The position numbers and the translations under genes were made by a program. Shown in pieces: positions 1 through 41,492 of a DNA stretch of 41,492 nucleotides. Source of the stretch: an uncultured Cytophagales bacterium (lineage in GTDB: Bacteria; Bacteroidota; Bacteroidia; Cytophagales; Amoebophilaceae). The notes below the pieces were generated by a model. That model was not told the origin of the DNA. It worked only from the letters and a program-made list of their open reading frames with translations, and ran no database searches. Where the stretch lies: contig CAMEYY010000001.1 in NCBI GenBank assembly GCA_945947725.1, positions 1 to 41,492 of the forward strand. The letters are read 5' to 3'. How positions within the stretch are numbered: position 1 is the first letter of the stretch; every line of letters begins with the position of its first letter.

Positions 1-270
1 GGTTTTTTTCTATTTATTTTTGTTGTGTTTTTATATTTTATTTCTTTTTAATATACATCGTTTTGATATTAAAAACATACATTTCATCTTTTTCCCATCT
101 TGTCTAGTTTTTTTATCTATAAAGGATATTTTTTTTGGAATGAAAAACAAATTGCGATTAAATAAATATAGATTAAAAAAGTCGCTTCTTTAGGCCCACT
201 TTGTTAAAAGTTAGATTTTCCTATTTTTTTTTTATAAAACTGATAATATACTTATTTAAAAACAAGAAAT

Positions 271-564
271 ATGGATGAGGATGAAAATATTAGTTGCTGC
301 GGTATGGATTGTAATAAATGTAGCTTACACGAAAGCTACTTATGCGCTGGGTGTAATGCCGTTTGCGGAAAAGTCTTTCATGCTCCTGAAGGTAAAGAAT
401 GTCCTATCTATTACTGCTCGCGAATCAAAAACGGCTTTCAAACATGCGGCCAATGTGATCAATTCCCTTGTGATATCATTTTAAATACCAAAGACCCTGA
501 ATTAACTGACGAAGAATTTATGCAGTCCGTCGAAGAACGCGCTGCTCGACTGAAAAGAAAATAA
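271..564 (+). CDS. Small cysteine-rich protein, DUF3795-like
   Basis: 97-aa ORF with a spaced Cys pattern (CCGMDCNKC...CAGC...C...CPIYYC...CGQCDQFPC) that I recall as typical of the DUF3795 family. The overlapping 275..484 ORF in another frame is low-complexity and was discarded. Confidence 0.55.
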   Translation: MDEDENISCCGMDCNKCSLHESYLCAGCNAVCGKVFHAPEGKECPIYYCSRIKNGFQTCGQCDQFPCDIILNTKDPELTDEEFMQSVEERAARLKRK

Positions 565-852
565 TTATCAAACCTATTACTCTCTCCCCATTTACTTTTT
601 ATAATAATTTATTTTCATAATAAACTTAAAATTTGTTATTAAGCCTACCATGTTCCTATTAGGGATACTCAATTTTTATAGAGAATCTTAAAATAAACAG
701 ATCTGTTAACACTTTTTATGCTAAAAATATAGATTTACGTTCTTAAATAAGATTTAAAGTTTATAAAAAAACACGAGTGGATATTTTAAAGGAATTCTAT
801 TCTAATTTTTTTTAAGAGATATATGCAAATCCCTTCAAATAAAGAAGAAAAC

Positions 853-2727
853 CTACTCCAAGATACTAGCACATTTCACCCCCAAAATCTCTTCCACCTC
901 TTCCTTATAAAGTACCTCTTTCTCCAATAACGCCTCCGCTAACTTCGTCAACAAATCCTTCTTGTCAATCAAAATATGACGAGCCTTTGAATACGCTTTT
1001 TTAACCAAAATCCTAACCTCTTCGTCTATCATACTCGCGGTCTCTTCTGAATATGGTTTCTGAAATGATTCTTGCTCAGAATAAAAAGAAACTAATCCTA
1101 CATTATTATTCATTCCATAATACGTAACAATTTTATACGCAATCTGGGTTACATTCTGTAAATCATTCATCGCTCCTGTAGACTGACTCTTAAAATTCAA
1201 TTCCTCCGAAATCCTACCACCTAAAGCCACACATATACTATCAAAAAGCTGCTCCCTTGGTATTATATACTGTTCCTTCGGTAAATACTGCGCATACCCT
1301 AACGCCGCTATTCCTCTCGGAACAATAGTAACTTTCAAAAGCGGCTGAGCATTCTTTAAAAACCAACTAACTAACGTATGACCAGCCTCATGATATGCAA
1401 CTATCTTCTTCTCTCTCGCACTGATAAGTTTATTCTTCTTCTCTAAACCTCCTATCACCCTATCCATCGCCTCTTGAAAATCAACAAACTCAACCTCTTC
1501 TTTTTTCCGACGCCCCGCCAAAAGAGCTGCCTCATTACACACATTCGCTAACTCTGCACCCGAAAAACCTGGCGTCTGCTCTGCTAACTTTTCCAATGAT
1601 ATATCTTTAGCAACTTTTAATTTGTTTACATACAATTCCAAAATCTCCTTCCTATCTTTTATATCTGGATTATCTATTGATATCTGTCTGTCAAAACGAC
1701 CTGGACGCAATAACGCTTGATCCAAAATCTCTACCCTATTCGTCGCCCCTATCACTATTATCCCTGAATTATTTTCAAAACCATCCATCTCAACAAGCAA
1801 AGAATTTAATGTATTTTCATGTTCCTCATTATTCCCATAAAAGTTATTCTTCTTCCTCGCTCTACCTATCGCATCTAATTCGTCAATAAAAATTATCGCT
1901 GGAGCTTTCTCTTTCGCTTTCTTAAATAAATCCCTAACACGCGACGCCCCAACTCCTACAAACATCTCTACAAAATCAGATCCTGCTAATGAAAAAAATG
2001 ATACTCCTGCCTCTCCTGCAATAGCTTTCGCTAAAAGAGTTTTACCTGTCCCTGGACGACCTACCAACAAAAGACCATGTGGAATCTTTGCTCCCAATCT
2101 TGTATATTTTTCTGGATCTCGTAAAAAATCAACTAACTCCTGCACCTCCTCCTTAGCTTCATGCAACCCCGCAACATCAGAAAACTTTATTCCTACACTG
2201 TGATTTTGATCAAAAACTTTCGCATTCGACTGACCTACACCAAAAATTCCTCTACTCCCTGATCCTGGTTTTATAAAAAAACTAGAAATAAGAAGTATCA
2301 TGAAAATAAAACTTACCCAATTCCAGATATTATCAGATATATTCATGCGCTCGACACTGTCATAATAAACTTTTTTCTCCGCAGGTAAGAGACTCTGCAA
2401 ATCCCGAAAATTAAGGTTGAAAATCTCCGCTGAAGGTACTTTTAATGCAAACTGGGGCTCAAACTTATTTATAAAACTAATATTAGGAAAATCATTGAGA
2501 TACTCTTTCTTTCGCAAAGCCTCATCCGTCAAAGATACTTCAACAATATTCCTGTTCGTGACGAGAGTAATCTTTTTTGCATCTCCATTCAAAACTATAG
2601 ATTCAAATCTCTTCTGATCTATATTTACCAACGCACTGTTATAATCAAAAACAAAAAGATACAGAATCAGTAATATCGGTAATCCAATAACTAAAACTGT
2701 AAATAGCCTACTCTTGATATTTTTCAT
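853..2727 (-). CDS. ftsH: ATP-dependent zinc metalloprotease FtsH
   Basis: 624 aa. N-terminal TM segment, periplasmic region and a second TM segment. AAA+ Walker A GRPGTGKT, Walker B IIFIDELD, and the HEAGH zinc site. TAG stop. Confidence 0.95.
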   Translation of the reverse strand: MKNIKSRLFTVLVIGLPILLILYLFVFDYNSALVNIDQKRFESIVLNGDAKKITLVTNRNIVEVSLTDEALRKKEYLNDFPNISFINKFEPQFALKVPSAEIFNLNFRDLQSLLPAEKKVYYDSVERMNISDNIWNWVSFIFMILLISSFFIKPGSGSRGIFGVGQSNAKVFDQNHSVGIKFSDVAGLHEAKEEVQELVDFLRDPEKYTRLGAKIPHGLLLVGRPGTGKTLLAKAIAGEAGVSFFSLAGSDFVEMFVGVGASRVRDLFKKAKEKAPAIIFIDELDAIGRARKKNNFYGNNEEHENTLNSLLVEMDGFENNSGIIVIGATNRVEILDQALLRPGRFDRQISIDNPDIKDRKEILELYVNKLKVAKDISLEKLAEQTPGFSGAELANVCNEAALLAGRRKKEEVEFVDFQEAMDRVIGGLEKKNKLISAREKKIVAYHEAGHTLVSWFLKNAQPLLKVTIVPRGIAALGYAQYLPKEQYIIPREQLFDSICVALGGRISEELNFKSQSTGAMNDLQNVTQIAYKIVTYYGMNNNVGLVSFYSEQESFQKPYSEETASMIDEEVRILVKKAYSKARHILIDKKDLLTKLAEALLEKEVLYKEEVEEILGVKCASILE

Positions 2728-2781
2728 TTTACAAAATCCGATATTAAATAATATTGATATTATTGGTAAATTCTATAAATT

Positions 2782-3576
2782 GTGTCATCCGTAAAAAAAA
2801 TCCTCTTACATATCTCTGCAATGTTTTTAGCTTTATGCTTTTTAGCTTTTTTTACCTTCAAAATAATATTACCTATAACAACTAAACATAACGAAACTCT
2901 GATCATGCCAGATATTTTAGGACTTTACCCGGAAGACGTGAAAAGTATTTTAAAAGAAAATAATCTCAATTTCAAAATCATAGAAAATAACATCTACACA
3001 CTCTCCTACCCCGCTAACTCTATTATTGAACAAAACCCTATTCCAGATAGCACTATCAAATATGGTAGAACTGTTTATGTTAAACTTAACCCTCCTCACC
3101 CTCCTCTTATCAAAATCCCACGCCTCATCGATAAATCAATTCGTAATGTTTACAGTATCTTACAATCTCTTGGCATTAACATTGGAAAAATTTTATACGT
3201 CACCGATATCGCTGATAATGTTATCATCAATGCTTACCTTAACTCAAACCCTCTTCATGATAATGAAGAAATTCCTTTGGGGTCTTTTATCGATCTCGTC
3301 GTCGGTGTTAATAAACTTGAAACTGAAATCCCTGATTTCTCTGGAATAAATGGAGCTGAAATCGAATTACGTCTCCTCGAAAATAAATTAAAATTAGGAA
3401 CAATAAAATTTTTGAATTCCGACAGCGTCAACTTTGAAAAAGGTATTGTTATAGAACAAAGTCAAAAAAATAAATATGTTCGTTGTGGAACCGCTATAAA
3501 CATTGTACTCGATGAACCTAAAATAGAAATCACCGAACAAGAAGAACAAAACGAAGATAACGAACAAAATAATTAA
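2782..3576 (+). CDS. Membrane-anchored PASTA-repeat protein
   Basis: N-terminal TM helix followed by about three repeats of ~65 aa resembling PASTA domains (MPDILGL..., IPRLIDKS..., IPDFSGING...). The start is GTG at 2782; an in-frame ATG 13 codons downstream is an alternative. Confidence 0.6.
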   Translation: MSSVKKILLHISAMFLALCFLAFFTFKIILPITTKHNETLIMPDILGLYPEDVKSILKENNLNFKIIENNIYTLSYPANSIIEQNPIPDSTIKYGRTVYVKLNPPHPPLIKIPRLIDKSIRNVYSILQSLGINIGKILYVTDIADNVIINAYLNSNPLHDNEEIPLGSFIDLVVGVNKLETEIPDFSGINGAEIELRLLENKLKLGTIKFLNSDSVNFEKGIVIEQSQKNKYVRCGTAINIVLDEPKIEITEQEEQNEDNEQNN

Positions 3577-3578
3577 AT

Positions 3579-4898
3579 ATGAAAAATTTTTCTAATACAG
3601 ATATTATCGTTGCCTTGGCGACACCTACAGGAAATGGAGCTATCGCTGTAATAAGAGTCTCTGGTAAAGATTGTATCCAACTCGTCGAAAGTTGCGTCAA
3701 AGAAAAATTTTCTCGTCAAGTTACCGTTTGTAATTTTTATAAAGATGAAGAACTCATAGATGAAGTCGTCGTCACAACTTATCAAAAAGGTTACACTTGT
3801 CAAGAATGCGTAGAAATATCTTGCCACAATTCTCAATTCATCATTCAAAATATCCTGACTACTCTTATCGACAACGGTGCTAGAATGGCTGACCACGGTG
3901 AATTTACACGCCGCGCTTTCTTAAATGGACGTTTCGATCTCTTACAATCCGAAGCCGTAGCTGACCTTATCGCCTCTGACTCTAAAGATGCTCACGATAT
4001 CGCTCTTCAACAGATGAAAGGAAATTTTTCTCAAAGTTTAAAATCTATCCGTCAAGACCTCATCGAAATCGCTAGCTTGTTAGAATTAGAAATTGATTTT
4101 TCTCAAGAAGATGTAGAATTTATCGAACACACTAAGGTAATTGAAAAAATAAAAGACATAATATCTCAAATAAAAAAGATGATCCAAAGTTTCGAAATAG
4201 GAGATGTTATTAAAAATGGATTACCTATCGCTATCATCGGTAAACCTAATGTCGGTAAATCTTCTCTCCTCAACTTTTTCTTAAACGAAGATCGAGCTAT
4301 CGTCTCCAATATCGCCGGAACTACAAGAGATCTTATCGAAGGTGAAACTTTTTTAGGTGGAATAAAATGTAGATTCATCGACACCGCAGGTTTACGCAAA
4401 GATACCAATGATGAAATCGAAATCTTAGGAATAGAAAGAACTTACTCCGCATTGGAAAAAGCTAAACTCGTTATCTACGTTATAGACGTAAACTCTAACC
4501 CTGAAAATTTTAACGATGATCTCGCTTTGATAAAAGATAAACCTCATATCTTGGTCGTCAATAAAATAGATCTACAAGACAAAAAATTCGATGGTGATTG
4601 GATTTATATCTCAACAAAAGAGAAAAAAAATTTAAACCTGATAGAAAACAAAATCTCGCAAATATTCAAAAAAGATGATTATTCTGTCGTCGTCTCTAAT
4701 GTACGTCATTATAATGAACTGAAAACTGTTTGCAAAAATCTTGAAGATGCTCAAAAAAGTCTCATCGACGCTATCCCTAACGATATGGTCATGGTTGATA
4801 TCAGACTCGCTATAACACACATCGGTTATATCACTGGAGAAATCTCTAATGAAAATATTTTAGATTCCATTTTTAAAAACTTCTGTATCGGGAAATAA
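3579..4898 (+). CDS. mnmE: tRNA modification GTPase MnmE (TrmE)
   Basis: 439 aa. G1 motif GKPNVGKSSLLN, DTAG, NKIDL, and the characteristic C-terminal CIGK. Confidence 0.95.
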   Translation: MKNFSNTDIIVALATPTGNGAIAVIRVSGKDCIQLVESCVKEKFSRQVTVCNFYKDEELIDEVVVTTYQKGYTCQECVEISCHNSQFIIQNILTTLIDNGARMADHGEFTRRAFLNGRFDLLQSEAVADLIASDSKDAHDIALQQMKGNFSQSLKSIRQDLIEIASLLELEIDFSQEDVEFIEHTKVIEKIKDIISQIKKMIQSFEIGDVIKNGLPIAIIGKPNVGKSSLLNFFLNEDRAIVSNIAGTTRDLIEGETFLGGIKCRFIDTAGLRKDTNDEIEILGIERTYSALEKAKLVIYVIDVNSNPENFNDDLALIKDKPHILVVNKIDLQDKKFDGDWIYISTKEKKNLNLIENKISQIFKKDDYSVVVSNVRHYNELKTVCKNLEDAQKSLIDAIPNDMVMVDIRLAITHIGYITGEISNENILDSIFKNFCIGK

Positions 4899-4906
4899 TT
4901 CTCCCT

Positions 4907-6751
4907 CTATATAACAAAAACCTTAATTTGATATTTTTTCAAAACCTCACGCAAACTACTCTCATTCTTGTCAACTTTCACCCACAACAACATCCTAAAC
5001 TTTTTCTTAACCTTGAAAATTTTCGATTCCTCATATCCTACCACTTCAACTTTCCACTCCTCTAACTCTCTCACTATCTTCTCCACCATCTCCCGTAATA
5101 AATTTTCATTTCTATGCTGACACTCGATCTTAACAAAACGACTCAAAGGAGGATATTTATAAGTAACCCTATCCAAAAGCTCTCCTTCGTAAAATTTTTT
5201 TTGACAATTCAAATTCTTAAATATCGTATGCTCTGGGATACTCGTCTGAATTATCATTTTCTCTCGCGGGATTTCTCTCAATTTCATCAACATGTTGAAA
5301 AGTCTTTCATTGGTAAAAAAATCACTATCAGTCAAAAACCGATCAAAATCTGGTAAAATCAACAATGTCACCTTTTCAAGATTCAACGCTTCAATAGCTC
5401 TCGTCCCAACAATCAAATCCATATAATTTATCTTCCTTAAAACTTCTTCCTTATCTTTTTTTCGTCGCAAAACCTCAGCATCAACTTGTAAAATATTTTT
5501 CCCTAAAAACAGCAACTCCAATTCTTCTACAACTTTTTCTATTCCTGTCTCCGTTCGACTGAAACTATCACTTCCACATTTTTCACAAAAACTCAACTCC
5601 TTATACTTCTTCCCACAATGATGACATATAAAAATTTTTTCCTTCCTATGAAATGTCAAACTCACAGAACAATCCTTACACTCATAACTTGTTTTACATC
5701 TCTTACACGTCAAATTATCGAAATAACCTAACTTGTTTTGCAAAACAACAACCTGCCCACCTTCACTCAACACTTTCTTCATCTCCTGTACCGAACGATT
5801 CGTAAAGATCTGATTCCCCATATTACCTTTACACAAGCTTATCTCTATTTTCTTTTCTTCCTCTTCTAACAATTTCACAGAACCATATTTTTTCTTTTTC
5901 ACGTTATAAAACGTCGCAAGAGATGGAGAGTTTGTTCCTAGAATAATTTTAGATTTGAATAAATTTGTAAAGTATAAAAAAACATTCCGTGCGTTATAAT
6001 AAGGTAAACTTTTGTTTTGAAAGTAGAGATCGTCCTGTTCTTCTTCGATGATTAGAAAATCTATTTTTTGAAAAGGTAATGATAAAACATTCTTCGTTCC
6101 AACAATAAGCAACGGCCCATCATTTCGTCTAACTTTTTCCCACTGCGCAAACTTCTTTTTACTCGAACTCTCTTCAGAATTAAAAATCAAAAGATAAGAT
6201 GCAAAAGGTATCAAAAAAGAAGAAATCTTAGTCAAATAGTCATTGTTAGGAATTAAAATCAAAACAATACCGCCCTTATGTAAAACTCTAGAAATGAAAA
6301 AATTATAAACTTTAAACCTATCTCGCCCATACACAACAACAGTCCTCTTTATTTTCAACTGTTCAACAACACGCTCCACCTCAACATCCATTCTATCGAT
6401 AGATACGATATTATCTTTTTTCTCTTGAACTACAGGAATATTCTCAAAAGAAAACGACGCTAAAAAATTTTTTAATACAAGACCAATAGGACAAAAATAA
6501 TACTCCGAAATCCATTTTATAGTTTGAACAAAAGCTGTAGAATAACAATCTTTATAAACTATATTGAGAATTGGTTTAGTAGGAAAAGTTGGTTTTATCT
6601 CAGAAAAATTTTCTACAACGGCAACATAATTTTGATTCAAAACTTGAACTTCAACAAGAGATCCAACACTTACTTCCTCTTCGCTATGATATGTTAAAAT
6701 TTTGTCAATATTGATAGGAACAATGACGTTAACGTAAAGGAGCATTGGCAA
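4907..6751 (-). CDS. priA: Primosomal protein N' (PriA) homolog with degenerate helicase motifs
   Basis: 614 aa, collinear with PriA. It retains the Cys-rich zinc region (CKRCKTSYECKDCSVSLTFH...CHHCGKKY...CEKCGS). The Walker A position reads YGRDRFKV and the DExH position reads IIEEEQD. TAG stop. Confidence 0.8.
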   Translation of the reverse strand: MPMLLYVNVIVPINIDKILTYHSEEEVSVGSLVEVQVLNQNYVAVVENFSEIKPTFPTKPILNIVYKDCYSTAFVQTIKWISEYYFCPIGLVLKNFLASFSFENIPVVQEKKDNIVSIDRMDVEVERVVEQLKIKRTVVVYGRDRFKVYNFFISRVLHKGGIVLILIPNNDYLTKISSFLIPFASYLLIFNSEESSSKKKFAQWEKVRRNDGPLLIVGTKNVLSLPFQKIDFLIIEEEQDDLYFQNKSLPYYNARNVFLYFTNLFKSKIILGTNSPSLATFYNVKKKKYGSVKLLEEEEKKIEISLCKGNMGNQIFTNRSVQEMKKVLSEGGQVVVLQNKLGYFDNLTCKRCKTSYECKDCSVSLTFHRKEKIFICHHCGKKYKELSFCEKCGSDSFSRTETGIEKVVEELELLFLGKNILQVDAEVLRRKKDKEEVLRKINYMDLIVGTRAIEALNLEKVTLLILPDFDRFLTDSDFFTNERLFNMLMKLREIPREKMIIQTSIPEHTIFKNLNCQKKFYEGELLDRVTYKYPPLSRFVKIECQHRNENLLREMVEKIVRELEEWKVEVVGYEESKIFKVKKKFRMLLWVKVDKNESSLREVLKKYQIKVFVI

Positions 6752-6783
6752 TTTTCTAAGCGGAATCTTTAATTTTAATCTAT

Positions 6784-6821
6784 AACGTAAACTTTATGAT
6801 AAAACGTAAACTTTATGATAA
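6784..6821 (+). repeat. Perfect 19-bp tandem duplication (aacgtaaactttatgataa x2) spanning the M13 peptidase start codon
   Basis: Read directly: 6784-6802 equals 6803-6821. Each copy carries an ATG (6796 and 6815). Confidence 0.9.
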
Positions 6822-8794
6822 GCGCAGAGAAAATTGTTGATGCAAAATACAAAGTTAATGAAAACATAAATCCTGGTGATGATTTTTATAAATACGTCTG
6901 TGATAACTGGAAAAAAGAACATCCACTTCCAAAGGTTTATGGACAATATTCTGTCTTCAATGTTTTAGCGGAAGAAAATGAAAAGAAAATTTTTAATATC
7001 TTGGACGAACTCAGCAAGAAAAAGTTAGAAAAAGGATCTATCGAACAGAAAATATATGATCTTTATTCTCTGGGAATGGATATGAAGAAAAGAAATAACG
7101 ATGATGTCAAAGACCTAAAAAATATTTTTTCTGAAATCGAAAACGCAAAAACGATAAAAGAACTTCGAGATGTACAATATAAGTACTGTTTCATGAACTT
7201 CTCTTTCCCAATGCACATAAGCTTTTCTAGCGACGATAAAAATTCTGACGTCAATATATGTAACGTGTGGCAAGGTGGTTTATCTTTACCAGAAAAAAAT
7301 TATTATCTTTCCGACGATAAAGAGATGCAAAATATCCGTGAGGAATTCAAAAAACATATTGTCACGATGTTTAAAATTTTCGGTTTCGATGAAAAAACTG
7401 CTCAGAACAAAATGTCTTTGATTTTCAATTTTGAAACAGAACTCGCAAAGATAAGTCGAAGTCGTGAAGAACTAAGAGACCCAGTAAAAAATTATAACAA
7501 AATATCTCTCGATGACTTTTTAAAAAAATATCCTAACATACCTCTTGTTGAATTTTATGCAGCTAAAGGTGTCGATAAAAAATATTTACAAGAAATCGTT
7601 GTTGGACAACCTGAGTATTTTGCAGGCGTAGATGAAAAAATAAAAAATCAAAGTGTCGCCGAATTACAAAGTTTAATGGAATTTGATTTAATCTGTTCTT
7701 TTGCCTCGTTTCTCAGCGACGAAGTCATTGACGCCAATTTTAATTTCTTTGGTAAAATTCTTTCTGGTAAAAAAGAAAAACATCCTCTCCAAAAACGTGT
7801 TTTGAATCAACTTGAAAATTTTGTCGGGAATGCTATATCGAAATTATTCTGTGAAAGATTTTTTCCTGAGTCTTCAAAAAATAAAATGCTAGAACTTGTT
7901 GAACATTTACAAACTGCTTTTGCTGAAAGGATTTTAGCGCAGACGTGGATGTCAGAAAAAACAAAATTGAAAGCATTGGGAAAGTTGAGTAGTATGAAAG
8001 TGAAGATAGGTTATCCTGATAAGTGGGAAGATTTCTCTGAGTTGAAAGTCGATAAAAATAAAAGTTATTTCTTGAATATCTTGGAGTGCTCGAAGTTTTT
8101 ACATGATAAAAAATTAAAAGAGACAGTAGGTAAACCTGTAGATAAAGACAAATGGCTTTTTGATTCTCATATTGTTAATGCTTGTTATATTCCAAATTAC
8201 AATACCATATGTTTCCCTGCCGGTATTTTACAACCTCCTTTTTTTGACCCTAAAGCTGATGACGCTGAAAATTTTGGAGCTATCGGTGCTATTATTGGAC
8301 ATGAGATGACGCATGGTTTCGACGATCAAGGACGTTGGTTTGATAAAGATGGAAATATGGAATCGTGGTGGGGTGAAAAAGAGGAAAAAGATTTTAAAGA
8401 TAAAAACAAAGTGTGCGAAGATTTCTTCGATAAAATAGAAGTTTTACCTAATCTTCATGCTAACGGTAAATTAACTTTAGGAGAAAATATTGCTGATCAC
8501 GGTGGTGTGAAAATTGCTTTCACTGCTTACAAAAAGAAAACAAAAAATGGACACTATGTTGTGAAAAATGGTTTTACTCCTGAACAAAGATTTTTTATTT
8601 CTTTTGCTTCTCTATGGGCTAGTAATGAAACTGAAGAAACTATAAGATTTTATACAAATATCGACCCTCATTCTCTCAGCTATTTACGTGTAAATGGATG
8701 TTTGCCGCATATCGATGAATGGTATGACGCTTTTGATGTAAAAGAGAATAATAAACTCTTTATAAAAAAGGAAAAACGATTCAATATCTGGTGA
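6815..8794 (+). CDS. M13 family zinc metallopeptidase (PepO / neprilysin-like)
   Basis: 659 aa. HEMTHGF (HExxH), ENIADHGG (ENxADxGG), and the N-terminal DDFYKYVCDNW motif typical of M13. No obvious signal peptide. Confidence 0.9.
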   Translation: MISAEKIVDAKYKVNENINPGDDFYKYVCDNWKKEHPLPKVYGQYSVFNVLAEENEKKIFNILDELSKKKLEKGSIEQKIYDLYSLGMDMKKRNNDDVKDLKNIFSEIENAKTIKELRDVQYKYCFMNFSFPMHISFSSDDKNSDVNICNVWQGGLSLPEKNYYLSDDKEMQNIREEFKKHIVTMFKIFGFDEKTAQNKMSLIFNFETELAKISRSREELRDPVKNYNKISLDDFLKKYPNIPLVEFYAAKGVDKKYLQEIVVGQPEYFAGVDEKIKNQSVAELQSLMEFDLICSFASFLSDEVIDANFNFFGKILSGKKEKHPLQKRVLNQLENFVGNAISKLFCERFFPESSKNKMLELVEHLQTAFAERILAQTWMSEKTKLKALGKLSSMKVKIGYPDKWEDFSELKVDKNKSYFLNILECSKFLHDKKLKETVGKPVDKDKWLFDSHIVNACYIPNYNTICFPAGILQPPFFDPKADDAENFGAIGAIIGHEMTHGFDDQGRWFDKDGNMESWWGEKEEKDFKDKNKVCEDFFDKIEVLPNLHANGKLTLGENIADHGGVKIAFTAYKKKTKNGHYVVKNGFTPEQRFFISFASLWASNETEETIRFYTNIDPHSLSYLRVNGCLPHIDEWYDAFDVKENNKLFIKKEKRFNIW

Positions 8795-8826
8795 AAAAAC
8801 AAGTCATAAATTTATATATGATATAT

Positions 8827-9783
8827 ATGAAAAAAAATTACTTAGTCGAAATCGCATTGTCTACGTGCGTGTTATATAATTGTAGTTCAGAATCAGAACA
8901 ATATGATGAATTTGGGGATCAATATGATGATGAGTATGTATTTAAAACACAAAATGATGATGTAGAAAAGATAGAAAAAATATTAAATAATACATTATCC
9001 TCCGGAAAACCAATAAATGAAAATCAAAATAATCAATTAGACAAATCATTAAGATCATTACTTAATAAATCCAAAGACAAAATATCTTCTTTTTTTGAAC
9101 AAAACGAGATTGAAATAGAGCAAAAAGAAGTGGATGATGTAATCGATAATTTATGTTCTGTTTTCGTTGTTTTAACAAATGCAGTATCCGGAAACAATAT
9201 AAATAAAGAGCAAAATGATCAACTAGAAACATCTTTGAAATTTTTACTTGATAAATCCCAAAAACTCCTATTTTCTTCTCTTGAAATAGAACAAAAAGAA
9301 GTGAAAGATGTAATCAATAATTTATGTTCTGTTTTCGTTATTTTTACAAATGCAGTATCCGGAAATAATATAAATGAAAATCAAAATGATCAACTAGAAA
9401 AATCTTTGAAATTATTACTTAATAAATCAAAAAAACTCCTATTTTCTTCTTCTGAAATAGACCAACAAAAAGAGGATGATGTAATCAATAGTTTATGTTC
9501 TGTTTTCGTTGTTTTTACAAATGCATTATCCGGAAATATTATAGATAAAGATCAAAATGATCAACTTAAAAAATCTTTGAAAGATTTTAAAATATTATTT
9601 GGTAAAAGTGAGACTTCTTCGGTTTCTAAAGCGGAACTAAAAAAATTTATTCAAGGTAAGATACGATCATTTAGACCAAGACGAGGTCTCAAGGTGGTCT
9701 TACCTGAACAACTAAAAAAAAGATGTAACAACGCTTTAGATGTTATCGTAAATGCCTATTGTGATGGCACACAAGAAAAATAA
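8827..9783 (+). CDS. Predicted lipoprotein with ~57-aa tandem repeats
   Basis: I prefer the ATG at 8827 (MKKNYLVEIALSTCVLYNC|SS, signal plus Cys) over the GTG at 8791, which overlaps the upstream stop. About 3.5 internal repeats (..NQNDQLEKSLKLLLNKSKKLLFSS.EIEQKEV.DVINNLCSVFV.FTNAVSGNNIN..). Confidence 0.6.
   Translation: MKKNYLVEIALSTCVLYNCSSESEQYDEFGDQYDDEYVFKTQNDDVEKIEKILNNTLSSGKPINENQNNQLDKSLRSLLNKSKDKISSFFEQNEIEIEQKEVDDVIDNLCSVFVVLTNAVSGNNINKEQNDQLETSLKFLLDKSQKLLFSSLEIEQKEVKDVINNLCSVFVIFTNAVSGNNINENQNDQLEKSLKLLLNKSKKLLFSSSEIDQQKEDDVINSLCSVFVVFTNALSGNIIDKDQNDQLKKSLKDFKILFGKSETSSVSKAELKKFIQGKIRSFRPRRGLKVVLPEQLKKRCNNALDVIVNAYCDGTQEK
9001..9600 (+). repeat. Intragenic tandem repeat, period 171 bp (first unit 186 bp), about 3.5 copies
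   Basis: The landmark 'tccggaaa' recurs at 9001, 9187, 9358 and 9529. 'gtaatc(g/a)ata' recurs at 9139, 9310 and 9481. Confidence 0.85.
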
Positions 9784-9893
9784 TGTTAATCTTTGTAGAT
9801 CAAATTTCTAATAAAAACACTCATCGTTCTTGGTAGCGTTTTGTAAAAAAATATTAACAAAGGTATTAAATTACTATATCAACAATAAAAATC

Positions 9894-10706
9894 ATGAAAA
9901 ATTTTCGTTACGCCATAATTAGTACTTGTTTTGCTTTTTTCACTCACAATAATTCTATCGCTAGTCCAAAGATCGAATTGATCGCTTCCGATGAATCTTC
10001 ACATGTGTGTAAAATAGGGGTTTTTGCTGGATGGAATGCTCTTAGTGGTACTCAAACTTTTTCAAAATTGGTAGAGTTTCAAAAAAGTAAATTTTTAACT
10101 ACTAGTAAGAATCCAAAATTTAAGTCTGACTGGCTCAATTATAATACCGGTTTACATTTTGGATACACGCGTTTCTTTGATAGAAACTGGGGATGGAATG
10201 TGCTCGATACTCGAGGAGGATATAATAAATATGCAACCTACTCTGTCGTTGATAATACTAAAAATTCTTTCACATATAAAGGATTTTTTGTTGATGTAAT
10301 GTCTGGTATCGCTTATAATTTCAAAAAAGATGGTTTGGATTTCGAAGAAGGAAATCAATTTGGTAATCGTCTTGTCTTAAATTTTAACGCTGGAATAAAT
10401 TTTAACTTCTGTTCCTTCGCTATAAAAGGTAATCCTGATTTTACTGCGGAATTTCTTGATGCTCATTTCGACGGTACAACTCAGGGGTGGAGAATTGTTT
10501 GTGAACCTTCTATCGAATGGGTGAAAAACAATGGATTTTTAGCAAAAATGGCTCTTAATATGAATTTCTTAGGTCCTTGGAAATCTGAAAAAAATCAAGC
10601 TGAGGAATTCCTTTTACCTAAAAATAAAGTTCAAAAACTTCCTGGTACATTTTCTATCGCTCCTACCATCGAATTCGGTTGGGATTTCAGTGCTTTAATA
10701 AATTAA
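9894..10706 (+). CDS. Secreted protein, possible outer-membrane beta-barrel
   Basis: 270 aa with a signal peptide (..THNNSIA|SP). Alternating aromatic/Gly-rich segments (GYNKYATYSV, GINFNFCSF, IEFGWDF) suggest beta strands. No family recognised. Confidence 0.4.
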   Translation: MKNFRYAIISTCFAFFTHNNSIASPKIELIASDESSHVCKIGVFAGWNALSGTQTFSKLVEFQKSKFLTTSKNPKFKSDWLNYNTGLHFGYTRFFDRNWGWNVLDTRGGYNKYATYSVVDNTKNSFTYKGFFVDVMSGIAYNFKKDGLDFEEGNQFGNRLVLNFNAGINFNFCSFAIKGNPDFTAEFLDAHFDGTTQGWRIVCEPSIEWVKNNGFLAKMALNMNFLGPWKSEKNQAEEFLLPKNKVQKLPGTFSIAPTIEFGWDFSALIN

Positions 10707-10712
10707 AAAATA

Positions 10713-11420
10713 ATGAATGGAACTCTTTACCTCGTTCCCGTCGCTTTATCAACAACTTCTACTTTGCGTCAGTTTTTACCTGACTATAATCTCGAAATAA
10801 TTTTAAAAACGAAAAACTTTATCGTCGAAAACGCACGTACTGCTAGAAATTTTTTATCTTCATGCGGAAAAGAGAAAATTCAAAATCTAAACATACAGGA
10901 AATCGATAAACACAATCTCACTTTTGAACAAATAAAAACTTTTACAGATCCTCTTCTAAACGGAGAAGATATCGCCATTCTATCTGAAAGTGGATGCCCT
11001 TGTGTCGCCGATCCTGGTAATTTATTCGTTAAATATGCTCATGAAAAAAATATAAAAGTTATTCCTCTTGTAGGGCCTTCGTCGATGATTTTAGCTCTTA
11101 TGGCTTCTGGTTTGAATGGACAACAATTTTCTTTTCTTGGATATTTTCCAATGGATAAAACTGAACGTGAAAAAAAATTACAACAGATCATCAAAAATAT
11201 AAATACCTTTGATTCCACAGCTATCTTTATCGAAACTCCTTACCGTAATAATCAATTATTTCAATTCCTTATAAATTCTTTACCTCATGATCTTTCTTTA
11301 TGTGTGGCTATGGATATAACTGGACAAGACGAAAGTATAAAAACAAAGAAAGTGAAAGATTGGAAAAAAATAAAATACGAATTAGCAAAACTACCTACGA
11401 TCTTTTTGATTGGAGCTTAA
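10713..11420 (+). CDS. Tetrapyrrole-methylase-fold SAM-dependent methyltransferase, RsmI-like
   Basis: 235 aa. GTLYLVP N-terminus, SESGCPCVADPG and GPSS motifs as in RsmI / YraL-type 16S rRNA 2'-O-methyltransferases. Confidence 0.7.
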   Translation: MNGTLYLVPVALSTTSTLRQFLPDYNLEIILKTKNFIVENARTARNFLSSCGKEKIQNLNIQEIDKHNLTFEQIKTFTDPLLNGEDIAILSESGCPCVADPGNLFVKYAHEKNIKVIPLVGPSSMILALMASGLNGQQFSFLGYFPMDKTEREKKLQQIIKNINTFDSTAIFIETPYRNNQLFQFLINSLPHDLSLCVAMDITGQDESIKTKKVKDWKKIKYELAKLPTIFLIGA

Positions 11421-11428
11421 ATATTTTT

Positions 11429-11833
11429 ATGAAAAAAATGATCTTCGATAGGATTCGAAAAAAATATGTTACGCTTCTACCTGAAGAATGTGTAAGACAA
11501 AAGATGATCCTTTTTTTAACAAAAGAAAAAAAATTCCCCGAATCTCTGTTGAGCGTAGAACGTAAAATCGTTGATAATGGAAACTTTAGAAGCTTAAGAA
11601 CTGATATCGTCGTTTATGATAAAGATTCTCACAAACCTTTTATCCTTGTCGAGTGTAAATCTGAAAAAATAAAAATCACTAACCAAACCATAAAACAAAT
11701 CATGGAATACAATTCACTCATCAACGCAAAATTTATTGTCGTCACAAATGGTAAAGAAATTCTTTGTTTGGGAAGAGAAAAAGGAAAATATGAATTAACA
11801 AAAATTCCAAATTTTTGCACAAAAACAACTTGA
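11429..11833 (+). CDS. Small HsdR_N-type (type I restriction enzyme R N-terminal-like) PD-(D/E)xK-fold protein
   Basis: I prefer the ATG at 11429 (MKKMIFDRIRKKYV...). The 11300 start would overlap the previous gene. Motifs are RTDIVVY ... LVECK (D...ExK). Confidence 0.65.
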   Translation: MKKMIFDRIRKKYVTLLPEECVRQKMILFLTKEKKFPESLLSVERKIVDNGNFRSLRTDIVVYDKDSHKPFILVECKSEKIKITNQTIKQIMEYNSLINAKFIVVTNGKEILCLGREKGKYELTKIPNFCTKTT

Positions 11834-11928
11834 TATTATTTTATTATCTTAAAAATTAGATTTTAGTAGAAAAATACTAATTATTCTTACATTCATTCAA
11901 TCAATTCTTAAATTTATGGTAGATTGGT

Positions 11929-13194
11929 ATGAAAAAAGTTGCTTTATTCAAACTTGGATTTTTGACAAGCATGTTATTAAATTGTGGTCTTCAAAATAAT
12001 CAAACTAAGAGATTATCATCTGACAATTTTGGAAATATAAAAAAAGATTTAAAAACTCGCGAAACTTACGTTCAGAGTCAAAATAATCAAAACGACCAAA
12101 AACAAACCTCGACAAAATTAAATCAAACTACATCTGTAACACTTATAGATCTTGAAAAAAAACTTAATGAAAATATACAGGAAATAGAAAATTTAAAAAC
12201 ACAATCTGCTCAACAACAAATAGATTCACAAGCATTGGAAACTCAAAAACAGAAACTTGAAAATTTTACAACAATACTTACAGATAAAGACAATCAGATT
12301 AAAGAATGTCAAACAAAAATAAATCAATTAAAATTAACAATCGAACAACAGAAGAATGATTTACTTCAACAGATTAATGATCAAAAAGAACAAATTGAAA
12401 ATGAAATTAAAAAAAAGGAGAAAAACATAAAAGCATCAGATACTACGGAAGAGTCAAAGGAAGAAAAATCTAAGAAAAAAGAAAAAGCTAAAAAAATTGA
12501 AACTTTACAACAAATCAATGATTTAAATGGAATTACAACTAAAACACAAGAACTTGAAAAACAACTTCAAGCTCAAAGACAAAAACTTACAAATCTTGAG
12601 AACGAATTTAAACAAAAGTTTGAAACTCAGAAAAAACAAATAGAGAGTGATAAAGAAAAATTAGAGACAATAAAAAATTTACAACAACAACAACAGAATA
12701 CAAATTCAGAAAATCTTAACAAGCAAAAAGACGAATTGGAAAAGTTAAAAAAAGAGATTCAGAGTGCAAAAGAAAAGACAACAGTAAAATCAGAGTCTAA
12801 GTGTAAAATATCAAAACAAGAACTTGAAACACTTAAAGCAGAACTTACCGAGAAGATTAATAAAAAAGCTGATCAAACTACTTTAACAGAATTAGAAAAT
12901 ATTATTAAAGAAAAATCAGAGACAATAAAAAATTTACAAAAACAAATTCAAGAACAGCAAGACGCTTTGAAAGATGTGCAAGTTCAAAAACAAAACCTTG
13001 AAAAATTAGAACAAAAACTAAAAGCTAATTTAGAGCAACTAAAAAAAGAATTTACAAAGAACAATAAGGAAAACAAACAAGCAACATCATCTCTGAACGC
13101 ACTTTTAAAACAGCAAACAATATTGGTAAATAATTTCCAACAAGATACTAACGAAAACCTTTCTCAATTGGATACAATAAAAAAAACAATTTGA
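11929..13194 (+). CDS. Q/N/K/E-rich coiled-coil lipoprotein, 5' part of a frameshifted longer gene
   Basis: Signal plus Cys (MKKVALFKLGFLTSMLLNC|G), followed by about 400 aa of heptad-like low-complexity sequence. It terminates just after an A8 run at 13179-13186. Confidence 0.7.
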   Translation: MKKVALFKLGFLTSMLLNCGLQNNQTKRLSSDNFGNIKKDLKTRETYVQSQNNQNDQKQTSTKLNQTTSVTLIDLEKKLNENIQEIENLKTQSAQQQIDSQALETQKQKLENFTTILTDKDNQIKECQTKINQLKLTIEQQKNDLLQQINDQKEQIENEIKKKEKNIKASDTTEESKEEKSKKKEKAKKIETLQQINDLNGITTKTQELEKQLQAQRQKLTNLENEFKQKFETQKKQIESDKEKLETIKNLQQQQQNTNSENLNKQKDELEKLKKEIQSAKEKTTVKSESKCKISKQELETLKAELTEKINKKADQTTLTELENIIKEKSETIKNLQKQIQEQQDALKDVQVQKQNLEKLEQKLKANLEQLKKEFTKNNKENKQATSSLNALLKQQTILVNNFQQDTNENLSQLDTIKKTI

Positions 13195-13753
13195 TCAGTT
13201 TAAACAAGAAACAAAGCAAACATTAGAGTCTTTACAAAAACAAAATACACAACTACAAGGAGAGATTTCGTCAAAACATGAAGAAATACAACAAATTCAA
13301 AAAGTACTTTCTGAAATTAAAAAACAAGGAGAAGAAATTGAAAAACAATTTAAACAAACATTAAATAATGATAAACAATATTTAATAGACAATTTCAGTG
13401 AATCAATAGAAGATATCCAAGATATTCTTGAAGAAAAAGCAGATCAAGATAAGATTAACAAACTTGAAGAGAATCTTAAGGATTCTATTGAAGAAATAAC
13501 AAGGAAGTTACAAAAACAAAATCTTGCAATTATAACTATAAAAAATTATCTTTTAGAAAAATTTTCTTTTTCCCCTTTGAAAAAAGAAAATTTTAAGAAA
13601 AAATTTGCGGATATTGATGAAACTAATATTGTATCACCAAGATTTATACATAATAGTCCTAATGGTTCTCAATCAAATACTAAAACAAAATGTTCACCAT
13701 TATACCAAAGTTCAAGTTTTACTGTAAGTACAAAGAAAGATAACAAACCTTAA
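13187..13753 (+). pseudogene. Out-of-frame continuation of the coiled-coil lipoprotein (188 codons, no internal Met)
   Basis: My translation gives an open frame from 13187 (QFDQFKQETKQTLESLQKQNTQLQGEISSKHEEIQQIQ...KKDNKP, stop at 13751-13753). It has the same coiled-coil character. It is absent from the ORF track only because it has no Met. Confidence 0.6.
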
Positions 13754-13789
13754 AATAACCAAATTATACAGGATATCTATTAAAATTAG

Positions 13790-13915
13790 AACAGAAATTA
13801 GCCGAGCTACAAGATGAAATTACAAAAAATTAGACGCTCTATTAGTTACACTTGAAACTCAAAAAAAAACAACAACAAGATCTTCAACAGAACTAGAAAA
13901 AAAGTAGGAAAAATT
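13790..13915 (+). pseudogene. Decayed fragments of a further coiled-coil paralog
   Basis: Short coiled-coil-like reading frames (LEQKLAELQDEITKN*, KLDALLVTLETQKK...) interrupted by stops and frameshifts at A6 and A9 runs. Confidence 0.4.
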
Positions 13916-14097
13916 ATTTATTCAGAATCCAAATCTTTAATAAACTTTAAACAAAACATAGGATTATAAATTATATACTTTTTTACTAACAAAAGAAATT
14001 AAGATCATATTAATTTCAAAATTTTTGAATATTAATTTTAAATTAATATATTTTTTAATATACATTTTTATGAATTTTTAATAAACGTTGTTATAAT

Positions 14098-15669
14098 ATG
14101 AAACGAACCATTAACTTTTTTAAAATTATATTTTTAACCAATCTACCTTATAATTGTACAGTCAAAGAACCTGATAATGCATGCAATGAAACTTATCAAT
14201 CTCTCAAGAATTTGAAAAAACAAACTTCAATACAGATAGAAGATAATAATGATAGACAAACTCGTAATTTTGATAATTTCAAAAATGATTTTCAAGGGCA
14301 AATCAATAATGTTTTTATGCAACTGGACGAACAAAAAACAACTAATAACAACTTATCAAATGGTATTAAAACACAATTTAAAAAGGAAATAGAAGCACTT
14401 AAAACACAGCTTGGACAACAACAACAAAAGCTTAAACAACAAGATGAGACAATAGAAAAGTTAAATAATGAACTTAAAAATAAAGCTGACAACAATATAT
14501 TAGTTGATTTTGATGATCTTAAAAGTAAACTTAATGATCAAACAAAGGAATTAAATAATCTTAAAACACAACAACAAGAGCTTAAAACACAAAAAGAAAA
14601 TCTTGAAAATAAACTTAATGATGAAATAGATAAATTCAAAAATGAGCTTAATGAGCTTAAAGAAAAACTTATAAAACAAAATACGTCACTTGTAAATCAA
14701 AAAGAGGATATATATGAACAATTCAAAAAGCTAACAGATGATTTTAAAACTAAGTTTGAAGATTTAGCAAGTAAAATTAAAAACGAAAACGAACAAAAAT
14801 TAAACGATGTAACTAACTCAATTGTAAATGATATTAATGAACTAAATAAACAACTTACCGAACTGAGAAATCAAATAACGAGTATGAAATCTAACCTCAG
14901 TGAAAAAGTAGATCAAACCAAAATTGAGGAAATAAAAAAACAAATTCAAAAAGCTCTTAACGAGTACTTAGATGAGAAGGTAAACAATCTAGAAGAAATT
15001 AACACACAACAAAAACAAAAATTAGATGATCAAACAAAGGAATTAGATAATCTTAAAACACAACAACAAGAGCTTAAAACACAAAAAGAAAATCTTGAAA
15101 ATAAACTTAATGGTGAAATAGGAAAATTCAAAGATGAGCTTGATAAGTTTAAAAAACAACTTGACGAACAAAAGAACAATGCTGAATCGTTATTAGAAAA
15201 ACTAAACAAACAAGATGCAGAACTGAATGAACTAAAGAATGCACTTAAGGAAATAAAATTATTAGAAAGTAAAATCGAAGAATTGGGAAAAGACATTAAC
15301 CAACAAAAAGAAGATTTTAATAATCAATTTCAAAAACAAAATGAAACGCTTGGCAAGAAAGCTGACGAAGAGCAGCTTAACAATGAAATAAAACAACGAG
15401 AAGATGCACTTAACAATCAAACACATGATTTGTTTTGTGTTAAGGCTAAGATTTCTAATATATTATTAGGCATTTTGGATCTCTTTAGGAAAGATTTTAT
15501 AGCACTACAAGCAAAAATCAATGCAATACAAACAAATAAAAATAATACGAGTGTTAATCTAAATAGTTTGATGGGAAAAATTGAGGCGTTGGATAAGGAT
15601 CTTCAGAATCTTTTTGAAAGAAAAAAGGAAAATATTTTTGAAAACAGAAATGAAGGAGGTAATGAATAA
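14098..15669 (+). CDS. Q/N/K/E-rich coiled-coil lipoprotein paralog
   Basis: 523 aa, signal plus Cys (..FLTNLPYNC|T), coiled-coil composition. An internal direct repeat of ~110 bp occurs at 14536 and 15028. Confidence 0.7.
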   Translation: MKRTINFFKIIFLTNLPYNCTVKEPDNACNETYQSLKNLKKQTSIQIEDNNDRQTRNFDNFKNDFQGQINNVFMQLDEQKTTNNNLSNGIKTQFKKEIEALKTQLGQQQQKLKQQDETIEKLNNELKNKADNNILVDFDDLKSKLNDQTKELNNLKTQQQELKTQKENLENKLNDEIDKFKNELNELKEKLIKQNTSLVNQKEDIYEQFKKLTDDFKTKFEDLASKIKNENEQKLNDVTNSIVNDINELNKQLTELRNQITSMKSNLSEKVDQTKIEEIKKQIQKALNEYLDEKVNNLEEINTQQKQKLDDQTKELDNLKTQQQELKTQKENLENKLNGEIGKFKDELDKFKKQLDEQKNNAESLLEKLNKQDAELNELKNALKEIKLLESKIEELGKDINQQKEDFNNQFQKQNETLGKKADEEQLNNEIKQREDALNNQTHDLFCVKAKISNILLGILDLFRKDFIALQAKINAIQTNKNNTSVNLNSLMGKIEALDKDLQNLFERKKENIFENRNEGGNE

Positions 15670-15676
15670 TTTTTTA

Positions 15677-18268
15677 TTATATCAATTTTTTTACAAAATC
15701 AACAATTTGAGGAATAAATTTATCTGTTTTTAAAATAGCGATATTAGCATTTCCACCTCCGTGCATACCGGTAAAATTTTCAGAGATCTTTTTTGTTAAA
15801 ACATTAGCCGGAATATCTTTATACGAAGATCCAATACAAATTAAGATATTTTTATTTTCATCCACCATTTCAAAAAGTGATACAACTTCCAGATTTGTCG
15901 CCAAATTATTGAAAATAACACGCAAGAGACCAGACTCCATCAAATCAATTTTTTCAAAAACGAAATTTTTATTATTAATGACTTCAATATCTCTAGCAAA
16001 TTTTTCAGCAAATAATGACGAAATTTTATTTCGATAGTAACCTAATAAATTTTCATGAACAGAATACTCATTCAACATTTTCTTAGTTGCAGATACAGGA
16101 TCTTTTTTATTACAAAGCATCACTCCAATATCAAACAACTGTTTAGAAGAATTTTCATAATAATTTAAAGCAGCAAGACCAGCCACAGCCTCTATCCTCT
16201 TAACACCTCGCGCAATAGTTTCAATATTAATAATTTTACAACAAATAATCTCTTTAGAATTTTTAACGTGCGTTCCTCCACAAAGTTCTATTGAGAAATC
16301 TCCAAATTTTATAACTCGAACTTTATCTCCATATTTATTTTCAAAAAGACACATCGCCCCCATCTTTTTGGCTTCCTCAAAATCAACATTATTCAATTCC
16401 GTTAAAACTAAATCCTCTCGAATCTTATCATTCAAAACTTTTTCAATAGCTTCACGTTTTTCCCCTATCATGTTATCGTTGCAACTAAAATCAAAACGGA
16501 AATATTTATCACAAATATAAGATCCTCTCTGCTCAATTTGATTGCCTAAAACTTTTCGTAAACTTGCCTGTAAAAAATGTGTTGCAGAATGATGAACAGT
16601 TATTAATTTCCTTCTTTCAATGTCGATCTTAGCAAAAACTTCAGAATTAAGATTTTTAGGTAATGTCTCTGTTACAATAAAAATTAAACCGAAAGATTTT
16701 TTAGTATCCAAAACTTCTATTTCTTCTCCATCACAAATAATCACCCCAATATCTCCAACTTGTCCTCCACACTCTCCATAAAAAGGACTATTTTCTAGTA
16801 TTAAATGATAAAAAACTTTTCCAGAACATTCATATTTTCGATATCCTAACAAAGAAGTTTTCGTTTCAAAAGTATCATATCCAATGAAAGTTTGTTTTCC
16901 TGGTTTTACCTCTGTCCAAGATCCTTCTATATCAACAAATGATGTAGCTCGAGATCTTTGTTTTTGTTCTTTTAAAGCCTGATTAAACGATTCTCTATCA
17001 TAAGATAAATCATTTTCTTTCAAGATAAGTTCGGTCAAGTCAGCTGGAAAACCAAAAGTATCATACAATTCAAAAACAACACGCCCATCGATAATAGGTT
17101 TTGAGTTATTCTTTATTATTTCATCCAATTTATAGATTCCTCGACTTATCGTTCGTAAAAAATCTTCCTCTTCTTGTTTGATAAGATCTTGAATGAAAAG
17201 TTGTTTAACTTCTATTTCAGGTTTGATATAACGATATTGAACAACAACATTATTGGTTAAACTATATAAACAAGGTTCTTTCAAATCTAAGAAAGAATAA
17301 CCATACCTTATTGCTCTTCTTAAAATTCTTCTGATAACATATCCTTCTTTAACATTACTAGGAAGAACTCCATCACAAATAGCAACAACCACGGCACGTA
17401 TATGATCGGAGATAACTCGCATTGCAATGTCCACTTTTTTATTAACCCCGTATTTATAATCAGAAATATTTTCAAGGCCGTAGATATATGGCAAGAAAAG
17501 ATCAGAATCATAATTAGATTTTTTATTTTGTAAAATTCTTACAAGACGTTCAAATCCCATTCCAGTATCAACGTAGTGATTATTCAAAAGTTTTAAACTA
17601 CCATCTTTAAGTCTTTCATATTGCATGAAAACCAAGTTCCAAATTTCAATAACTTCTGGATTATCTTTATTTACAAGTTCACGTCCAGGAATTTCTGATA
17701 TATCATCACGTAAATCAACATGGATTTCAGAGCAAGGGCCACAAGGTCCTATTTCTCCCATTTCCCAGAAATTATCTTTTTTATTTCCTAAAACGATATG
17801 ATCTTCAGGGACAATCTTCTTCCACAAATTATAAGCTTCATCATCTTTATCCAGTCCATCTTCTCTCGATCCTCCAAAAACCGTAACATAAATTCTTTCT
17901 TTAGGAAGTTTATAACGCTCTGTTAAAAGTTCATACGACCATTCGATAATTTCTTTTTTAAAATAATCACCGATAGACCAGTTACCCAACATTTCAAAAA
18001 GAGTATGATGATAAGTGTCGACACCAACTTCATCCAAGTCATTATGTTTACCAGAGACTCTCAAACAAAGCTGCGAATTGAAAAGACGTTTGTCGGATAT
18101 AGTTTTATTCCCTAAAAAAATATCTTTAAACTGCACCATCCCAGAATTCGTAAACATGATTGTCGGATCATTCGGTTGTAATATCGAAGACTGAGGTACG
18201 TAGATATGATTTTTACTTTTAAAGAAATCAAAAAAAGTTTGTCTTATCTCTCCGCTGAATGGTATCAT
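15677..18268 (-). CDS. alaS: Alanine--tRNA ligase
   Basis: 863 aa. N-terminus FTNSGMVQFKD, HHTLFEMLGNWSIGDYFK, editing-domain HSATH, and a C-terminal DHHA1-like GGGN. Confidence 0.95.
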   Translation of the reverse strand: MIPFSGEIRQTFFDFFKSKNHIYVPQSSILQPNDPTIMFTNSGMVQFKDIFLGNKTISDKRLFNSQLCLRVSGKHNDLDEVGVDTYHHTLFEMLGNWSIGDYFKKEIIEWSYELLTERYKLPKERIYVTVFGGSREDGLDKDDEAYNLWKKIVPEDHIVLGNKKDNFWEMGEIGPCGPCSEIHVDLRDDISEIPGRELVNKDNPEVIEIWNLVFMQYERLKDGSLKLLNNHYVDTGMGFERLVRILQNKKSNYDSDLFLPYIYGLENISDYKYGVNKKVDIAMRVISDHIRAVVVAICDGVLPSNVKEGYVIRRILRRAIRYGYSFLDLKEPCLYSLTNNVVVQYRYIKPEIEVKQLFIQDLIKQEEEDFLRTISRGIYKLDEIIKNNSKPIIDGRVVFELYDTFGFPADLTELILKENDLSYDRESFNQALKEQKQRSRATSFVDIEGSWTEVKPGKQTFIGYDTFETKTSLLGYRKYECSGKVFYHLILENSPFYGECGGQVGDIGVIICDGEEIEVLDTKKSFGLIFIVTETLPKNLNSEVFAKIDIERRKLITVHHSATHFLQASLRKVLGNQIEQRGSYICDKYFRFDFSCNDNMIGEKREAIEKVLNDKIREDLVLTELNNVDFEEAKKMGAMCLFENKYGDKVRVIKFGDFSIELCGGTHVKNSKEIICCKIINIETIARGVKRIEAVAGLAALNYYENSSKQLFDIGVMLCNKKDPVSATKKMLNEYSVHENLLGYYRNKISSLFAEKFARDIEVINNKNFVFEKIDLMESGLLRVIFNNLATNLEVVSLFEMVDENKNILICIGSSYKDIPANVLTKKISENFTGMHGGGNANIAILKTDKFIPQIVDFVKKLI

Positions 18269-18313
18269 AATATCAAAACTATAAATGTAATTTTAACTAT
18301 AATCTCGTTGAAT

Positions 18314-19264
18314 ATGATCAGCAATGATATCGATTTAGCTGCAAAACTTTTGAAACAAGGAGAGATTGTTGCAATTCCTACCGAAACAGTATATGGACTT
18401 GCTGCTAATGCTTATAATCCTGAAGCTGTTGAAAAAATTTTTATTGCTAAACAAAGACCTAAAAATGATCCTCTAATCGTTCATATTCATGATGTCAAAC
18501 AGCTCGAAGATATGATAGGAGAAATCCCTAATAATGCTTCTATTCTGTTTAATCATTTCTGGCCTGGCCCTCTGACAATTTTATTTAAGAATAGCAAGAA
18601 AAAAGTTCCTGATATCGTCAATTCTGGAAGTCCATATGTTGCTGTAAGATTACCTAAAAATGAATTAACATTACGTTTGTTGAGTAAATTGGATTTTCCT
18701 ATCGCTGCTCCAAGTGCTAATTTATTTCAAAAAACAAGTCCTACAACTCCTCAACATGTTGACAAACAATTTGGTAATAAAATTCCAATGATTTTAGATG
18801 GAGGTGCATGTAACGTTGGTGTTGAATCAACTATTGTCGGTTTCGATGAAGAAGATGAAAAAACTATCAATGTTTATCGTTTAGGAGGTATCACTGTTGA
18901 AAATCTAAAAAGCGTTATGCACGGTTTTAATATCGTCGTCAAAGGAGGAAATTATAATTTACCAGGAAATGCAAAACTTCATTATTCAACAAATAAACCT
19001 TTGATCTTGGGAAATATTGATGAACTTTTACTCGAACATAAAGATAAAAAAATAGGTATTTTAAGTTTTCAAAAAAATTATAATAGTGAGTTTCAATTTA
19101 TCTTGAGTGAAAAAGGAAATCTGGAAGAAGCTGCTCAAAATTTGTATAAAGGAATGCAAATCTTAGATGCTATGCCTGTTGATATTATTTTAACTGAACT
19201 TGTTCCTGATAATCACATTGGTAGAGCTATAAACGATAGACTAATTCGTGCTGCGGCTAAATAA
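18314..19264 (+). CDS. tsaC: L-threonylcarbamoyladenylate synthase, Sua5/YrdC type with C-terminal Sua5 domain
   Basis: I prefer the ATG at 18314; the 18206 start overlaps alaS. Motifs are IPTETVYGLAANA, KQRPKNDPLIVHI and AAPSAN. Confidence 0.85.
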   Translation: MISNDIDLAAKLLKQGEIVAIPTETVYGLAANAYNPEAVEKIFIAKQRPKNDPLIVHIHDVKQLEDMIGEIPNNASILFNHFWPGPLTILFKNSKKKVPDIVNSGSPYVAVRLPKNELTLRLLSKLDFPIAAPSANLFQKTSPTTPQHVDKQFGNKIPMILDGGACNVGVESTIVGFDEEDEKTINVYRLGGITVENLKSVMHGFNIVVKGGNYNLPGNAKLHYSTNKPLILGNIDELLLEHKDKKIGILSFQKNYNSEFQFILSEKGNLEEAAQNLYKGMQILDAMPVDIILTELVPDNHIGRAINDRLIRAAAK

Positions 19265-19304
19265 TTTTTATTTTTCAATTTTTAGGTATTATCCTTATTA
19301 TATC

Positions 19305-19376
19305 GGTCGTGTAGTTCAATGGATAGAATAGAAGTTTCCTAAACTTTTGATGCAGGTTCGATTCCTACCATGGCCA
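19305..19376 (+). tRNA. tRNA-Arg (anticodon CCT)
   Basis: Hand-folded cloverleaf. Acceptor GGTCGTG/CATGGCC (two G-U pairs); D arm GTTC-AATGGATA-GAAT; anticodon stem GAAGT/ACTTT with loop TTCCTAA. T arm GCAGG-TTCGATT-CCTAC (one C-A mismatch), 4-nt variable loop, discriminator A. CCA is not encoded. Confidence 0.75.
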
Positions 19377-19400
19377 CATCTTACTACTCACGATAGTTAA

Positions 19401-20129
19401 CTACTGAATAGCACCAACTAAAGATAAATTATTAAGAAACTCTCCATTTTTATTCTGTTTTAAACGTAAAATGTTTTCATAGTAAACGTTATAATACTGA
19501 GGTAAAATATTACAGAAAAACAAATAAATTAAAAACTCTTGACCTTTAACATTCAGTTTTACATAAGATTCCGAATAAGCTTTTAGATAATCACTTAGTT
19601 TTTTAAAAGCTTCAACACTGTTTTTCAATTTTTCTATACTTTCGACGTTCTTCTTGTAATCATCTAAATTGTTTTTCAGGTTTTCAAAGTACTGAATATT
19701 ATCCTCTAAAAATTTTTCAACAACTTTATATAATACCGTATTAAAATTGTCGCTTTCAGGAATTTTATATTTTTCTAAAATATTTACATCCATACATTCC
19801 TTAGGGAGATGCTGCAAAAGATTTTTTTGATCCTTAAGACGTCCTTCGCTAAATTTTTGATTTAGGATTTTAAATATTTCCTCTTCGTTTGCTTTAAGAT
19901 TTTTGGTAGAACAGTTGCAAAAGAAATTAAGATTTTCCTTTTTATCTTGTACATCTTTATAATTCAAGACATTACTTATACTTCTTAAACAATCCAAAGC
20001 AGCAAAATTTTCATAGACTATCTTATTTATTTCTTGGAGTTCCGTTTTTTTTACTGGTGCTTGATGTTGATCTTTTTCGATATTACAATTTAACAGCAAA
20101 CATAGGAATAAGGTTTTCCATTTTTTCAT
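19401..20129 (-). CDS. Predicted lipoprotein, unknown function
   Basis: I prefer the ATG at 20129 (MKKWKTLFLCLLLNC|N). The longer 20252 start would overlap dnaN. Helical, K/E/N-rich. Confidence 0.5.
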   Translation of the reverse strand: MKKWKTLFLCLLLNCNIEKDQHQAPVKKTELQEINKIVYENFAALDCLRSISNVLNYKDVQDKKENLNFFCNCSTKNLKANEEEIFKILNQKFSEGRLKDQKNLLQHLPKECMDVNILEKYKIPESDNFNTVLYKVVEKFLEDNIQYFENLKNNLDDYKKNVESIEKLKNSVEAFKKLSDYLKAYSESYVKLNVKGQEFLIYLFFCNILPQYYNVYYENILRLKQNKNGEFLNNLSLVGAIQ

Positions 20130-20139
20130 ATTTAAATGT

Positions 20140-21276
20140 ATGAAGTTAGAAATATCATCATCGTCATTGTACAAAAAAATAACGATGCTTGCAGGAGTTA
20201 TCAATGCTAAACCTTTAGTTGCTATATTGGAAGATTTTTTATTCTCTGTCAAAGATAACGTTTTATCTATTACTGCTTCCGATTTACAAACAACGATAAC
20301 GACAAAAATGAAAGTTCAAAACGCTGACGATTTCTCTGTTGCTATACCATCAAGGATTTTATTAGACACATTGAAAAATTTATCAAATCAAAATATTACC
20401 ATAATCTCGGAAGAAAAATGTAACAACATAACTATCAAATCAGATTTTGGTGAATATGTTATCGCTGGCCACAACGCTAATGAATTTCCAACAGTAACCA
20501 TCGATAATAATTTCGAAAACCAATTTACTTTCTCTGGGAAAAAATTAAAACGAGCATTACAAACTTGTTTCCCTATCTCTAGTAACGATGCGCTCAAACC
20601 TGCACTCAACAGTATTTATTTCGATTTTATTGATAATGAATTAATTTGTGTTTCAACAGACATACATAGATTGGTAAAATACGAACTCGTCGACGAAAAT
20701 ATTGCTCAAGCAAAATCTATTATCGTTCCTAAAAAATCTGTTCAACAACTTATCAACCTTATCGATGATGCCGAAGATTTACAAATTACGAATTATAATG
20801 GAAGAGTTTGTTTTTATCTCCATGAAGGAGCAACACAAATCATCGCGTCAACGATAAATGAGAAATTCCCTAGCTACGACACCGTTATCCCTCACAACTA
20901 TGCAAACATAATGACGATTTACCGTTTAGACCTAGTTGCTTCGTTAAAAAGGTTGATGATTTATACCAATGCTGTCTCTCATCAAATTCAATTTTCTATC
21001 GAAGACAACAAACTGACTATTTTAGCAGAGGAAGTTAATTGTGGAAATATGGCTGTTGAAACTATTCCTTGTTCTTATCGTGGTGTTCAACCTATGTCGA
21101 TAATGTTCAACGTTAAAATTTTATTAGATCTTTTGCAAAATATCGACTTCGATGAAATAACTTTTAAATTCTCTGATGTAGATGAAAATGGAAAATCAAA
21201 TAAAGCCGTCGTTATCTCACCAAACTCTGGCGATGAAGAGAAAATTACCTCATTGGTAATGCCTATCTATTCTTAA
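20140..21276 (+). CDS. dnaN: DNA polymerase III beta sliding clamp
   Basis: 378 aa. Typical N-terminus (MKLEISSSSL...VINAKP..ILEDFLF......L.ITASDLQ), three-domain length, C-terminal ..LVMPI. Confidence 0.9.
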   Translation: MKLEISSSSLYKKITMLAGVINAKPLVAILEDFLFSVKDNVLSITASDLQTTITTKMKVQNADDFSVAIPSRILLDTLKNLSNQNITIISEEKCNNITIKSDFGEYVIAGHNANEFPTVTIDNNFENQFTFSGKKLKRALQTCFPISSNDALKPALNSIYFDFIDNELICVSTDIHRLVKYELVDENIAQAKSIIVPKKSVQQLINLIDDAEDLQITNYNGRVCFYLHEGATQIIASTINEKFPSYDTVIPHNYANIMTIYRLDLVASLKRLMIYTNAVSHQIQFSIEDNKLTILAEEVNCGNMAVETIPCSYRGVQPMSIMFNVKILLDLLQNIDFDEITFKFSDVDENGKSNKAVVISPNSGDEEKITSLVMPIYS

Positions 21277-21280
21277 TTTT

Positions 21281-21937
21281 TCAAAAAGAAGAGAGACGTC
21301 CGTCTCGAATAAAAATCTGTCTATCTGATAATTTTGCAAGATTAGCATTGTGCGTGGCGATAACTAAGGTCTGATGAAAATTTTTACTTAAAGACAAAAA
21401 CAGTTCATGTAAGTTTTCTGCATTTTTACTATCTAAATTACCACTCGGTTCATCGGCGAAGATAATATCTGGATTATTAATTAAAGCCCGCGCGACAGCT
21501 ACTCTTTGTTGTTCTCCTCCCGATAATTCTGCAGGAAGATGATCAAATCTTTTTTCTAAACCTAAATCAGTTAAAATTTTTTTCGCATCTTCGACAGCAA
21601 TTTTCATATCTGCATTATGGATCAAACGAGGGAGATAAACATTTTCCAAAGCTGTTAATTCAGGTAATAAATTTTTTTCTTGAAAGACAAACCCAATATG
21701 ACAATTACGAAAATTTGATAGTTTATTGCCGGAAAGTTGTGAGATATCTTGATTGTTTATAAAAATTTTTCCTTGATCAAAACTTTCAAAGGTAGCTAAT
21801 ATCTTCAACAAAGTACTTTTCCCCGCTCCTGATTCTCCCAATAAAGTAACGATTTCGCCTTCATTGATGTCTATGTCTATATTTTTTAGAACTTCCAACT
21901 GTCCAAAGCTTTTGCAAATATTTTTTGCATGCAACAT
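21281..21937 (-). CDS. ABC transporter ATP-binding protein (LolD / FtsE / MacB-ATPase-like)
   Basis: 218 aa. Walker A GESGAGKST, signature LSGGEQQR, Walker B IIFADEP. Confidence 0.85.
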   Translation of the reverse strand: MLHAKNICKSFGQLEVLKNIDIDINEGEIVTLLGESGAGKSTLLKILATFESFDQGKIFINNQDISQLSGNKLSNFRNCHIGFVFQEKNLLPELTALENVYLPRLIHNADMKIAVEDAKKILTDLGLEKRFDHLPAELSGGEQQRVAVARALINNPDIIFADEPSGNLDSKNAENLHELFLSLSKNFHQTLVIATHNANLAKLSDRQIFIRDGRLSSF

Positions 21938-21943
21938 GATAAT

Positions 21944-23572
21944 TTATTTTTGCAAAGCAGCTTTGATGAAATTAAAGAAAAGAGGATGGACGTTGAAAGG
22001 ATGAGATTTTAATTCTGGGTGGAATTGCACTGCGATGAAGAAAGGATGATCTTTTCGTTCCATAATTTCAGGGACTTCACCATTTAACGACATCCCAGAG
22101 AAGACGATACCACAACGTTCAAAGAGGTCTTTATACAGTTTTATGTTCACTTCATAACGATGACGATGTCTTTCAACGATTTTATCTTTTTTATAAACAT
22201 CAAAAGCGAGAGTACCTTGTTGTAACAAACAATCATAATTACCAAGCCGCATTGTTCCCCCCATCTGTCCATCAACATTTCTCTCTTCAACTTTATCACC
22301 AGTACTCCAATTCTTCATGAAGTCTATAACACAAGTTCCATTATCACCGAATTCACGACTTGTTGCATCTTTGACATTACCGATATTACGACAGCTTTCG
22401 ATCACAGCTAATTGCATTCCGAAGCAAATACCGAAAAAAGGAATTTTATTTTCTCTTGCGTACTGGATGACTTTGATTTTATTTTCGGAACCATTAACCC
22501 CAAAACCTCCAGGGACGATTATTCCTTTAACACCTTCCAAACTTTTAACTATATCATCAAAATCATTTTCTGTGTCTATCCAAACAGCATCGACTTTCAC
22601 ACCATTTGCAAAACCGGCATGTCCGATAGCTTGATTCAAAGAAATATATGCATCTTTCATTTTTACATATTTTCCCACTACAGCGATACGAACTTTTTCA
22701 TTTGCAGATTTAATAGCGTTTTCGACAGAGCCCCACTTTTGTTCAATATTTTTTTCAGCTAAAGCATTATCTTTTTCCAAACCGAAGTGTTCACAAATTT
22801 GACTATCGAGACCTGCTTTATGGAACATTTTAGGGATAAAGTAAATATTTTCAGCGTCTAGAGCTTCTATAACATTTTCAAATTTAACATTACAGAACAT
22901 GGAGATTTTTTTTCTTATCTCTTGAGAAATTGGTTGTTCAGATCGACAAAGTAAAATATCTGGTTGAATACCTAAGCTCTGTAAAGTTTTCACAGAATGT
23001 TGTGTAGGTTTTGTTTTTAGTTCACCAGAAGTTTTGATAAAAGGAAGATAAGTGAGGTGCACGAAAATTATTTGAGAAGGATCTAGTTCCAATTTCAGTT
23101 GACGTAAAGCTTCGATATAAGGTAACCCTTCAATATCCCCTATAGTTCCCCCCACTTCACAAATAGTAAAATCGACATCTTCACTTTTATAAGTAATAAC
23201 TTCCTTAATTAAGTCAGTTACATGAGGAACAACTTGCACGTCAGATCCAAGGTAAAAACCATGTCTTTCACGAGATAAAACGGTACTATAAATTTTTCCT
23301 GTTGTTATGCTATCTTTTTCCGTAGATTCCACTTCAGTAAATCTTTCATAATGACCAAAATCGAGATCAGCTTCTCCTCCATCACTCATAACAAAGACTT
23401 CTCCATGACGATAAGGATTCATCGTTCCACAGTCGACATTAAGGTAAGGATCTAATTTTTTAAATTTAATAGAAAAGCCTCTACTTTGAAGTAAAGTTCC
23501 AATGGAAGCAGAAGCGATTCCTTTCCCAACGGAAGACATCACACCTCCAGTAACAAAAATAAATTTCCCCAT
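21944..23572 (-). CDS. pyrG: CTP synthase
   Basis: 542 aa. N-terminus KFIFVTGGVMSSVGKG, glutaminase GICFGMQ with catalytic Cys, and C-terminal QFHPE. Confidence 0.95.
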   Translation of the reverse strand: MGKFIFVTGGVMSSVGKGIASASIGTLLQSRGFSIKFKKLDPYLNVDCGTMNPYRHGEVFVMSDGGEADLDFGHYERFTEVESTEKDSITTGKIYSTVLSRERHGFYLGSDVQVVPHVTDLIKEVITYKSEDVDFTICEVGGTIGDIEGLPYIEALRQLKLELDPSQIIFVHLTYLPFIKTSGELKTKPTQHSVKTLQSLGIQPDILLCRSEQPISQEIRKKISMFCNVKFENVIEALDAENIYFIPKMFHKAGLDSQICEHFGLEKDNALAEKNIEQKWGSVENAIKSANEKVRIAVVGKYVKMKDAYISLNQAIGHAGFANGVKVDAVWIDTENDFDDIVKSLEGVKGIIVPGGFGVNGSENKIKVIQYARENKIPFFGICFGMQLAVIESCRNIGNVKDATSREFGDNGTCVIDFMKNWSTGDKVEERNVDGQMGGTMRLGNYDCLLQQGTLAFDVYKKDKIVERHRHRYEVNIKLYKDLFERCGIVFSGMSLNGEVPEIMERKDHPFFIAVQFHPELKSHPFNVHPLFFNFIKAALQK

Positions 23573-23612
23573 GTATTAACATAAAAAGACAGCTTTTTAT
23601 TTTTAGACCTTA

Positions 23613-24878
23613 TCAACCAAAAAATTGATAGAATAAGAAAAACGCAATTTGTAATAACAACAAAGAAACTTCTTGAAAAAAGGTCGCATATCCCCCTCCT
23701 AAAATTCCATATGCATTAACGAAGTACACGTGGAAAATAACAGACAAAAATATACATGCAATTATCATCACAACAAAAGCCACACTTTTTCGCATTGGAA
23801 TCAATATATTAGTACCTAAAAATTCATTTAACGCACCAACAACGAAGACAATAGTAAAAACTCGCAAAAGACTAACGTTAAGAGCAAGGTTTTCTGTTAT
23901 AAATAAATTCAATATGTAAGGAGCAAGGATATAATTGAGTAAGGAAAAAATTATTATCATCGGACAAATAACAACAAAAAGGTATTTAAATAAAAAACCT
24001 TGTGCATTATCTCTAGAACTAAACTTAGTACTGACAATAGGATAGAGAGCTTGTAGCGCTACGTTATAAATTTCTTTTACAGCTCCAAAAATCTGATTAC
24101 ATAAAGAAAAAATTCCTATAAGAACGGCATCGTGCACGACAAAACCTAAAAACACGATTGAAAACTTTGTACTGAACAAAAGATAACATTTATAAACAAA
24201 AAAGCTAAAACCATTCCTAAACTGTTCAACAACATCTAAAACATTCGGCACCGTAATTCTAATTTTGAAATAAAAAAACAAAATAAGATACGATATTATC
24301 AAACGAACACAGTCGACAGCAACATGAATAAAAATGAAAGTCAATTTATCGTCAGGTGTTTTTACAAAAAAAGGAATAAGAGCACAAATTGTTATTTTAC
24401 TCAACAAAGAAAGCAAAGAGACGATCCAAATCTGATTTATACCATGGAATATATATATAGGAAAGAGAGCAGAGAAAATTGATATTCCAAAAAAATACAA
24501 TAACTCCATTTTAACCTCTGCAATAGCCGGGAAATGTTTAACAAGACCTAGATATAAACAAAAACAAAGTAGTATCGTTATGACCTGAGATGAAAGAATA
24601 TTGGTAAAGATATAATTTAATTTTATCTTATGCTTTTGAGAATAAGCCTGAACAATTTGTTGAGCTCCTGTATAATCGAAACCATAGGCTATCAATGTTG
24701 TAAAATAAAAAGCTATAGCTCGAGCAAATCCTAAACGTCCAAACTCAAACATCCCCAAAGTACTAATAGTATAACCCGTGATAAATAAAGGCAATAATTT
24801 CGAAATTCCTTTTACAAAAGCTAAATTGACAAAATTCTTAATGAATAAATATTTATCTTCTGAACTAAAAAACTGCAT
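23613..24878 (-). CDS. MOP-superfamily polysaccharide/oligosaccharide flippase (Wzx-like)
   Basis: 421 aa with roughly 12 predicted TM helices. Composition and length are typical of polysaccharide biosynthesis flippases. Confidence 0.6.
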   Translation of the reverse strand: MQFFSSEDKYLFIKNFVNLAFVKGISKLLPLFITGYTISTLGMFEFGRLGFARAIAFYFTTLIAYGFDYTGAQQIVQAYSQKHKIKLNYIFTNILSSQVITILLCFCLYLGLVKHFPAIAEVKMELLYFFGISIFSALFPIYIFHGINQIWIVSLLSLLSKITICALIPFFVKTPDDKLTFIFIHVAVDCVRLIISYLILFFYFKIRITVPNVLDVVEQFRNGFSFFVYKCYLLFSTKFSIVFLGFVVHDAVLIGIFSLCNQIFGAVKEIYNVALQALYPIVSTKFSSRDNAQGFLFKYLFVVICPMIIIFSLLNYILAPYILNLFITENLALNVSLLRVFTIVFVVGALNEFLGTNILIPMRKSVAFVVMIIACIFLSVIFHVYFVNAYGILGGGYATFFQEVSLLLLQIAFFLFYQFFG

Positions 24879-24889
24879 ACCAAATTCTC

Positions 24890-25582
24890 TTAATTTTCGG
24901 CTATTTTATCTTCATCCACACTCTTTTGACCCTCCTTGTCTTCTGACATTACTTCTTCTGTATTTTTCTTTTTAAAAAATTTTTTAAAAAAAGGTAAAAC
25001 GTAGCTGACAATACACAAAACGAAGATGAAATACGTTCCTATCCCAAAATTTTTAAACATAAACGAGGCGATGACATCAGATAAAAACCCCGAGAAGTTA
25101 CCACTAAAAAGATTTCCAAGATGAAAAATTCCAATACTACTATTAACAAAAAAAACAAGGAAAAGTGATCGATAAATAATTTTCCAAATATCCCATCGTG
25201 CAACAAATTTTAAACGAGCTAACTTTGCACCTACGACAAAAAGTAAAAACAAAATTATCAACGAAGAGATAAAACCAAAATATTTGTAGATAAAAATATA
25301 AGATAATGTAGCACCAAATAAACCTCCTAAATTTTTTATTTTATCAACGGAATCAAAAGAAAAATTTTTCAAATGAGATTCAACAATAATCTGGTCGTTG
25401 TTATAAACAAAAAGGTATGAGATAAAGGAGATGATAAAAAAAACAATAAAAAACAGAGACAAGAGACCTATCAACTTAGAGATCATCCGAGATAAAATTT
25501 TTTCATTTTCATCATGAAAACGATTTCGCCTTACGGAACGGGCATTATTTCGTTTTTCCCTGAATTTATTTTCGTGAGCCAT
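24890..25582 (-). CDS. Membrane protein resembling the FtsK N-terminal 4TM domain only
   Basis: 230 aa. Basic N-terminus, then four hydrophobic helices in the pattern I associate with Bacteroidota FtsK N-termini (..ISFISYLF....LGGLFGATLSYIFIYKYFGFIS..). No Walker motifs or translocase domain. Confidence 0.45.
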   Translation of the reverse strand: MAHENKFREKRNNARSVRRNRFHDENEKILSRMISKLIGLLSLFFIVFFIISFISYLFVYNNDQIIVESHLKNFSFDSVDKIKNLGGLFGATLSYIFIYKYFGFISSLIILFLLFVVGAKLARLKFVARWDIWKIIYRSLFLVFFVNSSIGIFHLGNLFSGNFSGFLSDVIASFMFKNFGIGTYFIFVLCIVSYVLPFFKKFFKKKNTEEVMSEDKEGQKSVDEDKIAEN

Positions 25583-26638
25583 CTATTTCAATTTATTATC
25601 GTGATTTTTCAATAAATGTTTTACAGTTTGAGAATTTTTGGTAGGATCGAAATTCGGAGAAAGCAAATTAGTGTAAGCTGCTAATAATTTTTCACTCATT
25701 GGAAATTCTTGTAACATGTGCGTCAAAAGGTTTTTTATATTCGATATTTCTGTTTTAGATTCAAGAAGCATCTTATACAAAAATTCCAATTCAACAAGGT
25801 AGTTATTTTTTTTCTCCTGTTCTTCATTACAACAAACTTTCACGAGCTGTTGATTAGGTAAATATTTTTCTATCGTTTTTTTATCTATAACATCACTTTT
25901 TTCTAGAGCAGAGATTTGGAAAATGATATTTTTAAGTTGTCTGACATTACCAGGGAAAGAATAATTTTTTAATACTTCCGCTGCTTCACTGTCGAAGGAA
26001 ATAGGTTTTCTGTTATAACCGATAGCATAGTCGTTAGAAAATTTTTTTGCTAAAAGTAAAATGTCATCATGTCTTTCTCGCAAAGGAGGAATTATTATTG
26101 GGATGGTGTTGATTCTATAATAGAGATCTTCACGAAATTTTCCTTTTTGTATCGCCTGAAGCAAGTTGACATTTGTCGCAGCAACGATTCTAACATTAAC
26201 CTTTTGCACTTTCGACGATCCTACTTTGATAATTTCGTTATTTTCTAAAACACGTAATAATTTCGTCTGAGTGTTTAAAGGCATTTCACCTATCTCATCC
26301 AAAAAAATAGTTCCATTATTAGCTTCTTCGAAATATCCTTTTCGTGCAGCGACAGCTCCAGTGAATGCTCCTTTTTCATTACCAAAAAGTTCTGCATCGA
26401 TAGTTCCTTCTGGAATAGCACCACAGTTGATACTAATAAAATTTCCATGTTTACATTTACTCAGAGTGTGAACGATCTTAGCTATAGATTCTTTTCCTGA
26501 ACCATTTTCTCCTGTTATCAAAACAGAAAGCATCGTTGGAGCTACGACGGTAGCAATTTCTATAGCTTTGTTTAGAGATTCTGAGTTACCAATGATTCCG
26601 AATTGAGTTTTTATTTTTTGTAGATCATTGACAGCCAT
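25583..26638 (-). CDS. Sigma-54 interaction (bacterial enhancer-binding) AAA+ protein, core domain only
   Basis: 351 aa. Walker [15 protein letters not shown] loop (EKGAFTGA), Walker [19 protein letters not shown]. No receiver domain and no recognisable Fis-type HTH. TAG stop abuts the next gene's start. Confidence 0.85.
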
Positions 26639-26647
26639 AAGAAAATT

Positions 26648-27718
26648 TTAATTTAAAATGCTATAATTACCAGCAGGATTCCATAAACAACATTGGGAGT
26701 AATTTTGATCTGTTGTAGCGTCGATTTGTTTTTGAATATCAGCATTATTATACCTTTTCCAATTTTTATCTTTAAGCCATGGAGCAGAAAAACATTGTAA
26801 CCAAGGTCTAACTTTATTTTTATCAACGGAACTTTTATCTGAGGCGAGCAGAGATTCTTTTATTATTTCATAAGGATGTAAATCGGGAGCGCTAAAAAAT
26901 ATCTTTTTCGTTTTTCCATTTTGTAAAACAACATCACGCATAGGAGAAAATTTTAAAGGAAAATGAGAAGGATAAACCATAGGACAGATATAATCCACTA
27001 TTTCCGTTATTTTTTCATAATCTTGTCCTAATACAGCAGCATTGTCTTCCCACCCAGAAAATAAATATGGAATAATACAACCGAAGACATCAGCTGATAT
27101 TTTCCCACCATGTTTATGAACTTTTTTCGTAGCCTTTGTTAAAAAATCGTTTATTATCTCAACTTTACTTTTGATGATAAAATTTTCTGCGATGTCTGTC
27201 TCGTTCAAACTTTTGTAAGCGCTGAAACGGATATAATCATATTGCACTTCATCGAAACCTGCCTTGATAGCTTTTTTAGCCAATTTGATTAAATATTTTT
27301 GAACTTCTCTATTGTAAGGATTCAACCATGACATTTTTTCTTTGTCCACATAAAGAGAACCATCTGGATTACATATCGCCCAACTTTGATTTTGTTTAAC
27401 TTGAATCTTGTCTTTAAAAGCAACGATACGAGCTATGGTATAAAAATTCTTTTTTTTTAATGTTTTTACGAACTTAGAAATCTTTTCTCCGTCTTTATCA
27501 AGATCTAACAAAAGCCTACCTTCATCATTTTTTACATCAACAACGATAGCATTGATACCTTTTTTTGCAAGAGGAATAATTTTTTCAGCATTCGAACAAT
27601 TTCCGACATATGCACCTACCAATTCACATTTAGAAACGTTTAACGCGAAAGAAAATGTGTGAGGGAAGTAACAAAAAGCAGAATAAAAAAAAAACTTTAA
27701 AGCTAGAGAATGTTTCAT
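26648..27718 (-). CDS. Secreted TIM-barrel-like putative glycoside hydrolase (DUF4015-like)
   Basis: 356 aa with a signal peptide. Motifs are GINAIVVDVKNDEGRL and GFDEVQYDYIRF, as I recall for the DUF4015 family. Confidence 0.5.
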   Translation of the reverse strand: MKHSLALKFFFYSAFCYFPHTFSFALNVSKCELVGAYVGNCSNAEKIIPLAKKGINAIVVDVKNDEGRLLLDLDKDGEKISKFVKTLKKKNFYTIARIVAFKDKIQVKQNQSWAICNPDGSLYVDKEKMSWLNPYNREVQKYLIKLAKKAIKAGFDEVQYDYIRFSAYKSLNETDIAENFIIKSKVEIINDFLTKATKKVHKHGGKISADVFGCIIPYLFSGWEDNAAVLGQDYEKITEIVDYICPMVYPSHFPLKFSPMRDVVLQNGKTKKIFFSAPDLHPYEIIKESLLASDKSSVDKNKVRPWLQCFSAPWLKDKNWKRYNNADIQKQIDATTDQNYSQCCLWNPAGNYSILN

Positions 27719-27765
27719 AATTAATTTTATGAAAATTTAGCTTAATGATACAGAGAAAAATATTT

Positions 27766-29631
27766 TTACATCTTACGAATGTAAGCCATCAATATCGTTA
27801 AATCAGAAACAGAAACTCCTAAAATCTGTGATGCACTTCCTAAAGTCCTAGGTCTTATCATTTTTAACCTTTGTCTTCCTTCGTTAGATAAATTTTTAAT
27901 ACTATCATAATCGAAATCATCTGCTATCCTTATCTCATTCAACTTTTGGAATCTTTCTAGAAGCTCTTTTTCTTTTTCTATATATGCAGCATATTTGATC
28001 TCGACTTCAACAGACTCAACAACTTCCTTATCAAAATTACCAATGATCTTTGCCATTTTTTCATTTTTAGAAAAATCATGCAAAGTCACATGTGGTCTTT
28101 GTATTAACGCAGCTACAGTCTCCATTTTTGTTTCATTAGTATTCAAACATTGAGAAATTTCTCCTGGATTTAATTTTATATTGAGAGAATTTTTTAACTG
28201 TTCGATATTTTTTTCCTTTTCAAGGAATTGATCATAACGTTCTTGAGATAACAAACCAATTTCATATCCCATTTGAGAGAGACGACAATCAGCGTTATCG
28301 TTACGTAAGGAGATTCTAAACTCAGCACGAGAAGTAAACATTCGATAAGGTTCTTCTACATCATTTTCTTTTGTTACAAGATCATCTACTAAAACACCTA
28401 TATAAGAATTAGTCCTTGTGACGTTAAGAGGTTCTTTATCATTTATTTTCAAATGAGCATTTACACCAGCGACAAGACCTTGACATGCAGCCTCTTCATA
28501 TCCTGTTGTTCCATTTACCTGACCAGCAAAATAAAGGTTTTTTATAATTTTTGTTTCTAGTGTATTGAAAAGTTGAGTTGAAGGGAAATAATCATATTCG
28601 ATAGCATAAGCAGGAGTTATCATTTTCATATTTTCAAAACCAGGTACTTCTTTCAAAGCTTTATATTGAACATCTTCAGGGAGTGAGCTAGAAAAACCAT
28701 TTATATATACTTCTGTTGTCCAACGTCCTTCAGGTTCAACGAAAATAGGATGACGATCACGAGACGAGAAACGAACAATTTTATCTTCGATGCTTGGACA
28801 ATAACGAGGCCCTTTTCCTTTTATTATTGCGTTAAAAAGAGGAGACTGAGAGAAACCAGAACGTAAGATATCATGAACTTTAGCATTTGTGTAAGTCATG
28901 AAACAACTCATTTGATTTTCTGTTGTCAAAGGACTATGTATTTTTTTATCGAAAGAAAAATGTTCAGGATTTTCATCACCTTTCTGTTCTATCATCGCCT
29001 CATAATTTAAAGATCTTCCGTCGACTCTTGGAGGAGTACCTGTTTTCATTTTTCCAGATTTAAAACCGAGAGAAATAAGGTTTTCTGTTAAACCTAAAGC
29101 AGGAAATTCACCTATACGTCCAGCGTTGAAATTTTTATTCCCAATGAATATTTTTCCGTTTAAGAAAGTTCCCGCTGTGATGACAACACTTTTTGATAAG
29201 ATAGAAATTTGCATTTGTGTTTTGACACCGATGACGGTATTATTTTGGACTAAAATTTCGGTTACGGTATCTTGCCAAAAGTCTACATTAGGAATATTTT
29301 CAAGAGTTTGTCTCCATGTTTTTGAGAATAAATTTCTATCACATTGTGCACGTGGGCTCCACATAGCAGGTCCTTTGGAGGTGTTAAGCATGCGGAATTG
29401 AATTGAAGAGATATCTGTTACTATTCCAGAGAAACCACCTAAAGCATCTATCTCTCTTATGATTTGTCCTTTCGCTATTCCCCCGATAGAAGGGTTGCAA
29501 GACATTTGTCCTAAAGTTTTTAAATTAGAGGATATAAGTAAAACTTTTGATCCTAACGTTGCAGCACAGGCAGCAGCTTCACATCCAGCATGCCCTCCTC
29601 CAACGACGATAACATCGTACCTATCAAACAT
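27766..29631 (-). CDS. mnmG: tRNA uridine 5-carboxymethylaminomethyl modification enzyme MnmG (GidA)
   Basis: 621 aa. FAD-binding N-terminus YDVIVVGGGHAGCEAA and GPRYCPSIEDK. Confidence 0.95.
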   Translation of the reverse strand: MFDRYDVIVVGGGHAGCEAAACAATLGSKVLLISSNLKTLGQMSCNPSIGGIAKGQIIREIDALGGFSGIVTDISSIQFRMLNTSKGPAMWSPRAQCDRNLFSKTWRQTLENIPNVDFWQDTVTEILVQNNTVIGVKTQMQISILSKSVVITAGTFLNGKIFIGNKNFNAGRIGEFPALGLTENLISLGFKSGKMKTGTPPRVDGRSLNYEAMIEQKGDENPEHFSFDKKIHSPLTTENQMSCFMTYTNAKVHDILRSGFSQSPLFNAIIKGKGPRYCPSIEDKIVRFSSRDRHPIFVEPEGRWTTEVYINGFSSSLPEDVQYKALKEVPGFENMKMITPAYAIEYDYFPSTQLFNTLETKIIKNLYFAGQVNGTTGYEEAACQGLVAGVNAHLKINDKEPLNVTRTNSYIGVLVDDLVTKENDVEEPYRMFTSRAEFRISLRNDNADCRLSQMGYEIGLLSQERYDQFLEKEKNIEQLKNSLNIKLNPGEISQCLNTNETKMETVAALIQRPHVTLHDFSKNEKMAKIIGNFDKEVVESVEVEIKYAAYIEKEKELLERFQKLNEIRIADDFDYDSIKNLSNEGRQRLKMIRPRTLGSASQILGVSVSDLTILMAYIRKM

Positions 29632-29707
29632 TTTTTTTTAATGATTACCTTTCAATATAAACGATGAAATATGAAATTTGAAAGATTCTCCTTTTTAACA
29701 ATGTCCT

Positions 29708-30937
29708 CTATAAAGAATTAGTAATGATGAAAGTTAAAAGTTGTTTAGGAGATAAGTTAGAATAGACAGCTTGTTGAAACAAAAGAGAGATAGGTTCCAT
29801 TCCAGAAATAGAATTAGCATCGTTGATAATAACTTCATTTTCATTAGTGATAAATCCATCCATACGAGCGAAGACTTTGAAATGGAGGTCTTTAAATAAT
29901 TTTGCGCTAGTATTACGGATATTTTTCATTGTATCATCGACGATTTGCATAGGTGTTACTTTCATTGAAGCCCCCAACATATATTTGCTTCTATAATCAA
30001 AGAATTCGCTATCTTTGAGTAGAATTTCCGTTGGGAAAAGAGCATGAGGTTCTTCATTTTTTTTCTGCAAGACGATACAAGAAAATTCTTTTCCGCTAAT
30101 AAAATCTTCGATAAGGACTTCATCATCATGAATATCAGCATGAATAAAAAATTCTTCATCAGTATTACTATCTAGATAGTTCATTAAAGAATATGCATCA
30201 CAAAAATTATTACCATCGATACTAACAGGGAATTCAAATTCGATTTTTTCAGTTATATTCTGTTTTAAAAATTCATATTTATCTTTCGAGGTGAGTGTAT
30301 CCCAGAATTTTTTTTTTAATTTTAAAATTCCAAAACCAGTATCAATAGCTTTTTCTAAATCTTCGGCATTATGAGCGATACTAACCCCAATAGAAGAACC
30401 TTGATTTGCACTTTTAACGACGAAAGGAAAATTAAATTCATTGGTAATTTCATTAAGGTATAGATTTCTATTTTTTAACCATTTATCACGGAAGAGGAAT
30501 TTATATTTATTTGTTTTATAACCATAATTTTTCATCAGCTCTTTTTGGATAAATTTGCTCATTCCGAGTGCTGAACCGAGGACTTTCGACCCAGTGTAAG
30601 GAATATTCAACCATTCCAAGACACCTTGAATATGTCCATCTTCTCCATCTAAACCATGCAAAACTAAAAAAGCGACGTCGATTATATCCTTTAAATTTTC
30701 CATAGGAATTCTTTCTCCCATTTCTTCTTCTTGAGATGGATAAAAATCTTTGATGCTACCTTTGTAGATAAATTCCCATTTCAATTTAAAAAATTCGTTT
30801 TTCTTAGTTATAAAAATAGGAACAGGGATATATAAGTTTCGATCTAAATTATCATAAACAGTACGTCCCCCCGCAAATGATACTTCCCTTTCTTTTGATC
30901 TTCCTCCAAAAAAAACACCGATTTTTAATTTCGTCAT
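29708..30937 (-). CDS. ddl: D-alanine--D-alanine ligase (long form)
   Basis: 409 aa. N-terminus KIGVFFGGRSKEREVS, LHGLDGEDGHIQGVLE and FVVKSANQGSSIGV. A ~55-aa insertion lies before the EDFISGKEFSC segment. Confidence 0.85.
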   Translation of the reverse strand: MTKLKIGVFFGGRSKEREVSFAGGRTVYDNLDRNLYIPVPIFITKKNEFFKLKWEFIYKGSIKDFYPSQEEEMGERIPMENLKDIIDVAFLVLHGLDGEDGHIQGVLEWLNIPYTGSKVLGSALGMSKFIQKELMKNYGYKTNKYKFLFRDKWLKNRNLYLNEITNEFNFPFVVKSANQGSSIGVSIAHNAEDLEKAIDTGFGILKLKKKFWDTLTSKDKYEFLKQNITEKIEFEFPVSIDGNNFCDAYSLMNYLDSNTDEEFFIHADIHDDEVLIEDFISGKEFSCIVLQKKNEEPHALFPTEILLKDSEFFDYRSKYMLGASMKVTPMQIVDDTMKNIRNTSAKLFKDLHFKVFARMDGFITNENEVIINDANSISGMEPISLLFQQAVYSNLSPKQLLTFIITNSL

Positions 30938-31049
30938 TTTTGCAAACTTTACTTTACTTATAGCAATTTTTTGAAGAATAACAGATTATAACATCCTTTT
31001 TTTTAGCTCTACATAGCGCCGTTTATCTAAAAATTAAAAACGAAAAAAA

Positions 31050-31107
31050 TAAGTTTAATTTTACTTGATTAATTCATTTTTGTGTCCGATGCTCTCGGCA
31101 TGAACAA
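31050..31107 (+). repeat. Conserved upstream-plus-start module, copy B (paralog of 38392-38449 on the minus strand)
   Basis: Gapless hand alignment gives 48/58 identical bases. This includes an exact GC-rich 17-mer GCTCTCGGCATGAACAA, with the ATG in the same register. Confidence 0.85.
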
Positions 31108-31276
31108 GAAAAATGTGTTCCTCAATTTATTGAGTATTTATGGGATGACGTTTGCCCAAGGTATAAGGAATACCGAAAATCAAAAGTTAGATTATAACGA
31201 TGTAATAATTAATGTTGATACAGAGCAATTACTAAAGCACGACGAGATGAATGTGTTTTGTGAAGATTGTTCATAG
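31100..31276 (+). CDS. Small 58-aa protein ending in CxxC, paralog of the 18-aa ORF beside the radical SAM gene
   Basis: MNKKNVFLNLLSIYGMTFAQGIRNTENQKLDYNDVIINVDTEQLLKHDEMNVFCEDCS. ATG at 31100, within the track ORF 31082..31276. TAG stop lies 2 nt before the next gene's ATG. Confidence 0.45.
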   Translation: MNKKNVFLNLLSIYGMTFAQGIRNTENQKLDYNDVIINVDTEQLLKHDEMNVFCEDCS

Positions 31277-31278
31277 AC

Positions 31279-32163
31279 ATGAAAAATTTTGATTTTTTTG
31301 TATTAGCCTTAGGTATTTGTAATTTATTTCCTTCTTGTAATTCTCGAAATTATTTAGCTGCAAATTATTCCAATGATGAAAAGTTTAGAGGTGTTCAAAA
31401 TATAACAATCAAAAATGGACCTGGTAATATTACAGTTCAACCTACAGCAGATGCTAATAACGATGAAACGATATTAGAATTAGAGGGTGAAGAGAGAGAT
31501 GAGGTGAATGTTAAGCAAGAAGGTTCCACACTTTTTGTGACGAGGCCAGGTAATCCTAATGAGGTATTATTTTATGCACCAAAACCTATAAATATAACGT
31601 TATACATTGCTCCTACTGTTAACTCTTTACAATGTAAAATGGGACGTGGAAAATTTTCAATGGATAATTTTATTGGGAATTTGAATTTGGAAGGGGGTAT
31701 TAGTGATATTTTTTTGAGAGATATTACAGGGTATATTAACTTAGACACAGGGAAATCCAAATTTAATATCGAAAATATAACCGGAAATATAGATATACAC
31801 TCTGGACCTATAGAACAAGGAAATTTTCAAAGAATATCAGGTAATGTCAACATAAGAGCCTCTCAATTTAATTTAGTTCTTTTTGAGATATTCGGAAATA
31901 TTAATCTAAGAGGTGCTGGGTTGTTGAATTATACAATGTTGACTAAACCAAATTTCCCAATATTTATAACGTTTAAAGGGAAAAATGTTTTTTGCAATGT
32001 TTATTTATCTAACGCTTTTCGCTGTATTGATAATACAATAAAAGGACGTCATAATAATATCTTTTCTATTTTTCCATACGTCTCGGGTATAAGAGCGATA
32101 GGTGATGTAAACTTTTGTGGAAATCTGCATGATAGTACATTGCAAATTCAAAATGTAAATTAA
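31279..32163 (+). CDS. Predicted lipoprotein with beta-helix-like GN(I/L/V)N repeats (DUF4097 / putative-adhesin-like)
   Basis: ATG at 31279 (MKNFDFFVLALGICNLFPSC|N). Repeats of roughly 20 aa: FIGNLNLEGG, ITGYINLDTG, ITGNIDIHSG, ISGNVNIRAS, IFGNINLRGA. Confidence 0.5.
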   Translation: MKNFDFFVLALGICNLFPSCNSRNYLAANYSNDEKFRGVQNITIKNGPGNITVQPTADANNDETILELEGEERDEVNVKQEGSTLFVTRPGNPNEVLFYAPKPINITLYIAPTVNSLQCKMGRGKFSMDNFIGNLNLEGGISDIFLRDITGYINLDTGKSKFNIENITGNIDIHSGPIEQGNFQRISGNVNIRASQFNLVLFEIFGNINLRGAGLLNYTMLTKPNFPIFITFKGKNVFCNVYLSNAFRCIDNTIKGRHNNIFSIFPYVSGIRAIGDVNFCGNLHDSTLQIQNVN

Positions 32164-32611
32164 TTTTTACTTGATTATTTTTTAATTTCTTGCATCTCTT
32201 GGTTTGAATAAGGATTATTTATTCAACATTATCTTCACTGTTCGATAGTCACTATCCTTTTCCTATTTAAAATTTGATACGACTTTTAGTTGAGTAAAAA
32301 CAACTTCAACGTAATAGCAATTGCATTTCTTGTTTATTCACTTTATTGCCCGTTAAAACGATCATGTACGATTTATTCGTTAAGATATCCAACTCTGTGT
32401 TTAAAATTTATAGTTAACATCATAATCTGCATAAATCATTTTTTTATTATAACATCCTTGTTTTTTTGTTAGTTAAAAATTGTCAAATACTATCATCAGC
32501 GTCAATATTTTTCCTCTTCAGAAAGCTCATGAGTTTTACACATTATGAGTCTATATGAAAAACTTTAAGATTTTTCTATTAAAATATTTTAAAATTTTAT
32601 CAACAAAAAAG

Positions 32612-32967
32612 TTATCCACATTTTATAAAAATAGGTCATAATAGACTGACAGATGAGAGGTTTGGTGAAAACGTAAAAAATTAAAATGTGGATAACTTTT
32701 AGAGACCTTCAAAAAATGTGGATAACTTTTTCAAAAATGTGGATAACTTAACAAAAAAATGTGGATAACTTTCCGTTTTTGCGCCCCGGCCGGCCCCGAA
32801 AATCCGCCGGCAATTGAAGGCTTTTGCACGTTTTTGTGGCAAAAAAATAAAAAAATGAAATTTTGATATATTTTTATTATTATAATAATAAAAAAAATTT
32901 TTTCTTCTTATAAGGGGGGTTTGGGGGGAAATTTCTTCTTTTTACATCTTGCAAAAAATGTGGATAA
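32612..32967. other. oriC-like region: six perfect DnaA boxes flanking an AT-rich tract
   Basis: TTATCCACA at 32612-32620. TGTGGATAA at 32687, 32717, 32738, 32760 and 32959, each inside the 16-mer AAAATGTGGATAACTT. Nearly pure A/T runs from about 32841 to 32912. Confidence 0.8.
32781..32811. other. GC island (26/31 G+C) inside the origin region
   Basis: gcgccccggccggccccgaaaatccgccggc, read directly. It contains the self-complementary cores CCGGCCGG and GCCGGC. Confidence 0.9.
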
Positions 32968-33048
32968 CTTAGTTAAAAATGGTATTTTTTCATTTCGTAT
33001 CAAATGTTGATTTTGTAACGTATATTTTTGTTTTATAGGATTTAGGTT

Positions 33049-35163
33049 ATGATAAGTTCTTTTATCACATGGATCCCCGCTGTTGGGCTATTTCTGCTCA
33101 TAGTGGCCTTATTATTGGCTCAGTGGGTTTTGAAAAAAGATGTAGGAGAAAGTAAAATGGCACATATCTCCAAGTTGATAGCGTCGGGAGCTATGGAATT
33201 TTTAAAATCTGTTTACTCTCGTCTCGCTATCTTCATCATCTGCATTGCCGCTATACTTTTTTATCTCAACAGAAATGGGGAAAATTTAGCTTTACCTACC
33301 ATCGCTTTAACTTTTATCCTCGGTGCTGTATTTTCAGCCTTATCTGGATGGTGTGGAATGTTTATTGCAACAAAAGCTAATGTTCGTACTACAAACGCCG
33401 CTAGACGAAGTCTTAAGGAGGCTTTTAACGTCTCTTTCTCTGGTGGAAGCGTCATGGGAATAAGTGTTGCTGGTTTTGCAATCTTAGGATTGGGAAGTCT
33501 TGTTTGTTTATTTTTTAAAAAATTCAATATCCTTGGTCTTGATATCAATCAGTATGCTAATGTTCATCTTGTTCAAATAATTCTCGAAACAATAACTGGT
33601 TTTGCTTTGGGTGCAGAGAGTGTGGCTTTATTTGCTAGAGTTGCTGGTGGTATTTATACTAAAGCTGCTGATGTTGGAGCTGACTTGGTTGGTAAAATAG
33701 AAAAAGATATTCCTGAAGACGATCCTCGTAATCCTGCTACCATCGCTGATAACGTCGGGGATAATGTTGGTGATATAGCTGGTATGGGTGCGGACCTTTT
33801 CGGTTCTTATGTTTCAACGATTTTAGCTGCAATGCTTTTGGGAAGCGAAGTTGTCTTTATTGGTTCTTCGAAAATAAGCGGAATCATGCCTGTTATCTTT
33901 CCTCTTGTTTTTTGTTGTGCTGGAACTATTATTTCTGTTTTAACTGGTTTTGCTATCAACATTTTTACTGGAAAGCAAATTCAAAAATCTATTAACGTTG
34001 GTTTGATCGTTGCAACTATAATTTCCGCTGGTATTGGTTGGATTTTATGTTCTTCTCTTTTCCCTGATACTTTGATGATGAGAGGAAAAGTTTTTGCTAG
34101 CTGTGCTATAGCTGAATCTATAATCGTAGGTCTTATTGTTGGTTTTTTAGTTGGTATTATCACTCAGTTTTACACGAGTAAAGGTAAACAACCTGTAGAC
34201 TTTATCATTGCTCAATCTAAAACAGGACATGCAACAAATATTATCGCCGGTTTATGCGTTGGTATGCGTTCTACTGCTTTACCAATGATTCTTTTTGCTG
34301 CAGGAATATTTTTATCTTACTCTTTTGCTGGTTTCTATGGGGTCGCTATGGCTGCCGTTGGTATGATGTCGACTATGATGTTACAAATGGCTATCGATGG
34401 TTTTGGTCCTATTGCTGATAACGCTGGAGGTATTGCTGAAATGAGTGGTTTAGATGAAAGTGTGAGAGAAAATACAGATATCCTCGATACCATTGGTAAT
34501 ACTACCGCTGCAACAGGAAAAGGTTTTGCTATCGCTTCTGCTGCTTTAACCTCCTTAGCTTTGTTCGCTGCTTATGTTAAGATCACTGGCATTGCAACTA
34601 TCGATATCTATAAAGCACCTGTGCTCGCTGGACTTTTCTGTGGAGCTATGATTCCTTTTGTTTTCTCTGCTATGACTATCAGTTCTGTTGGGCAAGCTGC
34701 TATGACCATGGTTGAAGAAGTGAGAAGACAATTTAGAGAAATTAAAGGTATAATGTCGGGAGAAGGAACTCCTGAATATGAAAAATGTATTGCTATTTCA
34801 ACAAAAGCTGCATTAAAAGGTATGATGATTCCTGGTATCCTTGCTATCGCTTGCCCTATCTGTGTTGGTTTTATTTTTGGTGCTGAAGTTTTAGGTGGTT
34901 TTCTCGCTGGGATAACGGTCTCTGGTGTGTTGATGGCTATGTTCCAATCTAATGCTGGAGGTGCGTGGGATAACGCTAAGAAAAGTTTTGAAAAAGGTGT
35001 CTTAATCGATGGTGAGATGTTTTATAAAAAATCTGAACCTCATAAAGCTTCTGTGACTGGAGATACTGTCGGGGATCCTCTTAAAGATACCTCTGGACCT
35101 TCTATGAACATTTTGATTAAATTATCTTCTATCGTCGCACTTATTATTGCACCTTTTATTTAA
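33049..35163 (+). CDS. hppA: Membrane-bound ion-translocating pyrophosphatase
   Basis: 704 aa, polytopic. Hallmark GGIYTKAADVGADLVGK...DDPRNPATIADNVGDNVGD..G.GADLF. The GNTTAATGKG motif (Ala rather than Lys after TT) matches what I recall for the K+-dependent subfamily. Confidence 0.95.
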   Translation: MISSFITWIPAVGLFLLIVALLLAQWVLKKDVGESKMAHISKLIASGAMEFLKSVYSRLAIFIICIAAILFYLNRNGENLALPTIALTFILGAVFSALSGWCGMFIATKANVRTTNAARRSLKEAFNVSFSGGSVMGISVAGFAILGLGSLVCLFFKKFNILGLDINQYANVHLVQIILETITGFALGAESVALFARVAGGIYTKAADVGADLVGKIEKDIPEDDPRNPATIADNVGDNVGDIAGMGADLFGSYVSTILAAMLLGSEVVFIGSSKISGIMPVIFPLVFCCAGTIISVLTGFAINIFTGKQIQKSINVGLIVATIISAGIGWILCSSLFPDTLMMRGKVFASCAIAESIIVGLIVGFLVGIITQFYTSKGKQPVDFIIAQSKTGHATNIIAGLCVGMRSTALPMILFAAGIFLSYSFAGFYGVAMAAVGMMSTMMLQMAIDGFGPIADNAGGIAEMSGLDESVRENTDILDTIGNTTAATGKGFAIASAALTSLALFAAYVKITGIATIDIYKAPVLAGLFCGAMIPFVFSAMTISSVGQAAMTMVEEVRRQFREIKGIMSGEGTPEYEKCIAISTKAALKGMMIPGILAIACPICVGFIFGAEVLGGFLAGITVSGVLMAMFQSNAGGAWDNAKKSFEKGVLIDGEMFYKKSEPHKASVTGDTVGDPLKDTSGPSMNILIKLSSIVALIIAPFI

Positions 35164-35409
35164 AAAATTAAACGTCTACCCCGTCTCAAAGGGGGATATA
35201 TAAGCCTTCTAATAAAAACTTTGTTTTAAAATTTTTCCACACTGAAGATACAAATATGACTTCTTTGAAAAGAGAATTTTGAGTAGTCTATCCCCCCAAG
35301 ATAAGGGGAAAAATACTATTTCAGACGACCCACGGGGTAGTAATCCGAACTTTTCTTTAGTAGTGGTAAATTTTTTTATATTTATAGCGTTTACGTATAA
35401 AATATTTTT

Positions 35410-36468
35410 ATGAAAATAAAAAATGTATTATTGGTGATGTTGCCTACAGCTGTTTCTTCATGTGTGATTGAAAAACCTGTTGATTGTAGATGCAAGAAGA
35501 TAGATTATCCTGATGAAAATCTAAAAAAACAGTTAGAAGATATTAAAACAAATTTCGAAAAGGCTAGTAATGGAAATCTTTCAGATTTTATAAAGTTCGA
35601 AGAACAGATAATAGATAAAGTCAAAAAAGAAGACAATCGTATTAAGGATGAGAGCGGTAAACAGTTTACTAAATCTTTAAAGGATGAAAATACCTTGAAT
35701 GATTTAAAAAATAAGTTCGGAAATTTAGGGACTGCGATGTTTTTGGATTCTAATTTAAAGTTTTTCTTAAATCCTGTATATCAGGAAACAAATCGGAAAA
35801 CGAATTTTGTGAATGATTTCTTTAACAAACGTGATGAAATAAATAACAAAATTAATTCTGTTGCATGTAAGGATATAAAGGTTTCGCTTTTTGATGTTAA
35901 AAATTTAAAATTTGACGATTTATCTAAGATTTTTGATTTTGATTATAAATGTCAGGATTTGAATGAATGGTTTAAGTTGGTTTCTCTTTTCGGATATTAC
36001 TCTGTTGAAAATTTATTATTGCCTGTTGAATTTAAAGACGATAACGGAAATAACATCGGTAAAGGTTTCGTTTGTGATGGTTTAAATTGTATTCAGTGGG
36101 GACTTCTTTTTGAAAAGAATGTAAGTGAAGAGCGTCAAGAAAAATGTTTTAATACAATGAAGGAAATCTTTAAGAATGTTGTTTTGAAAGATAACACTAT
36201 TATTTCTAAAAAGATTAGATTCTTCTGTAATGAAAAATCTATTTGGGATAAATTGTCTGCTTTTTATAAAGAAAGTACAGACGAAATGTTTTTTCTTGAT
36301 AAACTTAAGGATTATTCTAAATGGTTTTGCCACTGCTGTTGTTATAACGATATTACCGATGAAAGATTTTTAAATTTTGGCTTTCCTTGTGTAGGCTTTG
36401 CTCAAAGAAATGGTTTATATTGTTGTAATTTTAGTGGTTCTTTAAAAAAATCAGCTACTACTGTCTAA
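35410..36468 (+). CDS. Predicted lipoprotein with Cys-rich C-terminus, unknown function
   Basis: 352 aa, signal plus Cys (..LPTAVSSC|V). The C-terminal ~60 aa contains WFCHCCCYND...FPCVGF...LYCCNFSG. Confidence 0.5.
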   Translation: MKIKNVLLVMLPTAVSSCVIEKPVDCRCKKIDYPDENLKKQLEDIKTNFEKASNGNLSDFIKFEEQIIDKVKKEDNRIKDESGKQFTKSLKDENTLNDLKNKFGNLGTAMFLDSNLKFFLNPVYQETNRKTNFVNDFFNKRDEINNKINSVACKDIKVSLFDVKNLKFDDLSKIFDFDYKCQDLNEWFKLVSLFGYYSVENLLLPVEFKDDNGNNIGKGFVCDGLNCIQWGLLFEKNVSEERQEKCFNTMKEIFKNVVLKDNTIISKKIRFFCNEKSIWDKLSAFYKESTDEMFFLDKLKDYSKWFCHCCCYNDITDERFLNFGFPCVGFAQRNGLYCCNFSGSLKKSATTV

Positions 36469-36477
36469 TTCTTTCTT

Positions 36478-36505
36478 AAGACTCGACTTAGAGTCGTCTT
36501 TTGTT
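36478..36505. terminator. Weak hairpin plus T-run between convergent genes
   Basis: aagac-tcgacttagagtc-gtctt followed by ttgttt. The stems are only 5 bp (two alternative pairings), so support is modest. Confidence 0.3.
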
Positions 36506-36542
36506 TAATTTCTATCTAGTTTTATATAAAAATTTTCTTTCA

Positions 36543-36890
36543 TTAAAACACAAACTTTGACAGTTCAATTAGGATAACTAAAATACCAAATAAAACACAT
36601 AGCTTATCACCAAAATCCATTTGTCGTTTTAATTTTTTTTTCAATAGGTAATAAGGAATAAAGATAACAAATACTGTCGCTATCATCCCACCGAACGAGA
36701 GTATGTTGATAAAGGCATTGGGAATCGCGATACACAAAACAATAGGAATAATACAAACAATAGCACTTGCTACAACCCTTGATTGAGAGATAGTCTCTTC
36801 TATAGATTTTTTCAAACCCAATCCTATACCAATGGTCGACGTTATGATAGCAAATAAACTCAATATTTTGAAAAATATTTCCATATACAT
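36543..36890 (-). pseudogene. C-terminal ~115-aa fragment resembling HAAAP-family (Mtr/TnaB/TyrP-type) aromatic amino acid permeases
   Basis: ..IAIPNAFINILSFGGMIATVFVIFIPYYLLKKKLKR.. parallels the remembered E. coli Mtr C-terminus ..[34 protein letters not shown]... Full-length family members are about 400-415 aa. An in-frame stop lies just upstream of the first Met. Confidence 0.45.
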
Positions 36891-37020
36891 GTTCTACACC
36901 ATCTTGTAGGCGCATTGATTCTATTGGTTATAGAGTTATTGTGGGGTATTTTTATAGCCGTGGAAAATATAAACATGTCATTATGTTTTAAGACAATAGA
37001 CTTATTGCGCAACAATAGGT

Positions 37021-38337
37021 TTATTGTTGAGAGAGTAAGTACGCAAGTAACATCTTCTCTTTTAGATTATACCTCGTTGTTGGACAAGGTAGATTTCCAT
37101 CCTGCCACTGTTTTGGGCAAGCTCCTGCACAAGTAGGAAATATCTTACATTTTCTACATGGAGAATCAGCGTCGGTAATCTTTTTAAATTTTTCAAACAC
37201 ATCTCTCGCTCTACATACTCCCATTTCTAAATCACCAATCTGATATTTATGTAAACCATTCTCTATATACGCATCAACTAAACCCACCTCGGAGCAAGGA
37301 AATAGATTGCCTTCAGGATCGGACATTATCGCATGTTCACTAGTATACAAACAACCATATTTTCGTTTTGGCAAAGGTTTCACTCTAAAACCTAGTTCTA
37401 TCAACTTCGACATTGCCTGGATCTCCAAGTTAGCAAATTCTTCTTGTTCTATAGCTTTTTCTCCTGCATCATTACCCCAATCATGAATAGGCGCAAGGTA
37501 AACAAAAAGATTTTTATATCTTTCCAAATGATCTGCATGTAAAATATCTATCAAATGAAAAATCGCCTCGCTATTCCTCATATCGACATTACATCTCAAT
37601 GTTACTTCAACTTCAGGATTATTTTCAACAATTTTCAAAAGACCTTTAAAGTTATTATACACGTCATCAAAAGTTCCTTGTTTCCCTTTCAGACAACGTC
37701 GTGCATTATGTTCTTCTGCGTTACCATCTATTGTTATTCCCCAAAAATTGATCTTGCATTTTTTTACACAAATATTGGCACGCTCCTCTGTTAATAAAGA
37801 AGCATTAGTTGCAATATGAGATACATATTTAACATTTTCTTCTTTACAAAGTTGTATCAATCTTGGAGCTAAACTTTCAATAACATCCAAAGCCAATATA
37901 GGTTCTCCTCCAAACCACCCTAAAAACAACTCTTCAAATTTTTTTGTTTGTAATTTCGTTTTAATATCTTCAAAAATACGATCTTGATTTTCTTTTGACA
38001 GTTTTACATTTTTATGATTTTGTCCACAATAATCACATCCAAAATTACAAGTTCCACTTACCATCACCACATATCTCAACGTCCTATTTACAAGAGTTTT
38101 ATTCTCTTCTAAAATTTCTTTAAACTCATCTACAGTATCGTTAACTAAAAAATCTTCCACGAAAGCTTGAGGTATTTTCTCAAGAGAGTTTCCATTTTGC
38201 AAAATCACGTTAATCTCTTCCCAAAAGACTTTTGAAACAATAGAGAGCTTACTATTCTTAGAATTAAAAATTGCTACTAAATCCTTATTATCTTTACAAA
38301 ACTCAACAGTTTCGACAAAATTCGATATTTTCAACAT
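37021..38337 (-). CDS. Radical SAM / SPASM-domain peptide-modifying enzyme with N-terminal RRE-like extension
   Basis: CNFGCDYC (Cx3Cx2C) at residues ~102-109 of the track ORF. C-terminal SPASM motif CRKCKIFPTCAGACP (Cx2Cx5Cx3C). About 95 aa precede the cluster, with a PqqD-like pattern (LVAIFNSKNSKLSIVSKVFWEEINVILQNGNSLEKI). ATG at 38337 preferred; GTG at 38352 is possible. Confidence 0.85.
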   Translation of the reverse strand: MLKISNFVETVEFCKDNKDLVAIFNSKNSKLSIVSKVFWEEINVILQNGNSLEKIPQAFVEDFLVNDTVDEFKEILEENKTLVNRTLRYVVMVSGTCNFGCDYCGQNHKNVKLSKENQDRIFEDIKTKLQTKKFEELFLGWFGGEPILALDVIESLAPRLIQLCKEENVKYVSHIATNASLLTEERANICVKKCKINFWGITIDGNAEEHNARRCLKGKQGTFDDVYNNFKGLLKIVENNPEVEVTLRCNVDMRNSEAIFHLIDILHADHLERYKNLFVYLAPIHDWGNDAGEKAIEQEEFANLEIQAMSKLIELGFRVKPLPKRKYGCLYTSEHAIMSDPEGNLFPCSEVGLVDAYIENGLHKYQIGDLEMGVCRARDVFEKFKKITDADSPCRKCKIFPTCAGACPKQWQDGNLPCPTTRYNLKEKMLLAYLLSQQ

Positions 38338-38342
38338 TTTAT

Positions 38343-38399
38343 TTATAAACACAAATCACAAAGATCATGTATTCTCGCAAATACACATTCTTTGTTCAT
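38343..38399 (-). CDS. Unannotated 18-aa Cys-rich ORF (MNKECVFARIHDLCDLCL), candidate precursor peptide
   Basis: My translation of the minus strand. ATG at 38399 and TAA at 38345-38343, 5 nt upstream of the radical SAM ATG. Too short for the ORF track. It has a paralog at 31100-31276. Confidence 0.45.
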   Translation of the reverse strand: MNKECVFARIHDLCDLCL

Positions 38400-38449
38400 G
38401 CCGAGAGCGTGAGATACAAAAAAGAATAAATCAAGAAAATATCAACTTA
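38392..38449 (-). repeat. Conserved upstream-plus-start module, copy A (paralog of 31050-31107)
   Basis: See copy B. It runs from the S41 stop codon to the first three codons of the 18-aa ORF. Confidence 0.85.
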
Positions 38450-39772
38450 TTTTTTATTACTTATCAATTCATAAACTTTATCCATCGCATCTTCCGCTTT
38501 AACTAAAATATCTGGAGTTAGTCGAGCAGGATCTTTTGTTGGATCAGGACGGTAAAATTTTTTAAAAGTCGTATGGAAGACCACGTGTGAATTAGGCAAA
38601 GAAAAATCTCCTGTACAATCACCAAAACTTTCCGGTGAATTGCCTGGGACCTCTCCTATGACAGTCGCTAAATTATTGTCGGAAAAATAGTATGCAAATA
38701 TTAATCCACTACTGAAAGTTAAATTAGAAGTCAAAATATAAAAGTTACCATCAAAAAGATTGTCCTTCGACATCCAATTTTTGAGTGCTTCTTCGTTTAT
38801 TTCCTCTTTATTATTTATTATTTTATTTCCATTTCGAACTTCACTTCTTCCACCTAACTTTTTACAATTTGGATATTTTTTTAAGTACTTTATAAAATAA
38901 TTTATAACACAACTATTTCCACCCCTGTTACGCCTCAAATCAACTACGATATTGTTTATGTTATCTTTTGCAACATCGACAAAGAAACCGTCAATCATAG
39001 GTGCGTAATCGGTTCTACAATCGTCCATCTTAAAAATTCCCAAATCATTTTCTTCATCAATGACGTACGACACTGGCGGAGCAGCAGTAAAATGCTTTTT
39101 TCTAAAAATTCTAAAAAATTGTTCCTTAACAATACCTTTATCTGTGTTAAAAGTTATCTCAACAGGCTTTGTCACATCAACACCCGATCGTGCTAAAATA
39201 TCAGCGCTTAAACATTTAGACCTTTCAAAGAAAATAGCATGAGCCCATTCTTCAATTTCATAAGACCAGTGTTGTTTGAAATTTTCATACAATTCAGAAA
39301 TCTTGACCCCGTTAACTTCCATTATCTCCGCGTCTTTAAATCTTCCACTATCACAGAAAATTTTATTACCTATATTACGAGTCTGAAAAGGTAGTTGTTT
39401 ACAATTTAAAAACTTAGGACAATAAGTAACAGAGTGTGCGTCATGTAATTTTTTTAGGATACGAGAAAGTATTTTCCAAACTTCTATAGTACTCGTATGA
39501 TCTTGCAAATTTGCAATTTCAACATCTCTCTGCTGCAAAACTTCTTGAGGTACTTCCTTGATACAACTCATGTGGTGTTGTTTGACTTTATTAATCGCAA
39601 AGTCGATATCTTCTATAACTTGTTGTTTCGTAAAAAATTCATTTTTTTTACTCTGGAGCAGTTTGACAGTCTTTGTCTTTCTTGTTGTCGATGTTTTATG
39701 TTTTATAACAATTCCAATGGAAGTTAAAAGTAATAAAGTAAAAGAGCCTAAGACTTGTTTACTGATTTTCAT
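38447..39772 (-). CDS. S41 family serine peptidase (C-terminal-processing-protease-like), membrane anchored
   Basis: I prefer the ATG at 39772 (MKISKQVLGSFTLLLLTSIGIV). Motifs are VVDLRRNRGGNS and LTSNLTFSSGLIFA (catalytic Ser region). Confidence 0.8.
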   Translation of the reverse strand: MKISKQVLGSFTLLLLTSIGIVIKHKTSTTRKTKTVKLLQSKKNEFFTKQQVIEDIDFAINKVKQHHMSCIKEVPQEVLQQRDVEIANLQDHTSTIEVWKILSRILKKLHDAHSVTYCPKFLNCKQLPFQTRNIGNKIFCDSGRFKDAEIMEVNGVKISELYENFKQHWSYEIEEWAHAIFFERSKCLSADILARSGVDVTKPVEITFNTDKGIVKEQFFRIFRKKHFTAAPPVSYVIDEENDLGIFKMDDCRTDYAPMIDGFFVDVAKDNINNIVVDLRRNRGGNSCVINYFIKYLKKYPNCKKLGGRSEVRNGNKIINNKEEINEEALKNWMSKDNLFDGNFYILTSNLTFSSGLIFAYYFSDNNLATVIGEVPGNSPESFGDCTGDFSLPNSHVVFHTTFKKFYRPDPTKDPARLTPDILVKAEDAMDKVYELISNKK

Positions 39773-39782
39773 AATAATAGTT

Positions 39783-40562
39783 TTAAAAAAGTTTTTTTCT
39801 ATTAACAATTTTTAGATATAAATAAGCAATTAAAATTCCGCAGAGATGGACGAGATGAGCGACATTATCACCAGGATTGGACTGGAAGCTAGCGTGTAAT
39901 TCATACAAACCATAAAAGACGACAAAATATCGAGCTTCGACAGGAATAGGAAATAACAATAAACCTATTTTTGTATGTGGAAATAGGAAAGCGAAAGCTC
40001 CCAAGAGTCCAAAGATAGCTCCAGAAGCTCCAACAATAGGAACATCAAATTTTAACGAACATATGTGTTTTAAAATAGCAATACTTTTATCTACCAATGC
40101 AGGGTTTGTAGCATCATGAGAGAAATCGTAAATGAACTCATAATATGCATTGTACATCAACTCGTAATGATTTTTCAGAAAATTGCTAAAGAGTTCAGGT
40201 GTAGGATTTAAAATGTATTGATTATAAAAATCCAAATTAGCATTTCCGAAATACAGGTATACAAGATATAAAATCGAAGCACCGATTCCTGCTGTAAGGT
40301 AAAGACCAGTAAATTTTTTCGATGATAAGGTATTTTCTAAAATAGGTCCAAAAGTACACAACGTAAGCATGTTACTAAAGAGATGTGAAAAGTTAGCATG
40401 GACGAAGAGATGTGTTAAAATTTGGTACGGTCTAAAATAATTTGAGTGTAGATCTCGCAGCCCAAAAATACGGATGAGATCTATATGCAAGAAACTCGTC
40501 ACCAGGTAAACACACAGATTGATGATGAGAATTTTTTTGACGACAGGACTTAACTTAAACAT
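39783..40562 (-). CDS. Rhomboid family intramembrane serine protease
   Basis: 259 aa, polytopic. HLFVHANFSHLFSNM, catalytic GASGAIFG, and AHLVHLCG. Confidence 0.85.
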   Translation of the reverse strand: MFKLSPVVKKILIINLCVYLVTSFLHIDLIRIFGLRDLHSNYFRPYQILTHLFVHANFSHLFSNMLTLCTFGPILENTLSSKKFTGLYLTAGIGASILYLVYLYFGNANLDFYNQYILNPTPELFSNFLKNHYELMYNAYYEFIYDFSHDATNPALVDKSIAILKHICSLKFDVPIVGASGAIFGLLGAFAFLFPHTKIGLLLFPIPVEARYFVVFYGLYELHASFQSNPGDNVAHLVHLCGILIAYLYLKIVNRKKLF

Positions 40563-40620
40563 TTTATTTTGGTCTTTTTTATGAGCGATTTACTACTTTA
40601 TTATAATATAAAGTTTAGCC

Positions 40621-41454
40621 GTGTTTGATAAGTTAAATGAAATCTATAAAGAATACGAAACTCTCCGCGATAAATTGATGCAGCCGGAAGTTGTTGTTGA
40701 TTTTGCGTTATATTCGGAGTTGAATAAGTCTTTAAAAAAAATAGAACCTATCGTCGTCGTTTATGAAAATTTCATGAAGAAATCGAAACAGCTTGAAGAT
40801 GATAAGGTTTTATTAAATCAAGAGAAAGATGATGAGATCCGTGCGATGGTTAAAGAAGATATCTTCGCATTGGAAGAGGAGTTGAAGGTTATGGAGGAAG
40901 AGTTGAAAGGTTTATTAGTTCCTAAAGATCCCAATGATGATAAAAATGCGATTTTGGAATTGCGAGCAGGAACGGGAGGAGATGAGGCAGGAATTTTTGT
41001 AGGAGATGTTTTTAGAATGTATTGTCGTTATGCAGAGAAGATGAAGTGGAAGGTTAGTGTCGTAGAAAGTGTGGAAAGTGGTTCTGGAGGATATAAAGAA
41101 ATCGTTTGTAATATAACGGGGGATGAAGTGTATGGAAAATTAAAATTCGAATCCGGTGTCCATCGTGTACAAAGAGTACCTGCAACAGAGACGCAAGGAC
41201 GTATTCATACCTCAGCAATAAGTATTGTCGTTTTACCTGAAGTCGATGATGTAGATATAGACCTCAATATGAACGATATACGTAAAGATACTTTCTGTTC
41301 TTCTGGTGCCGGGGGACAATCTGTTAATACAACTTATTCCGCTATTCGTTTAACGCATATCCCTACAGGAATTGTAATCTCCTGTCAGGATGAGAAATCA
41401 CAGCTGAAAAATAAGGATAAAGCCCTGCATATAAAGGTATACATATTGACATAA
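40621..41454 (+). CDS. prfA: Peptide chain release factor 1, 3'-disrupted
   Basis: GTG start. PAT tripeptide (RF1 type) and GGQ motif ([11 protein letters not shown]). Homology ends after ..QLKNKDKAL (nt 41427), then 8 unrelated codons and a stop. About 80-90 C-terminal residues are missing. Confidence 0.85.
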
Positions 41455-41492
41455 TTATGTATATGAAATATAATTTTTGTTGAAATAACATA

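Follow-up and report, generated by a model that had tools for sequence, protein, structure and literature searches.

A 58-residue peptide gene, a Toastrack-like lipoprotein gene and a radical-SAM/SPASM maturase gene as a probable split three-gene set in an uncultured Cytophagales bacterium

A 41,492-nt contig from an uncultured Cytophagales bacterium of the Amoebophilaceae (CAMEYY010000001.1; the whole of this stretch is hereafter called the window) carries two short open reading frames (ORFs) that begin almost alike and lie about 7 kb apart: one of 58 codons that precedes a lipoprotein gene at 31.1-32.2 kb, and one of 18 codons beside an inverted radical-SAM/SPASM maturase gene at 37.0-38.3 kb. 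Which of the two encodes the substrate of the maturase, and what is the other? The original prediction, whose description of both ORFs was accurate, saw in them a small peptide family with the long form as the leader-plus-core substrate and the short form as an internally deleted derivative, or alternatively a duplicated promoter/leader cassette. The features of the window that bear on this question are as follows.

31044-31099, plus strand: upstream module, copy 1, the putative promoter/5'UTR segment of about 55 nt of the long peptide gene
31100-31276, plus strand: intact precursor-peptide gene of 58 codons plus stop, recognized by its homologues, motifs and dN/dS
31279-32163, plus strand: DUF4097/Toastrack-like lipoprotein gene, 294 aa, N-terminus MKNFDFFVLALGICNLFPSC, starting 2 nt after the peptide stop
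32139-32248, plus strand: third, decayed module with the remnant of a start, directly after the lipoprotein gene (repeat D18, 74%)
37021-38337, minus strand: radical-SAM/SPASM peptide maturase gene, 438 aa with an N-terminal RRE-like domain, recognized by Pfam matches, fold and cysteines
38399-38343, minus strand: 18-aa ORF MNKECVFARIHDLCDLCL, most likely what an internal deletion has left of a peptide gene beside the maturase
38400-38455, minus strand: upstream module, copy 2, likely promoter/5'UTR of the maturase gene, aligning with all module copies

We compared the two starts at the nucleotide level. Aligned without gaps and with their ATGs in register (the A lying at 31100 on the plus strand in the long copy and at 38399 on the minus strand in the short one), positions 31050-31107 (plus) and 38449-38392 (minus) are identical at 48 of 58 bases, which reproduces exactly the match, the shared 17-mer and the register first reported. 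The GC-rich 17-mer GCTCTCGGCATGAACAA is found at exactly two sites in the window, 31091-31107 (plus) and 38392-38408 (minus), and was absent from 100 of 100 dinucleotide-preserving shuffles. Longer stretches gave identities of 54/64 over 31044-31107 and 61/76 over 31044-31119, repeat finding recovered a 76-nt inverted repeat (I1, 80%), and copy 1 of the module is 80-84% identical to 38400-38455 (minus). The local alignment score of the two module copies was 47, against a maximum of 21 among 500 shuffles and a best score of 18 for the module against the remainder of the window. A third copy could also be discerned (local score 26 versus a maximum of 22 in 500 shuffles; its module alone scored 22, the rest of the window reaching 18 at most). 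Here TTG at 32204 replaces the ATG and opens a 14-codon remnant, NKDYLFNIIFTVR, followed by a stop, and this copy contains no credible ORF. It occupies the slot held by the second peptide gene in a related locus, L001, and would be a further relic of a tandem peptide array.

The 58-aa peptide has the sequence MNKKNVFLNLLSIYGMTFAQGIRNTENQKLDYNDVIINVDTEQLLKHDEMNVFCEDCS, with a hydrophobic, leader- or signal-like N-terminus (MNKKNVFLNLLSIYGMTFAQG) and the C-terminal core DEMNVFCEDCS, which contains N51-x-x-C54-x-x-C57. We placed its start at the ATG at 31100, and not at the GTG at 31082, because all homologues begin with MNKK; its stop codon (31274-31276) lies 2 nt before the lipoprotein ATG (31279), the spacing originally noted. 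A full-length peptide profile detected 28 clusters among 5.8 billion proteins, and a peptide search of 1.84 billion proteins returned 7 representatives. All of the approximately 28 homologous clusters are of metagenomic origin; the sources of the family are Logan/ENA assemblies and one JGI contig, and the profile yielded zero members in GTDB species genomes and JGI metagenome contigs. N-terminal MNKK..FLNLLS.YG and C-terminal MN.FCE.C are invariant across the family. When 11 peptides were aligned across lineages, M1, G15, C54 and C57 were invariant, L11 and N51 were conserved at 90% or more, and N51 of the NxxC motif was kept in 10 of the 11 peptides of the gene set; one family member, P0129, lacks C57. 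Pairwise dN/dS among the aligned long peptide genes, a comparison suggested together with the original prediction, ranged from 0.09 to 0.31 with dS near 1. Moreover, the peptide is conserved as a protein in loci where the DNA no longer aligns (L173, L011, L012 and P0269/P0270). The invariant motifs and the low dN/dS therefore establish the 58-codon ORF as a genuine conserved gene under purifying selection, and the segment 31050-31276 probably represents the sole intact peptide gene copy in the window, with its own promoter module.

The maturase gene is intact and all of its cluster cysteines are present. The protein matched Radical_SAM (E 6.4e-10) and Fer4_12 in Pfam, and its homologues exceed the cut-off of the SPASM model TIGR04085. 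The CxxxCxxC motif at C97/C101/C104 (GTCNFGCDYCGQ) is invariant in 16 aligned homologues, as are C329, C348, C394, C397, C403, C407 and C418. In the AF2 model (pLDDT 89), the closest PDB fold was CteB over the full length (E 1e-17, TM 0.66), followed by anSME, and CteB was also the sole PDB match by sequence (E 1.8e-9). Residues 1-85 were modelled with pLDDT 85-95 as strands 8-15, 18-25 and 30-35 and then helices 36-48, 57-63 and 71-83, a predicted layout of three strands and three helices that is RRE-like. Among NCBIfam models, the best scores were obtained with TIGR04463 (rSAM_vs_C_rich; 200.7 bits, cut-off 525), Clo7bot (169, cut-off 600), CefB (135, cut-off 600) and PapB (107, cut-off 340). 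Relatives scored 184-209 bits with TIGR04463, and five further family members likewise fell under all curated NCBIfam cut-offs tried. Since the window's enzyme and these five members are all far below the cut-offs, the maturase group is a separate family that has no NCBIfam model. The closest homologues of the window's maturase come from metagenome assemblies, and a metagenome scan with a profile of the close clade recovered relatives of at most 35% identity only.

Relatives of the maturase are encoded in a recurring order of one or more peptides, a DUF4097/Toastrack-like exported protein and the radical-SAM/SPASM enzyme, over a range of maturase identity from 77% down to 34%. The related loci, with the identity of their maturases to that of the window, are given below.

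L003, 89%: a 30-aa ORF before the maturase
L004, 81%: a full-length peptide gene directly before the maturase
L001/L002, 77%: peptide, Toastrack-like protein and maturase, in that order
L173, 51%: peptide with the C-terminus ...DMGWNAGCNNCSG
L011, 44%: peptide with the C-terminus ...DEWNAGCSSCSN
L012, 40%: two peptides with the C-terminus ...DEWNAGCAQCKG
L013, a Holosporaceae MAG, 34%: a 146-aa signal-peptide protein with three C..N..C repeats

Across these lineages the peptides retain the C-terminal N-x-x-C-x-x-C and the N-terminal L..G. The genes of L001 share a strand and encode, in order, a peptide of 59 aa, a lipoprotein homologue of 271 aa, two further 59-aa peptides, a frameshifted fourth and the maturase; the peptide-Toastrack pair is also present in L175, and in a remote member of the peptide family, P0269, the peptide gene is followed by a DUF4097-like one. 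In L004, L001, L173, L011 and L012, full-length homologues of 57-65 aa immediately precede either the maturase or the pair of lipoprotein and maturase, and peptide genes hold this position in 6 independent loci. Together with the dN/dS of the long genes, this arrangement supports a small peptide family whose long form is the substrate, and the window likely carries a split version of the contiguous three-gene set. We found no description of the peptide/Toastrack/maturase set in the literature searched. An S41 peptidase is encoded upstream of the short ORF; we rejected it as a further component, since L003, L011, L012 and L173 lack it.

The lipoprotein of the window matched Pfam DUF4097 (PF13349) with an E-value of 2.7e-4 and 20.8 bits, under the gathering cut-off of 22.9, and is 40% identical to its partner protein in L001. 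DUF4097 was matched by 4 of 5 partner proteins (best E 1.6e-7), and the L012 partner has a precomputed DUF4097 match on record. The partner proteins carry lipoprotein or signal sequences. When 175 loci were examined with an HMM of the partner proteins, matches were confined to L001/L002, L173, L011, L012 and L013 and all of them adjoined a peptide or maturase gene. The recurrent gene order and this confinement argue that the lipoprotein is a conserved member of the system and not an unrelated neighbour. The Toastrack domain is a single-stranded beta-helix that has been proposed to form a protein-docking surface near the membrane, although an intracellular location has been argued for it in other settings (PMC11237479).

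Taken as a whole, the model that we consider probable has the following steps. The maturase would bind the leader of the 58-aa peptide in the cytoplasm and would then join Cys54 to Asn51 by a thioether, closing an NxxC ring; the modified peptide would be exported and act with the lipoprotein in the envelope; and the peptide copy on the maturase side would have lost its interior, its promoter, start and 3' junction being kept to express the maturase.

The last of these steps concerns the 18-aa ORF, whose stop lies 5 nt before the maturase ATG (38337). At its 5' and 3' ends it matches the full-length gene of L004, about 123 nt being absent from the interior, as expected of the internally deleted derivative originally proposed, and it lacks both FLNLLS.YG and DEMN..C. 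The orthologous maturase-adjacent site is occupied by an intact gene in L004, a frameshifted one in L001, the 30-aa ORF MTKKNVFEMIYVANQKFDCNVDNCFGIFCL in L003 and the 18-aa ORF in the window, so that one intact copy stands beside three that have degraded, each in its own way; the window's form is the most reduced of these copies and keeps the 5' end and the last codons. The five synonymous differences between the short and long forms that had been listed (in Lys, Val, Phe, His and Asp codons) are all present. They had been read as coding-type conservation, and this reading held in part: the differences are real, but they fall within only 14 alignable codons, and the 18-aa peptide has lost both motifs. 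Over these codons synonymous sites are saturated and pN is 0.21, in an alignment made by hand with the C-terminal pairing chosen by eye, and we do not rely on the result. Shared ancestry, together with a retained promoter and start, accounts for the likeness of the two forms better than present selection on the 18-aa peptide does, and the resemblance peaks upstream and in the first codons because the coding part on the maturase side decayed while the promoter and start were kept. In all likelihood, then, the 18-aa ORF is a relic whose main remaining role is that of a promoter/start cassette for the maturase.

An alternative is that both forms function, the adjacent maturase acting on the 18-aa peptide as a minimal substrate with a short leader or none, and the 58-aa peptide being a paralogue with another role. 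The short ORF does remain in frame to the ancestral stop, retains C-x-x-C and one further residue, shows an NxxC by position in N2-K-E-C5 and stops 5 nt short of the maturase start; the figures for the 14 codons could be read in its favour, and the nearest NCBIfam model is rSAM_vs_C_rich, a name that we take to refer to 'very short Cys-rich' targets. However, the 18-aa ORF has neither the invariant FLNLLS.YG nor DE[MW]N..C, the RRE-like domain of the maturase implies a need for a leader, and the maturase-adjacent copy differs in each close relative, a pattern of decay and not of a conserved short peptide. Protein searches recovered no homologue of the 18-aa peptide, although ORFs this short are skipped by most gene callers. 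We therefore consider this alternative unlikely, while it is the best placed of the three that we weighed. Within the preferred reading of the 18-aa ORF as a relic, the fact that both the 18-aa and the 30-aa remnants run in frame to the original stop could reflect some remaining selection, on translational coupling or on the peptide itself.

To characterize the putative substrate motif, we turned to the wider maturase family, represented by 80 GTDB loci at 30-36% identity from cyanobacteria, planctomycetes, proteobacteria and Bacteroidota. For each locus the nearest upstream ORF with at least two cysteines was chosen blind to any motif, which gave 63 ORFs. Asn occupied the -3 position of 89 of 186 cysteines (49%) in these ORFs, compared with an Asn background of 6.3% and with 2-11% at other positions, and NxxC was present in 44 of the 63. 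NxxcB links Cys-S to Asn-C-beta in NxxC motifs (PMC9389541, PMC11851443), and in the documented comparison QmpB the link runs from Cys to Asn-C-alpha. From the NxxC enrichment and an enzyme class with these two precedents, we predict that C54 and N51 of the 58-aa peptide are joined by a thioether, giving a four-residue ring like that of NxxcB; an alpha-carbon link to Asn, as in QmpB, is equally possible.

The likeness to NxxcA/NxxcB lies in a radical-SAM/SPASM enzyme encoded with small precursors that have Asn three residues before Cys; it is a likeness of motif and enzyme class. In contrast to that streptococcal RaS-RiPP, the precursor here is signal-peptide-like with a single NxxC and a second Cys at the extreme C-terminus, the obligate neighbour is an exported Toastrack-like protein, and the loci come not from streptococci but from a Cytophagales lineage of low GC, from a Holosporaceae MAG and from further sources. 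No shp/rgg quorum-sensing genes were seen nearby, and the neighbours scanned included no Rgg-like regulator. With CteB, PapB (ranthipeptide/SCIFF), TIGR04463, Clo7bot and CefB, the maturase shares a radical-SAM core and a SPASM domain, preceded by an N-terminal domain predicted to be RRE-like. The precursor PapA is of the Cx3D type, and the precursors described here are unlike SCIFF, Cx3D (PapA) or Cys-every-fifth peptides. The second-best fold match, the anaerobic sulfatase-maturing enzyme anSME, is likewise a cytoplasmic radical-SAM/SPASM enzyme acting on a Cys-containing motif. It oxidises Cys/Ser to formylglycine in exported sulfatases, large enzymes that carry an export signal and are modified before export, whereas the substrate here would be an NxxC peptide of about 58 aa and the enzyme has an RRE-like domain. 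The partner proteins give weak DUF4097 and LiaG matches and in this respect resemble Toastrack proteins (DUF4097/DUF2154/DUF2807) such as LiaG; unlike the LiaG type, they are stand-alone lipoproteins or secreted proteins with no PspC, LiaF or two-component neighbours. In the literature searched, no paper joins Toastrack to a radical-SAM peptide system.

We then considered whether the N-terminus of the 58-aa peptide is a leader, a signal peptide or both. Its n-region, MNKK, has a charge of +2; the top 12-residue Kyte-Doolittle mean is 1.51 (VFLNLLSIYGMT), which is moderately hydrophobic, and T-F-A|Q is a candidate cleavage site. The N-termini look like canonical signal peptides in the homologues of L012, L013 and L174 and in the cyanobacterial members of the wider family. 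The N-terminus of the peptide is unusually conserved for a signal peptide and may serve purely as a leader. That FLNLLS.YG is invariant and that the maturase has an RRE-like domain suggest that the same segment doubles as a recognition leader. We favour modification in the cytoplasm with Sec export afterwards, because homologue N-termini are signal-like and the partners are lipoproteins or secreted; the action of anSME on exported sulfatases would be a precedent. A peptide-lipoprotein complex in the envelope is our working guess for the function, and is the weakest step of the argument.

The same signal-like N-terminus raises a second alternative, namely that the 58-aa peptide is secreted through Sec as a mini-protein and works alongside the lipoprotein without being a maturase substrate, the enzyme having some other target such as the lipoprotein. 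In its favour, peptide gene and maturase gene are not adjacent in the window or in L005-L010, and the lipoprotein contains NVFC, identical to N51-C54 of the peptide. That tetrapeptide is not conserved in the orthologues of L001, L011 and L012, and we accordingly rejected the lipoprotein as a candidate substrate. The placement of peptide genes directly 5' of the maturase or the lipoprotein-maturase pair in the 6 independent loci and the family-wide enrichment of NxxC in small upstream ORFs also speak against this alternative, which we regard as improbable. The preferred reading, in which the 58-aa peptide is the maturase substrate and the lipoprotein its partner, has to reckon with L005-L010, the closest relatives by ddl, which have the peptide gene with no lipoprotein gene after it.

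The upstream module accompanies the family throughout. The same segment lies 5' of every peptide gene copy in L001 (four times), L003 and L005-L010, and the best-conserved stretch comprises the 55 nt upstream and the first 7 codons. In all loci examined the module is accompanied by a peptide gene or a remnant of one, and modules upstream of unrelated genes devoid of such an ORF were not encountered. Because every peptide copy carries the module, whole genes must have been duplicated together with their promoters; the duplicated promoter/leader cassette offered earlier as the other option thus holds as well. That the repeat is a duplicated promoter, regulatory cassette or small repeat element alone, with an incidental likeness of the ORFs, draws on the module and first 7 codons being best conserved, the lack of a credible ORF in the third copy, the differing contexts of the genes that follow and the 5' edge at synteny breakpoints, but we hold it very improbable given that the module was never without a peptide gene or remnant, that the long ORF is conserved as protein in L173, L011, L012 and P0269/P0270 beyond DNA alignability and that its dN/dS is well under 1; for the long copy this reading is contradicted.

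Most module copies contain cATTTTTG 18-25 nt 5' of the ATG, with (G)TTG/TTT about 18 nt further upstream. The Bacteroidota sigma-A promoter has a -7 box, TAnnTTTG, with TTG upstream; cATTTTTG resembles this -7 box, and a promoter role for the module is predicted from that resemblance. Scans of the window for sigma-70 promoters and terminators gave background levels. A riboswitch or structured leader in the module was ruled out: across the whole window Rfam identified a tRNA at 19305-19376 alone and nothing in the module, and the consensus fold of 10 module copies in RNAalifold reached -0.3 kcal/mol with zero covarying pairs.

If the three genes form one set, how did they come to be about 7 kb apart? 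Inverting the segment between the third module (plus) and the module of the short ORF (minus) yields the order peptide, lipoprotein, remnant, maturase, as in L001. Given this restored order, the split may plausibly have arisen when inverted peptide modules recombined with each other. Of perfect DnaA boxes the window has six, and all of them (TGTGGATAA; 0.55 expected by chance) fall within 32612-32967, a cluster that sits between the two inverted modules. Apart from the maturase, the lipoprotein, ddl and one gene in common with L003 (20140-21276), no synteny was found between the window and its relatives, and the synteny breaks in L003 and L005-L010 fall at module edges (the 5' edge). The peptide gene adjoins ddl both in the window and in L005-L010, in the opposite orientation in the latter, and in L006 it is found about 880 nt downstream of an isolated 16S rRNA gene.

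Radical-SAM/SPASM peptide systems are a major source of new peptide chemistry, and those characterised so far mostly make peptides that mature in the cytoplasm and have dedicated exporters. The system described here would resemble a thioether-forming radical-SAM RiPP pathway, differing in its signal-like leader and its Toastrack partner. A Sec-like precursor with an exported beta-helix partner, in place of a protease or transporter, points to an envelope function and not to an antibiotic. A broader proposal is that this is a cross-phylum, three-component envelope system of a Sec-exported mini-protein with a C-terminal Asn-Cys thioether ring and a Toastrack lipoprotein, present in the Cytophagales lineage, the Holosporaceae MAG and a few more loci whose sequence looks low in GC, perhaps spread horizontally among host-associated bacteria, and that its multi-copy peptide modules act as recombination sites and have here inverted the segment with the candidate replication origin; we advance it tentatively, as possible but rather doubtful in its entirety. 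The wider enzyme family is widespread, has a testable NxxC substrate signature and lacks a curated NCBIfam model, and a single co-expression result could annotate hundreds of genes. For annotation, the locus illustrates that a tiny maturase-adjacent ORF can mislead when it is a relic and the true substrate gene lies kilobases away.

The host lineage of the window is low-GC (about 31%) Cytophagales. Its MnmG has a best named match of 83% in a Cytophagales MAG, other named matches being near 60%.

Perfect DnaA boxes (TGTGGATAA/TTATCCACA) occur six times in the window, against a chance expectation of 0.55, and all six lie within positions 32612-32967, in the 885-nt gap that extends from the gene for the Toastrack/DUF4097-like lipoprotein to the H+-pyrophosphatase gene. 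Five of the six are contained in a longer repeat, ATGTGGATAACTT. A dnaA gene was not seen adjoining the cluster. We consider this region a candidate replication origin. Two further features stand out from its otherwise AT-rich sequence, namely a GC-rich island (GCGCCCCGGCCGGCCCCG..., 32775-32815) and the run GGGGGGTTTGGGGGG (32905-32925).

Two ORFs of the window also stand out:

35410-36468, plus strand: 352-aa lipoprotein-like ORF, N-terminus ...PTAVSSC
36543-36890, minus strand: 115-aa ORF, matched by a Trp/Tyr permease profile at positions 272-371 of 393 only

The 352-aa ORF, located between the origin-like region and the radical-SAM/SPASM maturase gene, is very rich in Cys at its C-terminus (WFCHCCCYND...LYCCNF) and gave no match in Pfam or NCBIfam. 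The 115-aa permease-like ORF is probably a truncated pseudogene and as such would be a hint of genome decay. In L006, a locus from a close relative (ddl ~90% identical), the peptide gene is preceded by a complete 16S rRNA gene (1797-3316) at a distance of ~880 nt. Neither a tRNA nor a 23S gene follows this 16S gene on that contig. Such unlinked rRNA genes are characteristic of host-associated bacteria with reduced genomes. The stretch of the related locus L005 that is homologous to the L006 16S region (~7410-10001) is without a called gene.

Gene order in the window departs from that of its relatives at the 5′ edge of the module, the ~55-nt segment upstream of the peptide genes. These synteny breaks fall at window positions 31044 and 38455, at 1039-1100 in L003, and in L005-L010 (for example, at 1583 and 2276 in L007). 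The gene upstream of the L003 module matches window 20240-21278. The orientation of the peptide gene with respect to ddl is reversed in L005-L010. Peptide-gene modules may be recombination hot spots.

The exported parts of the system evolve much faster than the maturase: between the window and L001, identity is ~40% for the lipoprotein (31279-32163 vs 251-1066) and 48-64% for the peptides, as compared with 77% for the maturase. In L173, the maturase (1418-2740) is split into ORFs of 301 and 126 aa, so that the gene is a frameshifted pseudogene or else was misassembled. L174 carries a more distant cluster (406-4452; maturase 36% identical) with two additional genes, one for a luciferase-like monooxygenase and one of 280 aa. 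The 215-aa partner in this cluster was not recognized by the HMM that we built for the Toastrack-like partner, and the precursor ends in ...VWDSSCTNNGSC, combining DxxC with NxxC.

Elsewhere in the window, three 171-nt repeats stand in tandem within a coding region (9110-9622), and two large ORFs (11929-15669) contain long, repetitive, coiled-coil-like sequence rich in Lys, Glu, Gln, and Asn, with a GC content of 25%.

Follow-up and report, generated by a model that had tools for sequence, protein, structure and literature searches.

The SPASM-type radical SAM enzyme NxxcB (NxxcB/NxxcA of Streptococcus orisratti; Caruso et al. 2019) forms a Cys-Asn β-thioether within an NxxC motif, according to the accounts given in PMC8326336 and PMC9389541. 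Other described enzymes with radical SAM and SPASM domains include CteB, a SCIFF thioether (ranthipeptide) maturase, the maturases represented by the models TIGR04463 and Clo7bot (TIGR04334), which combine RRE, radical SAM and SPASM regions, the PapB/freyrasin-type enzymes, and the anSMEs. The system in the 41,492-nt stretch of DNA analysed here (the window) is rare and uncharacterised, although it is of a kind that is already known. We consider it likely that the window carries a three-component peptide-maturation system that has been split in two by a rearrangement, the substrate being a distally encoded 58-aa precursor and the neighbouring proteases not being components (Table 1).

Table 1. 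Features of the peptide-maturation system and of its surroundings in the window.
Feature	Coordinates	Strand	Evidence	Remark
Upstream element of precursor gene, AAAAAATAAGTTTAATTTTACTTGATTAATTCATTTTTGTGTCCGATGCTCTCGGC	31044..31099	+	DNA alignment with other copies	
Gene A (intact), encoding the 58-aa precursor peptide MNKKNVFLNLLSIYGMTFAQGIRNTENQKLDYNDVIINVDTEQLLKHDEMNVFCEDCS	31100..31276	+	tblastn versus L006 and L001 peptides	
Partner gene (B), 294 aa, predicted lipoprotein	31279..32163	+	Identity to B of L001; orthologs in L003, L004, L167	
Second precursor relic, upstream-element copy and decayed start TTG-NKDYLFNIIFTVR-stop	32160..32250	+	DNA alignment	
Trp/Tyr permease 3' fragment, 115-aa C-terminal part	36543..36890	-	PF03222 profile positions 272-371/393	Context
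Gene C, encoding a 438-aa RRE-radical SAM/SPASM peptide maturase	37021..38337	-	PF04055, 39.8 bits	
18-codon ORF, MNKECVFARIHDLCDLCL	38343..38399	-		Putative internally deleted precursor paralog (relic)
Upstream-element copy preceding radical SAM gene	38400..38458	-	Alignment with L001, L005, L174	
S41-family peptidase gene	38447..39772	-	ATG start MKISKQ; PF03572, 51.1 bits	Neighbour
Rhomboid-family intramembrane protease gene	39783..40562	-	PF01694, 83.8 bits	Neighbour, outside the system

The radical SAM gene was assigned an ATG start, at which its homologs also begin; an upstream GTG would give a protein of 443 aa. Both motifs claimed in the first-pass annotation, a Cx3Cx2C cluster and a C-terminal Cx2Cx5Cx3C SPASM motif, are present (C97-x3-C101-x2-C104 and C394-x2-C397-x5-C403-x3-C407), and C329-x13-G343-x4-C348 and C418 complete a seven-Cys SPASM pattern. 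All of these patterns are invariant across 28 homologs. The cluster, placed at about residue 100 in that annotation, begins at residue 97 and is preceded by an N-terminal domain as described, which consists of three strands and three helices (β3-α3) in an AlphaFold2 model of the enzyme (pLDDT 91.9). Among the NCBIfam RiPP maturase models, TIGR04463 (200.6 bits) and Clo7bot (168.8 bits) gave full-length matches below their cutoffs, and below-cutoff scores were also obtained with the radical SAM/SPASM models for CefB (134.9) and PapB (107.2). CteB was both the top structural match of the model in the PDB (5WGG/5WHY; Foldseek) and the best PDB sequence-profile match, the profile alignment beginning only at enzyme residue 88. 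Of the profile searches that had been suggested, PF04055 gave a match, and the Pfam models for PqqD and SPASM gave none at E ≤ 0.1; because of this and of the late start of the CteB profile alignment, the RRE call rests on the predicted fold and the full-length NCBIfam matches. On these grounds we place the enzyme, as had been proposed, with the RRE-type radical SAM/SPASM maturases of peptides (RiPP-type), given its predicted N-terminal RRE-like domain, and not with the anSMEs. Its dN/dS values of 0.06-0.11 in comparisons with loci L005, L006, and L001 (0.106 for the window versus L005), i.e. about 0.1, indicate that the gene is under purifying selection.

Genes A and B are located on the plus strand, ~6 kb from the minus-strand gene C, with a cluster of DnaA boxes between them. 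Peptide A contains a conserved N-terminal leader (FLNLLSxYG) and ends in ...DEMNVFCEDCS, which includes the core N51-x-x-C54-x-x-C57-S58. By tblastn, it is 74% identical to the L006 peptide, the gene of which ends 5 nt before a radical SAM gene whose product is 81% identical to the window enzyme, and 50-63% identical to three precursor copies of L001; its dN/dS is about 0.2. A set of 1.84 billion representative proteins holds only 5 clusters related to the precursor, and no curated family was matched, in line with the earlier statement that the product family of this uncharacterised peptide system was not recognisable. The sequence DEMNxFCExC is kept in every related precursor cluster that reaches the C-terminus, and all 10 intact precursors of the clade end in N-x-x-C-x-x-C plus one or two further residues. 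Protein B carries an invariant Cys20 behind a hydrophobic N-terminus and is 40% identical to the protein encoded between the precursor and the radical SAM enzyme in L001. Its match to Pfam DUF4097 (LiaG-like) is slightly below the cutoff (20.8 versus 22.9 bits), whereas the L004 ortholog scores 31.3 bits. The AlphaFold2 model of B (mean pLDDT 70.9, well above 90 across most of residues 110-220) resembles 'putative adhesin' β-helix structures (3LYC, 4QRK, 4YGU, and 3PET), and B is thus predicted to be a lipoprotein with a toastrack/DUF4097-like β-solenoid. No conserved Cys motif was found in B apart from the lipobox Cys.

The comparison set comprised 174 loci. The order precursor-lipoprotein-radical SAM gene (A-B-C) is contiguous in four of these loci (L001, L003, L004, and L167). 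The expected co-occurrence of enzyme relatives with short Cys-containing peptides was observed, whereas that with S41 peptidase genes was not: in none of the other loci fetched does an S41 or rhomboid gene lie within 4-7 kb of the gene for the enzyme, both are missing from the four complete clusters, and a tblastn search of the 174 loci detected neither gene in the flanks save one weak S41-like match in the distant locus L089. The S41 peptidase, which carries an N-terminal membrane anchor, and the rhomboid protease, which scores 32.1 against the rhombosortase model (cutoff, 84), are thus neighbours and not conserved parts of the system, contrary to their suggested role as processing proteases. 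A short 3' remnant of the S41 gene follows B in three close relatives (L171, L172, and L174), suggesting that S41 adjoined a precursor copy before the emergence of the window lineage. In the wider family, the motif N..C.{2,4}C was found in 35 of the 557 small ORFs that precede the enzyme gene versus 51 of 9529 (about 12-fold enrichment), and only 26 of 85 loci contain the N..C motif. L167 and L168 each have a split radical SAM ORF, which shows decay of the system in some lineages.

The window contains six perfect DnaA boxes, all of them at 32612-32967 and hence to the left of the minus-strand cluster, so that the described head-on orientation of the cluster to replication is geometrically correct. 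The adjoining permease is indeed truncated: intact genes of 379-401 aa are found in L171 and L172, and their homology to the window spans only residues 287-401 and ends at 36893-36895. Homology of the radical SAM module to the closest relative, L005, which has dnaN and not S41 upstream, stops at 36956. The permease fragment thus marks a rearrangement breakpoint just 3' of the radical SAM gene. This arrangement had been considered consistent with secondary acquisition, but a rearrangement of a lineage-native system explains it better, because the composition is not anomalous and because the precursor-lipoprotein pair also adjoins this DnaA-box cluster in close relatives, where the permease is intact.

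Alignment of the DNA upstream of the radical SAM gene revealed homology to the upstream element of A and to the 5' and 3' ends of A itself, with an internal deletion. Besides the upstream element, 7 codons at the start and 9 at the end survive, about 120 nt having been deleted between them. The resulting 18-codon ORF retains the start (MNK..VF) and the in-frame 3' end (LCDLCL-stop), whereas residues 8-47 of the full-length peptide are missing and His replaces the invariant Asn. Judged by size, an ORF of 18 codons in a 94-nt AT-rich spacer carries little weight, and this one goes beyond chance solely through the homology of the spacer to a precursor gene. At the same place, L005 contains a different, longer relic (30 codons) in which the first Cys of CxxC has been lost; one invariant residue is therefore gone from each relic. 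A further relic 3' of B shows homology to the upstream element and to the first ~15 precursor codons. The upstream element precedes every precursor copy, aligning with the regions 5' of the copies in L001, L005, and L174 (L001 and L005 match 38455-38379, and L174 2678-2743 matches 38457-38392), and its core TTTWCTTGATTWATT occurs at 31060, 32166, and 38425. It is probably the promoter/5' leader of precursor genes, and the copy preceding the radical SAM gene, the 5' end of which overlaps the S41 stop codon, probably now serves as the promoter/5' region of that gene.

These data are consistent with an ancestral unit that held at least one gene for a precursor of ~60 aa (A), a gene for a toastrack-like lipoprotein (B), and a gene for an RRE-radical SAM/SPASM maturase (C). 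The 18-codon ORF would be the leftover of a precursor copy that once preceded C, and its pieces are likely retained as the promoter and translation-start context of C and not as a substrate. Enzyme C would most likely act in trans on the 58-aa precursor encoded ~6 kb away on the opposite strand: its RRE may bind the conserved leader of that precursor, and its radical SAM core and two auxiliary SPASM clusters may cross-link the invariant N51-x-x-C54-x-x-C57. The likeliest chemistry would be thioether formation of the ranthipeptide/NxxcB type, linking Cys to Asn (or Asp/Glu). Given that the N-terminus of the peptide is signal-like and that B is a predicted lipoprotein, the peptide may end up in the cell envelope together with B once it has been modified. 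The S41 and rhomboid genes and the permease fragment would be neighbours resulting from rearrangement, not components.

The first-pass annotation had instead regarded the 18-aa Cys peptide as the substrate of the enzyme, processed by S41 and perhaps rhomboid, with the four genes forming one operon. The arrangement described there was recovered in full (one strand, with spacings of 10 nt between rhomboid and S41, 47 nt between S41 and the ORF, and 5 nt between the ORF and the radical SAM gene), the ORF has retained a start codon and, as in the intact precursors, ends in an in-frame CxxC plus one residue, and the S41/upstream-element junction is seemingly common to L171, L172, and L174. This reading is nevertheless very unlikely, as the internally deleted ORF has neither the conserved leader nor the invariant Asn, the L005 relic differs in having a broken CxxC and dnaN upstream, the two proteases are missing from the complete clusters with only the weak L089 match elsewhere, and an intact precursor is present in the window. 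The ORF thus appears to be an internally deleted paralog, i.e. a relic and not a working substrate.

The presence of two precursor relics and of a neighbouring truncated permease, the split radical SAM ORFs of L167 and L168, and the frequent rearrangement around the origin of this low-GC genome might also indicate a dying system, in which the enzyme is a rearrangement orphan that matures nothing and the A-B pair is also on its way out. We regard this as improbable: A, B, and C are all intact with every Fe-S cysteine retained, the upstream element is still in front of the radical SAM gene, and the low dN/dS of the enzyme holds even between two relic-bearing lineages, with that of the precursor also being low. 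That the enzyme is no small-peptide maturase and modifies a protein, as anSME and QhpD do, e.g. the lipoprotein partner or another envelope protein, is the reading to which we give the least credence. Although anSME structures are among the top fold matches, the anSME and QhpD models match weakly, and some 'precursors' of the wider family are secreted proteins of 110-130 aa, the RiPP maturase models match much more strongly and over the full length, the predicted N-terminal RRE-like domain is absent in anSME, the enzyme gene strictly adjoins short peptides with an invariant C-terminal motif, and B offers no Cys motif besides its lipobox. The split three-component system acting on the 58-aa precursor is thus the preferred explanation.

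Compared with anSMEs, the window enzyme shares the radical SAM and SPASM core fold; anSMEs lack the ~90-residue N-terminal domain, the anSME model scores only 62 bits (cutoff, 349), and no sulfatase context was seen. The PapB model matches at the domain level (residues 96-414, 107 bits) but under its cutoff of 340, and the window core holds Cys and acidic residues (E55, D56, D48, and E49) without the repeated Cx3D motifs of freyrasin-type precursors. TIGR04463 and Clo7bot are the best-scoring curated models, share the same architecture and are matched almost from end to end, including the N-terminal domain (enzyme residues 28-436 versus positions 14-426/438), but the scores are far under the cutoffs of 525 and 600, respectively. 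To our knowledge, a lipoprotein partner is not a feature of these two families. CteB resembles the modelled enzyme over ~488 aligned columns spanning the RRE, radical SAM barrel, and SPASM regions (Foldseek E 4e-18) and likewise has a seven-Cys SPASM domain, whereas the two share 18% sequence identity, the window enzyme reaches 55 bits with the SCIFF maturase model (cutoff, 425), and the two Cys of the window precursor lie at its very C-terminal end as opposed to six in 45 residues in SCIFF. NxxcB, likened here by description, is also a SPASM-type enzyme, but it comes from a different host, and the window locus is without the shp/rgg context and adds a second invariant Cys (N-x-x-C-x-x-C-COOH) and a lipoprotein partner. 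The invariant Asn of the window core is placed three residues before the Cys, exactly the spacing that NxxcB cross-links, and by this analogy we infer that the window enzyme may perform NxxcB-like Cys-Asn chemistry.

The rhomboid, S41 peptidase, small cysteine-containing ORF, and radical SAM (rSAM) genes that the first-pass annotation had taken for one RiPP locus (36543-40562) are arranged on the minus strand in exactly the order and with the 10-, 47-, and 5-nt spacings originally described, and the neighbouring permease is truncated as stated. The observation as a whole was confirmed, as was the reading of the enzyme as part of an uncharacterised RRE-rSAM/SPASM RiPP variant, but the proposed substrate, the roles given to the S41 peptidase and the rhomboid, and the extent of the locus were not sustained.

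Features of the window and of related loci (L numbers denote loci fetched around relatives of the rSAM enzyme)
Feature	Sequence	Position	Strand	Remarks
Large ORF	Window	11929-13194	+	
Large ORF	Window	14098-15669	+	
dnaN	Window	20240-21278		
Upstream element (~55 nt)	Window	31044-31099; 32164-32203; 38400-38458		AAAAAATAAnTTnAATTTTACTTGATTAATTCATTTTTGTnTnCnATGCTnTCGGC
Upstream element	L001	1180-1240; 1440-1500; 1815-1860		
Precursor gene A	Window	31100-31276	+	58 aa; MNKKNVFLNLLSIYGMTFAQGIRNTENQKLDYNDVIINVDTEQLLKHDEMNVFCEDCS
Partner gene B	Window	31279-32163	+	294 aa
Second relic	Window	32160-32250	+	Element, then TTG-NKDYLFNIIFTVR-stop
DnaA-box cluster	Window	32612-32967		TTATCCACA
Lipoprotein-like ORF	Window	35410-36468	+	352 aa; MKIKNVLLVMLPTAVSSC...
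End of homology to L171, L172, and L174	Window	36895		Within permease gene
Trp/Tyr permease fragment	Window	After rSAM gene	-	115 aa; only model positions 272-371 of 393 matched
rSAM module (1.5 kb)	Window	36956-38458		Matches L005 1100-2653
Radical SAM gene	Window	37021-38337	-	5 nt past 18-codon ORF; 438 aa
18-codon ORF	Window	38343-38399	-	47 nt past S41; MNKECVFARIHDLCDLCL
S41 peptidase gene	Window	38447-39772	-	10 nt past rhomboid stop; PF03572, 51.1 bits
Rhomboid gene	Window	39783-40562	-	PF01694, 83.8 bits
S41 3'-end remnant	L171; L172; L174	936-1166; 817-1047; 3921-3974		PDIQVKVEDAINKV*ELI
rSAM ortholog in two ORFs	L167	1418-2740		301 + 126 aa
rSAM ortholog in two ORFs	L168	1-1258		53 + 370 aa
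~35%-identical rSAM and neighbours	L169	3749-7337		Also in L170

The enzyme scored 39.8 bits against PF04055 (gathering score, 29.5) and belongs to the radical SAM superfamily. The cysteine motifs first read in it are all present; in an alignment of 28 homologs, both C97-x3-C101-x2-C104 and the C-terminal seven-Cys SPASM pattern for two auxiliary clusters (CX9-15GX4C...CX2CX5CX3C...C; here C329-x13-G343-x4-C348, C394-x2-C397-x5-C403-x3-C407, and C418) were complete and invariant. The Pfam PqqD and SPASM models gave no match to the protein at E <= 0.1; SPASM membership is indicated by the Cys pattern and by the fold match to CteB and anSME. The suggested N-terminal RRE is supported by the predicted fold and by full-length family matches, on which the assignment rests because the PqqD model is silent and the sequence-profile alignment to CteB from the PDB begins only at residue 88. 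In the AlphaFold2 model (28 homologs; mean pLDDT 91.9, and 89-96 across residues 1-90), strands at residues 8-15, 18-25, and 30-35 and helices at 36-48, 57-63, and 71-83 precede the rSAM barrel, and this predicted domain has the topology of an RRE, i.e. a PqqD-like winged helix-turn-helix of three strands and three helices. The best structure match of the model in the PDB was CteB (5WGG/5WHY; E 4e-18, full length), followed by anSME, TigE, ChlB, and SuiB. The protein also matched NCBIfam models of RiPP rSAM/SPASM maturases nearly end to end, including the N-terminal domain, with every score far under its curated cutoff: TIGR04463 (200.6 bits; cutoff 525), the Clo7bot maturase (168.8; 600), CefB (134.9; 600), FlmE/OhkG (120.7; 500), and PapB (107.2; 340). 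Literature searches for TIGR04463 yielded nothing and those for OhkG/FlmE nothing relevant. Among RiPP systems of the RRE-rSAM/SPASM class, the present one is a rare variant that is uncharacterised.

Homologs of the enzyme do neighbour short Cys-containing peptides, as had been expected. In L001 (77% identity to the window enzyme), L003 (44%), L004 (40%), and L167 (51%), one to four copies of a 59-65-aa ORF and the gene for a 232-275-aa protein lie upstream of the rSAM gene, and in L006 (81%), a 59-aa ORF stops 5 nt ahead of the rSAM start codon. At the N-terminus, the peptides of the closest clade have MNKK-x-(V/L)FLNLLSxYG in common; their C-terminal N-x-x-C-x-x-C is invariant and has one or two residues after it. 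The rSAM orthologs of L167 and L168 are each divided between two ORFs, through either pseudogenisation or decay or an assembly error in these low-coverage contigs.

A tblastn search of the window with the clade peptides identified an intact 58-aa gene (A), the product of which shows 74% identity to the L006 peptide. Two bases past its stop codon begins the gene for a partner protein (B) with 40% identity to that of L001. Judged from these similarities, the working precursor and its conserved partner lie outside the interval first proposed. All 10 intact precursors of the clade keep N-x-x-C-x-x-C, as do all further representatives long enough to include the C-terminus, and A has a candidate Cys donor and acceptor at the fixed spacing (N-x-x-C) expected of ranthipeptide/NxxC precursors. 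The conserved FLNLLSxYG (KLxxLL in the wider family) indirectly suggests a candidate leader for binding by the RRE of the enzyme. B is probably a lipoprotein, as its hydrophobic N-terminus ends in an invariant Cys. The DUF4097 Toastrack model (PF13349; gathering score, 22.9) gave 20.8 bits with B and 31.3 bits with the L004 ortholog, and tests of the partner against the LiaG model gave E-values of 1.9e-4 and 3.9e-8. The AlphaFold2 model of B is an all-beta solenoid (pLDDT 70.9 on average, but well over 90 for most of residues 110-220). It matched 'putative adhesin' structures (E 8.5e-6), though the match was weak (TM-scores, 0.3-0.5). A full-text literature search found no paper naming both toastrack and radical SAM.

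The small Cys ORF upstream of the maturase gene had been proposed as the substrate, and its position resembles that of a textbook precursor. DNA alignment of the rSAM upstream spacer with intact A and the corresponding stretches of L001, L005, and L006 points to a different origin. An element of ~55 nt is found before every precursor copy and relic, and its A-rich 5' end provides stop codons for whichever gene is upstream (S41 or partner). The spacer upstream of rSAM retains this element, including its core TTTWCTTGATTWATT and CTCTCGGC-ATG, and the 18-codon ORF retains the first seven precursor codons and the last nine in frame. Because the ~120 nt between them are missing, the ORF lacks the conserved leader (LNLLSxYG onwards), and its invariant Asn is replaced by His. 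L005, whose rSAM is 89% identical, contains a distinct relic of 30 codons; its deletion has the same left edge, and the first Cys of CxxC is gone. A second relic in the window follows the partner gene. Such stepwise, lineage-specific deletion is the behaviour of unselected sequence, and by this sequence comparison the 18-codon ORF is a relic of a precursor gene, with an intact copy, A, elsewhere in the window. The surviving pieces would still provide the promoter of the rSAM gene and the context in which its translation starts. Scans for sigma-70 promoters and for terminators remained at chance level and are uninformative for a Bacteroidota genome. A match of L005 to 32133-32181, considered as a partner-gene remnant upstream of the L005 relic, was rejected; it comprises only the shared upstream element with its A-rich 5' end.

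The S41 peptidase and the rhomboid had been suggested as processing proteases. The S41 gene does encode a real S41 peptidase, and a 3'-end remnant of an S41 gene (~20 codons) occurs directly after B in L171, L172, and L174, and after it comes the upstream element of the precursor, in decayed form. Individual E-values of this remnant are weak (14 of 18 residues are identical in L174), yet it occupies the same position in all three loci; the S41 gene therefore adjoined a precursor copy before these lineages split. Co-occurrence with the maturase was not found: neither gene is present in L001, L003, L004, L167, or L006, and tblastn searches of the 174 fetched loci with the window proteins detected no rhomboid homolog and, apart from the short remnants, no flanking homolog of the S41 peptidase except one weak match in L089, several kb distant (22.5% identity; E 6e-6). 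The rhomboid scored 32.1 bits against the rhombosortase model TIGR03902 (cutoff, 84). On this comparative evidence, the two proteases are not conserved components of the peptide system.

L171, L172, and L174, which show ~91% nucleotide identity to the window over the H+-PPase region, have the order A, B, a ~1-kb spacer, H+-PPase, intact permease, GldH, and ThyA. The homology of the window to these loci breaks off within the permease gene, of which only residues 287-401 are kept. The upstream neighbour of the rSAM module in L005 is dnaN, which in the window lies at 20240-21278; the module of relic and rSAM gene is therefore bounded by breakpoints. The six perfect DnaA boxes in the window (0.43 expected by chance) all fall in one cluster between B and H+-PPase that is conserved in L171, L172, and L174 and is the probable oriC. 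The B-to-PPase spacer, in which an Rfam scan found nothing credible, is conserved because of these boxes. The probable origin thus lies between the two halves of the system, each of which is transcribed toward it, in agreement with the first description of the rSAM side. A single inversion was rejected as the cause of the split: the oriC-PPase block would have been turned round with it, yet this block is oriented as in L171, L172, and L174. GC skew as a sign of a recent inversion was not decisive, as the skew throughout the window follows mainly from coding-strand bias. The secondary acquisition proposed in the first-pass annotation was not upheld: the GC content of the module (32.4%, vs 31.4% for the window) argues against a recent foreign origin.

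The C-terminus of the 352-aa lipoprotein-like ORF in this region is rich in Cys (KWFCHCCCYND...LYCCNF), and the ORF matched no model of Pfam or NCBIfam; L171 and L172 retain only its last ~48 codons, reflecting an insertion in the window or a deletion in these loci. Two large ORFs elsewhere in the window (GC 24-26%; AT skew 0.29-0.46) gave no convincing Pfam match, only sub-threshold Baculo_PEP_C, and may encode low-complexity or coiled-coil proteins.

The dN/dS of the rSAM gene was 0.06-0.11 in all pairs and that of the intact precursor ~0.2. Between the window and L005, both of which carry relics, the rSAM value was 0.106 (dS, 0.55). These values support a functional enzyme that would act in trans on the distal precursor A; the split rSAM ORFs of L167 and L168 weigh in the other direction.

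The system is rare. The window rSAM protein had no record by exact look-up; the large protein collection searched contained three close relatives, at 89, 81, and 77% identity, besides a few at 40-63% and hundreds at ~35% or less. Genome and metagenome scans with rSAM alignments recovered only ~35%-identical relatives and no close clade members, so that eight Logan/ENA/JGI contigs are all that is known of the clade. In a set of 1.84 billion representative proteins, no more than five clusters matched the precursor at E <= 1e-10, and a word-indexed search with B returned only five proteins. All clade loci have a GC content of 29-38%. MnmG of the window is 83% identical to its counterpart in a Cytophagales MAG and 60% identical to the one in Candidatus Amoebophilus, and L003 encodes GapR, which, given the distribution of that family, presumably marks it as alphaproteobacterial. 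The triad of precursor, partner, and maturase has so far been seen only in these rare low-GC bacteria: an uncultured lineage of Cytophagales with kinship to amoeba symbionts, and a lineage that carries GapR and is presumably alphaproteobacterial.

We consider it possible, if rather doubtful, that the triad represents an undescribed class of cross-linked peptides, in which a ~60-aa peptide that has a leader resembling a signal sequence and ends in an invariant (D/E)x(M/W)NxxCxxC would be matured by the RRE-rSAM/SPASM enzyme and handed over to a dedicated envelope toastrack lipoprotein. If so, its occurrence would point to a spread among bacteria associated with hosts and to a function at the cell surface, such as host interaction, the binding of metals, or signalling in the envelope, rather than to a classical bacteriocin. 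A toastrack-like lipoprotein is an unusual conserved partner, and for RiPP discovery, the clade offers a clean, testable C-terminal motif, N-x-x-C-x-x-C, in a rare, uncharacterised rSAM/SPASM group. The putative true substrate gene lies 6 kb off on the other strand, where neighbourhood-based RODEO or antiSMASH would miss it, and relics such as the 18-codon ORF call for caution in annotation. The window records operon fission and the stepwise loss of redundant precursor copies beside the replication origin of a low-GC genome.

Within the wider (~35%) family, N..C.{2,4}C is ~12-fold enriched in the small ORFs that immediately precede the enzyme gene (35/557 vs 51/9529), as in NVACDSGC at the C-terminus in planctomycetes. 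Precursors of L014 (a planctomycete MAG) and L017 end in N(V/I)ACD(S/T)(G/S)C, and cyanobacterial precursors (L008-L020 and L039; 98-129 aa) carry N(V/F)xCNGxC internally and begin with signal peptides that are clearly of the Sec type. These loci look like radical SAM modification of secreted peptides, of which no description was found in the literature searched. In L169 and L170, a 71-aa peptide with ...FNSGCGGSS... precedes the rSAM gene, which is followed by genes for a 356-aa protein with no Pfam matches and a JmjC_2 protein (cupin oxygenase); the accessory set differs and the enzyme family is the same.

By analogy with known systems, the product would most likely be a thioether from Cys to Asn or Asp/Glu, because CteB is the best structural match and the N-x-x-C spacing is that of NxxcB substrates. 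The enzyme is not an anSME, as first argued: it scored 62 bits against TIGR03942, far under the cutoff of 349, and anSMEs have no N-terminal RRE, whereas an RRE-like N-terminal domain is predicted here. CteB itself is an RRE-bearing, thioether-forming SCIFF maturase. A SCIFF product was rightly discounted, since the score against the SCIFF maturase model (TIGR03974) was 55.3 bits, far under the cutoff of 425, and SCIFF precursors carry six Cys in about 45 residues, whereas precursor A carries two. In NxxcA, Cys23 is linked by NxxcB with the beta-carbon of Asn20 (PMC8326336, PMC9389541), and the spacing of this N-x-x-C unit is the one found invariant in the clade precursors.

Follow-up and report, generated by a model that had tools for sequence, protein, structure and literature searches.

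Does the short ORF that lies immediately in front of a radical SAM (rSAM) maturase gene in an uncultured Cytophagales bacterium encode the substrate of that enzyme? The question comes from an original prediction made on a 41,492-nt stretch of contig CAMEYY010000001.1, which we term the window and whose relevant features are collected in Table 1. On the minus strand the text reads GCTCTCGGC ATG AAC AAA GAA TGT GTA TTT GCG AGA ATA CAT GAT CTT TGT GAT TTG TGT TTA TAA ATAAA ATG, the last triplet being the start of the rSAM gene at 38337, 5 nt beyond the stop codon of the ORF. The 18-residue product has three Cys (C5, C14 and C17), the latter two in a C-terminal CxxC; the N-K-E-C at residues 2-5 is a fortuitous NxxC that lies outside the homologous core. 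The original prediction was correct as to the sequence and coordinates of the ORF, its three Cys, the terminal CxxC and the 5-nt distance to the rSAM start. The gap behind the S41 peptidase stop, which it gave as 94 nt, has this length if counted to an in-frame GTG at 38352, but measures 109 nt to the true ATG. That GTG, which had been offered as a possible start of the rSAM gene, was rejected on the N-terminal conservation of the rSAM relatives, whose proteins begin MLKISNF, MFKVSYF or MVKISRF (MLKLSxY as the wider family consensus); the start is the ATG at 38337.

ATG-initiated ORFs of at least 18 aa were found in 21% of dinucleotide shuffles of the 109-nt gap, and such ORFs with at least 3 Cys in 2.8%; the window as a whole holds 183 ATG ORFs of 18-40 aa. 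Taken alone, the 18-codon ORF is within chance. Its homology to peptide genes is beyond chance. A search of the S41-rSAM gap against Rfam gave no match.

Table 1. Coordinates of the maturase gene, the peptide genes and their surroundings in the window
Feature	Position	Strand	Remarks
5' element of the intact copy	31040..31099	plus	counterpart of 38400-38458; 92% identical to L003 copy 2 over 73 nt
Intact 58-aa precursor paralog	31100..31276	plus	MNKKNVFLNLLSIYGMTF...HDEMNVFCEDCS; all four invariants (G15, N51, C54, C57)
DUF4097-like (toastrack) predicted lipoprotein	31279..32163	plus	ATG 2 nt after the peptide stop
Truncated peptide-gene 5' element, 22 nt	32156..32177	plus	20/22 identical to L003 copy 2; directly after the DUF4097 stop
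RRE-rSAM-SPASM peptide maturase, intact, 438 aa	37021..38337	minus	Pfam Radical_SAM and Fer4_12
Spacer ATAAA, 5 nt	38342..38338	minus	between the relic stop and the rSAM ATG
18-codon relic ORF	38399..38343	minus	product MNKECVFARIHDLCDLCL, then stop; ATG at 38399, TAA at 38345-38343
Conserved 5' element	38400..38458	minus	common to all peptide-gene copies, intact or relic
S41 peptidase	38447..39808	minus	upstream neighbour of the relic

Of a precursor gene of about 58 codons, the ORF retains the 7 at the start and, behind a junction of about 2 codons, the final 9 with the stop. Its 5' part (64-82 nt, comprising about 60 nt upstream and the first ~20 nt of the ORF) is 79-84% identical to the paralog at 31100 and to relatives, with E values of 1e-8 to 1e-15. 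When the 3' 30 nt are anchored at the stop codon, 18-21 of them are shared with the full-length genes (shuffle p 0.0004-0.01). In the codon alignment, ATA CAT GAT CTT TGT GAT TTG TGT TTA TAA of the relic (I-H-D-L-C-D-L-C-L) stands against ATG AAT GTG TTT TGT GAA GAT TGT TCA TAG of the full-length gene (M-N-V-F-C-E-D-C-S). MAFFT placed the middle of the relic on the hydrophobic segment of the family instead; this gave about 44% identity, against 63-70% for the stop-anchored alignment, and was rejected.

Relatives with similar rSAM genes carry earlier stages of the same gene. In L002, whose rSAM is 81% identical, a full-length peptide gene (...KKNVFLNLLSIYGMTFSSSVKSIENQKLDYDDNVIMSVDTEQLLRNEEMNVFCENCS, with the C-terminus ...EEMNVFCENCS and its first two codons missing at the contig end) stops 5 nt before the rSAM ATG. 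The sister clade (rSAM ~89% identical; six contigs, L001, L088, L089, L090, L105 and L106) has at this place a 30-codon ORF, MTKKNVFEMIYVANQKFDCNVDNCFGIFCL, that shares the stop (TGT TTA TAA) and the 5-nt distance to the rSAM gene. The 18-codon ORF corresponds to this 30-codon relic minus one 36-nt in-frame deletion; 39 of 57 positions are identical, a value equalled by 0 of 20000 shuffles. Net deletions were in frame at both steps (84 nt, then 36 nt), and erosion went stepwise from about 58 to 30 to 18 codons. Thus DNA homology to an intact family is combined here with loss of essential parts, and there is both an intact ortholog at the same position (L002) and an intact paralog in the same genome (31100-31276), as expected of a pseudogene. 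The suggestion in the original prediction that the ORF might be a decayed copy of the 31100 paralog is strongly borne out by the homology at both ends and the stepwise deletions. Its other suggestion, a maturase substrate, fares poorly, the 18-aa sequence being conserved in no relative beside the same rSAM. The 18-codon form is found in a single genome only, relatives having 30-aa, full-length or frameshifted versions; there is no other contig with it because the members of the rSAM 90% cluster are all only 87-94% identical to the window protein.

Decay is seen in other copies as well. The rSAM-adjacent copy in L003 (rSAM 77% identical; positions 1862-2002) has an 8-nt deletion and ends ...EMNIVCDQYT, with Tyr for the second Cys; it appears by sequence to have decayed independently. 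Another degenerate precursor, protein P0174, ends ...EMNVFCEAYS, again with the second Cys changed to Tyr. Searches of the window for further relic or intact copies (blastn-short, tblastn) found only those at 31100 and 38399 and the 22-nt scar at 32156-32177. A degenerate pattern of the 5' junction, TCGGCATGAMMAARRAANNTNTNTT, had 13 matches metagenome-wide, all of them attributed to chance from unrelated upstream sequence, GC content and peptides.

The losses of the relic become plain by comparison with the intact family. Four positions are invariant among 11 aligned peptides: G15, which belongs to the hydrophobic N-terminal segment, and N51, C54 and C57. The relic lacks the hydrophobic, signal-peptide-like N-terminal segment and G15, only the MNK..VF of the first 7 codons being left, and the leader of about 30 residues, including a conserved I/V-x-V/I-D/N-T before the core, is absent, with about 2 relic residues in its place. 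Both the hydrophobic segment and the leader are present in 11 of the 11 aligned members. In the core, the relic retains C14 and C17 as a C-x-x-C in register with the stop codon, and has His11 (AAT to CAT) at the position of an Asn, three residues before the first core Cys, that is invariant in all 11 and also in 59-aa variants of the peptide. The sister 30-codon relic kept this Asn and has Gly at the first core Cys.

The 18-codon form is known as one copy, and selection was counted on the 30-aa sister relic. Within the sister clade, its differences are 4 non-synonymous (K3N, M9I, A14V and Q17K) and 0 synonymous, compared with 20 non-synonymous and 30 synonymous in the adjacent rSAM gene (Fisher p 0.034). 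The sister-clade relic is under relaxed constraint (4 differences, p 0.034). Intact peptides have dN/dS of 0.11-0.26 against their orthologs and the rSAM 0.06-0.11; the rSAM and the intact copy at 31100-31276 are under purifying selection.

The enzyme has an rSAM motif CxxxCxxC (C97, C101 and C104) and SPASM cysteines (C394, C397, C403, C407 and C418) that are all invariant. Its best NCBIfam matches, all full-length, were TIGR04463 'rSAM_vs_C_rich' (200.7 bits), Clo7bot (169), CefB (135), FlmE/OhkG (121) and PapB (107). These scores are far below the respective cut-offs of 525, 600, 600, 500 and 340 and place the enzyme outside all these named maturase families; TIGR04463 has no mention in the searchable literature. 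An AlphaFold model (pLDDT 90.7) has an N-terminal beta-sheet and three helices as in peptide-recognition (RRE) domains. The best structural match of the model, over the full length including the N-terminal domain, is PDB 5why/5wgg (TM ~0.65), entitled 'thioether bond formation in the biosynthesis of sactipeptides', and the best PDB sequence match is likewise 5wgg/5why (E 1.8e-9, 18-19% identity). Maturases that depend on an RRE are expected to need the leader of their substrate, and the RRE-like N-terminal domain of the model, together with its full-length match to 5why/5wgg, suggests that this enzyme would be leader-dependent. Without the parts that RRE-dependent recognition would be expected to use, and with His at the invariant Asn, the relic is very probably not a productive substrate. 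Position and Cys content had originally been held to fit a maturase substrate, a view that finds no support for this ORF, given the loss of about 40 family codons and the His for Asn exchange.

Close relatives of the rSAM were found at 89, 81, 77, 63, 44 and 40% identity. A scan of reference genomes with the rSAM alignment gave nothing above 36% identity, and the lineage of the window is therefore not among the species representatives scanned. In the lineage at 63% identity (L104, 1-1258), the rSAM gene is apparently broken: a frameshift, accompanied by two stops, disrupts it close to the N-terminus, and CNFGYNYC stands in place of the radical SAM motif CNFGCDYC. By sequence, the entire peptide/maturase system seems to be decaying in that lineage. 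MnmG assigns the window to an uncultured lineage of Cytophagales, being 83% identical to that of a 'Cytophagales bacterium' MAG and about 60% to those of Amoebophilus, Chryseolinea and Fulvivirga. GC content is about 31%, and a GldH gene is present in the sister clade.

The intact peptide encoded at 31100-31276, 7 kb from the relic, is most likely the real substrate, judging by its sequence; its core contains N-V-F-C. The public gene call for this precursor (31082-31276, protein P0157) uses an upstream GTG and is 64 aa long (MSDALGMNKK...). The family alignment and the conserved ...TCGGC-ATG junction argue that the true start is the ATG at 31100, giving 58 aa. The exact 58-aa sequence is absent from the protein collection searched. 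The DUF4097-like gene that follows is 40% identical to its L003 ortholog (E 1e-58).

The organization of relatives suggests how the peptide genes and the maturase came to be separated. In L003 the order is peptide, DUF4097-like gene, peptide, peptide, truncated peptide, rSAM. Contigs L005, L006 and L007 and two Caedibacter MAGs (L008 and L009) have 1-2 peptides of 60-68 aa, a DUF4097-like gene of 217-236 aa and an rSAM gene. Just upstream of the relic in L001, positions 1083-1131 match window 32133-32181; this match and the copy at 32156-32177 appear to be scars of formerly contiguous peptide, DUF4097, peptide copies and rSAM. Sister contig L088 shares the gene order of the window (peptide, DUF4097, origin-like region, H+-PPase, ..., rSAM, relic), and the split of the cassette is therefore older than the divergence of the two clades. 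Intact 59-aa copies (…HDEMNVFCEDCR) are also kept elsewhere in the sister clade. In L107 (10001-10180) and L108 (4201-4380), an intact 59-aa peptide gene adjoins ddl in the orientation opposite to that of the window, and no DUF4097 gene follows it. Rearrangements near the origin seem to concentrate on the peptide genes and the repeated 5' elements that go with them. The peptide family is a small one: the 29 proteins retrieved bear either no name or the label 'hypothetical', and by sequence the cassette appears to be an uncharacterised variant of thioether-type rSAM/SPASM RiPP systems.

More distant rSAM relatives (~30-36% identity) occur in cyanobacteria, Nitrobacter, Planctomycetes, Chitinophaga, Runella and Chryseobacterium. 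These genes are preceded by one to four tandem peptides in which NxxC is repeated (NVACGSGNNKGCPVSNTSCGP, NTGCQNSGCGG, NVACDSGC and NLACNSGC), at loci among L008-L087 such as L048 4795-5926, L019 5436-5916 and L028 5671-5892. Some of the peptides have GG-type leader ends and some signal-peptide-like N-termini. None of 80 distant rSAM loci had upstream a peptide with the exact C-terminal C..C; other NxxC arrangements were found instead. This distant NxxC-type family appears to be large and unnamed.

Between the rSAM gene and the intact peptide and DUF4097 genes lies an origin-like region. The non-coding stretch 32164-33048 has at least 6 copies of TGTGGATAAC / GTTATCCACA within 32600-32970 (DnaA-box consensus TTATCCACA), at about 32611, 32688, 32717, 32738, 32760 and 32959; cumulative GC skew is lowest at ~28-32 kb, and a homologous region is present in L088 at 12489-12885. 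The 32600-32970 region is, on this sequence evidence, probably a chromosomal replication origin. A GC-rich oddity, gcgccccggccggccccg, lies at about 32775-32800. Downstream of the rSAM gene, the sister clade has thyA, gldH and an intact permease of 379-402 aa, which are absent there in the window. A 115-aa ORF of the window (36543-36890, minus strand) covers no more of a Trp/Tyr permease than its C-terminal quarter (profile positions 272-371 of 393); the permease fragment and the missing thyA and gldH fit local gene loss and rearrangement. In place of the missing genes the window has a plus-strand ORF at 35410-36468, which encodes a Cys-rich protein of 352 aa (...CHCCCYNDITDE...) with no Pfam or NCBIfam match. 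Elsewhere in the window, positions 12001-16000 are of unusual composition (GC 0.25, AT skew +0.26 to +0.39), and two large plus-strand ORFs at 11929-13194 and 14098-15669 have no Pfam match above curated cut-off; they give only weak matches, to Baculo_PEP_C and Apolipoprotein, which have the appearance of coiled-coil hits.

On the other side of the relic, the S41 peptidase was considered as a leader protease of the system, a link that the original prediction had implied, and was rejected. The sister clade has DnaN upstream of its relic (the window DnaN is at 20140-21276), and L003 has peptide genes and DUF4097 there. By gene order, the S41 peptidase is a lineage-specific neighbour that stands outside the system. 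The end of its gene (...AAT AAA AAA TAA, 38447-38458, minus strand) lies within the element AAAAAATAAGTTGA, and the position of its stop (38447-38449) inside the conserved 5' element marks a rearrangement junction, at which the S41 frame just runs into the element.

The 5' element at 38400-38458 is 79-84% identical to that at 31040-31099 and to the copies in L003 and L001. With identities of 84-92%, the 5' element is far more conserved than rSAM synonymous sites, which are near saturation in the same genomes (pS 0.39-0.65). The element is the only obvious upstream signal now left for the rSAM gene, and we predict that it is probably the promoter and short leader of that gene, a promoter function that we infer. 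The element had no conserved RNA fold (-1.5 kcal/mol, no covariation). A sigma-70 promoter scan gave 7 matches against 8.0 expected, with a model unsuited to Bacteroidota, and an exact Bacteroidota-type TAnnTTTG motif was sought in the element by eye and not found.

We consider it highly likely that the 18-codon ORF represents a RiPP precursor gene reduced to a pseudogene-like relic; on this reading the maturase most likely acts on the intact copy, and the 5' part of the relic is probably kept for expression. The ancestor would have had at least one peptide gene of about 58 aa in a cassette with the DUF4097-like lipoprotein and the RRE-rSAM-SPASM maturase. The ancestral peptide would have begun with a hydrophobic, signal-peptide-like segment, continued with a leader and closed with an (E/D)(M/W)N-x-x-C-x-x-C core, and 5 nt would have separated the last peptide gene from the maturase ATG. 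In the common lineage of the window and the sister clade, this last copy would have lost the hydrophobic segment and most of the leader, leaving a 30-codon stump, from which the window genome would then have lost 12 more codons to reach 18. The maturase would most likely act in trans on the 31100-31276 peptide, encoded beside the DUF4097 gene across the origin-like region, and, by analogy to NxxcB and CteB, would probably link a core Cys in a thioether, with the Asn of the N..C motif as a possible partner. The relic may persist since its 5' element would serve the rSAM gene as promoter and leader, and its frame, if translated, would leave ribosomes only 5 nt short of the rSAM start.

That the ORF arose by chance in an AT-rich 5' UTR and is unrelated to any peptide gene is next to impossible. 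ORFs of similar size are common, both in the shuffles and in the window, but both ends of this one have significant DNA homology to the peptide family and the intact gene of L002 has the same position and spacing, which refutes the chance reading. The relic might be a minimal substrate, with a leaderless or short-leader core cross-linked via C14/C17 or via the N-terminal N-K-E-C. It is directly upstream of the rSAM gene at the ancestral 5-nt spacing, has three Cys, retains the CxxC and has an NxxC at residues 2-5; its ORF stayed open, and NxxcB tolerates several acceptor residues (see below). This tolerance means that the change of Asn to His is no proof of inactivity, and the persistence of the open frame could mean that the relic peptide still matters. 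Yet the relic has neither leader nor hydrophobic segment and has His at the invariant Asn, and the enzyme has an RRE-like domain. Its sequence is unconserved, the sister 30-aa version being without the first core Cys and showing only non-synonymous polymorphism, and an intact paralog under purifying selection exists. We therefore regard a minimal functional substrate as very improbable. We give equally little credence to a related form of the idea, in which a leaderless peptide (N-K-E-C ... C-D-L-C) would be bound or modified by the maturase as substrate or decoy.

A different role is compatible with the relic reading and extends it: the pseudogene may have been exapted as a sequence-independent upstream ORF, or 5' leader, that is kept to couple or tune rSAM translation. 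The distance between the stop and the rSAM ATG is 5 nt not only in the window but also in the sister clade (spacer GTACA) and in L002 (AAAAA, behind the intact peptide gene); both net deletions were in frame; and the amino-acid sequence was free to vary. The ATG, the open frame and the stop were kept in both lineages, for which the neutral probability is ~0.08-0.11 per lineage and ~0.01 jointly under a crude drift model that ignores indels and assumes the relic to be older than the lineage split. No Shine-Dalgarno sequence precedes the relic ATG or the rSAM ATG, and the genes of the region are likewise without one. The locus thus has what marks an upstream ORF, namely a stop within a few nt of the downstream start and a frame that is open across lineages. 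L003 is a counter-example, since its adjacent copy is frameshifted and its rSAM is nevertheless intact. In addition, the sample is small, the A-rich context before the rSAM ATG could allow independent initiation, and the stop and ATG overlap sequence possibly constrained for other reasons. A coupling role of this kind is a possibility that we hold tentatively, with somewhat more doubt than belief; the reading of the ORF as a precursor relic is the one we prefer.

In itself the 18-codon relic is of an ordinary kind, a decaying duplicate of a precursor gene. Its recognition averts a false positive, since the ORF is not to be counted as a RiPP precursor in genome mining, and points to the real substrate gene 7 kb off, which gene callers extended from an upstream GTG or missed. 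It also exposes an uncharacterised and unnamed RiPP cassette, shared by an uncultured Cytophagales lineage and Caedibacter MAGs, that consists of a signal-peptide-like N-x-x-C-x-x-C peptide, a DUF4097-like lipoprotein and a CteB-like rSAM/SPASM enzyme. Turnover of precursor copy number and decay are visible in intact, 30-codon, 18-codon and frameshifted forms, and in the broken maturase of one lineage. With promoter-like element, start, frame and stop retained, the stump offers a small testable case of a dead gene as an expression signal.

Among known systems, the closest in peptide motif is the streptococcal RaS-RiPP maturase NxxcB with its substrate NxxcA. NxxcB forms a beta-thioether from Cys to the Asn beta-carbon of NxxC (PMC9389541); the Cys is strictly required by it, whereas the acceptor may also be Ala, Gln or Asp (PMC9389541). 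Here the likeness is one of peptide motif and enzyme class rather than of sequence compared with NxxcB, and the chemistry is predicted by analogy. In keeping with the NxxC motif of NxxcA, the intact family peptides have an invariant N-x-x-C, followed by x-x-C at the C-terminus, and their maturase is an rSAM/SPASM enzyme; the peptides beside the distant rSAM relatives repeat NxxC (NTGCQNSGC, NVACDSGC and NLACNSGC). Unlike the NxxcA/NxxcB system, the hosts here are Gram-negative (Cytophagales and Caedibacter-like), the N-termini are signal-peptide-like and there is a DUF4097 partner gene. The core of the relic reads H-D-L-C and has thus lost the Asn of the core motif. Sec-type N-terminal signal peptides are rare among bacterial RiPP precursors, as noted for the bufferins (PMC11626156). 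The intact peptides have a similar-looking N-terminus, for example MKNFLAIISAVGIVAITEAQA in L008, as judged by appearance. The bufferin enzyme is an MNIO whereas the enzyme here is an rSAM/SPASM protein, and the likeness concerns the intact family only, the relic being without that segment.

For the enzyme, the nearest comparison is 5wgg/5why, which we take to be CteB, the maturase of the SCIFF peptide CteA. The two share the same domain order, and CteB is a thioether-forming RRE-rSAM-SPASM enzyme. They differ in substrate, with an N..C..C core here and a six-Cys SCIFF peptide for CteB, and their identity is only 18-19%. As for the relic, decayed and duplicated precursor genes are found in RiPP clusters as part of the general pseudogenisation of reduced genomes. 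The 18-codon ORF is like them in that it has an internal deletion, is short of invariant residues, shows relaxed constraint as counted on its sister-clade form and has an intact paralog at another site; the permease fragment in the window is a further sign of such decay. It is unlike the usual decayed precursors in that start, frame, stop and spacing to the downstream gene were kept in two lineages, a hint that it may have taken on a second role, in gene expression.
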